Of a DNA stretch of 64,000 nucleotides, positions 1 through 64,000 are shown piece after piece (positions within the stretch are counted from its first letter, which is position 1; each line of letters starts with the position of its first letter). The notes below the pieces were generated by a model, which saw nothing but the letters and a program-made list of their open reading frames with translations, was not told the origin of the DNA and made no database searches. Made by a program: the position numbers and the translations under genes. This DNA comes from Azolla caroliniana (lineage: Eukaryota; Plantae; Polypodiophyta), in NCBI GenBank assembly GCA_043228905.1, contig JBHGNT010000008.1, forward strand, positions 11,470,001 through 11,534,000, in the 5' to 3' direction.

Positions 1-416
1 ATAGCCACGATGGACTCTCAGAGACATATTTACGAATATGTCTCTTCATCCGGTGAGCACTCCTCACCGGGTCTTCACCATCCGGCTCTCCGTAGCCGGG
101 TACTCCTCATCCAGCTCTCCGTAGCCGGGTACACCTCATCCGGTTCTCGCCGGGTCTATACCATCCGGCTCTCCATAGCCACGTACTCCTCATCCGGTTC
201 TCACCGGGTCTGCACCATCCGGCTCTTCGTAGCCGGGTGCTCCTCATCCGGTTCTCACCGGGTCTGCACCATCCAGCTCTCCGTAGCCGGGTACTCCTCA
301 TCCGGTTCTCACCGGGTCTGCACCATCCGGCTCTCCGTAGCCGGGTGCTCCTCATCCGGTTTGCTCATCAGCACTGTTCTTCTTCCTTCCCATCCGGAGG
401 GACCTGTCTCCCAACA
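1..416 (-). mobile_element. Partial Ty1/copia LTR (same family as copia C LTRs at 21752/25854), running off the window start
   Basis: Reverse complement begins TGTTGGGAGACAGGTCCCTCCGGATG (cf. TGTTAGGAAACAGGTCCCTCCGGATG at 25854) and shares the ...GAGTGCTCACCGGATGAAGAGACATATTCGTAAATATG block. No PPT next to 416, so it is a 5' or solo LTR. Confidence 0.9.
62..360. repeat. ~54-bp tandem repeat inside the copia LTR
   Basis: Unit ctcctcatccggttctcaccgggtctgcaccatccggctctccgtagccgggta recurs about 5 times; it explains the repetitive ORFs 10..507 and 107..355. Confidence 0.9.
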
Positions 417-1863
417 CTTTCTTGTTTTTTTTCTATTCCTTCTTCTCCCATCTAATCATGTATATGGTCAATATGAATTTTTTTTCATTGATTCAATGAT
501 GTTGTAGTGGTACTTAATTGGTTGTATAAAACGTTTACATATGTGTATGAGGTCAATACCTCATTTGACATATATTTAATATGTGATTAGTGTCGTATGC
601 GTACAAGGTTAATAATTGAATTGCGTATTACAACATACATATGTTACATTTGGGTATGAGGTCAATACCTCGATTTCTATGTAAATGATATGTGTTTGGT
701 GTTGTATGCGTAAGAGGTCAATACCTCAATTGCGTATTACGATTAACCTTTATTTTTAGATGGTTCGTGTGCGTAGAGGGTATATGCCTTGCTTATGTAT
801 CTCGATTACATCATTTTTGGCTATTTTATATTACGATGTCTTTTATATATGCATATGTGGTCACATGTATACGTATTTGATCGTATATATGTGATAATAT
901 ACATATGTGTAAATAAGTTATTACGTGATTTCAATATCGAATGTTTTCCTTTTCGGGGAAAGGATCTTGGTGGCCGTCCTCACATTTTTGTGAAAATGGC
1001 GTTGTCACCATCCCTTTTTCAACAAATTTTTATTATTGACATCCCCATTGGTGACTTCGATTTCGTTACGTAATGAAACAATCTTAGCCACAATGGTGTT
1101 GAGAATGTAGGGCTTGACCCACTTGATGTGATGGGCCACCATGAGCACATGGATACGATGCCACCATGAGCTCATTCTTACGAAAGGCATTCGTAATGAC
1201 GTAACCATGTGATGGGCCACGTGGGCCTACTACGAAAAGAGGGCTCATTTGGCTTGACCATTAGGTTGCACTTTGGCATATGCCATCGTAATTACGAGAC
1301 TTGAGGTTAGGTAACGTACCAACAAAGCTTGGGGTAAACGAGGGGGAAATAAGGACTCTTGACATATATGTTTCTTTTAAAAAAAGATATATGGGCAAAT
1401 GCCTCGCATATCTCTTATACGCATTAAATATTAAACATTCAAGAGCAACCTACTTGGTTGGTTGAAGTGTTTAATGCATTTGTTCTCGAGGCCTCGAGTT
1501 CAAATATGACAAAACTATACAACATCGTTGATACATATGACTATAACACATGTTTAGACTTGAGGTCTAAGTGCACTTTGGGGTCCTTGTAATAGGACTT
1601 CAAGAGCTAAAACCACATATGTGGGCACCGAAACATATTTTATTGTTAACATTTTTTTCTTGTATAAACTATTCATGACATGAACATACATGGTTGAGCT
1701 TCGGGGAGCTGCCATGAAAAATATCGATATAGAGATCAGGGAAAGACATTAATTTGTCACCCCCATGGTTTTTGAAACACCTTTGTGTTACCATAGTAAC
1801 CTGATTTTCAACCTCATCTCATATGTCTAGAGGGGTATTGACGTAAGATCATGATATCAATTA

Positions 1864-4800
1864 ATGTTTGCCCATGATATGTTTACATCACGACATGATG
1901 TTATGACTATTTGTCTGCTGTTATCCTATTTCTTTGCCATAAATAATCATTCAATGGATCAAAATAATGACCCGATGTCATCCGCTCAACCGGAAGGAAC
2001 TCAAGGAAATCCTCATGGACAAATGTCTATTGAGATGTATTTTTCACAAATAAGCCAATACCTTAGTTTCACCGCTCAACAGATGACCGAACTTCGGCAA
2101 TCTCAAAGTTCTTTCGAGGCACGTGTCATTAGTTTACAACGTGAGACTAATAGACCTGATGAGCGACAGGGTGAACCATCGTTTGTTGTTAAGCCAATTA
2201 AGGGAGAAAAAAAGGAATGAACCGAAGAAGCGATATGCACGTGCCTAGGCTGATGGGAATCTCATTTTGAGCTCTATCCCACGCCAAATAGTACAAAGAT
2301 TGCATATGTCAACCGAGAACTAGGGGGTAAGGCCGCCACGTGGTGGCATGGGCTCCGAACTTAGGGGAAATTGCCTGATACCTGGACAGATTTTGTCACA
2401 GTTTTTAAGGGCCAATTTTTGCAACCTCCCTCTCAAACCGAGGAAGCTCAAGCTTTAATGAACCTCTCTAGAAGGAAATTTTCTTCGCTAGAAGACTATG
2501 TCCACCATGCTAGAACCCAAATCCAAAAATCGGGTCTAGAAGGGGACAATTGGTTAATAGCTTGTTTTGTCAATGGCATCCCCAATTTGGACTATCACTA
2601 GATAGTGCACGATAAGGATCCAAAGTCCTTTGAAGAGGCCGTTGAAATAGTTGTTCGCTATCAATGCACTTCGGAGAAGGACCACAACAAACCCAATGAA
2701 GCGCCCGAGACTAAGCAGTCGCAATTCGCTGGGAAACAGAAGACACCCAACGAATTCAATGATCACGATTGTAAGCGACAACATCCTTTTTGCGTATTCT
2801 GCAAAAAAGAAGGGTCATACAAAAGAGCAATGTCGAAAGCTCCAACGGAAAGAGCACGACAGCAAAGCTAAAGTTGCAGACCATAAAGGTCAGATTCCTA
2901 ATGTCCTTCAGGTCTATACACATCTTTTAAGTAATGGGCAATGTTCTTTCCCTCACTATGTATTAGGTCCTAGTGATTTACTACGTGCAAACGGGTATAT
3001 CAATGGATCTCCCGTACAATTTTTGTTTGATTTGGGAAGCTCACACAACTTTGTGAATGATCGTTTGGTTCAGATATGGGGAATCCAACCCACCGTAAGT
3101 GATCACACCTATACAGTGCACTTGGCTGATGGAAGAGTACAATACATCAACGGGGTGATTCATTTATTAGGAATTTCAATTGATACTTATGTAGAGGAAG
3201 TAGACTTCCATATAATGAATCTTTGTACCACTAATGTAATACTAGGTTATCCCTGGTTCTATAATAAAAACTCTTCTTTATCTATTGATTGGGTTCATCA
3301 TTCAATAACTTTTTTATTGAACGATTGTATTCATTTTATTCAATGTGTAAAAAAACAATCCCTCTCGATTGTTTCCTCTCCATCAATATCCGAGTTGTCT
3401 TGTTCTACTCTATTTTATTGTGTACTTGATCCAGACATTCACGTTTACAATATTGATAATGTCTCGGTTCAATTAACATATTTTGAACAACAACAACTTG
3501 ATGAAATCTTAAATGATTTTCGTGATGTTTTTCCAAGTGAACTACCAGATGGGTTACCTCCGAAACGTAATATAGACCATCGTATAGATATTGTACCTAG
3601 TGTTGCACCAATAAGTATACTTCCTTATCACTTAAGTCGATCCGAAGAGGATGAGGTATCTAAGCAATTCAAGGACTATTTACGAATGGGTTATATACGT
3701 TATAGTAAATATCTATGGGGTGCACCAATTCTCTTGGTTAAAAAGAAAGAGGGCACATGGCGTATGTGTATTAATTACCGACGCTTGAATAAAGGGACGA
3801 TCAAGAATTTGTATCCATTGCCCCGGGTTGACGATCTAATTGACCGTCTCTAGGGAGCTCGGTATTTTACGAAACTTGATCTCCGTACTGGCTACCATCA
3901 AATTCGTATAAGTGAGGACTATGTTCCTAAAACGGCATTTCGTACGCGCTATGGCCATTATGAGTTTTTGGTTATGCCTTTTGGTTTGACCAATGCTCCG
4001 GCTACATTTCAACAAGAAATGAATGACATTTTCCGAGAATAACTTGGAAAATTTGTCATTATTTTCTTGGATGATATTTTAGTTTATAGCCGTACATTAT
4101 AACAACATGCTAAACATGTTCGCTTTGTTTTACAAACATTGCGTGACAAACAGTTTTATGTGAAGATCTCAAAATTTGAGTTCTTCAAGAAATCAATTAC
4201 TTATCTTGGACATCTCATAACAGAACGAATTGAAATTGATCCTTCTCGCATCGAGAAAATCAAGCTTTGGCTCACTCTTCGAAATATTTGAGAAGTTCGA
4301 TCACTCCTTGGTTTTGTCAGGTTTTTGCGAAAATCCCTTCGTAAATTACTCCCAATTGACGACGCCGTTTATTGATATTCTAAAAGGTCAAACATGTAAG
4401 TCTACAAAACCTATTGTCTAGAATTCTACACTAGACCTCGCCTTTAAGGAACTCAAGGACCTGGTGTGCAAGGCTCCTTCACTTCCTTTACCTGATCCTT
4501 CAAAACCTTTTGAGGTTTAAACCGATGCAAGCGATTATGCTATATGTGTTGTCTTATATCAAGATGGTAAACCAATAGCATTCGAGAGTAAGAAACTTGA
4601 TTTTGCTCAATGCCATGATGCACCTCTATGGGGCACCCTAGAATACATCGTACACTCGTTCTTATCTCCACTCAATTCTATTGGCGTAAGATGCGCATTG
4701 ACATACATAGCTATGTGACTAAATGTCACCAATGTCAGGTTAACAAAGCCGAACGACTTAAAGCCGTAGGACTTTTACAAGACTTTTACATGCCTTGGAC

Positions 4801-5873
4801 ATTCCCAGTAATAAGTGGGAAAGTATATCCATGGATTTTATTGTTAGCCTTCCTCGCACCCAAAAAGGCCATGATGCCATCCAGGTTGTGGTTGACAGAC
4901 TAACTAAAATGGTCTGATTTATTGCTACAAAAACCATGGTAACAACTCTTGAATTGGCTTACTAATTCGTTGACAAGTTATTTTGTTTTTATGTGTTACC
5001 AATTGATATTGTGAGTGATCGAGATCCAAAGTTTACTAATGATTTATGGATGCAAGTCTTTAAGAAGTTAGAAACTACATTGAGCATGAGCTCCACGGAT
5101 CATCCTCAATCCGATGGACAGATAGAACGAGTAAATTAAATTATTGAGGATATGCTTCGAGCATATGTTGGTACAAAACCAACAAAATGGGAACGTTATC
5201 TCCCAATTTTGGAGTTTGCTTATAACAGCTCCAAGCATACGTCGACATATAGTCCTTTTATGTTGATGTATGGTTTTCAGCCACGAGCCCCAATTGATGT
5301 TAATATACATCATGATGAGTTGCGAAGTACGCAAAACTTTCTTCGGGATATGCAAGACATGTTGCATATTGCACGAGATAATATAAAAACAACTCATGTT
5401 TTTATGTCGATCATCATAGGCAACCTCATGTATTCAACCCTGGACAACAGGTATTTTTATGTGTACCTCACAATTCTAAGACATTGTCTAAGGGTAAGTG
5501 CGCTAAGTTAGCCCCACGGTTTTGTGGACCTTTTATAGTCCTCAAACGCATTGGGTCATCAGCCTATCGTCTCACTCTTCCCGATGGTGTTGAAATTCAT
5601 CCAGTTTTTCATGTGAATCGTCTAAAAGAACTTCTTTGTTCTGGCGACACTACAGTTACAACTGAAACTTTGGTTACTTCTGAAGAATTATCTTCTAACC
5701 CACATGTACCAAAAAGAATTCTCAATGTTGAAACAAAAAAATTGCGTACTAAGGAAATCCGAGAATTTAAAATAAAATGGATGGATAAATCAATAAAAGA
5801 TGCCACATGGGAACGCGAAAATACTCTCAGAACAAACTTCCCTAACTTTCCATTGCAAGAGTGCAATGTTTTA
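1864..5873 (+). pseudogene. gypsy gag-pol pseudogene with C-terminal chromodomain
   Basis: Frameshifted CCHC knuckle ([14 protein letters not shown]), protease [14 protein letters not shown] ([18 protein letters not shown]), integrase (HPQSDGQIER), GPY/F motif (PRFCGPF) and chromodomain (FKIKW...DATWE). Many stops and frameshifts. Confidence 0.92.
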
Positions 5874-5885
5874 AAGAGGGGAGTA

Positions 5886-6330
5886 TGTTACGGCCATGAC
5901 CATATAATATCCCGTTGTAAGAATTTATTGTAGTATTCTATACACGTGGATAAGTGTGAGGGTTAAACGAGAGTGTAAAGAACGGGAGGATTACTTTTAA
6001 TCCTCGGGATTGAGACAACCCATTAGGCCAAGTGTGAACTTGCATGGGGACCTTGGGTATCGTTATAAATAAGAGGGCTATCTACCCTCATTTCCTCATC
6101 TTTTGACTATGTCGAGACTCTGTTTCGTGGTGGTTCAACTATTGTAGCGAGCGCGCCAGCACCAAGTACGACTCGACGCCACGACGGTGGTATGGGACGC
6201 CGATCGAGGCTTGAGTCCATCTCGATCCCTTCGCTCGGGGGTGGCCGGGTGGATCGGCACCCTTCTTTCTCTCTCTCCTTTCTATCTATCTATCTATCTA
6301 TCATTCTTTTATCCTTATCATAAGCTTACA
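5886..6330 (+). repeat. 3' LTR of the gypsy element
   Basis: Follows PPT aagaggggag, starts TGTTA and contains TATAAATA at ~6064. The end (AGCTTACA, 6330) is inferred without the partner LTR. Confidence 0.65.
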
Positions 6331-6820
6331 TTAGGGCATATCTCTAATATAGAAGGAATCAAATTGGTCATTTGAATACTTGACTAATATGTTAAGAGCA
6401 CCTTGAATCGTAAGCCCCATGAAGTGGATATATATTACAAGTTTGTTCCCTTCACAAACGTTGTCCCAAAGGCAGCCCCATTAATAGGCTACCTGATTAT
6501 TATCTATTAGGCATTACTATAGTAGTGTGTATGTACTCAGTAGCTAGAAATTCGATGCTCTAGAAGATCTCGCCATGTAATGAGTGAGATATGTTTTTAA
6601 TGTTGCATGTTATTCCTCATACTCTCATCATAATTGATTAGCCATATGATTGTCTATAAGGTTCAAAGGGAGCAAGTATACAAGTTAGGCATAAACTATG
6701 TAAAAGGGTTTCTAGCCATGAGGGAGGTGTTATTGTAATGTCTTTTCCACTATTCTAAGTCTATTATTGGTGATGAATCTGTTGGGGCTTGTCCACTCAA
6801 GTGGAGCCCACAACATTGAG

Positions 6821-8028
6821 GAGAGCCAGAAAGCTTTAGAGAAGCTATGGCAAATGATCATAAGGAGGAATGGCTTGACGCCATGAATGATGAGATGAAG
6901 TCTTTGCAAGACAATCACACTTATGATCTTGTAAACCTGCCTAAGGGCAAGAGAGCGCTGAAAAATAAATGGGTTTACAGGCTCAAGACTGAGGAACATT
7001 GCTCACAGCCAAGATACAAGCAAGATTGGTTGTGAAGGGAATTGATTTTGAGGAGATTTTCTCACCAGTCGTGAAGATGTCCTCGATTAGAGTTGTACTT
7101 GGGATCGCAGCCAGTCTCGATCTAGAAATCGAGCAACTTGATGTAAAAACCGCCTTCCTCCATGGCGATTTGGAAGAAGAGATTTACATGGATCAACCCG
7201 AAGGGTTTGGAGTCAGAGGTAAGGAAAACCTGGTATGCAAGTTAAAGAAGAACTTGTACGGCCTAAAACAAGCTCCTAGACTTTGGTACAAAAAGTTTGA
7301 CTCCTTTATGTTGAACCATGGGTATAATAGAACAAACACAGACCATTGTGTGTTTGTTAAGAAATTCCCAGTTGGGGATTTTGTCATTTTGCTCTTGTAT
7401 GTTGATGATATGTTGATCATTGGTCAAGACACCAACAAGATTGAGAAGCTGAAAAAGGAACTCAACAAATCTTTTGCCATGAAAGATTTGGGACCAGCCA
7501 AGCAAATCCTTGGGATGAAGATAACCAGGGACAGGGCAAGCAAAAGACTTTGGTTGTCTCAAGAAAAGTACATTAAGAAGGTACTTGAGAGATTCAACAT
7601 GGCTAAGAGTAAGCCGATCAACACTCCACTCGCGGGCCACTTTAAACTTAGCTCAGCTCAATGCCTTACGAGTGATGAAGAGAAAGAAGGAATGAAACAA
7701 ATGCCATATGCCTCTGCAGTCGGTAGTTTAATGTATGCTATGGTATGCACGAGGCCGGACATTGCTCATGCAGTTGGTGTAGTGAGCCGTTTTCTCTCGA
7801 ACCCTGCAAAAGATCATTGGGAAGCAATGAAATGGATCCTGTGATATCTAAGGGGTATCTCAAGAGTCTGTCTAAAATTTGGTGAGAACCAAACTATATT
7901 AGATGGATATACAAATGCCGATATGGTTGGTGATGTTGACTCCAGAAAGTCTACATCTGGTTACCTAATGATCTTTGCAAGGGTAGCGATCTCTTGGCAA
8001 TTGAGATTGCAAAAATGTGTGGCATTAT
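6821..8028 (+). pseudogene. Copia A reverse transcriptase and start of RNase H
   Basis: QLDVKTAFLHG, LYGLKQAPR, LLYVDDMLI, TRPDIAHAVG; interrupted after KCVAL by copia B. Confidence 0.92.
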
Positions 8029-9259
8029 TGAAAAGAAAGGCGTGCAGAAGCAATATAGGAAACTGAACAACAGAAAACGCAGGTTTAATGGAAAGCTTAG
8101 GTTTGCACAGTACGCACGGGAGAGACAGAGAGAGAGAATAAAAACCAGAAGTATATTCAAAATAATACTCAATCTGTACATCGTGTGTGTTCAATGAACA
8201 CTTTTATAGAAGTCCTTTTCGGACTGACAGAAGTATTGACAGTACTTCAATGCTCATTAAGGAGCCCCTACACTAACTCCCAAATATATTCCTTCCGAAA
8301 TATCTTTCCGATGGCCTCACAGTTTCTGCACCGATCCGGCCTTCCTACGCACCGGTCTGCGTACCGGTACCGATCCGGCCGATGTTGAGCTTCTCTCTCA
8401 ACACTCCCCCTCAAGCTCAACTTGAGGCTCTTCGGGATCTTCTGGGTCACCGCTCTGGTTCCTCCTGGCTCCACACCTCGCTTGCCTCTGCAGTCGGTAG
8501 TTTAATGTATGCTATGGTATGCACGAGGCCGGACATTGCTCATGCAGTTGGTGTAGTGAGCCGTTTTCTCTCGAACCCTGCAAAAGATCATTGGGAAGCA
8601 ATGAAATGGATCCTGTGATATCTAAGGGGTATCTCAAGAGTCTGTCTAAAATTTGGTGAGAACCAAACTATATTAGATGGATATACAAATGCCGATATGG
8701 TTGGTGATGTTGACTCCAGAAAGTCTACATCTGGTTACCTAATGATCTTTGCAAGGGTAGCGATCTCTTGGCAATTGAGATTGCAAAAATGTGTGGCATT
8801 ATTGAAAAGAAAGGCGTGCAGAAGCAATATAGGAAACTGAACAACAGAAAACGCAGGTTTAATGGAAAGCTTAGGTTTGCACAGTACGCACGGGAGAGAC
8901 AGAGAGAGAGAATAAAAACCAGAAGTATATTCAAAATAATACTCAATCTGTACATCGTGTGTGTTCAATGAACACTTTTATAGAAGTCCTTTTCGGACTG
9001 ACAGAAGTATTGACAGTACTTCAATGCTCATTAAGGAGCCCCTACACTAACTCCCAAATATATTCCTTCCGAAATATCTTTCCGATGGCCTCACAGTTTC
9101 TGCACCGATCCGGCCTTCCTACGCACCGGTCTGCGTACCGGTACCGATCCGGCCGATGTTGAGCTTCTCTCTCAACACTCCCCCTCAAGCTCAACTTGAG
9201 GCTCTTCGGGATCTTCTGGGTCACCGCTCTGGTTCCTCCTGGCTCCACACCTCGCTTGC
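7709..9259. repeat. Direct tandem duplication, 774-bp unit, spanning the copia A/copia B junction
   Basis: 7709-8482 repeats at 8483-9256 (ORF track offset 774), with 3-bp TGC microhomology at the junction. Confidence 0.95.
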
Positions 9260-11280
9260 GCTCCTCGGCCTGTTCGACTCCGCTCATTTCGACCCTTCCG
9301 GTCGGCTTGTCTACTCCCACAGCCCTTTACAGCTCCCTTGTTGTCACGGTGTTGGCACTTCTCCTGCTGCCTTCTTTTCCACTTGGCCCTCGGTTGATTC
9401 AGTGTATCCGAATCAAATATCTGAACCGACTCGGCTACCTCCGATTGGTTTTTGCTCTCGTCTGAGTTGGCTGTCTCCACCTCGTCTTCGGTCTTCTCGC
9501 CCTTGACGGTGTCATCTCCCACATGCTTGGTTGGCTTCGGCTCTCTCTTTCGGTTGCTCCCGTTATGTCCACTTTTGGACTCTTCCGCGAATCCGCCCTC
9601 GGCTTTTTCAGCCGATCCAAAGTCGAATTCGTCATCCGACCCGGCATCACGATCTTTTCCGCTCCTTTCCTGCTCCCTTCCGTGGTCATCCGGGACGTCT
9701 CTCCCCCTCAAGTTCGGCATGTCGAGGTGACGTGACCCAAGCGCACCTGAGAATTGTTGCAACTTGTCCAGACCAAGAGGCTTGGTGAAAATATCGGCGT
9801 GTTGCCGATCTGTTAGAACATACTGAGGTTTGACTTCACTAGAAAGGACACGCTCATGGACAAAATAGTAGTGCACCTCAATGTGCTTGGTCCGTGCGTG
9901 GAAAATGGGGTTCTTCGCAAGCTGGATGTTGTTGAGGTTGTCGTAGTAGATCGGCGTTGGATCAGACACCTCCTCTTGCAGGTTCCTAAGTAGCCGCTTC
10001 AACCATATGGCTTCGCATGTCGCGACAGCCGCTCGGCTTCGGTGCTCGACAGTGCAACTATCGGCTGCGTCTTACTCCTCCACGCTATCGCGGCACTCCC
10101 AAGAGAGAACACGTATCCGGATGTGGATCGGCAATCGGCAGTGTTGCTAGCCCAATCAACATCGGTGTAGCCAACCAACTGCGAGGCTGTACTTGACCTT
10201 CTACACCCACCTACATCTGATCGGCTTCACACCTTTCGGTGCGTCAACCATGTCCCAGGTTGCATTTTCCACCAATGCGTGCATCTGTTCCTCCATCGCG
10301 GCGCGCCAATTCGCATCCTTAGCCACTTCTGAGTAGCACTCCGGCTCACGCACTTCCGCTACACGGGTCATGTATGCATAATGATGCGCCATGTACTCGT
10401 TGTATCCGAACCGCACAACTGGGTTCTTCTGGCGGGTAGATCAGTGTAATCAGTCATTAGCTGATGTTGAGGTCTTCTCAGCCAACGCGGACTTCGCTCT
10501 TGAAGACCCGTCACCGCTTCCCTCGGAGTTGGACTCGCGTCGATCTAACTCTTTCCTATCCCTGCCGTAATCCGACACCTTCTTCTTCCCTTTTTCTTTG
10601 CGCGTAAGCCGTCTCCTTGGCTTCCTGCGGGGGGATTGCACAGCCGAGTCTCCGCTACTCACCGGCTCTTCATCGGACTGGTCGAACTGACTCAGTCGTC
10701 CATTTGGTCCACTTAACCGAAACAAAATCGGACTCTCTTCGCGGGTCCCGATTTCAGGCTCATTCGGAGGTATCTCGGCCTTGCTGACCTCATTGTCAGA
10801 ACTCGGATTGGAGGTGAGATCCGGAGTCAGAGGCAAATACCAGGACGCGGACTCGTCAAACACAACGTTGCGGCTCACGCGCGCTTGTTTGGTGCGCGGG
10901 TTATAACACTTATAACCCTTCTGCTCGTCTGAGTAACCGACCAAGATACATTTCTCAGCCTTTGCATCCAGCTTTCTCTGTTTCTCCTTCAGCACATGCA
11001 CATACGCAATGCTACCGAAAACTCGTAAGTGTCGCAAGTTCGGCTTCGTTCCGAAGTATAGCTCGTGCGCCGACACTTTTTCTCCAATCCGATTCTGGAT
11101 GTATACCGCGGTCCTTACTGCCTCGGCCCAGTAGACTTGGGCAAGCTCTTCACCGACCGATTTTTCCTCTCGGCCACGCTGTCGTAGTGTATTTCGTACA
11201 CTACGTGAAAAAGTAAAAATAATATAACCGATTTAATTACATATAAATAAATAAAATAATATATCAAGATATTTATCACG

Positions 11281-11352
11281 TGCATAGGGCAAGATTCGAA
11301 CCCTGTACCTCCACATAGCCAAACCTCAACTTTACCATTATGCTACATTATC
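11281..11352 (-). promoter_or_regulatory. tRNA-like Pol III type-2 promoter module inside the type-A LTR (also 14058-14129, 16835-16906, 19612-19683, 57588-57659)
   Basis: Minus-strand A box TAGCATAATGGT (11345-11334) and B box GGTTCGAATC (11302-11293) at tRNA spacing, with a T4 run ~25 nt downstream. Confidence 0.7.
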
Positions 11353-11615
11353 TTTAGTGTTTTATAAATAGATTTAATAACTATAAGTGCTTTATTTGCG
11401 CCTACCTTTATTAAAAGGTAAACCATGCATTTTTAGAGTGCGTGAATATTTTATAGAAAAACGCAAGCAACTAAAAAGTGACTCATGCACATCTAGCGTG
11501 CATGAGCACTATATTTAGCAAATAAAAGCAAGGATTAGAAAAGCATCACATGCACATTTAGTGTGCATGAACATATGAGAAAAAGCATGTAGCTATGCTT
11601 AGTCTCTCCCATCAC

Positions 11616-11622
11616 TATATAA
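11616..11622 (+). promoter_or_regulatory. Putative TATA box of the type-A LTR
   Basis: cTATATAAg, conserved in the diverged copy at ~57859. Confidence 0.6.
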
Positions 11623-11908
11623 GGATGGGGAGCACATTGTAGTTTTTGTTGATTATTTTTCTATAATGATCAATCAATCTAAAATATTCGTGGGATTCAC
11701 GAATTTGCGAAAATAATTCTCTCTTACTACCTAAATATTGACTAAATATACTAAACTCGTGGGATTCACGAGATTGCTATCTTACTTCTCTTTCTAATAA
11801 TCTATCCATTACTAGCCTCATCTCATATTCTTCTTTCTCCTAGTCCAAAACCCCAGCGGTTCCCACCCGACTCACGCAACGATCCGGAGCCGAAAGGCAC
11901 GACACAGT

Positions 11909-11926
11909 TGGTGAACCCGACGTGAA
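11909..11926 (+). promoter_or_regulatory. tRNA-Trp primer-binding site (also 14686, 17463, 49750, 53424; degenerate at 58143, 61402)
   Basis: TGGTGAACCCGACGTGAA is the reverse complement of the plant cytosolic tRNA-Trp 3' end (TTCACGTCGGGTTCA-CCA); it begins 4 nt after the LTR end. Confidence 0.88.
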
Positions 11927-11942
11927 GACGAGTGGCAAGGGG

Positions 11943-13757
11943 ATGGAGAATCAACAAGAGGCGATGAACATGATGATGATGATGGTTGAGCGGATGCAAC
12001 AAGAACAACGCGCGATGACGGAGATGAAGGCGGCAGTAGAGCGGCTTGTGCGACGAAATGGGGAATTCAACGGAAATGATGTGTCACACTATCTACGTGA
12101 CTACAAAGGGGAGATGATGCAATGTGGGATACCGGAAGGATTGCAAGTGATATCCTTCAGTCAGGTAGCCACGGATGAGTTACAAGAAAGAATCTACAAG
12201 ATACGGCAACAAAATCCAACATGGGGGTCCTTCGAAGAAGCTTTACGAGAGGCATATGATTACAAGAGATCGAAGGGAAAATATCGGCGAGAATTCGACG
12301 AATGGGTGGCATCGGAGAAGACCCACCGAAGTGCAACACAAGCATTCCTAGAGTTTGAGCATCGTTTTGCTCGACTCTAGGAGCGAGAACAACGATTGGT
12401 GGGAGAGGATAAAGTCCTAATGTTCGTAAAATCGATTGATCGAAAAGAAAGGATGGACATTGGGATCGAACTCGAAGACGATGAAGGTACAAATGGTCTT
12501 ACTGAAGATTGGGCCGAAGTCCAAAGGGTATGCCGGAGACATGATGAGAGGAAGATGAGAATCTTGTCAACGACATGGCTGATGAAGGATGGTCGATTGA
12601 AGACAAACGATGGAGCCGATATGAAGGCCGAAATACAACATGATGGTGCGACGGAAGAGGGTGTAAAACAAGCTACCCTCTTGTCTTGCGAAAGAACAAC
12701 GACGAAGGATAAGGCCAATAACCCAAGTGTAGAAGAAGATTTCGGATTACAAGTGGCTGAAACATCGGGTGAAAAAGGGGTAAGCATAATTGATGCAGTG
12801 AAAGAGAGCAAGGAGGACTTGATTGAGGAGGTCACCACGAAAGATGCCATCGAATCGAAGGTGGCTATGGACGAATCAACGACGGATGGCCATATCGAGA
12901 CTTCCCCACCACTAATTCTAGAGACTCCGGCGGTTGCGTTCGAAAGGCAACGTGAGACCGAAGAGACGGAAGGTGGTGGAGAGAAAACAAAGGTCGAAGC
13001 CGATTCATACGACGGAGAGATAGCCGAGAAGGAGGCTATGGTTGAAATGACAGAGGATGATAATACCGAGGATTCCTACCCACTAATTCTAGAGACTTCG
13101 GCGGTTGTGTCCGAGAACCAACGTGAGACCGGAGAGACAGGAGGTGGTGGCAAGAAAGGTAAAGTCGGAAGCCGGTTCGGATGGAAGGTGATCCGGACGG
13201 GATTCCGATCCGAAAGAAAGCCGAACCGGGTAAAAGACGATTCGGCCAAAAGACGAACCGAAAGAAAGCCGAACCGGGCGAATGAGGATTCGACCGAAAG
13301 TCGACCCGAAAGAAAGTTGAACCGGGCGAATGAGGATTCGGCCGAAAGACGACCCGAAAGAAAGCCGACCCGAAAAGGGGTCGACTCGGTCAAAACCGAT
13401 CGACCGAGTCTGACTTGGCCGAACGCGAATATGGATGGAAGCCGACCTAGCCGAAAGCCGATCGGACGAGACCGATCCGGAAAGAAGCTAATCCGACTCA
13501 ATCGGAGGTTGGACCGGTCGAGGCTGGTGAAAACGAGGAAAAGAAAGCCAACCGAAACCGAAACCGATAGATCGAAACCGGGCCGGAAGGAGACCGACTC
13601 AATCGAAACCGAACACGAATGCGATTCCGATTCGGCCGAATACGAATGCGATCGGAAGCCGATCAAACCGAAAGTTGATCGGACGAGAGAAATCCGGAAA
13701 AAAGTCAAGGTTGATGAAGACAAGAAAGAGGCCAGTAAAAGACACTACCACGAATGA
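11943..13757 (+). pseudogene. gag-like ORF with long charged tail and one in-frame TAG (12378-12380), array unit 1
   Basis: The 152-aa and 453-aa ORFs are in the same frame, and homologues read TCG at the stop position. Capsid-like segment FNGNDVSHYL...EFEHRFARL; no PR, RT or IN. Confidence 0.75.
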
Positions 13758-14719
13758 CAAGGGCCAAGAATATGACGAGAGAGAACAAAGAATATGGTGG
13801 ATCGGATGGCGACAATGGTTCGGGTGGAAAGAATGGGTCTACTCAAAATGGAGAGACAAAGTTGACATAGCGGGACAAACGGAGGATGAAGGGGAGACAA
13901 CGAGCATCGGCAACTTCGGCACATACCGGAGGATGTGCGGGTTCGGAGGGGGCGAGTGTCGTAGTGTATTTCGTACACTACGTGAAAAAGTAAAAATAAT
14001 ATAACCGATTTAATTACATATAAATAAATAAAATAATATATCAAGATATTTATCACGTGCATAGGGCAAGATTCGAACCCTGTACCTCCACATAGCCAAA
14101 CCTCAACTTTACCATTATGCTACATTATCTTTAGTGTTTTATAAATAGATTTAATAACTATAAGTGCTTTATTTGCGCCTACCTTTATTAAAAGGTAAAC
14201 CATGCATTTTTAGAGTGCGTGAATATTTTATAGAAAAACGCAAGCAACTAAAAAGTGACTCATGCACATCTAGCGTGCATGAGCACTATATTTAGCAAAT
14301 AAAAGCAAGGATTAGAAAAGCATCACATGCACATTTAGTGTGCATGAACATATGAGAAAAAGCATGTAGCTATGCTTAGTCTCTCCCATCACTATATAAG
14401 GATGGGGAGCACATTGTAGTTTTTGTTGATTATTTTTCTATAATGATCAATCAATCTAAAATATTCGTGGGATTCACGAATTTGCGAAAATAATTCTCTC
14501 TTACTACCTAAATATTGACTAAATATACTAAACTCGTGGGATTCACGAGATTGCTATCTTACTTCTCTTTCTAATAATCTATCCATTACTAGCCTCATCT
14601 CATATTCTTCTTTCTCCTAGTCCAAAACCCCAGCGGTTCCCACCCGACTCACGCAACGATCCGGAGCCGAAAGGCACGACACAGTTGGTGAACCCGACGT
14701 GAAGACGAGTGGCAAGGGG

Positions 14720-16534
14720 ATGGAGAATCAACAAGAGGCGATGAACATGATGATGATGATGGTTGAGCGGATGCAACAAGAACAACGCGCGATGACGGAG
14801 ATGAAGGCGGCAGTAGAGCGGCTTGTGCGACGAAATGGGGAATTCAACGGAAATGATGTGTCACACTATCTACGTGACTACAAAGGGGAGATGATGCAAT
14901 GTGGGATACCGGAAGGATTGCAAGTGATATCCTTCAGTCAGGTAGCCACGGATGAGTTACAAGAAAGAATCTACAAGATACGGCAACAAAATCCAACATG
15001 GGGGTCCTTCGAAGAAGCTTTACGAGAGGCATATGATTACAAGAGATCGAAGGGAAAATATCGGCGAGAATTCGACGAATGGGTGGCATCGGAGAAGACC
15101 CACCGAAGTGCAACACAAGCATTCCTAGAGTTTGAGCATCGTTTTGCTCGACTCTAGGAGCGAGAACAACGATTGGTGGGAGAGGATAAAGTCCTAATGT
15201 TCGTAAAATCGATTGATCGAAAAGAAAGGATGGACATTGGGATCGAACTCGAAGACGATGAAGGTACAAATGGTCTTACTGAAGATTGGGCCGAAGTCCA
15301 AAGGGTATGCCGGAGACATGATGAGAGGAAGATGAGAATCTTGTCAACGACATGGCTGATGAAGGATGGTCGATTGAAGACAAACGATGGAGCCGATATG
15401 AAGGCCGAAATACAACATGATGGTGCGACGGAAGAGGGTGTAAAACAAGCTACCCTCTTGTCTTGCGAAAGAACAACGACGAAGGATAAGGCCAATAACC
15501 CAAGTGTAGAAGAAGATTTCGGATTACAAGTGGCTGAAACATCGGGTGAAAAAGGGGTAAGCATAATTGATGCAGTGAAAGAGAGCAAGGAGGACTTGAT
15601 TGAGGAGGTCACCACGAAAGATGCCATCGAATCGAAGGTGGCTATGGACGAATCAACGACGGATGGCCATATCGAGACTTCCCCACCACTAATTCTAGAG
15701 ACTCCGGCGGTTGCGTTCGAAAGGCAACGTGAGACCGAAGAGACGGAAGGTGGTGGAGAGAAAACAAAGGTCGAAGCCGATTCATACGACGGAGAGATAG
15801 CCGAGAAGGAGGCTATGGTTGAAATGACAGAGGATGATAATACCGAGGATTCCTACCCACTAATTCTAGAGACTTCGGCGGTTGTGTCCGAGAACCAACG
15901 TGAGACCGGAGAGACAGGAGGTGGTGGCAAGAAAGGTAAAGTCGGAAGCCGGTTCGGATGGAAGGTGATCCGGACGGGATTCCGATCCGAAAGAAAGCCG
16001 AACCGGGTAAAAGACGATTCGGCCAAAAGACGAACCGAAAGAAAGCCGAACCGGGCGAATGAGGATTCGACCGAAAGTCGACCCGAAAGAAAGTTGAACC
16101 GGGCGAATGAGGATTCGGCCGAAAGACGACCCGAAAGAAAGCCGACCCGAAAAGGGGTCGACTCGGTCAAAACCGATCGACCGAGTCTGACTTGGCCGAA
16201 CGCGAATATGGATGGAAGCCGACCTAGCCGAAAGCCGATCGGACGAGACCGATCCGGAAAGAAGCTAATCCGACTCAATCGGAGGTTGGACCGGTCGAGG
16301 CTGGTGAAAACGAGGAAAAGAAAGCCAACCGAAACCGAAACCGATAGATCGAAACCGGGCCGGAAGGAGACCGACTCAATCGAAACCGAACACGAATGCG
16401 ATTCCGATTCGGCCGAATACGAATGCGATCGGAAGCCGATCAAACCGAAAGTTGATCGGACGAGAGAAATCCGGAAAAAAGTCAAGGTTGATGAAGACAA
16501 GAAAGAGGCCAGTAAAAGACACTACCACGAATGA
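14720..16534 (+). pseudogene. gag-like ORF, array unit 2
   Basis: Same translation as unit 1, including the internal TAG. Confidence 0.75.
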
Positions 16535-17496
16535 CAAGGGCCAAGAATATGACGAGAGAGAACAAAGAATATGGTGGATCGGATGGCGACAATGGTTCGG
16601 GTGGAAAGAATGGGTCTACTCAAAATGGAGAGACAAAGTTGACATAGCGGGACAAACGGAGGATGAAGGGGAGACAACGAGCATCGGCAACTTCGGCACA
16701 TACCGGAGGATGTGCGGGTTCGGAGGGGGCGAGTGTCGTAGTGTATTTCGTACACTACGTGAAAAAGTAAAAATAATATAACCGATTTAATTACATATAA
16801 ATAAATAAAATAATATATCAAGATATTTATCACGTGCATAGGGCAAGATTCGAACCCTGTACCTCCACATAGCCAAACCTCAACTTTACCATTATGCTAC
16901 ATTATCTTTAGTGTTTTATAAATAGATTTAATAACTATAAGTGCTTTATTTGCGCCTACCTTTATTAAAAGGTAAACCATGCATTTTTAGAGTGCGTGAA
17001 TATTTTATAGAAAAACGCAAGCAACTAAAAAGTGACTCATGCACATCTAGCGTGCATGAGCACTATATTTAGCAAATAAAAGCAAGGATTAGAAAAGCAT
17101 CACATGCACATTTAGTGTGCATGAACATATGAGAAAAAGCATGTAGCTATGCTTAGTCTCTCCCATCACTATATAAGGATGGGGAGCACATTGTAGTTTT
17201 TGTTGATTATTTTTCTATAATGATCAATCAATCTAAAATATTCGTGGGATTCACGAATTTGCGAAAATAATTCTCTCTTACTACCTAAATATTGACTAAA
17301 TATACTAAACTCGTGGGATTCACGAGATTGCTATCTTACTTCTCTTTCTAATAATCTATCCATTACTAGCCTCATCTCATATTCTTCTTTCTCCTAGTCC
17401 AAAACCCCAGCGGTTCCCACCCGACTCACGCAACGATCCGGAGCCGAAAGGCACGACACAGTTGGTGAACCCGACGTGAAGACGAGTGGCAAGGGG

Positions 17497-19311
17497 ATGG
17501 AGAATCAACAAGAGGCGATGAACATGATGATGATGATGGTTGAGCGGATGCAACAAGAACAACGCGCGATGACGGAGATGAAGGCGGCAGTAGAGCGGCT
17601 TGTGCGACGAAATGGGGAATTCAACGGAAATGATGTGTCACACTATCTACGTGACTACAAAGGGGAGATGATGCAATGTGGGATACCGGAAGGATTGCAA
17701 GTGATATCCTTCAGTCAGGTAGCCACGGATGAGTTACAAGAAAGAATCTACAAGATACGGCAACAAAATCCAACATGGGGGTCCTTCGAAGAAGCTTTAC
17801 GAGAGGCATATGATTACAAGAGATCGAAGGGAAAATATCGGCGAGAATTCGACGAATGGGTGGCATCGGAGAAGACCCACCGAAGTGCAACACAAGCATT
17901 CCTAGAGTTTGAGCATCGTTTTGCTCGACTCTAGGAGCGAGAACAACGATTGGTGGGAGAGGATAAAGTCCTAATGTTCGTAAAATCGATTGATCGAAAA
18001 GAAAGGATGGACATTGGGATCGAACTCGAAGACGATGAAGGTACAAATGGTCTTACTGAAGATTGGGCCGAAGTCCAAAGGGTATGCCGGAGACATGATG
18101 AGAGGAAGATGAGAATCTTGTCAACGACATGGCTGATGAAGGATGGTCGATTGAAGACAAACGATGGAGCCGATATGAAGGCCGAAATACAACATGATGG
18201 TGCGACGGAAGAGGGTGTAAAACAAGCTACCCTCTTGTCTTGCGAAAGAACAACGACGAAGGATAAGGCCAATAACCCAAGTGTAGAAGAAGATTTCGGA
18301 TTACAAGTGGCTGAAACATCGGGTGAAAAAGGGGTAAGCATAATTGATGCAGTGAAAGAGAGCAAGGAGGACTTGATTGAGGAGGTCACCACGAAAGATG
18401 CCATCGAATCGAAGGTGGCTATGGACGAATCAACGACGGATGGCCATATCGAGACTTCCCCACCACTAATTCTAGAGACTCCGGCGGTTGCGTTCGAAAG
18501 GCAACGTGAGACCGAAGAGACGGAAGGTGGTGGAGAGAAAACAAAGGTCGAAGCCGATTCATACGACGGAGAGATAGCCGAGAAGGAGGCTATGGTTGAA
18601 ATGACAGAGGATGATAATACCGAGGATTCCTACCCACTAATTCTAGAGACTTCGGCGGTTGTGTCCGAGAACCAACGTGAGACCGGAGAGACAGGAGGTG
18701 GTGGCAAGAAAGGTAAAGTCGGAAGCCGGTTCGGATGGAAGGTGATCCGGACGGGATTCCGATCCGAAAGAAAGCCGAACCGGGTAAAAGACGATTCGGC
18801 CAAAAGACGAACCGAAAGAAAGCCGAACCGGGCGAATGAGGATTCGACCGAAAGTCGACCCGAAAGAAAGTTGAACCGGGCGAATGAGGATTCGGCCGAA
18901 AGACGACCCGAAAGAAAGCCGACCCGAAAAGGGGTCGACTCGGTCAAAACCGATCGACCGAGTCTGACTTGGCCGAACGCGAATATGGATGGAAGCCGAC
19001 CTAGCCGAAAGCCGATCGGACGAGACCGATCCGGAAAGAAGCTAATCCGACTCAATCGGAGGTTGGACCGGTCGAGGCTGGTGAAAACGAGGAAAAGAAA
19101 GCCAACCGAAACCGAAACCGATAGATCGAAACCGGGCCGGAAGGAGACCGACTCAATCGAAACCGAACACGAATGCGATTCCGATTCGGCCGAATACGAA
19201 TGCGATCGGAAGCCGATCAAACCGAAAGTTGATCGAACGAGAGAAATCCGGAAAAAAGTCAAGGTTGATGAAGACAAGAAAGAGGCCAGTAAAAGACACT
19301 ACCACGAATGA
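17497..19311 (+). pseudogene. gag-like ORF, array unit 3
   Basis: Same translation as unit 1, with one synonymous G>A at 19236. Confidence 0.75.
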
Positions 19312-21751
19312 CAAGGGCCAAGAATATGACGAGAGAGAACAAAGAATATGGTGGATCGGATGGCGACAATGGTTCGGGTGGAAAGAATGGGTCTACTCAA
19401 AATGGAGAGACAAAGTTGACATAGCGGGACAAACGGAGGATGAAGGGGAGACAACGAGCATCGGCAACTTCGGCACATACCGGAGGATGTGCGGGTTCGG
19501 AGGGGGCGAGTGTCGTAGTGTATTTCGTACACTACGTGAAAAAGTAAAAATAATATAACCGATTTAATTACATATAAATAAATAAAATAATATATCAAGA
19601 TATTTATCACGTGCATAGGGCAAGATTCGAACCCTGTACCTCCACATAGCCAAACCTCAACTTTACCATTATGCTACATTATCTTTAGTGTTTTATAAAT
19701 AGATTTAATAACTATAAGTGCTTTATTTGCGCCTACCTTTATTAAAAGGTAAACCATGCATTTTTAGAGTGCGTGAATATTTTATAGAAAAACGCAAGCA
19801 ACTAAAAAGTGACTCATGCACATCTAGCGTGCATGAGCACTATATTTAGCAAATAAAAGCAAGGATTAGAAAAGCATCACATGCACATTTAGTGTGCATG
19901 AACATATGAGAAAAAGCATGTAGCTATGCTTAGTCTCTCCCATCACTATATAAGGATGGGGAGCACATTGTAGTTTTTGTTGATTATTTTTCTATAATGA
20001 TCAATCAATCTAAAATATTCGTGGGATTCACGAATTTGCGAAAATAATTCTCTCTTACTACCTAAATATTGACTAAATATACTAAACTCGTGGGATTCAC
20101 GAGATTGCTATCTTACTTCTCTTTCTAATAATCTATCCATTACTAGCCTCATCTCATATTCTTCTTTCTCCTAGTCCAAAACCCCAGCGGTTCCCACCCG
20201 ACTCACGCAACGATCCGGAGCCGAAAGGCACGACAACGCCGTTTTGCTCCGGCGTGTATCTACAACTGAATTCGCGCCGAATTCCCATCTGTTGTAGATA
20301 ACCGTTGAATTGACCCGAAAAGTATTCTTTTCCACCATCCGACCGTAGGCACTTGATCTTTCTTCCTGTTTCCATTTCCACGAACCCTTTGAGGTCCCGA
20401 AAACAGTCCAAGACTTCGCTCTTCCTCTCAATGAGGTAGATCCAAGTGTGTCGCGTCGCGTGTAGTCGTTGATGAAGGAGACGAAATATCGGCTCCTGCC
20501 AAGACTAACATTTTGTGTCTGCCCCCACACATCGGAGTGTATGAAATCGAGCTTGTTCCAGCTCTAGTTACACTCGTTGGGGAAAGGAAGTCGGTGTTGC
20601 TTCCCACGCTGGCAGGCTTCACAAATTTGTGCCTTCCGACCACTAAAATTGGGCAATCCGAACACCACTTTTTTCGATTGTAGGTCTAGAAACCACTGGT
20701 AGTTGACGTGGCCTATCCGCTTGTGCCATAAGTCGATGTCCGACTCGACTTTTTGTCCCTTCGCGAACATTGCAGTGCCATTGTCAGTAGAGTCGAGGAT
20801 GAACATCCTCCCATCTCTGCACCCTTGCGCAATAACACGGCCTTCTTCGTCAATGAAGCACCCGAGATGTGTAAACCGGACCTCCATCCCTTGGTCGACG
20901 ATCTGTCCGACGGACACCAAGTTCTTCGTGATTGTCGAAACGTGTAGCACGTTCATGAGTTTTCCTTTCTGCCCGACATGGCTCAGGGGAACTTCTCCGA
21001 CATTTGCGATCAGATGCGGAGTGTCATCTCCGGTTGCGACTACTCCTGGTTGGTTGCATCGGTTTTTCTAGGTACGAGAACCACTCCTTATGGCTCATCA
21101 TGTGATTTGACGCGCCGGAGTCGACATACCACACCTCGTTCGATTTCGGGGTGGTTTGCTTCAGTGATTGTGCTTCGTGTCTCTTCACGAAGGCAGACCC
21201 TTTTCCAGCTTTTCCGGATCCTTCGGCATAGTGCGATAGCTGCTGGTTTCCTTTATCGGTATGTTCGGAACCAGTCCTCTCCAACTCGGCGCGCTTTTTC
21301 TAGCACTCGCTCTCCCAGTGGCCTTTCTTGCCACAGTACCAGCATTCCGTGGCAGGTTTCCCTTGTCGGTTCTCATCGCCTCGACTCCCCCTGTTTCCGA
21401 AGGGTCCGGAATTGCTGTCGGCATCATTTCGGTGCCTCCTTCCTTGATCTCGTCGGTCGCCTCCATTGCGCACCGACTCGCCTCGTCCTCCACGTCCATG
21501 GGGCCTATCTCCCTCCATGTATAGCATCTTGTTGTCAGTGTGCGTGCTCGTTGACGCACCCGCGTGGTTCTCCTCTACCAAGAGCATCGACTGGAAGTCG
21601 AAAAAGGACGGCGTATTCTCCTGGGTACACACAGCAGTTCGGAACGCCCCGAATTTCGATGCCAAACCCCCGAGACAGACCTGGACCATCTCGCTTTCCT
21701 CGATGTTCACATCGATGGAAGCTAAGGAGTCGCATATGTCCTTGATCTTCG

Positions 21752-24700
21752 TGTTAGGAAACAGGTCCCTCCGAATGATGAAGACCCAGTGAGAACCGGA
21801 TGAGGAGTACCCGACTACGGATGACCCGGTGAGAACCAGATGAGGAGTGCCCGGCTACGGATGACCGCATGAGAACCGGATGATGAAAACCCGGTTAGAA
21901 CCGGATGAGGAGTACCCGGCTACGGATGACCCGGTGAGAACCAGATGACGAGTACCCAGCAAGCGCCGGATTATGCAGGCCCGGTGAAGAGTGCTCACCA
22001 GATGAAGAGACATATTCGTAAATATGTTTCTGAGAGTCCATCGGGGCTATATTTGTAAATAGCCAAAAAGTCATTTTAGTATAAATATGACTTAGGGAAA
22101 ACTGTTGTTTAGGTCTGTGATGTTGTTGTTATTGTTGGCGCAAGATTAGAGCGCGCAACTGTGTACAGATAGAGTGAGAGAGAGGAAGAGGTTGTTGCCT
22201 CTATTGTAACCGCCGCCTGTGGCGAAGATAGAAAGCTCGAGGTTTTTGCCTCGGTGCTTTACCATGTTGTACATTCTAACAGAGTGATAGTTTACAGTCT
22301 GTGGGCTGCCATGGTTTTTCCCGTATTTGGGTTTTCCACATAAACATCCTGTGTACTCTTCTCCTCACTGTGTCATGCCTTCTTTCCCCGTTTTTCTGTG
22401 TTTTATGATTCTAAGCTCGGTTGTGGTCGAGCGTTGTTCATCAAGAGCGTGTGTTCCTGTCAAAGTGGTATCAGAGCAAAACAACACAGAAAATGGACGA
22501 TTCGTTGGGAGGCATGTTCAAGCTCACCAGCTCCAACTATTCGGTGTGGAAATCAAAGATGAGGGACATGCTCATGGTTAAAGATCTTTGCTTGCCAGTT
22601 CAGTTCGAGGACAAGAGACCGGACAAAATCGACGCCACGATATGGGAGGTGATGCACATGAAGACAACGACGTACATACGGTGCTTCATCGACATGAGCC
22701 TATACAACAACTTCAATGAAGAGAGCAAGGCTCATGAGCTCTGGGAGAAGATCGGCATTATGTTTCAAAACAAAAATGTTGTTAATCAGGTTTCGGTATT
22801 CCAAAAGCTAGTAAGACTCCGGTACCAAGATGGCTCCAGCATTGCGGAGCACGTGAATGCTTTCCAAGGGCTGATCCACCAGGCAACATCATTGGAAGTA
22901 ACTCTCGCCGATGAGGTACTAGCGCTACTACTCGGTTCCCTCCCGGATAGCTGGGAGACGTTGGTTGTCACCTTGGGCAACGCCGGGCCAGAAGGGAAAC
23001 GGTTATCCCTAGCAAGAGTAAAGTCGAGCTTGCTAGATGAGGAGGCGCGTCGGAAAGATAAGGATACGAGCTCCGACTCCAAAGCGCTCCTTACCGAATC
23101 GGAACGTGGAAGACAAAGGAACCGTAGTCCCCAAAACCGGGAGAAATCGGGGACACGGTCAAAGTCAAGGGGGAGGCCTACTTGCTTCTATTGCAGCAAG
23201 CCGAGACACTTCCAGAAGAACTGTCGGCATTTTCGGAAAGACAAGGAAACCGATGAGACGTAATGCACCACTAGAGTTGGTGCATACTTATGTGTGTCAA
23301 GTGGACACGAAGTCACATGCAAGATCGCAGTACTTCGTGACGTTCATAGATGACCACAGCCGGAAGCTGTGGGCCACACCGTTGAAGACGAAGGATTAGG
23401 TGTTATCCGTCTTCAAAGAGCTCCACACGAGAGTGGAAAGAGAAACCGGCCGGATGCTGAAGGCGGTTCCAGCAGATAACGGAGGTGAATACTAGGGGCA
23501 GTTCGAGGAGTACTGTCGCTCGAAGGGAATCCCGCTCGAATTTACCGTGCCAAAGACGCCGGAACTAAACAGGCTGGCCGAGAGGATGAACGGAACCATA
23601 ATGGAGAGGGTTCGGAGTAAGCTGGCACATGCAAGACTACCCAAGAAGTTTTGGGCTGAGGCACTGTCGACGTCGACATATGTGATAAACATATCACCCT
23701 CAGTACCCTTGGACGGAGACACGCCACAAAGAGTATGGACCGGTAAAGAAGTATCCTACCGGCATCTGAAGGTATTTAGGTGTCTTGTGTACGTGCATGT
23801 AGCTAAGGACCGGAGAGGAAAGTTGGATCCAAAGACCCGACCATGCATATTCCTCGGTTATGGCGACGATGAGTTCGGCTACCGAGTGTGGGACCTGGTC
23901 GACAAGAAGGTATTCCGTAGTTGAGATATTATCTTCATGGAGGACAAGACGCTCACCGACTGGGAGTCGGAGAAGAAGATAATGAACTCCGAGTCGACAG
24001 GTAAGGATCCATTCCATGATGAGCAGACCCAACCGGCAAGAGACCGGTTAGCACTCGAGGAACCAGCCGGTTACGGTGAGGATACCGAACCGGCAGAAGA
24101 AGAAGTAGAGGAAGCTGAAACTGGAACCGGCCAAGACCCTGAATTGGATTTGGATGAAGAGCAAATGGAGGAGCCGGTTACCGAAGCCCAGAGACGGAGA
24201 TATCCTCTCAGAGAGAGAAGGCCCCTCCGGAGATTTCCGGATGCAGAGCATGTGCTGCTAACCGATGATGGGGAGCCAGAAAGCTTCGAAGAAGCGAAGG
24301 ATGACACCCACAGCCGAAAATGGTTAAGTGCCATGCAGGATGAGATGGATTCCCTGCATGAGAACCATACGTATGAATTGGTGGAGTTGCCGAAAGGAAA
24401 GCGGGCACTCTGAAATAAGTGGGTGTACAAGTTGAAACCGGGAGATGCCGACAACCCCCCGAGATACAAAGCTAGGATCGTGGTGAAGGGGTTCCAGCAG
24501 AAGATGGGCGTGGACTTCGACGAGATATTTGCCCCGGTAGTAAAGATGACCTCCATCCGGACGGTGCTGAGTATAGCGGCAAGCATGGACCTCGAGCTAG
24601 AGCAGCTGGATGTGAAGACGACATTCCTTCACGGTGACCTCGAAGAAGAGATCTACATGCAACAACCGGAAGGATTCGTGGAGAAAGGGAAGGAGCACCT

Positions 24701-26564
24701 GGTTTGCCGGTTGAAGAAGAGCCTCTACGGGTTGAAGCAGGCCCCCCGACAATGGTACCGGAAGTTCGACTCCTTCATGACCGATCAAGGGTACCACAAG
24801 ACGTAGGCCGATTACTGCGTGTTTGTGAAGAAGTTTGAAGGAGGCGACTTCCTGATACTCCTTCTATATGTGGACGACATGTTGATCGTTGGACGGGACC
24901 AAGCCAAAATACGGATGCTGAAGAAGGCTCTCAACCGGACCTTCTCAATGAAAGACTTTGGTCCGGCAAGACAGATGTTGGGGATGCATATCATCCGGAA
25001 CCGGCCAACGAAGCAACTGTGGCTGTCACAGGAGAAGTACATGACAAAGGTGCTTCAGCGGTTCAACATGTCAAATGTGAAACCGGTCGGATCGACACTT
25101 CCGGCAAACTGCAGGTTATCCGGTAAGCAAAGCCCGAAGACGAAAGCAGAGAAGGTGGATATGATGAAGGTTCCATATGCCTCTGCTTTCGGGAGCTTAA
25201 TGTACGCAATGGTGTGTACTCGACCATATATTGGATATGCAGTCGGAGTGGTGAGCCGGTTTATGAGCAATCCCGGCAAGGAGCACTGGAACGCGGTCAA
25301 ATGGATACTCCGGTACTTGAAGGGCACTTCGAACATGTGTCTCCGATTCAGCTCTGGTAAACCTCAACTTGACTGTTTTACCGATTCGGACATGTCGGCT
25401 GATGTGGATACCAGCCGGTCTACATCGGGTATGTAATGACATATGCAGGGGGAGCTGTTTCATGGCAGTCAAGGCTGCAGAAGACGGTTGCGCTGTCAAC
25501 CACGGAAGCGGAGTACATGGCGGTTGTGGAAGCCGGCAAGGAAATATTATGGATGAAGGACTTCATCGGAGAGCTCGGTATCCAGCAAGATGAATACCGG
25601 CTCTACTGCGACAGTCAAAGTGTCATCCACCTTACTAAGAATGCGGCCTACCATTCCCAGACAAAGCATATCCAGCGAAGGTATCACTGGATCCGGGAAA
25701 GAGTAGATGACCAGGAGTTTGCGTTGACGAAGATCCACACGGCCAAGAACGGGTCAGATATGCTGACCAAAGTACTAACACCTGACAAGTTGGATGCATG
25801 TTGGAAGCGGGTCGGACTGGTAAGACACCCCATGCCGGAGTGAAGGGGGAGTTTGTTAGGAAACAGGTCCCTCCGGATGATGAAGTCCCGGTGAGAACCG
25901 GATGAGGAGTACCCGACTACGGATGACCCGGTGAGAACCGGATGAGGAGTACCCGGCTACGGATGACCCGGTGAGACCTGGATGATGAAGACCCAGTTAG
26001 AACCGGATGAGGAGTACCCGACTACGGATGACCCGGTGAGAACCGGATGATGAGTACCCGGCAAGCGCCGGATGATGCAAGCCCGGTGAGGAGTGCTCAC
26101 CGGATGAAGAGACATATTCGTAAATATGTTTCTGAGAGTCCATCGTGGCTATATTTGTAAATAGCCGAAAAGTCATTTTAGTATAAATATGACTTAGGCC
26201 AAATTGTTGTTTAGGTCTGTGATGTTGTTGTTATTGTTGGTGCAAGATTAGAGAGCGCAACTGTGTACAGAGAGAGTGAGAGAGAGGAAGAGGTCGTTGC
26301 CTCTATTGTAACCGCCACCTGTGGCGAAGATAGAAAGCTCGAGGTCGTTGCCTCGGTGCTTTACCATTTTGTACATTCTGACATAGTGATAGTTTGCAGT
26401 CTGTGGGCTGCCGTGGTTTTCCCCGTATTTGGGTTTTCCACGTAAACATCCTGTGTACTCTTCTCCTCACTGTGTCGTGCCTTCTTTCCCCATTTTTTTG
26501 TGTTTTATGATTCTAAGCTCGGTTGTGGCCGACCGTTGTTCATCGGGAGCGTGTGTTCCTGTCG
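21752..26564 (+). mobile_element. Copia C inserted in copia B gag
   Basis: 711-bp LTRs 21752-22462 and 25854-26564 (3' end mutated to CG), TSD CTTCG, PBS TGGTATCAGAGC at 22466, PPT gaagggggag. Confidence 0.95.
22492..25843 (+). pseudogene. Copia C gag-pol, protease region deleted
   Basis: gag (LLGSLPDSWE, CFYCSKPRHFQKNC) joins directly to integrase at ~23260. RT LLYVDDML and RH STTEAEY are present, with several stops. Confidence 0.92.
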
Positions 26565-27462
26565 CTTCGAGGTATAGTCAGTCAGCCACCGACAAATCGT
26601 GTTGTCGTAGGTTGCTCAACTCCTATCAGAGCTGAAGCTTCCTGGTTGTGGTGCTCGCGGCGAAGATCTTCTTCAGATTTTCCCACGCACCCTTCAGCGT
26701 TTTTGCATCCCGAACGTAGCTTAATAGTTGTTCTCCCACACAAGACGTGAAACAGTACAACACTTTGCTCGCCGATTGTTCCCACGCTGGGAATTCTTTG
26801 TGTGTCGATTCGGGTGCCGCGTCATTCGCTCCTTCGACATAACTCCAGTAACCGTGCCCAAGCAGGTACTGGTGCATCTTGTAGAACCAAGATTCGTAGT
26901 TGGTTCTGTCGAGCTTCTCCGTTGGAAGCGAGCTAGCCATTCCTTTGTCCATCGGTTTTCTTGTTCTTCTTCGTTGGTTTTTCCTTCAAGCACAGTCAAC
27001 TGCAAAGGTTTTCAACCCTCCCGCTCTGATACCATGAAAAGAATGGCGTGCGGAAGCAATATAGGAAACCGAACAACAGAAAACGCAGGTTTAATGGAAA
27101 GCTTAGGTTTGCACAGTACGCACGGGAGAGACAGAGAGAGAGAGTAAAAACCAGAAGTATATTCAAAATAATACTCAATCTATACATCGTGTGTGTTCAA
27201 TGAACAATTTTATACAAGTCCTTTTCGGACTGACAGAAGTACTACCAGTACTTCAATGCTCATTAAGGAGCCCCTACACTAACTCCCAAATATATTCCTT
27301 GCAGAATATCTTTCTGATGGCCTCACGGTTTCTGCACCGATCCGGCCTTCCTACGCACCGGTCTACGTACCGGTACCGATCCGGCCTAACCGATCAGTCC
27401 CAACCGATCCGGTCCTCAACTTGCTCAGCCGATCCGGCCTATGTTGAGCTTGTCTGTCAACA

Positions 27463-27808
27463 ATTATCCACAATGGAGGCTGAGTATATTGCTGCCATAG
27501 AAGCTAGTAAGGAATTGTTATTGGTAAAGAAATTCCTACAAGAGTTGGGGCTAACCCAAGAACGGTACATTTTGTATTGTGATAGCCAAAGTGTTATCCA
27601 CTTAAGCAAGAATTCTTCCTTTCACTCTAAGTCAAAGCACATTGATGTTAGATACCATTGGATTAGAGATGTGCTTGAAGAAAAGAAAATGCACATTGAG
27701 AAGATACATACCAATGAGAATGGTTCTGACATGATGACTAAAAGTTTGTCAAGGAAGCAGCTTGAAGTTTGCAAACAAAAGGCAAACTTGGTTGAGCCCC
27801 CCACTTGA
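27463..27808 (+). pseudogene. Copia A RNase H, resumed after copia B
   Basis: LSTMEAEY...YCDSQS...SKHIDVRYHWIR...SDMMTK. Confidence 0.92.
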
Positions 27809-27918
27809 TACAGAGGGGAAGAATTGTTGGGGCTTGTCCACTCAAGTGGAGCCCACAACATTGAGTCGGCTAAATGCCGAATAGGTTTAAGGCAAGTTAT
27901 AATTAGTTGTATTTACAT

Positions 27919-27955
<37 letters not shown>

Positions 27956-28968
27956 TGTATGTATGTATGCCTTTTTCTTTTTTGTATGTTTTTTTTGGGT
28001 GTGTGTCTTCTTGTGTGTTTGTGTGTGAACATAGATATAAACATTGGACTACAAGAAGACAAAAGCTGAAAAATAGAAAAAGAAGAAAATGAGAGACAGT
28101 GTGACCTGATTTCAGAGAGAAAAACATAGAGCGAAAAAACAGATTTTTTGAGAGAAAACAGAGAGTGAAAAACAGAGCGCGTTACAAAGAAAAGTTGCAC
28201 ATGAGTGAACAGAACTAAGGCTGGAAAAACAGAGATTCGAGAAGAAGAGGTGTGTGAGAAAAACACAACAAAGCTTCTGCAAGAAAACAGAAACAAGTGT
28301 GAGATCTCGAGAACAAGGTGATTAAGAGCGTGAACTCATTGCAAGTGTAAAGACGGAGATCTAGCGAGGTTCTATCTGGACTACCCAAAAGAGTCACAAC
28401 AACTCTTCTGTCCACTTGTAACAGGTTTGTTTATTCTGTGTTTTTGGTTATTTTTCTGTTGTTTATCCTATCTGGTAGGGTGAATATTGTATCCAAGGCG
28501 CTAGTCTTGAAATATATGCGCATATCTCTAGAGTAAGCTTTGGAGGCTGTCAACACCTTGTATACTCAGAAAATAGTGAATTTGTTTCAGAACCTAAGGT
28601 TCCCGTGGTTTTTCCCAAATTTGGGTTTTCCACGTTAAATCTCAGTGTACTCTCTCTCATTTCATCTTGTGGTTTCATCTATTGTTTATCAAGTGTGAAT
28701 TGTGTTTGAAAGTTTAAATTATACTGATTCTGCTCCATATTCCCAACAGTATCTATGTAGTCTATGTTGCTATTGCTGTTAATCTCAAATGTTGTATATA
28801 ATGAAACTAAGAAGAAATTTGTTAGTACCAATGCAAGATTAATATAATATTGACAATGATGTTAACCATAGTATTAGGCGACTTATTTCTATTGATTCTA
28901 TTACTGAAATGTTGACTACTATAAACTTTGTGAATTACAAACTTAGTGACAACAAGAGTTGCTTTGGA

Positions 28969-29105
28969 GAGGCAAATGAGCTTATCCGAAAGGTTTGTCA
29001 CTTAGAGAGAGATGATGAACTCCATGCTAAGAATTTAGTAGAGGCAAACGAGCTTACCTAAAGGGTTTATCACTCGGAGCGAGATGATAAACTCCATGGT
29101 AAGAG
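28969..29105. repeat. Degenerate ~72-bp direct duplication
   Basis: gaggcaaa(t/c)gagctta...gagatgat(g/a)aactccatg(c/g)taaga occurs twice. Confidence 0.75.
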
Positions 29106-29924
29106 TCACCTCGCACTATTTAGTAGAAGAATGAGTCAAACTTTGCACCAACAAATAAGATCCATCTAGTGAAGATGGAGAAGACATCCCATGGGGTTTT
29201 GCGATGGGCAAAATGACAAAATTTCCCTTGCTCTCTGTTCATCGTTATGCAGTATTTGTTAATATACATCTCTCAAACAAACCAAAAACTGCAGTGTTTT
29301 GCTTTCATAGGTCACGTTGTTGGAGGGGCAGGGAGAAGTGGCCTAACTGCTGTTTTTCCTGCAGAGAAAAAGATGAACAGCACAAAGAAAGCAACGCACA
29401 GGAAAAACTCACACAATATTTTTGGCTGGCACTCAAAACCCTTCATAGATATTAAATTATATACCTAGTGATAAATAATGAGAATTTCCTTTCTGGCTTT
29501 TCTCACTATGTATCATACGTTAGGTTCTCCAAAGACGTTAGTGCATTCTTTCTCTTCTTCTTCTTCATCATCTCTCTCAAAGAAGGATAATGTGTTGGTC
29601 ACATCATCCACATTTCCATTCTTTTTAACATATTTATTCTTCTTCTCATTATGATAAGACAAATACTTGGACCTTAAATCTAACAACTTGCAACACTTTA
29701 CAAAAAACCAATGAGATTGGATGAATGACTTTTTGTTCTCCATCAAACTTTTTCTTAAGATTTAAGCTATAACCGACTACCTTCCAACATGGCAGTGCAA
29801 AAGAAGACCCTCTCTTTCTCACCATGTCAACTCATACATATGAAATTTGCATCATGGTGACATTAGTCATACTGCACGCGCCATTACTTATTACTGGTAG
29901 CATATTTCAACATTAATGTGAAGA

Positions 29925-29927
<3 letters not shown>

Positions 29928-29972
<45 letters not shown>
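29928..29972. repeat. (CT)n microsatellite
   Basis: Direct reading. Other SSRs: (ATGT)n ~27928, (TACA)n ~32800, (GACA)n ~33347, (GA)n ~35677. Confidence 0.95.
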
Positions 29973-29977
<5 letters not shown>

Positions 29978-31571
29978 GGATTAAAGTACGCTTTTCCACA
30001 ACGTAGATCATACATTTAGCATTTAGTAGGAGATAAAAGCACTTTCATGAGATGGGAAGGAGATATAAGAGATGGATTTCAAAGTAGGACCGTAGGTCGA
30101 TAATGTGATGAGAGCTCATAGCAATTTGCAAGTATTGGTTAAGGCATGAAGAATGGGTAGAAATTTTAGTTCGATACTGAGTTTGATCTAAAGGTTTGTA
30201 CGTTGCATTCTAAACCTAATTCCCCTTTTGCTCCTAATCATGAAGTACTCGTGAGTATGGGAGGGCAACATCCCCTCCCTGCCCATGAAAATACGAGCTT
30301 CATATTTTATATTAGCCTTCTCAACCATTCGCGCATACACATAGATGTTGGCATGGTATTCTGGCGGAGGATAACGAGAGAGCGTATGATATGGTCCAGG
30401 CTTAGGTCATGACTCATAACATGAAGAGGGAAACTGTTAAAAAAGCGTCGTACTATGATATGGTTGCGTTATTTCCTAAACGTTGTGATTTTGTTTTGTT
30501 GGAGTAAGAAGTAAATATTAATATTAACTTTTAAGAGAAGCAAGTACAAAATTGAGAAGCTGCATGCACATCCACCCATATGTTGATAGGTGGGGTCCGG
30601 GGACATTCATTCATTTAGCATAATGACCAGACCTCTTTCCCAATATTATCTTAAGATTAATTTTCAATGAGTTGATACACACACAAGCGGGCGCGCACTC
30701 ACAGTCCAATACAGACCTCCATAACAACAAATTTGGCAGCAACCTCTGATGACCAATTGTTCCTTCAATCATGATGATGAGTAGCATCTTCCGATGCGAG
30801 CGCTAGGCTATGGTGAAATGCGAGGAAATGATTTGTCTCGGGAGTTCATTAGATAATGCATACATATCCACCCAGTTCGAAAAGCCATCATGAAAACCGT
30901 GTTTCATTCTCGGGAGAAGGAAGAGTTTGTATTAGTTATATTGTATGCCAACTTGGCAAGGTCCCTTTGTTTAATCTAAAATGCCCTTCCTAGGGTGTAT
31001 ACAAAGAATATATATATATATTGTATATATATATGTATAGCCTTTGCTTGGAAACTGACCGAACTCCTTTTTTCTCTTTTAACAAAACAACTTAGTGAGT
31101 GATGGATAGATACAAAGATAGCTTTATTGGTACGTGAAGCAATCAATTAATACATACATAGAAACCCTAGCACTCCTAAATGCTTGAGCAACTTACATCT
31201 GTGGGTCCTTATTTGGGTTGAGCCTGATGAGTAGGAAGAAAACTATAGGATAATTAGGGTGCTCTTTTTTTTGAGATTGGGAATGAGATTTTGAGAAAGA
31301 GAGAGAGAGAGAGAGAGAGAGGTTGCAATACTAAAGCAGCAGCTTGTTGTGTGGAAAATTTAAAAAGGGCCAAAAGAGTTGAAGGAAGAGGAGGATACAT
31401 TTTAATTATAAAAATATATAATATGTGTATGTATGTAGATCTTATAATCTTGGGCAAGAATGAAGGAAGATAATTCAATGAATATATACCATGATATAAT
31501 AATTAATTTGTTCAGTTTATGAGATTATTTTTTGATTGTTGCTGGGGCGGGGGGGGGGGGGGGGGGGGGGG

Positions 31572-33347
31572 CTAGGAGAGGGTGGGAAAACGCATTTGGA
31601 CAATGCTCTGGAGCTCATCCATTACTTCCCATGAATTACTCCCCCTTCTCCTCCTACTACTACTTGTACTGATTCTATGACTACTACCACCAGTTGCTTC
31701 ATCATGATCATTACCATCATCGACATCATTGTCATCATGTGAACCTCTGTCTGCTGCTACTACCACCGCCACCGATGATATTGTGGCTGTAGCTGGAATA
31801 TTGTCGGTAGTAGCTGCAGTGTTTGGAGGAGGATGTGCTGCTGCTTCAACTACATGATGTTGTTGTTGCTGCTGCATACCACAAAAATGTTTCAATTACA
31901 AGAAGCAATATAGATATATGCAAATCGATTTTACTCAAAGGCGAGACCCTACTATGTCTAGATACCACTTTTTAAGTACTATTCGTGTCCTTCACATTTC
32001 TCAACACCTAATAATGTAGGGGAAAGAAGGAAAGTTATCACTATCAGCATATATATAATATATGTATATGTATGTATTAGAGAAGGGAATCCTGCCTCCC
32101 AGATACTCAAAACTAGATGCAATATCAGCTAGTAGTTCAATAAAAATTGAAGTAATGATAATACTTCACCCACCTGGCGAAACGCATCTAATTGTTGTTG
32201 CTGCAATATGTGGGTATGGTGACGGAGCTGCTGATGACTGCTAGTACTAGAGTTTAATTTACTAGGATGATCATTTACTTGATGACTAACATCATGATGA
32301 GGAGTGCCCTGATTTTGATCTAAATGCAGGCTCATGTTACTACTATAAAGCTGAGGAGTATGGTGCGCATTGTGATTATTAGTAGTTACATTACTACTAG
32401 GAGAGCTAGCATTATTAGTAGAATGTAAGAGTGTTGCCTGCATATTGTTTGGCAACATTGGCAATGGATTTTGGCTTTGTATGTTGTTGTTATTGCTATT
32501 GTTATTACTATTATTACTCCTGTTCATTAGATTCAGGGTGCCATTGAAGGACGCCACGGCATCCAGATTAATGCTTGTGGGGCTCGAAACTGTTGAGAGC
32601 TTCATCGACAAGAACTGGGTCATCATCGTCATGTCATGATGTCATCGTAGTTGTCATCCATCCACAGAATCATATAATAATTATTAAACGTAAGCCATGC
32701 TTATTTGATGTCTTATAATATTAAATAGATTGGACTCTGGAGAAATTATTCATACGAAGCACTCAAATGCAGCATAATGCTGAACATAGAAAGTACAATA
32801 CATACATACATACATACATACATACATACATACATACGTTATAAAAGAAAGAAAAGGAAGGTTGCATCGATCCCAGCACCTCACACAAAAGGAAAGTAAT
32901 CCAGCAATTTTGTTGATGGATCATGGATGTAATGTAAGTTTATATACAGTAGAGTAGTTAATGGGCAACAAAAGAAGATGGTGGCATCTGGAGATGTAGA
33001 CTACTAAAAGAAATCAATCTTGTGAGGTGGTAGTAGTAGTAGTACATATGTACATAGTTGCTCTGTAACTATTACAAAATCTCGCTCACTAGTGGTAAGT
33101 TAGTAACTACTAAAAGAAAGAAGTCACTAGTAGTAAGTTAGTAACTACTAAAAGAAAGAAGAGAGAGGAGGTTACAAAAGCCTTCCCTCTCTGTCATGTC
33201 ATGTACATAATGTCATATCATGGATGGATGGATCAAGAGCGTATATTTTCTATAACCTTAAAAAAGAAAACTTGGAGGTAAATGCCAATTAAAGCGTGCC
33301 CAACTCTCCTAGTTTTTACATTATTAGAATAATAATGCATCAACTGC

Positions 33348-33378
<31 letters not shown>

Positions 33379-35629
33379 GACATCAGTATAGTCGGTGACC
33401 CAAATCATTAAACTTCTGGATTTTAGACTCAGCAAAGCTGATTAATGACTTAATGATGAAAGCCAGAGCTGCAGCTTTCTTGCAATCTTAAAAGAACTCT
33501 AAACAATAATAATACCTCGACTTGTCTTTGTAAGGATTGCACATAGTTGATGATCTCATCCAGCATCACGGCTTTTCCTGTTACCTGCATCGTCATGGTT
33601 ATACCAAATTTAGTTAGACCCAACAACCTGAGGGCTCGGCTCGTTCAATCCTCAGAATGGGGATCCATGGGGCAGGCAGTGTTCATAAAATCACCTTGTT
33701 GCATCCGGGGACTAGATCTTGTAGGAACTTCATTCGTTCACTGATCTTCTCTCGACGGACCTGCCGTAAGAGTTATTGTAAGACATGATTTGTTTTAAAA
33801 CTCAGCCTCCTCCACCGAATGAATTATTACTATTACTATTTCAGTATTATTTGGGTTCTAATTATCCTGCTGGAAAGATAATTCCGAATTAGATCGAATT
33901 AGATCATGTAGAGACTGGTTAAACGTTATAATTAAGGAATACTAGATCTGTTTAATAGCTTCAGCTGAGCCTACCTACTAAGTAGAAAATGTTAGCGTCA
34001 AGAAACCAGAAATGCAAATGCCCTTCATATGGATTCAAAATTGATTCCACCAAAGCCACGTCTATCGGATATGCATATATATATATATATATATGCTAAG
34101 CTCAACACTATATGTACATATATATATTATAGACTCTCTCTCTCTCTCTCTCTCTCTTTCACTGTGTGTTGATGTCTTTATAAAAACGTCGTACGTACCC
34201 TTTCAGCAAGGCTATGGCTATCTGTTGCTTGGCCGCGTCGTGCTCGAACATGTATGTATTCTTGTTTGGGAGGGGGATCAGACAAGTGACTGGCTGGCTT
34301 GGGCTTCGGGTGCGGATCAGGGTCACCGCTGGCTACCAGCACCACCACGCTGCTGCCTTGATTTAATTCGGGTGCTTCCTCGGGATGGCTACTTATTTTC
34401 ACCTCGGAATTTGGCGCTGTACCAGAAGCAGAGTTAGCCGCTGTGCTATTTGTGGCGTAAGACCCTTCGCATTGATCCTCCTCTACCTCTAGTCCAATAC
34501 CAGCTACTAATCTTTCTTCCGCAGCTTCATCATCTTTTAATGAACGCTGGCATACTTTCTCTTCAATTAATGATATCTTCTCTGGAGGCATAATTAGAGC
34601 AGACGATCCATGAAGGCCCCTAGTATCCCCAGGACGTGGGCGTGGACTAGAACCGGTTAATTGCAGATCGTCAATGTTCATATCAGTTGCACAAGATTTA
34701 GAGGGTTTACTAATAATGTTATTATGGCTCATCAACTGTTTACTCAGTACTGGAACACCTGGTGATCCACTGGCGGAACTGTTAGATTTCCTCTTCTTGC
34801 AGGTAGAATTGAGTGTTAATGGAGGACCTGCACTAATGGATGATCTACCAGAGTTTGTTATGAATGTCGCCTCATGATTAGGATTCTCGTTAAAGATGGT
34901 ATGATCCAAATTGGAATGAGCATTCGCTGTATCGGGGGTAGGAGCAGTGCCTTGAGTATTTCGTTTACTGTCACAATTGAGAGGATTAAGAAGCATCGCA
35001 CTGAGTAGATCCGACTGATGAGAAATAGCAAGCTTGCCAGTGTTAGCCAAGAGAGGATTAAGAAGCTCGTTGTAATTAAGGCCACTATTTAATCCAAAAG
35101 CTATTTGTCCTCGGCGAGCATTACTGTTAAATGTGGGAGAGCTAGGGACTGATCTAGAGAGATATAAACGATGAGGGAAATTAGGGTTGGGGCTAAGGCT
35201 AGGGCTCGGGTTAGGGTTAGGGGTAGGGGTAGAGCTAGGATTAAACATAGGACTAGGACTAGGGGCTGGGCTAAGGTTAGGGCTAGTGTTAAAATTAGGG
35301 AAACCTAATCCACCATGGCCAAAGCTCGAGAATCGTGCTGCTCGGTCAGCGAAGCCGGGATCCGAAGGAAAAGTCACATTATGAAACAGAGTTGGAGCAG
35401 AGTTCACACTCAAGCTTCCATTAAAGCTGCCCAGGTTGTCTATATTGTTGTTACTCACGTGGATTAAAGGCTGATTATATTTTCTGAGATCATGAGGAGA
35501 AGAGCAAGCTGAAGAGGAGGCGGAGTTAGTGTTATTATGACTATTATTAATGATGTGGAAATGGAAAGCTTCTTCTTCCCAATCTGTGGGAGCTGCTGCA
35601 GCCGTAGTAGGAATAATAGTCCCATCCAT
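31572..35629 (-). CDS. bHLH transcription factor of the CIB/BEE-like subfamily, 5 exons, ~768 aa: join(35629-34199, 33760-33695, 33584-33516, 32614-32174, 31871-31572)
   Basis: EYIHVRARRGQATDSHSLAER|VRREKISERMKFLQDLVPGCNK|VTGKAVMLDEIINYVQSLQRQVE|FLSMKL, with GT-AG phase-0 introns at the conserved bHLH positions. Family motifs DPGFADRAARFS (N-terminal) and WE..DELQSIVQM.F (C-terminal) are present. Confidence 0.93.
33085..33160. repeat. ~39-bp tandem duplication in bHLH intron 3
   Basis: tcactagt(g/a)gtaagttagtaactactaaaagaaagaag occurs twice. Confidence 0.85.
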
Positions 35630-35676
35630 GAGTGTGTTGATATGAGAGCCACGGGGTTACAGACTGACTACTCTCT

Positions 35677-35710
<34 letters not shown>

Positions 35711-35966
35711 GGGAGGGAGTTGGAGGGGGCTGAGGGGAAGGTGAAGGGGAAGACTCAAGAGGAAGAAGAAACAATCAGATCAGGGGTTCAACCCTAAAGT
35801 TAGCAAGCAAGCGACTACATACATTACATACCATACATACATACTATGTATACATACCATACATACATACTCTGACAGAACAAAAGGAACCTCTCTCTCT
35901 CTAAAAGAAAGGCATAATATTTTTTATTTGGTTGTCTATCGAAACTTGGAAGGCAGCAGGAACACC

Positions 35967-36395
35967 CGGTTCGGTTCGAGAGTGTCAAAACTGAACCGTT
36001 TAAAAGTTTGAAACTTCAACCGAATTGAATTGAATCGAACCTAACCAAACCATGAAATTGTTAAACTGAACTGTTTATATTTTCAAACCGTTAAACTATT
36101 AAACCATTAAATTCGTGATTTCGTGGTTCAGTTTCGGTCAAATTCAAATTTTAAAGATTTTCTTAAGATGCAAGAATAAGGCTTGAAAATGAAAATATTA
36201 TTTTAAAAATAATTTTTTAAATTTTTTTTTAATTTTTAAAATAAAATTAAAAAAAACCGTTTAAACTACGGTTTCTAAATGTTGAAACCGAACCAAACCA
36301 TTTTTTTAAACCTAAACTTGAATCAAACCGTTTAAACCATTAAGCCGCGGTTTTGCGGTTTGGTTGGGTTCAAACTGAACCATTGCCAACTATTA
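35967..36395. mobile_element. Non-autonomous hAT-like DNA transposon/MITE remnant upstream of the bHLH gene
   Basis: Dense (A)AACCG/CGGTT subterminal-type motifs around an AT-rich core; 3' end AACTGAACCATTGCCAACTATTA; possible 8-bp TSD ggaacacc/gcaacacc. Left TIR not seen. Confidence 0.55.
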
Positions 36396-37685
36396 GCAAC
36401 ACCCACGCACTTATACATACATATGTATGTATGTATATATGTATGTACATGCATGCATTTCATTAACTCGTTGGTTTAACCAAGAAGGAGGAGGAAAGAG
36501 ATGGATGCTTTGCCATTCTCTTTCCTTCTTTTTGCTACTTCTGGGGCAATCCATATCTTGATTTCCAAGCCCTCCTATACATATTATATATACTCTCTAT
36601 GTCTCCGTCTACTTTTGGTTAGAGTCCCACCTAAATCTTTGACCCTCCACCTTGAGCCCTTGGCCTACCAATGTTCCCACTCTTGACAATACAAGAGGTT
36701 GTGGCACATGAAGCAAGATTTCACCATAGGACAACTCTATGGCTCTCTCATCTACACAAATAAATCGGTGGGTGCCTCATAAGTGACACTTGGTCGACCA
36801 CTTTGAGGTAATGGACAACAAGAAGAATTGGCTTTAAGCACGACTAGTCTTGACATGGTTAGCATAAACTGCAACTTTATGCCATTTCAATGGCCCTCTC
36901 TTGTCCGCATGGAAACATTTTGTTCCCCTTCAGTTTGCCCTTGGATACTGCCCTCCATTCACTCAATCCAGCCAAGCCTTCCTTAATCCATCCTTTGTGA
37001 ACCTAGAGAAAATTACGATTAATTGATATATACTACTAACATTCCCAGTCAAACCTAAGTTTTAGAGCCATACATTCCACATGGACCACTAATGTGCTTC
37101 GAAGGACCAAATCCTACCCTGATGTTGCTCATCCCTCAGTGTACTAGTTTTTGCTCTCCTGATATTAAATATTGTTTGCCTACTATAGGGGGGTTTATCC
37201 CCACATTGCAAACCCTTCAATATATTGAACTCCAACAATCCTTACATTGCCAAGATATTACTTCTTACATTGTCTTGCTATACATACTTCCTTTGAAAAT
37301 GAGCTCCATTCATGTTTCCTTCTGGAGCATGCAAAGATTGTTGAAAATTCCATGAAATGCTAAGTTCAAAATGTTCTTTTGCTTGCCTAAGTTGGTCATA
37401 CATAAGTATGAGCTGGTTATTAATTTTATGTCAACGGATTCTTAAATGTTATTACTTTCCGCTACATTACAATTTTGCAATTTAGTTACTAGAATAGGTG
37501 CTTTATTTGTTTGTAATGTCATTTTCCCTAACCCTCACATTTGATGATAATACCTTTTTAGACATTTTGGTTTTCTTATTGATTGTTATCGCTGCCCCAT
37601 TTGTAGTACACATGAATATGTTATGGACTTGGTTTAATTGAAGATAATTCGTCCTTAAATTGACCTTACATATGAATAATATCTA

Positions 37686-37852
37686 TGCATAAATCGATCA
37701 AACTAAAGGTGTGTGCAAACTCTACGCTTCTCAATCACACTATAATAACATCAATATGATTATGTGATCACATGCATCAATCAAATCGAAGGTGTATGCA
37801 AGCTCTAGGCTTCTCAATCACGTTATAATAATATCAACATGCTAATGTGATC
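37686..37852. repeat. Degenerate ~85-bp direct duplication
   Basis: tgcat..atcaaa...aaggtgt.tgcaa.ctcta.gcttctcaatcac..tataata..atcaa.atg..a.tgtgatca occurs twice. Confidence 0.75.
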
Positions 37853-40631
37853 AAGAGTGGGTATTGGGAAAAAAAGATGTGATCAAGAATAGAAATATAG
37901 CTTATTCAAACCATTCAATCACTATCAACCACATGTATTCATGTCATCACAAAATATGCCATCAAGAAGCTTGAAAAAGTTTAGTTATATCATTCCATGC
38001 GTAATACATATCATGTTGAATCTGGACATAATTTTTTATTCGACTACACATCAATAGCTTTTATGTCATATTGAATTGTTATTTATAAAAAAATGTAGAC
38101 ATGCGTAAACTTTTCTCACACCTACTCTCTTGTTGAAACAAACAAAGGGCACGTGGCCTTTTATGTGTATATTCAAACATCAAGTACAAGAGGAACTAAA
38201 CATCCTCATAAATCATGACTCCAATATTTCTCCATTAGTTACCCTTGGGCATGATGTTAAGACCCTAAATATAACTACAATAGTATACATCCCATCTAAA
38301 GAACTTTCCAAAATGATTTGGAGGGAGTTTTGTAAAACTTAACATTTCAAAAATATGTGTCCCACTTACACCTCTAAACTCATAAGGATTTTTCTAAAAC
38401 AGAAAGGATCCTTAAAGTAGGTTTCCTTAAACATCTATAAGAGGTGGTAGTGTGCCTTATCTACATAGAGCAAACTCTTTAAGTTCACGACCACTACATA
38501 AGGTATATTTAATTTTTATCTAAATTTTTCACGAAATTTCTCCTATAGTACATTTTCAAGGTCATATTTTGCTTGGAAGGTTTGGATTTAGAATAAGACC
38601 TTGTAAGATGCTTTTCCATTGAAGGTAGCATTCAAGTAGATTTTATCAAAACCTTCCTATATGACATGTTCAAAAGATCTTAATTAGTTGATTGAACAAC
38701 ATAGAGGGATTGTTTGATTTAATGTAGAGTTAGCCATTTGAGAGTATTCTAATTTCATAAAAGGCCCAATATTGAGTCCAAATTGTGCCAATTGAAGATT
38801 TTGTAATTCCAATAATAAGGTAGATTTCGTAACCAACAATTTAAAGGACAGAGAATTTTAAGCAAGGTGGAATAGCCTCATAATGGTAGGTATCAACACA
38901 AATTTGCAGTGATTATACAATATTTACCCTCGAAATGATATAGACTATCTGTATGGGGCTATATGAGGCTTACATAAAAGCTAAAAACCATAGCGTTTGA
39001 ATGCACAATTCACCTTCAGTTCTAAACGCCTTATTAAAGAGTTTTAGTTACAAGGTAATGTATTGTGATGATTTTGTCTCTATTGAAAAGAAATCTTTGG
39101 GTTTGTTCGCATCTAAATCGCCTCTATCTACTATTATCTTCCCAACACACCCATATCTACATATGACATCTTCGAGAAGGAATCAACATACTGCCAACAT
39201 CATTTTATTTCTCAGTGCTCGACCCTCTACTTGGTTTGTGAGATCCTCTCTTGCTAGCATAAGATACCTCATTTGCCATAGTCCTAATGGCATCACTACA
39301 ATGTCTACCATCCATTTGTAGTGTATCGGTAACGGATAGGTGGGGTGAAGCTCATCCCTGTGGCGAATATTTGAGTAAATATGTCATTCTTTGCATGTCT
39401 CAACATAATTTGTCACATCCTTGTAGAACCCTAGCCACCAATATCTTTCTTTTAACTTTGCAGAAGTCTCCGATTTTCCTTGATGCCTTGCCCAAGCACT
39501 ATTGTGAAACTTAACTATAAGTGTGTGTTGCTCTTCTTTCTTGCATACAACACGCAATGGAGCTCCTTTCCGTTTCTTTGGATGCTTCCAAAGATATCCA
39601 TCTTTAAGGAAGTATTTATATGCTTTCTTCTGGGTTTGACGGAAATCCTCACCCATCCGCGATTCATCCTTCTTTAGGGAACTTAGGTATTTGCCGATTT
39701 CTATGAACTCCCTTTTATAATCTCCCTCTTTGAAAATTGTCAACATTTGAGCACAAGAAAATGTGAAGAAGTCTAAGACAATATTTTCTTCATTAGATCT
39801 GGAGTCTTCCACATTGTTGTATCTTGCTCGTGACAACATATTTGCCACCACATTATGCTTTCCTACTACATGCCATGTTTCTAGATTAAGTGACTTGATA
39901 TGTGCAATCCATCGCAACATAGCAATGTCAGGAGTGGCGCAACTAGAAATCATCGCAACATAGCAATGTCAGGAGTGGCACAACTAGAAATCATACCAAG
40001 TATGGTAGGCAATTTGCGTTGATTATGACCTCCGTTCCAATAAGATAATCATGGTCAGCTTTCGCAATAGATATGATCCCCCATAGCTCCCTCTTTACTT
40101 TAGTGTACTTCCTTTGTTTGTCACTCAACACATTCACACCGAATCAAATCGCATATCAATTCTTTTCTTTGTCTTCTTGATTGATAACTCATCTGATCCC
40201 AGTTAGGCTCATATCCATAGTCACATATATCAGCTTACCTTCGACATAATCAACCTTTCGTAGTGCCGAAACTTCAAGTAGTAGTTTCTTCAATCTTCGT
40301 ATCGCATTTGTGTGCTCCTTTTGCCCTTCGAAGAATCTTCCTTTTCTTTAGTAATCCATATAATGGATCTCTGACATGAGCGCCGTGGGGAATCCCTACA
40401 TGATAAAAGGCAATTCTCCCAAGAATCTTCGCACCTCTGTCTGGGACATATATTCTTCCTTCATCTCTTGGATAACATCCACTTTGGTTGGAGACGATTT
40501 TTGGCCATATGCTCCACACAAGTGTCCTACTACCAATACTTTTGGTTGCCTGAATGCAGACTTCTCTCCCAAATTTGTGAGGTTCGCGTCTTCTAGTTTC
40601 TGCAATACCTTCTCACAATCTTTAATGTGGT

Positions 40632-43600
40632 TGTTAAGAATAGCGTGCGAAAGCTTGTAGACAAACCGGCTCAGCCGGATTACAACAATAAAACAGAGAA
40701 TGAAGGTTTAATGGAAGCTTAAGAACACGGGAGAGATAGAGAGAGCAGAAAGCATCAATTACATTCAAAATAATAACACTCTGTATTTACAAATGTCCTA
40801 CAGAACACTTTTTATACAAGTCCTTAAAAGGACTGACAGGAGTACTTAAATGCTCATATGAGCGATTAACACTAACCCCCAAAAAATAAGCTTACGTACT
40901 AGGCTAGATTCGTAGGCCTTTAACGGCCTACCGGTTACAATCCGATCTGGCTCTTGGTTCCGGATACTGATCCAGACACTCATCCAGTTCTTCCTTCTGG
41001 ACACCGATCCAGCTCTAGCTTATTTAGCCGATTCAGATCCAGTTGAGCTTGTCTGCGCAACACTCCCCCTCAAGCTCAACTTGAGGTCGGATCATAGTGT
41101 CTGTGTCTGTGGTAGCCGGTCCTCTCCCTCGGCTCTCCCTAGCGTCCTCCCGCCTGGCTCGCGCTCTCCATCCGGTCCGGTTCCTCTTCCCGCGACGCGT
41201 CCGGTTCCGCGCATCTTGACCTTGTCGATCGGCTTGTCTACTCAAAAGGCCCATCTCAGCTCCTTTGCTGGTATGACTCTGACGCGTCTCAACCCGTCGG
41301 TTCCTCTGTGTCGGTGTCGACTTCCGGTGCCTCCTTGTCCGTTTGGCCTTCAATTGATCCGGCTCCTCCGAATCAAGCCCCGATTCTGAATCAGGTGCCT
41401 CCGATTCATTCCAGCTCTTGTCCGAATTGGCTGTCTCCAATTCTTCCTCAATCTTCACACCCTTTACCACATCGAACCACATTCGGGTCTTGGCCGCTTC
41501 CTTTTTCTTATTCTTGTCTCCCCCCATCTCTCCGACTCTTTGTCTAGTACCATCACCTGTTTTCTCAATTTTTGTTCCGGTTCTCCCCATATCAATCTTG
41601 GTTCTCCCCCTCAAGTGCAGCATGTTGAGATGTTGAAGACCAAGCATCTCTGAAAAATGTTGCAACTTGTCTAGGTCGAGAGGTTTGGTGAAGATGTCGA
41701 AAACCTATTGATCCGTCTGGACATACTTGAGTTCTACTTCACCACTGAGGACCCGCTCACGCACAAAGTGATAATGCACTTCTATGTACTATTTCGTTTG
41801 ACCATGGAACACATGGTTCTTGGCTACCTGCATGCTACTCATGTTGTCGTAGTAGATCGGGACAAGAGTCGGTACTTCCATCCAGAGTTCTTGCAGTAGC
41901 TACCGAAGCCTAAGGGCTTCACAGGTGGCAATGGTAGTGTCCCGATACTCAGCCTCAATGCGCGAAAGAGCCACTGTTGGCTGCTTCTTGCTACTCCACG
42001 CAACAGTCATGCTACCTAGGGAGAACATGTAACCGGAAGTGGACTGACGATCTGATGCATCATCGGCCCAATCGGCATCCGTATATTTGACTAGCTTCTC
42101 GGTTAGACCGTGTTGGTATAATAGTCCATGATTCTTAGTGCCGGTAACATATCTCAGTATCCGGTGCACGCATTGTAGGTACTCCATGGTTGGCTTCTGC
42201 ATGAATTGACTGGTCGCTCCGACCGGATAGCTAATGTTGGGTCGAGTGATCGTTGAATAAATAAGTCTTCTGACAATATGTCGAAACAATTTCTCATCGC
42301 AGGCCGTTTCGGAGTCGGGACGAAGCTTTAGGTTCCGGTCCAGGGGAGTGCAGACTAGTCAACAATCTATCATGCCGAACTTGTATAGCATATTCAGCAC
42401 ATAATGTCGCTGAGATAACAATATGACATCGGGGGTATGGATCACTTTGATCCGAGGAAGTAATGAAGGTCCCCCAGGTCCATTTCAAATGCATCCGATA
42501 GTTGGGACTTCACTCGGCCGATTTCAGTGAGGCTGGGTCCGGTGATGACTAGATCATCCACGTAGAACAAGATACATACCAGACCTTCTGGACCTTTCCG
42601 GATGAACAATGAAGAGTCCAACTTCGAGGTAGCAAACCCCATCTTACGCAACTGATGAGTGATCTTCGAATTCCAAGCTCGAAGGGCTTGCTTCAAGCCG
42701 TAAAGCGACTTCTTGAGTCAGCAAACTGCCGACTTGTTCATCTTTGACTGAAAAGGGGGGGATTGGATCATGTAGAGCTATTCTTCAAGATCACCTTGAA
42801 GAAATGCATTCTTTACATCCATTTGGTGAAGATGCCACCCTCTTGCGGCAACAACCGCTAGCACCACACAAACCGTCGTCATCTTTGCTACCGGAACGAA
42901 GGTCTCGTCATAGTCAATTCTGTGGGTCTGCGCGTATCCTTTGGCCACTAACCGGGCCTTGCACCAGTTGACTGAACTGTCAACATTATACTATACCTTG
43001 TACACCCACTTGCAACCAATCGGTTTGCAATGTCGGGGAGGGTCAACTAGGTCCCATGTGTCCTTGGCATCAAGTGCTCGCATCTCTTCCTCCATTGTGG
43101 CATGCCAATGCGCGTCGTTTGCCATTGGCGTAGGTCTACGGCTCACGCACCTCCGTGATTTCGTCATGTATGCATAGTGATGCACCATGTACTCATTATA
43201 TCCATACCTCTTTATAGGGTTCTTCTGGCGGGTGGATCAACGTAACTTCTCGTTAGTCCATTTCAAGGCCCTCGTGGCCGGCTCAAATTTCATTCCTGAA
43301 GGTCCAGTCCGTCTTCGTTCTTTCCGAAGTCAGATTCACTTCGATGCGACTCGTCTGTGTCGGTGTTGTATTCCAACATCTTCTTCTTCGCTTTTTCTTT
43401 GCACGTGAACCATCTCCTCGGTTCCTTACGCGGGGAAAGCATAACCGAGTCTCTACTACTCGCCGGCTCTTCATCTGACTGGTCATGCCTGAAGTTTAAA
43501 ATCATTGCCGGCCACAACCGGTTGTACGTGTGCAGAATAATAGTCAATCTAATGGAAAGGAAAAACAGAATACAGAAACTGAGAATGACACAGATTTTAA

Positions 43601-46600
43601 CGTGGAAACCCGAACTGGGGAAAAACCACGTGGAGTCCACAAACTCCGAAACAGAACACTATGAGAGAAAGGAATACAATCAGAGATCTCAGAGGCAATG
43701 ACCTCGAAATCCTGCTTCGCCAACAAGCGGCTATGGAGCTCACACTCTTCCACTCACACTCGTTCACACTCACAGTTACAATGGCAACAACCTCTTCAAT
43801 AGTAACTTTTCGATACAACACTTATCTAACATGATTGCCCTAAGTACTTGTAACCTTTCGACTATTTACAAGTTTAGCCTTCTGGTTTCAGCCTCGGCCG
43901 AGTTGCTCATCAACGCGGTTCTTCTAAATTCCCATCCGAAGGGATCTGTTTCCTAACAATGCCGACTCAGTCGCTCATTCGACCCATTTAGCTGAAATGA
44001 GATCGAACTCTCATCAAGAGTACCGAGTTCTTCTTCATCTTCTACCTGGATCGTTTCGGCCTCACTGGCCTCATCCACAGGAATCGGGTCATGTGCTGAC
44101 TGGCCTCATTGCAATGCTACTAAATATCTTAAGGTGCCTTAAATTCGTCTTCCGCCCGAAATATAGCTCATGTGCTGACACCTTATCTCCGATCCGGTTT
44201 TGGATGTAGACATCTGTCCGAACCTCTTTGGCCTAGTAGAACCTAGGCATGCTCTTCTCTTCTAGCATTACCTGTGCTACCTCCACAATTAAGCGGTTCT
44301 TCCTTTCGGCCACACTGTTTTGTTCTAATGTGTATCGATAGCTGAATTCCCTCTGGATTCGGTTCTGCTGCAGATAACTGTTGAATTGGCTGGAAAAGTA
44401 TTCTTTTCCGCCATCCGACCGCAAACACTTGATCTTCCTCTCCGTTTCCCATTCCACAAGACTTTGCAGGTTCCGGAAATAGTCGAAAACTTCGCTTTTC
44501 TTTTCAATTAGGTAGATCCATGTGTGCCGACTGTACTCGTCGGTGAAGGAGATGAAATATCGGCTCACGCCAAGACTAATGTTTTGTGCCGGTCCCCATA
44601 CATCCGAATGTATTAGATCAAGCTTGTTATGGCTCCGGTTTCTTTCAGTGTGGAATGGAAGCTGGTGTTGCTTCTCGAGTTGGCTAGTTTCACAAATTTG
44701 GGCCTTCCGGCCACTGAATTTTGGCAATCCAAAAACAACAAGTTTCGATTGTAGGTCTTGAAGCCTCTAATAGTTAACATGGCTGATCTGCTTGTGCCAC
44801 AGGTCGATATCCGATTCAACTTTCTGTCTTTTTGCGAACATCATGGTGTCGATGTCGTTGGTGTTGAGGATAAATATCCTCCCGTCCTTGCACCCTTGCA
44901 CAATTATTCGGCCTTCTTCCTCGATGAAGCACCCGAGGTGCGTAAACCGCACGTACCTCCATCCCCTGCTCGACGATCTGCTCGATCGACATCAGGTTCT
45001 TTGTGATTGTCGGAACATGTAGTACGTTTATCAGCTTTCCCTTTTGTCCGACATGGCTTAAAGGGACTTCTCCAACATGCACAATCAAGTGAGGAGTGTC
45101 ATCTCTGATTTCGACAACTCCCGGTTGCTCCGGCTTTTCCAGAAACGAGAACTAGTCTTCGTAGTTCGTCATGTGGTTAGATGCTCCGGAGACAACATAC
45201 CACACTTCAATCCGAAAGTGGTCTTGTTCATCAAGTTCGCCTTGTGTTTCATCACAAAGGCTGACCCTTTTCTGGTCTTTACGGTTCCAGATCCTTCTCA
45301 TCCTTCTACGTAGTGCGAGCTCTGCCGGTTCCCTTGTCTGGCCTTACTAGATCCAGATTTATCTGGATCGACGTGCTTCTTCCAACACTCGCTCTCTCGG
45401 TGGCCCTTCTTGCCACAATACCAGCATTCTGTGTCGGATTTCGATTTCCGATTCTTGACTCCCCCTGCTTGTGGAGGGTCCGGAACTATTGTTGGACTAT
45501 CTCCGTGCCTCCAATTCTGCTCTTGCCGGTCACCACTATTGCATGCCGACCCACCTCGTCCTCCACGCCCACGGGGCTGATTGCCTCCATGTATAGCATC
45601 TCGTTGTGCGATTGAGTCATCCTTGACCCACTCACATGGTTTTCTTTGACCATGAGCATCCATTGCAAGTCAAAGGACGGTGGCTTCTCTCGGGTGCAAA
45701 TTGCCGTCCGGATTGGCCTGTACCGGTTTGTTAGACCACTGAGGCAGATCTGGACCATCTCGTCTTCATTCACCATCACGTTGATGGACCTGAGCGCGTC
45801 GCAAATCTCCTTGATCTTGGTGGTGTAGTCGGTGACCGACATGTCCCGTTGTCGGATACTATTGAGCTCTTCCCGGAGCTGCAACTTCCTAGCCGTGGTA
45901 CTTGTGGCGAAAATCTTCCGGACATTTTCCTAGGCCTGTTTTGGCGTTTTTGCATCCATGATGTAGTCGAGCATCTGGATGTGCACATAGGAGGCGAGAC
46001 AGTACAATACTCAGCTCGCTCCTTGTTCCCATACCGGGAAGTTCTTGTGTGCCAAATCTGGCGTTGCTACATTTCCTCCTTCCACGTGGCTCCAATATCC
46101 ATGCCCCAACAGATACTGGTGCATTTTATACGACCAAGATGCATTATTGCTCTGGTTGAGCTTTTCTGTTGGAAGCGAGCTTGCCATACTTTTGTCCATA
46201 TCTTATTTCTTTTCGGTCTGTGCTTTTCTAGAAGTTAGGGTTTGCCTTTGGAAATCGCTTGTCGGCGGCAGAGGTTTTCAACCCTCTCACTCTGATACCA
46301 TGTTAAGAATAACATGCGGAAGCTTGTAGACAAACCGGCTTAGCCGGATTACAACAATAAAATAGAGAATGAAGGTTTAATAGTAGCTTAAGAACACATG
46401 AGAGACGGAGAGAGCAAAAAGCATCAACTACATTCAAAATAATAATACTCTATATTTACAAATGTCCTACATAACACTTTTAATACAAGTCCTTAAAAGG
46501 ACTGACAAAATTACTAACAAGTACTTCAATGCTCATACGAGCAACTGACACCGACTCCCAAATAATACGCCTATGTACTAGGCTAGATTCGTAGGCCTCT

Positions 46601-46753
46601 AATGGCCTACCGGTTACAATCCGATCCGTCTATCTAATCCGAGTCTTGGTTCCGGATACCGATCTGGACACTGATCCGGTTCTTCGTTCCGGACACCGAT
46701 CTAGCTCTGGCTTATTCAGCCGATCCAGATCCGTTGAGCTTGTCCACTCACTA
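40632..46753 (-). mobile_element. Copia D (relative of copia B), near full-length but decayed
   Basis: LTRs 46301-46753 and 40632-41062, TSD GTGGT, PBS 46289-46300, PPT 41063-41073. gag, IN, RT (FYVDDLVI) and RH remnants are homologous to copia B. Confidence 0.92.
43490..43958 (-). mobile_element. Solo LTR (copia C-related) inserted in copia D
   Basis: Minus strand starts TGTTAGGAAACAGATCCCTTCGGATG and ends CA; TSD ATGCC on both sides (43485-43489, 43959-43963). Confidence 0.9.
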
Positions 46754-47814
46754 GTGGTCTATCACAAATCTTCGACACCAAATCTCATCCTTTGACTCAT
46801 CTTTTTCTTCTTCTAAAGAACCCTTGATTGGTATGTTATCCAAAAATGGCATGGTTATCTTAGGAATGCAATCTCTTAATACTTTATTCATCGCATTACC
46901 AAATTTGTTATAGAGCTGGTTGCACCTTGAGGTAAAGTGCGAATTCCTACCAATCCTATTGGGTTCTCATCGTTATGAGGTCTTTACTATCAATTGCTAG
47001 TTAAAACTAATCGTAGACTTAGTAGAGATCACCAATAGAATAAATGGATCTTCTCGTGAATGCTTCTGCGAATTTATCGATATTTGGACCAATTCTAGCA
47101 TTGCGGATCATCACTTTATTCACCGGTTGAAGGTCTTGTATGAACCTTAAGGTCACATTCTTCTTTGGTACTATGAACCACTTATTTGAGTTTAAAGGAG
47201 CCTTCTACGGTTCCAGAATTCCCATCTTGACCTTCTCTTTCAAGAGCTTGATTAATTTTGGAATGTGTGCTCTTGGGACCGGTATCGGCTTTAGGTTCCA
47301 CGATACATGTGGTATTGTGAATATCACCATCGGTTCTATTATCCTCAAATCAGCGCATCCGATTTCTTTTGGATAGAATGCAAATGCTTTCCCATATCTT
47401 TCGAGCATTTCACAAAATGCGATTTCTTCTTCTGAGAAGAGAAATTCATCTTTCCGGACACGAAGCTTCTCTCTTTTCTTTTAAGTGAAGGTATGTCTGA
47501 TTCCTCTCGTATCCCTTAGGCTTGGATCTCGTGCAACCTCCTTCATTCTTTGCTAGCTATCTTTAGGTAGCGAAATAGCAACATGCTTTATTTTTTTGTC
47601 CACCGTTTTGTATTTTGTGTTAACTTCAACCATCTCGGCCATGATACTTCATTTATACTCATCGATGAAAACATACATTTCAATGGAGTTTATTTGAATT
47701 ATTTGATGATCCATGACATTCCTCCATGACATTCTCCATTTTCGCCAATGGTGTCGTTAAATGAGACTTCCTCCATAACCCATTTGATGCTTTTATCGCC
47801 TTCCATTATTTGTT

Positions 47815-48160
47815 CTTCAGCCAGAATGGCCAACCATTTGATATGCCGACAAATGAGGACTCGGCCGTGCAATTCCCGAGGGTGAAGCCGAAGAGATGGT
47901 TTGCCACTAGAGAGAAGGGAAAGAAAAGGATGCCGGAATATGGCACATAAGCAAGAATGTGGGATTGGAGTGAATCCAATGGTGCCATGAACGAACACGA
48001 ACCTCTAGACTTGAGGTAGGAATTGGCCAAGAGGGCCTTGAAAATGGACAACAAGAGGTTGCACCGGTCAACTCGCCAGAAGAACCCCGTAGTTCGATAT
48101 GGGTATAATGAGTACATGGTGCATCATTATGCGTACTTGATCAAAGTGGTGGAGATACGT
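47815..48160 (+). mobile_element. Fragment of a copia B/D-family element (integrase-RT linker)
   Basis: RSTRQKNPVVRYGYNEYMVHHYAY matches the linkers of copia B (~10400) and D (~43200). Confidence 0.85.
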
Positions 48161-48519
48161 TGTCGTGTGGTTTTTCACACACGATATGAAAAACTATGTA
48201 AACAAATAATGAAATAATTATTTTAGATTAGATTAGTAGCTTGTTATAGAAAGATAGATGTACTCAAGAGCTTTAAAACGCATTTCACTACATAGAAAAT
48301 GGAAGTTATGAGAACATAAAGTTTGAGAAGATAGGGAAAATAGAACTATGATTTATCTCACATAGATAGGAAACATAAGGCCTTGGTTATATAAGCAGGG
48401 TTTAGGGTTCTCATTGAGATCCCTCATTTTTCATTTGTGCTAAGATAACAATGCCGTTAAGCAAATCGGAACTAGCTGGTAAGCAAACCAGAACCGGTTG
48501 TTAAGCAATCCGGAACTAG
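48161..48519 (+). mobile_element. 5' part of a type-B/C LTR of the tRNA-Trp family, interrupted by another family member
   Basis: Starts TGTCGTGTGGTTTTTCACACACGA; body matches the LTR at 48520. Confidence 0.85.
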
Positions 48520-51500
48520 TGTCGTGTGAATCTTCACACACTATGTGAAAACTATGTAAAAAAATAATGAAATAATTCTTTAGATTAGATTAGTAGCTTG
48601 TTATAGAAAGATGGATGTACTTGACAAAAGCTTTAAAACACATTTCACTACATACAAAATGGAAGTTATGAGAACATGAAGTTTGAGAAGATAAGGAAAA
48701 TAGAACTATGATTTATCCCACATAGATAGGAAACTTAAGGCCTTGGCTATATAAGCAGGGTTTAGGGTTCACATTGAGATCCCTAATTTTTCATTTGTGC
48801 TAAGAGCACTTTGGCCACTTTGTCTAGATGGATAAATGCGGCCAAGTTACCAAAAAACCAAACTTGATGAATGGATGGATGAACTGGCCGGAAAGCAAAC
48901 CGGAACCAGCCGGAAAGCAATCTAGAACCCACTGGTAAGCAAACCGGAATCAGTCGGAAAGCAAACCGGAATTGGCCGGAAAGCAAACCGAAATCGGCCG
49001 GTAATCAAATCGGAACCGGCTAAAGCGGCAATCGGATGGAGTCGAAAACCGGCCAACACTATCAACCGGAAATCGGCGACCGGACGGAATCGGCGATCGG
49101 ACGAGGCTGGACGCGGATCAGACGGATTGGATGGGCGGCGATTGAGATGGACGGATGATAGGATCATGTGGCAAATTAAAGTAAAGTAAAGGAAACTAAA
49201 GTAAAGGCCATGACTAAAAGAAAAAGCCATGCAACTAAAAGTAGAGGCCATGAAACTAAAAGTGGACATGCAAAGTAACATGGAAGGCTATGATCAATGG
49301 AGAACTCCATATATATTCCATTTTTTTTCCCTACACTTATCTTCTCTCCATTAATTTTCTTTTCATTCTCAGCTCCCTTATCTTATTAGAGCCATATCCC
49401 TCATAAACCCTAATTTCCTTACGGAAGCCATAAACCCTAAATTTCCTTATGGAAGCCATAACCCCTAAATTTCCTTACAGAAGCCATAAACCCTAATTTT
49501 CCCTATGAAAGCCATATCTCTCAAAACCCCTAATTTTTCTTTTCTATTAATCTTAGTAAACCTAAACTTCTGAATCCCAATCTTGGGACATTTTGTAATT
49601 TCATTTCCTTTGTTAATGGAAATTATTAAATTTCTTATTTCTCTTAATTGTTAAACGTATATAAACACACGAATATGATATCCTCTGGTCGGAGGCCCTG
49701 GGGTCCTGCCTCAAGTTCACGTATCCTCGTCGTATTTTTGCGACATCTTTGGTGAACCCGACGTGAAACGAGGCGGCAGGAGGATATGTCATGGAGGCAT
49801 ATACATACAAAGAGTCGAAGAGATGCAAACTATACGAGTTCAACCAATGGGTACCATCATTAAAGACCCACGAAAGTGCCATGCATGCTTTTGTTTAGTT
49901 TGAGTGTCGCTTTGCACAACTCTCGGAGCGGGATCAAAGATTGGTGGGGGTGGAAAAAGTCTTAATGTTTGTGAAGTCAATCGATCAGAAGGAAAGGAAT
50001 GCCATTGGAATACGACTTGAGGATGACGATGGTGGAAATGGCCTCACCAAGGATTGGACGAAAGTGGAAAGAGTATGTCAACTACATGATAAAAGGAAGA
50101 CAAGATTCTCATCGATAACAACACAACCCATGACGAATGGTGAAAGGAGGACAAGAAGCAACATCAAACTACCACCTAAAGAAGAGAGCTTGAAGAGGGA
50201 AGGTTCGATGTTACTGGACATAGAGGCCTTCATAAACGAAGCATATGAAAATTTAAAGGTGCAAGTCGAGGCCAAAGAGAATCTTATAATGGAACCAAAA
50301 CTGATTAAAATGGTTATCAAGGAAGAAGAGACCACCCAACAAAGGTGGAGTAATGATACGGTCAATACGAAGGCCCAAGTTCAGTACGACAGCACCACGG
50401 AAGGTGTGGAAGAAGACACCTTCTCATCTTGCAAAGAAACAATGGAGAAGAATGAAACAAATGAATCGAGGGTGGCGAATGCCAGTTCAAGTGAAGGCAA
50501 ATATTTCGGAACACACATCGTGTCTGAAACATCAAGTGATGAAGGTGCAAGCATGAGCAAAGCTTGCATGATCAAGGAAGATAAAAAGTGTGAGGTCAAC
50601 ATGATTGAGGAGGTAGCCACGAGAAACGACATCGAGTCAGAGGTGGCTAAGGACCAGTCAATGGCGGATGGCCGTGTCAAGACTTTCTCCACACTTGTTC
50701 TAGAGACTTGGGCAGATGCGTCGGAAAGCAAACGTGAGACCCAAGAGACGTAAGGTGGCAGTGAGGAAGTGAAGGCCGAGGCTAACACATGCAAAGATGA
50801 GGGAGAAATAGTCGAGGCTTGCTCGATCAAGAGGATTAATGGGTACGAGGCCCATGAGTCTAAAGAGATTTCCATGAACAATGATGTCTAGCCGAAGAGG
50901 GTAGATGACGATGATGAAAAGCCTCTCCCCACAAAGGATCTTGAGACTTGGGCATTAACCGATGTAAGACCCAAGAGACGGAAGGTGGCGGTGAGGAAAC
51001 AAAGATCAACGCCAATGCAAACAACCATAAGGTGGAAGCGGCTAAGGTGTAGCATGACAAAGACAAACTATGAAAACATATGGATCCCTCCACACTCGTT
51101 CGAGAGACTTGGCCATTAACCGATGCAAGACCCAAGAGAAGGATGGTGGTGGCGAGGAAGCAAGGGTTGAAGCTAGTGCGTGCAACAAGGAAGTCATGGT
51201 CAACCCCAAAGTATATCATGAGAGTAGAAAAAGTGAGAAGCATGAAATGTGTTCACTTAAGGACCTCGAGATGAGCATGCAGTTGAAGAATGAACGACTA
51301 AGAGTACCCAACAATAGTATTTCGATAAGGCCTTTGAAAGGCATGCATGGAACAAGAAAGGATGATAAAAGAAAGTTAGATGACCGAGGAGATGGCCGAG
51401 ACGAAGGTGGCACGTGCACGAGGCATAAAGCATTATGCTCAAGAAGAGCAAAGAGAGCCATGACAACCGGTCATGGAAATGCAAAAAGTGAACGAAGAAT

Positions 51501-54500
51501 ATGGTGGATCGGATGGCAATGGCAGTTCGGGTACATCGATGAAAAAGTAAAGTAATCAAAAGTGGAGCCTCACCAAAATTGGCACATACTAGTGGATGTG
51601 CAGGTTTGGTGGGGGCGAATGTCGTGTGAATCTTCACACACTATGTAAAAATAAATAAATAAAATAAAGAAATAATTATTTTAGATTAGATTAGTAGCTT
51701 GTTATAGAAATATGGATGTACTCAAGAGCTTCAAAATGCATTTTACTACATACAAAATAGACAACTACATATCAAGTTAGGTGGACATGAAGCTTGAGAA
51801 GATAAGGAAAATAGAATTTTGAAGTATCCCACATAGATTGGAAACTTAAGGCCCTGGCTATATAAGCACATTGAGATCCCTCATTTTTCATTTGTGCTAA
51901 GAGCACTTTGGCCACTTTGTCTAGATGGATGAATGTGGCCAAGTTCCCAAAACCGACTAGCAATAAAATGGAACTGGCTGGTAATGGAACCGGAACCGAC
52001 CAGTAATGGAATTGGAACTAGTCGGTAATGGAATTGGAACTTGCCGGTAATCAAAATGGATGCGGCCAGTAAGCAAACCGGAACCTATCGGTAAGCGATG
52101 TTGAACCGGCTGGTAATCAAACCGGAACTAGCCGGTAAGCAAACTGGAACTGGTCGGTAAGCAAACCATGAAGCAAACTAGAACCGACTGGTAAGCAAAC
52201 CGGAATAGGCTGGAAAGCAAACCGGAATTGGCCAGTAAACAATCCGGATTTGGCCAGTAAGCAAACTAGAACCGGTCAGAAAGCAAAAAGGAACCAACCG
52301 GTAATCAATTCGGAACCAGCCGGTAAGCAATCCGGAACCGGCTGGTTAGTAAACCGGAACCGGTCGGTTAGCAATCCGGAACCAACGAAATCGGCAATCG
52401 GATGGTGTCGGAAACCGGGCAAATTTGACAATCGGCGACGATCGAGACGGACAGATGATAAGATCATGTGGCTAATTAAAGTAAAGTGAACTAAAGTAAA
52501 GGTCATGTGGACGGTCGCATGCAACTAAAAGAAAAAGCGATGCAACGAAAAATGGATGCAACTAAAAGTAGAGGTCATGCAATTAAAAGTGGACATGCAA
52601 AGTAACATGGAAGGCTATGATCAACGCAGAACTCCATATAGTATTCCATTTTTTTTCCTACACTCATCCTCTCTCCATTATTTTTCTTTTCCTTCTCAGC
52701 TCCCTTATCTTAGGGAAGCAAAAAAACCTAAATTTCCCAACGGAAGCGATATCTCTCATAAACTCTAATTTCCTTACGGAAGCCAAAAACCCTAATTTTC
52801 CATACGGAAGCTATTGAACTCATAAACCGTATTCTCTTATCACTAATTTTTAATCGAATACATATCTCCATTAGCTAAACTTTTTGTAATCTCCATAACA
52901 CTCAAAAACCCTAATTTTCCCTACGGAAGCCATCACACTAAAAAAACCCTAATTTCCCTACGGAAGCCATAAGACTCAAAAACCATAATTTTCCCTACGG
53001 AAGCCATAAGATTCAAAAACCCTAATTTCCCTACGGATGCCATAAGACTCAAAAACCCTAATTATCCGTATGGAAGCCGTAAGACTCAAGCAACCCTAAT
53101 TTCCCTACGGAAGCCATAAGACTCAAAAACCCTAATTTCCCTACGGAAGCCATAAAACTCAAAAACCCTAATTTTTCCTACGGAAGCCATATCTTTCAAA
53201 ACCCCTACTTTTTCTTTTCTATTAATCTCAGTAAACCTAAAACTTCTGAATCCCAATCTTGGGACATATTGTAATTTCTTTTCCTTTGTTAATGAAAATC
53301 ATTAAAATTTTTATTTTCGTTAATTGTTTAAAATATAAAAGCATGAATGTGATATCCTCTCGTTGGAGGCCCCAGGGTCCTGCCTCAAGTTCACCTATCC
53401 TAGTCGTATTTTTGCGACATCTTTGGTGAACCCGACGTGAAATGAGGCGGCAGGGGGATATCTCATGGAGGCATATAGATACAAAGAGTCGAAGAGATGC
53501 AAACTATACGAGTTCGACCAATGGGTATCATCATTAAAGACCCACGAAAGTGCCATGCATGCTTTCGTTGAGTTTGAGTGTCGCTTTGCACAACTCTCGG
53601 AGCGGGATCAAAGATTGTTGGGGGTGGATAAAGTCCTAATGTTTGTGAAGTTAATCGATCGGAAGGAAAGGAAGGCCATTGGAATCTGACTTGAGGATGA
53701 CAATGGTGCAAATGGCCTCGCCGAGGATTGGATGAAAGGAGAAAGAGAATGTCGACTACACGATAAGAGGAAGACAAGATTCTTATCGGCAAGAACACAA
53801 CCCATGACAAATGGTGAAAGGAGGGAAGGGAACTACAAACTACCACCTAAAGAAGAGAGCTTGAAGAGGGAAGGTTTGATGGTACTCGACATAGAGACCT
53901 TCATAAACGAGGCATATGAGAATTTAAAGGTGCAAGTGAAGGCCAAAGAAAATCTTATAATGGAACCAAAACAGATTAAAAGGGTTATCAAGGAAGACGA
54001 GACCTCCCAACAAAGGTGGCGTCATGATATGTCCAATATGAAGGCCCAAGTTCGGTACGACAGCACCACAGGAGAACATGTGGAACAAGGCGCCTTCTTC
54101 TCTTGCAAAGAAACAATGACGAAGAATGAAATCAATGAATCGAGGGTAGCAAATGTCACTTCAAGCGAGGAAAAATGTTTGGAAACACGCATCGTGTCTG
54201 AAATATGAAGTGATGAAGGTGTAAGTATGAGCAAAGCTTGCATGATCAAGGGAAATAAAAACTGTGAGATCAACATGATTGAGGAGGTAGCCACGAGAAA
54301 TGACATCGAGTCAGAGGTGGCTATGGACGAGTCAATAGCGGATGGCTGTGTCGAGACTTTCTCCACACTTGTTCCAGAGACTAGGGCAGATGCGTCAGAA
54401 AGCAAAAGTGAGACCCAAGAGACGGAAGGTGGCGGTGAGGAAGTGAAGGCAGAGGCTAACACATGCGAAGAAGAAGGAGACGTCAAGATGAAGAGGGTAG

Positions 54501-55960
54501 ACGATGATCATGAAGAGACTTTCCCCACACTCGTTGTTGAGACTTGGGCATTAACCGATGTAAGACCCAAGAGATGGAAGGTAGCGGCGAAGAAACAAAG
54601 GTCAAAACCAATGCAGACAACGATAAGGTGCACGCGGCTAAGGGTAGTACGACAAAGTCAATGCCAAACTACAAAATTCCTCCACACTCGTTCGAGAGAC
54701 TTGGGCATTAACCGATGTAAGACCCAAGCGAAGCACGGTGGCGGCGAGGAAGCAAGGGTTAAAGCTAATGTGTGCAACAAGCACGTAAAGCAAAGCAAAA
54801 TGACGAAAATCCATGCGTGCGACAAAGAGGTCAAGCAAAGCACGAAGACAAAAGCTAATGTGTGCGACAAAGAGACCAAACAAACCTCAAAAAGCAAAGA
54901 TATGGGCCAAGTGGGCCAAACGGATATGAAAGATGTGATCACAAAATCTAAAAAGGATAATACTAGCGTAGAAGTCATGGTCAAGTCCAACACGAGAGTA
55001 TACCAGGAAATGAGTGCAAAAAGTGAGAAGCATGAAATGTGTTCACTTAAGGACCTTGAGATGAGCATGTAGTTGAAGAATGAACCACTAAGAGTACTCA
55101 ACAATAATATTTCGACAAGGCCTTCGAAAGGCATGCATGGAACAAGAAAGAATGATAAAAGAAAATTAGATGACCAAGGAGATGGCTGAGATGAAGGTAG
55201 CACATGCATAAGGAGTGAAGCATTATGCTCTAGAGGAGCAAAGAGAGCCATGACAATTGGTCATGGAAATGCAAAGAGTGGACGAAGAATATGGTGGATC
55301 GGATGGCAATGGTGATTCGGGTACATTGATGAATAAGGAAAGTTATCAAAAGTGGAGCCTCACCAAAATTGGCACATACCGGTGGATGTGCAGGTTTGGT
55401 GGGGGTGAATGTCGTGTGAATATTCACACACTATATAAAAACTATGTAAAAATATAGTGAAATAATTATTTTAGATTAGATTAGTAGCTTGTTATAGAAA
55501 GATGGATGTACTCAAGAGCTTTAAAACACATTTCACTACATACAAAATGGAAGTTATGAGAAATGAAGTTTGAGAAGATAGGGAAAATAGAACTATGATT
55601 TATCCCACATAGATAGGAAACTTAAGGCCCTAGCTATATAAGCACATTGAGATCCGTCATTTTTTATTTGCGCTAAGAGCACTTTGTCCACTTATTCTAG
55701 ATGGATGAATGTGGCCAAGTTACGAAAAAACCAAACTGGAACCGGTCGGAAAGCAAATCGGAACTGGTCAAAAAGCAAATCATAATCGGTTGGTAAGCAA
55801 TCTGGAATTGGCCAGTAAGCAAACTGTAACCGGTTGGAGAGCAAACCGGAACCTGCCAGAAAGCAAACTGGAACTGGCCGGAAAGCAAAAGGGAATCGGT
55901 CGGAAAGCAAACTGTAACCGGTTGGAAAGCAAACCGGAACCGGTTGGAAAGCAAACCGGA
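48520..55960 (+). mobile_element. Shared-LTR chain of non-autonomous tRNA-Trp elements with type-B LTRs (LTR-int-LTR-int-truncated LTR)
   Basis: LTRs 48520-49745, 51620-53419 and 55410-~55960; PBS at 49750 and 53424; PPT ggtggggg(c/t)gaa before 51620 and 55410; decayed gag-like ORFs (DKVLMFVKSIDRKE homologues). Confidence 0.88.
52904..53195. repeat. ~37-bp telo-box (AAACCCTAA)-containing tandem repeat, 8 units, within a type-B LTR
   Basis: Unit aaaaaccctaatttccctacggaagccataagactc. Related arrays at ~49405-49535, ~60950-61185 and ~63630-63745. Confidence 0.9.
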
Positions 55961-57483
55961 ATATGTGCATAGTGCGGAATCCATATGTGATAGAATGCAC
56001 ATGCTCCAAGAAACCTTCGAACTTCGGATTGTGACTCGCATACTTCTTTCACAGCTTGAATCGCATCGATCTTGGTTGGTGACGGTCTTTAGCTGTAGGG
56101 CCCACATAGATATCCGATTACCAATATTTCTTCTTGCCCGAATGCTGATTTCTCATCGGAAAGTGTTAGGTGCACATCTTGTAACCTCCAAAGCACTTTC
56201 TCGCAATCATGAATATGGTCGACTACGAACTTTCGGCATCCCCGATCATCCATAGTTTCATCTTTTTTTTCTACCACACATCCTTTCATAGGAATGTCAT
56301 CTAGGAACGGCATCGTTATCTTCGGAATGCAATCTCGAAGAACCTTGTTCATTGCATTCATCATATGTGCAACCGAGTTCGTCGTGCAATCGAGTGGTAG
56401 CGTACACATCCGGACTAATCCTATCGGTGTCCATATGGTAGTGATGTCTCGGCTCTCCACAGCTAGTTGGAATTGGTCATACGTCTCCGATGGAGTATAT
56501 CGCACGACCGGCAAATGCTTCCACAAATTCTTCGACTATGGGACCGACTCTGGAGTTTTGGATCGTGACCTTGTTCACCAGTTGCAAGTCTTGGATAAAT
56601 CAGAGGGACCCATTCTTCTTCGGAACCGTAAACCATCGATTTGAGTATGGAGCGTTTGATGGCTCTAGAATCCCCATCGCCACCTTCTCCTTGAGCAAGT
56701 CGATGATTTTGGGAATATGCGCCCGCGACATCGGAATCGGCTTCAGGTTCCACAGCACACGGTCAATCGTGAAGATCACCATCGACTCCACTATCTTCGG
56801 ATCAACGCACCTTATCTCCTTCGATGTGAATGCAAATGCTTTCCCATGTTGTTCCAACATCCCACAGAATCGTTCTTCTTCAGTTTGTAAAAGGAAACCA
56901 CCTCCACCGATCCGAAGTTTCTTCCGGGTCTTATCCGTGAAGGCATGTCTGATATCCACGGACTTCCGAAGTATCGGATCTCTTGAGACTTCTTTCCTCT
57001 TTTGCTCACTATCGGCGGGTAATGGTCCCGCGGCCTGTTTCACTTTCTTCTCCACAGTCTTGTATTTCGTACTTACCATTGCTTCTTCTTTGCGGAGCAC
57101 ATCCGGCCCCATTTTCGCAACGATCTCGTACATCTCGACCGATTCCACCGGGACTACCCGGTCTCCTTGGCTTTTATCCTCCACAAGCTCTTCAGGCCGT
57201 TGTTGCGTGCTCCCATAGAACACTTCATCGACTACCCCCACGATTTCTTCGTCTTCTTTTATTATTGATGCCGACTGCAACTTATCCTCTACTCTTCGGT
57301 ATTCTTTCTTCTTTCCTTTGGTTACGACCATGTATGTAGATGCCCCATCCGGACCGATTCATACTTGTTTTTCTCTGAGAGTTTTCTTCCTGTGTGGGGT
57401 ATCATGGCTTCTCGGATTATCACTTCCCCACTCCGCAACACTCCGCTCTAAAAATCCATGCTTGTTTGGGACAAGAGCTCTAG
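55961..57483 (-). mobile_element. Second fragment of gypsy E-lineage pol (RT region)
   Basis: PSNAPYSNRWFTVPKKNGSL, MPFLDDIPMKG, VRRFLGACAFYHIWIPHYAH; homologous to 46754-47700. Confidence 0.85.
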
Positions 57484-60400
57484 TGTCGTAGTGTGAATCA
57501 CACACTATGTGAAATATGTAAAACACTATATCCGATTTAGAGTACGTATAATAAATAATAAATAAAATATTAAAAATATTTATTACGTGCATAGGGCAAG
57601 ATTTGAACCCTGTAGCTCCACGTAGACAAACCCCAGCCTTACCACTATACTAGCATACTATGAATTTTAAAGTTATACTAAACTTTATCCATGTAAATAT
57701 TCTAGATATGCATGGTACAAAAAGTTATTCATGCATGCACACTCGAGTTAAAAGAGAAGATGGGATAGAAAGCTAATCATGCACATGCAGTGTGCATGAA
57801 AACTAAAGTTAGGAAAAGCATGATGCTTGGATGTGATAAACTTAGACTCTTCCAACACTATATAAGGAAGAGAGAAAGATGTAGAGGATTGTTGATTTTT
57901 TTTTTAGAAGGATTGATTAATACAAAATATTCGTGGGATTCATGATTTTACCATCTAATTCTCTCTTACAATCTAATTACCCATTAATGCATTATACTCG
58001 TGGGATTCACGGGTTTCATATCTTCTTCTTACAATCTCTTCCTAACTAACATTATCTCATATTCTTCTTTCTCCGAGTCCAAAACCCCAGCGGTTCCCAC
58101 CCGACTCACACAAACGATCCAGCGCCGAAAGGCATGACACAGTGGTGAACCCGATGTTAAAGAGGTGGTAGGGAGGATATCAAGTGCAAAGATGGCTTCG
58201 ACAAGCGGAACTCAAGGAGAAGAATTGATGAAAGGCATCATGTCCGTCGTAGAAATCATGCTCAAGGCGAGAGATCGAGAGGCTTTTATCAACGAAGCTA
58301 GATACAAAGACTCGAAGAGATGCAGCCTATACGAGTTCGACCAATGGGTGCCATCGATGAAGACCCACCACAGTGCCATGCATGCTTTTGTTGAGTTTGA
58401 GTGTCGCTTTGCGCAACTCTCGGAGCGGGATCAAAGATTAGTGGGGGACGATAAAGTCCTAATGTTCGTGAAATCGATCGATCGGAATGAAAGGAAGGCC
58501 ATTGGAATCCAACTCGAGGATGACGATGGTGCAAATGTCCTCATCGAGAATTGGGCCAAAGTGGAAAGGGTATGTCGACAACATGACGAGAGGAAGACAA
58601 GATTCTCGTCGACAAGAACATGACCCATGAGAGAGGATCAAAGGAGAACGGGATGTGGCAATACACCACCACCGAAGGAAGAAAGCTCGAAGACGGAAGA
58701 TTCGATACTCAACATAGGAGCCTTAATTAGAGAAGCAATAGAGAACTTAAAGGTGCAAAGTGATGCTGAAGAGAAGCTTCAAAAGGAGCAAAAATTGAAG
58801 CAGATGGTGAGCGAGGACGAAGAGACCTCCCAACAAATGTGGATTAATGATACGGCCAATACGAAGGCCCAAGTTCAATACGACAACACCACGGGAGAAG
58901 GTGTGGAACAAGATGCCTTTGTCTTTCAAAGAAACAATGATGAAGAATGAAACCAATGAATCGAGGGTGGTGAATGCCACTTCAAGCGAGGACAAATGTT
59001 TCGGAACACGCATCGTGTCTGAAACATCATGTGATGAAGGTGCAAGCATGAGCAAAGCTTGCATGATGAAGGGAGATAAAAAGTGTGAGGTCAACATGAT
59101 TGAGGAGATAGCCACGAAAAATGACATCGAGTCAGAGGTGGCTATGGACGAGTCAATGGCGGGTGGTCGTGTCAAGACATTTTCCACAGTTGTTCTAGAA
59201 ACTTGGGCAGATGTGTCGAAAAGAAAATGTGAGACCCAAGAGACGGAAGGTGGCGGCGAGGAAGTGAAGGCCGAAGCTAACACATGCGAAGAAGAGGGAG
59301 ATGTCAAGATGAAGAGGGTAGACAATGATGATGAAGAGACTTTCCCCACAAAAGTTCCTGAGGCTTGGGCATTAACCGATGTAAGACCTAAGAAACGGAA
59401 GGTGGTGGTGAAGAAGCAAAGATCAAAGCCAATGCGAACAACCATAAGGTGGAAGTGGCTAAGGGTAGCACAACAAAGGCAATGGCAAACTACAAAATTG
59501 TATAAATCCCTCTACACTTGTTTGAGAGACTTGGGCATTAACCGATGTAAGACCCAAGAGAAGGATGGTGGCGGCGAGGAAGCAAGGGTTGAAGCTAGTG
59601 TGGGCAACAAGGAAGTCATGGTCCACTCCAAAGTATACCACGAAAGTAGAAAAACTGAGAAGCATGAAATGTGTTCACTTAAGGACCTCGAGGTGAGCAT
59701 GCAGTTGAAAAATGGACCACTAAGAGTACTCAACAATAGTATTTCGATAAAGCCTTCGAAAGGCATGCATGAAACAAGAAAGGATGATAAAAGAAAGTTA
59801 GATGACCAAGGAAATGGTCGAGATGAAGGTGACACATGTACAAAGCATACAACGTTATGCTCTACAGGAGAAAAGGCAGCCATGACAACCAGCCATGGAA
59901 ATGCAAAGAGTGAGCGAAGAATATGGTAGATTGGATGGCAATGGCAGTTCGGGTATGAAGAAGAAACATCGATGAAGTAGAGTAATAAAAAGAGGAACCT
60001 CACCACAATTGGCACATACTGGTGGATGTGCAGGTTTGGTGGGGGTGAATGTCGTGTGGTTTTTCACACACGATATGAAAACTAGTAAAACAATTATTTA
60101 AGATTAGCTTAATGTATTCATATGGAAAGATAGATGTCTTCAAGAGCTTCATAGCGTATTTTACTACGCATGAAACGAATAAACAAGTATCAAGTTATGT
60201 GAGTGTGAAGTTTAAAGAAGAAAAAAGAAACGACAAAACAGTGAGATATCCCACATAGATAGGACAACATTGGAACCCAGGATATATAAGGGAAACCAAA
60301 ACTTATTCATTCTATCAATGTTTGCAGCATAGAATGTTCAAGGTGACTTTATGGATGATTGGATCATTTGGCCGAATTATACGGACGGTCGCATGCAACT

Positions 60401-60935
60401 AAAACTAAAAGGCATGCAACTAAAAATGGAAGCATGCAACTAAAAGTAGGGGCCATGCAACTAATAATAGAGGCCATGCAACTAAAGGTGGACATGCAAG
60501 GTAACATTGGGGAGGAGGATCAACAAAGAGCTTGATATATGTTCCATTTTTTTTCATCTACTTTTTTTTCCTTCTTCTTCTCTCGGAGATTTCAAAACCA
60601 AACTATCTCTCATATTGATATCACATTCTTAGCTTGGCTTGCTCAATCTTCCTTGTCAAAAATTATCTTTGATATTCATATAGGACCACTCCTTATATGG
60701 TTGTTGGCTCCTTTCTTTAAAAATTTTATCTCTCATTTTCATTTCCAACCCGTTCTAACAAGATTCTTGAATTATAAAAGAATCTATTTTCTTATGCAAT
60801 AAACAAACGTTTTCTCTCATTTACTCGTCTTATATGTGAATTTTGCTTGTGTTGTACGTGTTGCACTAAATCCTTCTAGTCCAACCCTGGCAGTTCCGCC
60901 TCACGATCCGCACATAGTGACGGATTTTCACGACA
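57484..60935 (+). mobile_element. Chimeric tRNA-Trp element: type-A 5' LTR, internal region, type-C 3' LTR
   Basis: LTR 57484-58139 resembles 11180-11904; PBS at 58143; gag-like ORFs 58165-59929; PPT; then LTR 60050-60935, related to type B rather than type A. Confidence 0.82.
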
Positions 60936-60948
60936 TAATAAAGTGGTC

Positions 60949-63900
60949 ATAAACCCTAATTTCCTTACGGAAGCCAAAAACCCTAATTTTCCCTACGGAA
61001 GCCATATCTCTCATAAACCCTAAATTTCCTTACGGAACTCATAAACCCTAATTTTCCTTACGGAATCCATATCTCTCATAAACCCTAATTTCCTTATGGA
61101 AGCCAAAAACTCTAATTTTCCCTACGGAAGCCATATCTCTCATAAACCCTAATTTCCCTACGGAAGCCATATCTCTCAAAACCCCTACTTTTCTTTTCTA
61201 TTAAATTTAGTAAACCTAAACTTCTGAATCCCAATCTTGGGACATATTGTAATTTCTTTTCCTTTGCTCATGAAAAATTATTAAATTTCTTAATTCCATT
61301 AATTGTTAAAAATATAAACACACGAATGTGATGTCCTCTGGTCGGAGGCCCTGGGGTCCTGCCTAAAGTTCACGTGACCTAATCGTATTTTCGTGACTCT
61401 TTGGTGAACTCGACGTGAAACATCAAGTGATGAAGGTGCAAGTATGAGCAAAGCTTGCATGATCAAGGGAGATAAAAATTGTGAGGTCAACATGATTGAG
61501 GAGGTAGCCATGAGAAACGACATTGACTTAGAGGTGGCTATGGACGAGTCAATAGCTGATGGCCGTGTCGATACTTTCTCCACACTTGTTCCAGAGACTA
61601 GGGTAGATGCGTCGGAAAGCAAATGTGAGACCCAAGAGACGGAAGGTGGCGGCGAGGAAGTGAAAGCCGAGGCTTACACATGCCAAGAAGAAGGAGATGT
61701 CAAGATGAAGAAGGTACATGATGACCACGAAGAGACTTTCCCCACACTCGTTCTGGAGACTTGGGCATTAACTAATGTAAGAACCAAGAGATGGAAGGTG
61801 AACACCAAGAAACAAAGGTCAAAACCAATGCGGATAGCCATAAGGTGGATGCGGCTAAGGGTCGCACGACCAAGGCAATGCCAAACTACAAAATTCCTCC
61901 ACACTCGTTTGAGAGACTTGGGCATTAACCGATGTAAGACCCAAGCGAAGGACGGTGGCGGCAAGGAAGCAAGGGTTAAAGCCAATGTGTGCAACAAGGA
62001 CGTAAAGCAAAGCAATATGACGAAAGTCCATGCATGCGACAAAGAGGTCAAGCAAAGCACGAAGACAAAAGCTAATGTGTGCGACAAAGAGACCAAACAA
62101 ACCTCAGAAAGCAAAGATATGGGCCAAGTGGGCCAAGCGGATATGAAAGATGTGATCACAAAACCTAAAAAGGATAATACTAGCGTAGAAGTCATGGTCA
62201 ACTCCAACACGATAGTATACCACGAAAGTGGAAAAAATTGAGAAGCATTAAATGTGTTCATTTAAGGACCTTGAGATTAGCATATAGTTGAAGAATGAAC
62301 CACTAAGGGTGCTCAACAATAGTATTTCGACAAGGCCTTCGAAAAGCATGCATGGAACAAGAAAGAATGATAAAAGAAAATTAGATGACCAAGGTGATGG
62401 CTGAGATGAAGGTGGCACATGCATAAGGAGTGAAGCACTATGCTCTAGACGAGCAAAGAGAGCCATGACAATTGGTCATGGAAATGCAAAGAGTGGACGA
62501 AGAATATGGTGGGTCGGATGGCAATGGTGATTCGGGTACATCGATGAAAAAGTAAAGTTATCAAAAGTGGAGCCTCACCAAAATTGGCACATACCGGTGG
62601 ATGTGCAGGTTTGGTGGGGGTGAATGTCGTGTGAATCTTCACACACTATGTAAAAAACTATGTAAAGAAATAATGGAATAATTATTTTAGATTAGATTAG
62701 TAGCTTGTTATAGAAATATGGATGTACTCAAGAACTTTAAAACGCATTTCATTACATACAAAATGGAAGTTATGAGAACATGAAGTTTGAGAAGATAGGG
62801 AAAATAGAACTATGATTTATCCCACATAGATAGGAAACTTAAGGCCCTGGCTAAATACGCACATTGAGATCCCTCATTTTTCATTTGTCCTAAGAGCAGT
62901 TTGTCCACTTTGTGTAGATGGATGAATGTGGCCAAGTTACCAAAATACCAAACTGGAATCGGTTGGAAAGCAAACTAGAACCGGTTGGAAAGCAAACCGG
63001 AACAGGTTGGTAAGCAATATGGAACTGGCCGGTAAGCAATCTGGAACTGGCCGGTAAGCAAACAGGAACCGGCTGGAAAGCAATTCGGAACTAGCTGGTA
63101 AGCAAACCAAAACCGGCCGTTAAGCAAACTGGAACGGACCGGGTAATCAAATCGAAATTGGCGAAATCGGCAATCGGATGGAGTCGGAAACCGGGCGACA
63201 CAAGCAACCGGAAACCGGCAATCGGACGGAACCGACGATCGGACGAGGCTAGACGTGGACTAGGGTGATTGGATGGGCGGCGATCGAGACGGACGGATGA
63301 TAGGATCATGTGGCAAATTAAAGTAAAGTAAAGGAAACTAAAGTAAAGGGCATGTGGACGGTCGCATGCAACTAAAAGAAAAAGGCATGCTACTAGAAAT
63401 GGATGCAACTAAAAGAAAAAGGCATGCTACTAAAAATGGATGCAACTGAAAGAAAAAGGCATGCTACTAAAAATGGATGCAACTAAAAGTAGAGGCCATG
63501 CAACTAGAAGTGGACATGCAAAGTAACATGGAAGGCTATGATCATGATCAACGGAGAACTCCATATATATTCCATTTTTTTTCCCTACACTTATTTTCTT
63601 ATCCTTATTAGCTCTCTTATCTTATCGAAGCCAAAAACACTAATTTCTGTACGGAAGCCATAAGACTCATAGACCCTAATTTTCCCTACGGAAGCCATAT
63701 CTCTCAAAATCTAAAATCCCTTATCAAAGCCAAAACCCTAAATTTCTATTGAATCCATATTTAGTTTCTTCTAATCTATTATTCTAGTGATCTCCATAAG
63801 CTAAACTTTTGTAATCCCAATCTTGGGATTGATTGTAATCTTTCTTTCTATTTGTTAATGAAATTTGTCAATCTTTCTTATTTCCATTAATTGTTTAATA

Positions 63901-63984
63901 TAAACATATGAATCTGCTATCCTCTGGTCGGACGCCCCGGGGTCCTGCCTCAAGTTCACATATCCTCGTCGTATTTTCGCGACA
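60949..63984 (+). mobile_element. tRNA-Trp element with 5'-truncated type-B LTR, deleted internal region and complete 3' LTR
   Basis: LTR tail to ~61397; PBS at 61402 joined directly to mid-internal sequence (tgaaac microhomology); 3' LTR 62625-63984 ending CGACA. Confidence 0.85.
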
Positions 63985-64000
63985 TCGGAACCGACCGATA

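What the first reader, a model, noticed from the sequence alone, without database searches (positions are those of the whole stretch)
11281..11352. tRNA-derived Pol III module carried antisense inside the LTR of a non-autonomous retroelement (Cassandra-like, but tRNA rather than 5S)
Seen: each type-A LTR has a minus-strand A box (TAGCATAATGGT) and B box (GGTTCGAATC) whose starts are 43 nt apart, followed by TTTT. In the diverged LTR at 57484 the block is well preserved (TAGTATAGTGGTAAG...CGTGGAG...GGTTCAAATC) while the sequence right after it has diverged. Known: TAGTATAGTGGTAAG matches the D-arm of plant tRNA-Asp, and Cassandra TRIMs carry a Pol III 5S module in their LTRs. Inference: the module may make a ~100-nt antisense Pol III RNA, or recruit TFIIIC as an insulator or anti-silencing element. 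The cloverleaf is not intact, so it is not a functional tRNA.
Basis: partly seen in the sequence, partly recalled or inferred. Interest (0 to 1): 0.78.

Follow-up and report, generated by a model that had tools for sequence, protein, structure and literature searches.

The report
Backward tRNA relic in retrotransposon repeats
A family of plant jumping genes carries, backwards inside its end repeats, a 72-base decayed tRNA look-alike whose two promoter boxes are better kept than the sequence between them, so it likely serves as a docking site for the host's tRNA-transcription factor and not as the element's own promoter, a backward variant of the published Helenus design.

Summary
Real. A minus-strand A box (11345-11334) and B box (11302-11293), 43 nt apart, lie in a 72-nt tRNA-length block in U3 of a 725-bp LTR; 0 of 5000 shuffles give this. 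The host is a Phygy-like Gypsy element (4-bp NCGN target duplication), here a gag-only tandem array whose four identical LTRs count once. Six diverged LTRs keep the block without a gap; box sites change half as often as U3 background (P=0.007, related sequences). The cloverleaf is broken and the tRNA-Asp source is not supported. tRNA-bearing LTRs are published (Helenus, PMC10886601) and this scan met them in other genomes, but not this block. It fails Helenus membership: antisense, 3.5-kb element, TATA-type LTR, also beside an integrase gene (L006). Best reading: a captured tRNA or SINE head likely kept as a TFIIIC site upstream of the Pol II promoter (0.45). Against: the invariant B-box C is lost in about 25-30% of laid contig depth, the tRNA 3' end is as conserved as the boxes, and sister LTRs lack the block. 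No transcript or binding data. New variant of a known kind.

The parts
11281..11352 (-). 72-nt decayed tRNA-like module (tRNA positions 1-73), antisense in U3
   Evidence: gap-free in 6 of 6 module-bearing LTRs
11334..11345 (-). A box (D-arm 5' half); T8, G10, A14, G19 invariant in 6 of 6 copies, G18 in 5 of 6
11293..11302 (-). B box (T-loop); G53, T55, A58, C61 invariant in 6 of 6, C56 and T54 each lost in 1 of 6
11281..11292 (-). T-stem 3' strand, acceptor 3' strand and discriminator; the most conserved part (2 changes in 12 sites); on + it overlaps ACGTG/CATGCA-type motifs
   Evidence: real tRNAs L130 and L131 share this 3' half
11253..11256 (-). first T4 run after the module, candidate Pol III terminator (first T5 at 11219-11215)
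   Evidence: T4 begins 11 nt past the module in 4 of the other 5 copies; chance level not tested
11180..11904 (+). type-A LTR, 725 bp, TG...CA with 6-bp inverted ends; first of four identical copies (13957, 16734, 19511)
11616..11622 (+). TATA motif, likely the Pol II promoter of the element, ~270 bp from the A box
   Evidence: 3 changes in 15 sites around it across six copies; role inferred
11484..11504 (+). conserved CATGCA-armed inverted repeat in U3, a second constrained block
   Evidence: 12-nt windows at 0.85 identity; depth peak
11909..11926 (+). primer-binding site, likely tRNA-Trp
   Evidence: isotype recalled, consistent with Phygy; two look-ups for the tRNA found nothing
11922..13757 (+). 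gag-like reading frame with an in-frame stop at 12378-12380, then a repetitive acidic/basic tail; no pol in the unit
   Evidence: gag label inferred from position, no Pfam hit above cut-off
13945..13956 (+). polypurine tract
11176..20239 (+). tandem array of three 2777-bp units plus a last LTR, flanked by a 4-bp ACGC duplication (11176-11179, 20236-20239), inserted in a minus-strand Copia-type integrase gene
   Evidence: Copia label from the reading frames on either side and recall
57588..57659 (-). diverged copy of the module in the type-A LTR at 57484-58139

Best explanation
The 72-base block is a decayed tRNA look-alike lying backwards in the U3 part of a Gypsy-type LTR; it was likely captured once as a tRNA gene or SINE head and is likely kept because its A and B boxes would bind the host factor TFIIIC next to the element's own Pol II promoter. 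Shown: sequence, orientation, fixed 43-nt spacing in six diverged LTRs, lower change rate at the boxes, loss of the cloverleaf, presence beside both gag-only and integrase-coding interiors. Inferred: single capture, then copying by normal LTR replication. Predicted and untested: TFIIIC (with or without TFIIIB and Pol III) occupies the boxes and keeps the outer end of the LTR open, or forms a barrier between flanking chromatin and the promoter ~270 bp inside. A short antisense RNA of about 85-110 nt ending at the first T run would be a by-product. It cannot make the element's genomic RNA because it points outward. Origin from tRNA: about 0.9. This function: about 0.45.
For: Chance: 0 of 5000 shuffles at tRNA spacing. 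The block lies in the longest gap-free stretch of the six-LTR alignment (102 columns; the next is 59). Parsimony changes per site: A box 0.58, B box 0.40, anticodon loop and 5' stem strand 1.31, acceptor 5' strand 1.86, U3 background 0.95; boxes 11 changes in 22 sites, P=0.007 against U3 columns and P=0.049 within the module (related sequences, so not strict probabilities). 8 of 11 tRNA-invariant positions never change. Columns with a transversion: 1 of 22 in the boxes against 30 of 83 around them. In public runs, 15 contigs (X1) and 21 contigs (X20) leave the reference at 11313, differ through the anticodon arm and return to the A box in register. A two-box pattern drawn from the copies hits ARAGORN tRNAs in 115 of 120 viral loci, at 52-53 nt span against 53 here. 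D-stem pairs 10-25, 11-24 and 13-22 hold in 18 of 18 cells. RNA stems are otherwise lost and no shared fold exists (SCI 0.43), which fits a DNA-level role. A/B boxes recruiting TFIIIC in plants: PMC13437025 (passages).
Against: The invariant B-box C56 is changed in about 25% (X1) and 30% (X20) of laid contig depth, more than the tolerated G57 change (14%, 11%; contig depth is not copy number). The B-box CG is kept in 4 of 6 copies, no better than other CGs of the LTR. Only 4 of 6 copies pass the strict consensus, and L009 carries 3 private box changes. The tRNA 3' end outside the boxes is more conserved than the boxes (2 changes in 12 sites), which TFIIIC binding does not explain. Other U3 blocks are as conserved. 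Six type-B LTRs in the window, with the same PBS and related gag, have no module, and 2 of the 6 metagenome LTRs whose U3 could be read lack it (L001, L003), so it is not needed for mobility in this clade. No binding or transcript data.
Confidence: 0.45

Rival explanations
1. Passenger: a tRNA or SINE head inserted once into an ancestral LTR and has been copied along with no role of its own; the pattern of conservation reflects few, related samples and a more mutable middle.
For: B-box CG decays like other CGs; sister LTRs lack the block; only six copies, four of them from one subfamily (pairwise 0.74-0.85). Kojima notes that 'not a few LTRs' in Repbase hold part of a tRNA (PMC10886601).
Against: No indel in 72 nt across LTRs that are 62-85% identical and indel-rich elsewhere; box sites slower than the anticodon arm and both flanks; return to the A box in register in 36 contigs of two runs. 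No convincing SINE target duplication (longest flanking repeats 6-8 nt, all AT-rich), no free copy in the window or in 9 metagenome loci, and at most 1% of laid contigs run on into unlike sequence.
Confidence: 0.2
2. Pol II enhancer reuse: the captured tRNA survives because its 3' half, read on the plus strand, supplies ACGTG and CATGCA-type binding motifs for plant transcription factors (names ABRE and RY recalled), like the CATGCA-armed repeat at 11484-11504.
For: 11281-11315 is the best-kept part of U3 and the depth peak in the most distant run (about 210,000 at 11280-11307 against 7,700 at 11336-11363 in X20); CATGCA motifs recur in other conserved U3 blocks.
Against: Does not explain a conserved A box 43 nt away with fixed spacing; the motif itself alternates between CATGCA (4 copies) and CGTGCA (2 copies). 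The low A-box depth in X20 is partly a mapping effect of the variable middle (loose ends).
Confidence: 0.15
3. The product matters: Pol III makes a ~85-110-nt antisense RNA that pairs with U3 of the element's genomic RNA or feeds small-RNA pathways and so tunes copy number or silencing.
For: T4 begins 11 nt past the module in 4 of 6 copies, within the +1 to +25 window used for plant tRNA genes (PMC13437025). A-box positions 10-14 can pair with 68-72 in 30 of 30 cells on the minus strand, which could explain the conserved 3' end. Pol III cassettes in an LTR are known for bovine foamy virus (PMC8266288, passages).
Against: That pairing has an invariant 3' side and is the predicted fold in only 2 of 6 copies; fold z-scores are -1.0, -0.65 and -0.5; the consensus fold is reached by 50 of 500 column shuffles. 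The flank is T-rich, so T4 may be chance.
Confidence: 0.1
4. tRNA docking site: on the genomic RNA the block is complementary to a tRNA and would act as the 3' half of a split primer-binding site, as in Ty3, or as the tRNA-like sequence in HIV-1 U3-R that aids strand transfer.
For: Explains the antisense orientation and U3 position; Ty3 pairs the T and D arms of its primer with U3 (PMC5371799, passages); the HIV-1 case is cited in PMC6468702 (passage and reference).
Against: The module is not a copy of the primer tRNA: positions 59-73 match the PBS-implied 3' end at only 7 of 15. No complement of CCA precedes the block, so it is not a second PBS. Type-B LTRs use the same PBS without it. The primer's D arm could not be fetched, so D-arm pairing is untested.
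Confidence: 0.07
5. A Helenus or Cassandra-type element in which the small-RNA promoter transcribes the element itself.
For: tRNA-like sequence with kept A and B boxes in an LTR, with PBS and PPT, broken cloverleaf (PMC10886601).
Against: Module points away from the PBS; LTR-to-LTR length is 3,502 bp against 311-1263 bp for Helenus; the plus strand of the unit has 6 T4+ runs; a conserved TATA is present; the module also occurs after an integrase gene.
Confidence: 0.03

Closest known systems
Helenus (TRIMp3), Kojima 2024, PMC10886601 (read parts 1-4 of 6 of the text, passages, and one supplement passage)
   Same: tRNA-like sequence inside an LTR, A and B boxes conserved, tRNA structure non-functional, PBS and PPT present, SINE insertion into an LTR proposed as origin; one plant family known (Selaginella).
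   Different: Helenus is a non-coding TRIM of 311-1263 bp; the module is in sense in the four LTR consensus sequences seen in the supplement passage and is proposed to transcribe the element. Here it is antisense, in a 725-bp TATA-bearing LTR of a 3.5-kb gag-bearing element, and is shared with an integrase-coding element, which Kojima thought unlikely for TRIMp3.
Cassandra TRIM (as described in PMC10886601; original paper not read)
   Same: Pol III gene-derived module in the LTR of a plant element; tandem arrays also occur in such small elements (stated for LTR-11_DR).
   Different: 5S-derived, and it starts and ends the element's own transcript; here tRNA-derived and pointing outward.
Phygy clade of non-chromovirus Ty3/gypsy, Neumann et al. 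2019, PMC6317226 (passages, section 9, one supplement row)
   Same: 4-bp NCGN target duplication (ACGC here; ACG- right flanks in L002, L005, L006, L008), tRNA-Trp PBS dominant (81%).
   Different: Phygy was defined from Physcomitrella, 7.7-10 kb and coding; this unit is 2.8 kb and lacks pol. No tRNA-like LTR module is mentioned in the parts read. I built no RT tree.
Ty3 bipartite PBS (PMC5371799, passages) and tRNA-Lys3-like sequence in HIV-1 U3-R (cited in PMC6468702; original not read)
   Same: Sequence complementary to a tRNA in U3 of the genomic RNA.
   Different: There the sequence matches the primer tRNA; here it does not (7 of 15 at positions 59-73).
B2 SINE boundaries (PMC8136502, abstract only) and foamy-virus LTR Pol III cassettes (PMC8266288, passages)
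   Same: SINE copies acting as chromatin boundaries; Pol III units inside an LTR.
   Different: The B2 abstract ties the boundary to CTCF, not TFIIIC; foamy cassettes make microRNAs. Neither is a plant LTR retrotransposon.

Membership tests
Helenus (TRIMp3) | tRNA-like sequence with A and B boxes inside the LTR | tested here: met
Helenus (TRIMp3) | two LTRs with PBS and PPT between, short TSD | tested here: met
   TSD is 4 bp, plant Helenus 5 bp
Helenus (TRIMp3) | miniature size (311-1263 bp), non-coding | tested here: not met
   3,502 bp LTR-to-LTR with a gag-like frame; L006 copy follows an integrase gene
Helenus (TRIMp3) | module in sense, able to transcribe the element | tested here: not met
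   module on minus, PBS and PPT on plus; sense in Helenus-1_SMo
Cassandra | 5S rRNA-derived LTR module | tested here: not met
   no Rfam 5S hit at E<=10; pattern retrieves tRNAs
Phygy-like Ty3/gypsy | 4-bp NCGN target duplication | tested here: met
   ACGC on both sides
Phygy-like Ty3/gypsy | tRNA-Trp PBS | tested here: inconclusive
   PBS present; Trp assignment recalled; the cognate tRNA was not found in two collections
Phygy-like Ty3/gypsy | RT/RH/INT phylogeny within Phygy | not tested
   unit has no pol; the L006 frame matches RT-RH-INT polyproteins, nearest named in Riccia (62-67% for most) and Adiantum; no tree built
functional tRNA gene | intact cloverleaf | tested here: not met
   53% of cells pair, no compensatory pairs; ARAGORN calls none at thresholds 80-100
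tRNA-derived SINE (free family) | dispersed copies with own TSD and unrelated flanks | tested here: inconclusive
   none in the window or 9 loci; no clear TSD; <=1% run-on in laid contigs; no whole genome held
type 2 Pol III transcription unit | TFIIIC/Pol III occupancy or transcript | not testable with these tools
   no RNA holder listed; contigs cannot show strand or ends
bipartite PBS (Ty3 type) | U3 segment complementary to the primer tRNA's T and D arms | tested here: inconclusive
   T-stem 3' strand and acceptor end do not match the primer (7 of 15); D arm of the primer not available

The most novel reading that the evidence does not exclude
A lineage of plant Gypsy retrotransposons, autonomous and non-autonomous alike, has domesticated a backward tRNA gene in U3 as a built-in TFIIIC/Pol III barrier that shields its Pol II promoter from silencing, or makes its own antisense regulator: a retrotransposon that carries a tRNA-type insulator to every new insertion site.
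Probability: 0.3. Interest if true: 0.75.

Novelty: new variant of a known kind. Interest (0 to 1): 0.42.

Why it matters
Known Pol III modules in LTRs (Cassandra, Helenus, Ajax) are explained as the element's own promoter. A conserved module that points outward, in a Pol II-type LTR shared with integrase-coding elements, needs another reason to be kept. If TFIIIC binds it, a high-copy family would scatter candidate chromatin boundaries through a plant genome and give a ready test of whether tRNA-type boxes act as insulators in plants. If it does not, it is an old SINE or tRNA scar and of modest interest.

Tried and rejected
No whole genome is held, so no genome-wide copy alignment. Rfam and ARAGORN: no tRNA call; ARAGORN scores 3 of 6 copies as pseudogenes only at threshold 70 and 5 of 6 at 60, with inconsistent isotypes. 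BLAST of the module against phages: 6 weak hits, none a tRNA. A stricter two-box pattern found 0 viral loci. Searches for more family copies found none in genome contigs or viral contigs. The primer tRNA was not found. A profile of 92 viral tRNAs ranks the module first in the window (E=0.048) and scores L006, L007 and L004 at 1e-6 to 4e-3, but misses L009 and is partly circular because those tRNAs were chosen by the box pattern. L130 and L131 were likewise found by a pattern from the module's 3' half. Expression: no RNA holder listed; nothing was laid from two guessed-RNA runs X21 and X22; both blanks are uninformative. Host lineage: the nearby bHLH exon has no close named relative; I can say only non-seed-plant-like by the element's relatives. 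Source isotype: Asp, Gly, Gln, Ala, His and Trp resemblances were considered from memory; none could be tested against plant tRNAs, so it is left open. Conserved RNA fold rejected. Of 9 metagenome loci, 3 were dropped from the count because U3 was not covered (L002, L008 contig ends; L005 only the 3' end of the LTR); L001 and L003 lack the module and were left out of the six-copy statistics. Literature: ten searches; in the listings and the passages read I saw no report of an antisense tRNA module in a plant Gypsy LTR, but most hits were seen as listings only, and Repbase entries set aside by Kojima's size filter may hold such cases.

Full report
The element. The finding lies in a 725-bp LTR at 11180-11904 with inverted 6-bp ends. 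Four identical copies (11180, 13957, 16734, 19511) frame three 2777-bp units that differ by 0-1 base, so they are one data point. A 4-bp ACGC duplication flanks the array, which interrupts a minus-strand Copia-type integrase gene. The PBS at 11909 and a purine tract before each downstream LTR put the element on the plus strand. The unit holds a gag-like frame with an in-frame stop at 12378-12380 and no pol. Neumann et al. give Phygy a 4-bp NCGN duplication in 100% of 186 elements and a tRNA-Trp PBS in 81% (PMC6317226). The duplication fits; the Trp assignment of this PBS is recalled. I call the element Phygy-like without a tree.

The observation. The A box (11345-11334) and B box (11302-11293) are on the minus strand, 43 nt apart, as stated. 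The 72 nt of the finding take canonical tRNA numbering without a gap. With a recalled textbook consensus, 17 of 5000 LTR shuffles give a box pair at 30-60 nt and 0 of 5000 at 42-46 nt; 9 of 10 pairs in the window fall in the five type-A LTRs. ARAGORN and Rfam do not call it.

More copies. A scan of metagenome contigs with the U5 motif, which does not favour the module, gave 9 loci. U3 was readable in 6: four carry the module (L004, L006, L007, L009), L003 has most of U3 deleted, and L001 has a different U3. With the two window types this gives six module-bearing LTRs at 62-85% pairwise identity. In L006 the LTR follows the C-terminal part of a Gypsy integrase, 73-79% identical to the best-matching integrase-bearing proteins, including full RT-RH-INT polyproteins, so the module is not confined to gag-only elements. 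Thousands of contigs from four runs of four coded organisms lie on the LTR; depth is about 2-10 times higher on U5 than on the module, which suggests many related LTRs lack it or have diverged (depth is not copy number). Six type-B LTRs at 48161-63984 share the PBS and a related gag but have no module.

Is it tRNA-derived? A two-box pattern taken from the copies hits ARAGORN-called tRNAs in 115 of 120 viral loci, with a span of 52-53 nt against 53 here; the isotypes are mostly Gln (69) and Gly (21), none Asp. Two real tRNAs share the module's T arm and 3' end, although the search pattern selected for that. T32, A38 and three D-stem pairs are kept in all six copies. The acceptor and anticodon stems are broken (53% of cloverleaf cells pair, no compensatory change) and there is no shared alternative fold. 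So tRNA ancestry, direct or through a SINE head, is likely (about 0.9); the isotype is open. I found no free SINE copy and no clear target duplication, but had no whole genome.

Is it under selection? The block sits in the longest gap-free stretch of the alignment (102 columns). Parsimony changes per site are 0.58 (A box) and 0.40 (B box) against 1.31 (anticodon loop and 5' strand), 1.86 (acceptor 5' strand) and 0.95 (U3 background); permutation P=0.007 against U3 and 0.049 within the module. The sequences are few and related, so these are indications. Independently, 15 contigs in run X1 and 21 in X20 diverge after 11313 and rejoin the A box in register. Against: C56 of the B box is changed in about 25-30% of laid depth, more than the tolerated G57 change (11-14%); the B-box CG survives in 4 of 6 copies, like other CGs; 2 of 6 copies fail the strict consensus; and the tRNA 3' end beyond the B box is the best-kept part (2 changes in 12 sites). 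Decay after insertion can explain the CG loss, but I could not separate it from loss in replicating lineages. In 23-43% of depth position 62 is C, the canonical B-box base.

Mechanism. The module points out of the element, so it cannot make the genomic RNA; a conserved TATA at 11616-11622 likely does. Kept boxes and spacing with lost RNA stems fit a DNA-binding role. In plants A/B boxes recruit TFIIIC (PMC13437025, passages). I therefore favour a TFIIIC docking site at the outer end of U3 that would keep the LTR open or bound it against flanking chromatin, with a ~85-110-nt antisense RNA as a possible by-product (0.45). Rivals: passenger (0.2), reuse of the 3' half as Pol II motifs (0.15), a functional antisense RNA (0.1), tRNA docking on the genomic RNA as in Ty3 (0.07; the module matches the primer's implied 3' end at only 7 of 15), and a Helenus-type promoter (0.03). 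No step of the function is shown: no RNA holder was listed and that blank says nothing.

Known systems. Kojima (2024, PMC10886601; parts 1-4 of 6 read) named TRIMs with tRNA-like LTRs Helenus, including one in Selaginella, so 'Cassandra with a tRNA' is published. This element works unlike Helenus and is not a member: antisense against sense, 3.5 kb against at most 1.3 kb, a TATA-type LTR, and shared with an integrase-coding element. Kojima also notes that 'not a few' Repbase LTRs contain part of a tRNA but analysed only those under 1000 bp, so similar cases may sit there undescribed. Ten literature searches (listed under Tried and rejected) showed no report of this arrangement. The scan's own notes hold Helenus-type or similar Pol III-box elements from other genomes and nothing like this LTR by sequence or position.

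Verdict. Observation confirmed, interpretation partly supported. New variant of a known kind; interest 0.42, rising to about 0.75 if TFIIIC binding with an effect on the LTR is shown.

Noticed in passing
window 57484-61397: An element with a type-A 5' LTR (57484-58139), PBS and gag-like interior but a type-B LTR at its 3' end (from 60050), inside a run of type-B units: likely a recombinant or nested pair between two LTR types that share PBS, PPT and gag.
   Followed up: partly
window 48161-63984: Tandem run of type-B gag-only elements with long LTRs (about 1.2-1.8 kb) holding 22-nt and 28-37-nt internal repeats; the first ~45 nt, including a small hairpin, resemble the type-A LTR start.
   Followed up: partly
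window 11176-20239: Three 2777-bp units identical but for one base, sharing LTRs: a very young tandem array or an assembly artefact.
   Followed up: partly
window 11684-11770: The motif CGTGGGATTCAC occurs twice 69 nt apart downstream of the TATA and two or three times in every related LTR; among the best-kept blocks. Role unknown.
   Followed up: no
window 11840-11904: U5 end (C-rich, about 60 nt) is near-invariant in all 9 loci (selected on it) and has the highest laid depth in all four runs; it directly precedes the PBS and may be a packaging or priming signal shared by many LTR subtypes.
   Followed up: no
L006:720-880 (+): About 150-nt insertion of CCGG-rich short repeats near the LTR 5' end, just outside the module, absent from the other five copies.
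   Followed up: no
window 32129-35629 (-): Host bHLH gene (PF00010 family by its hits) between TE clusters; only the start of the bHLH domain matches named plant proteins, the rest has no close relative.
   Followed up: partly
window 56490-57331 (-): Fragment of a Gypsy pol just outside the 57484 LTR; no Pfam hit; might be the element into which the 57484 copy inserted.
   Followed up: no
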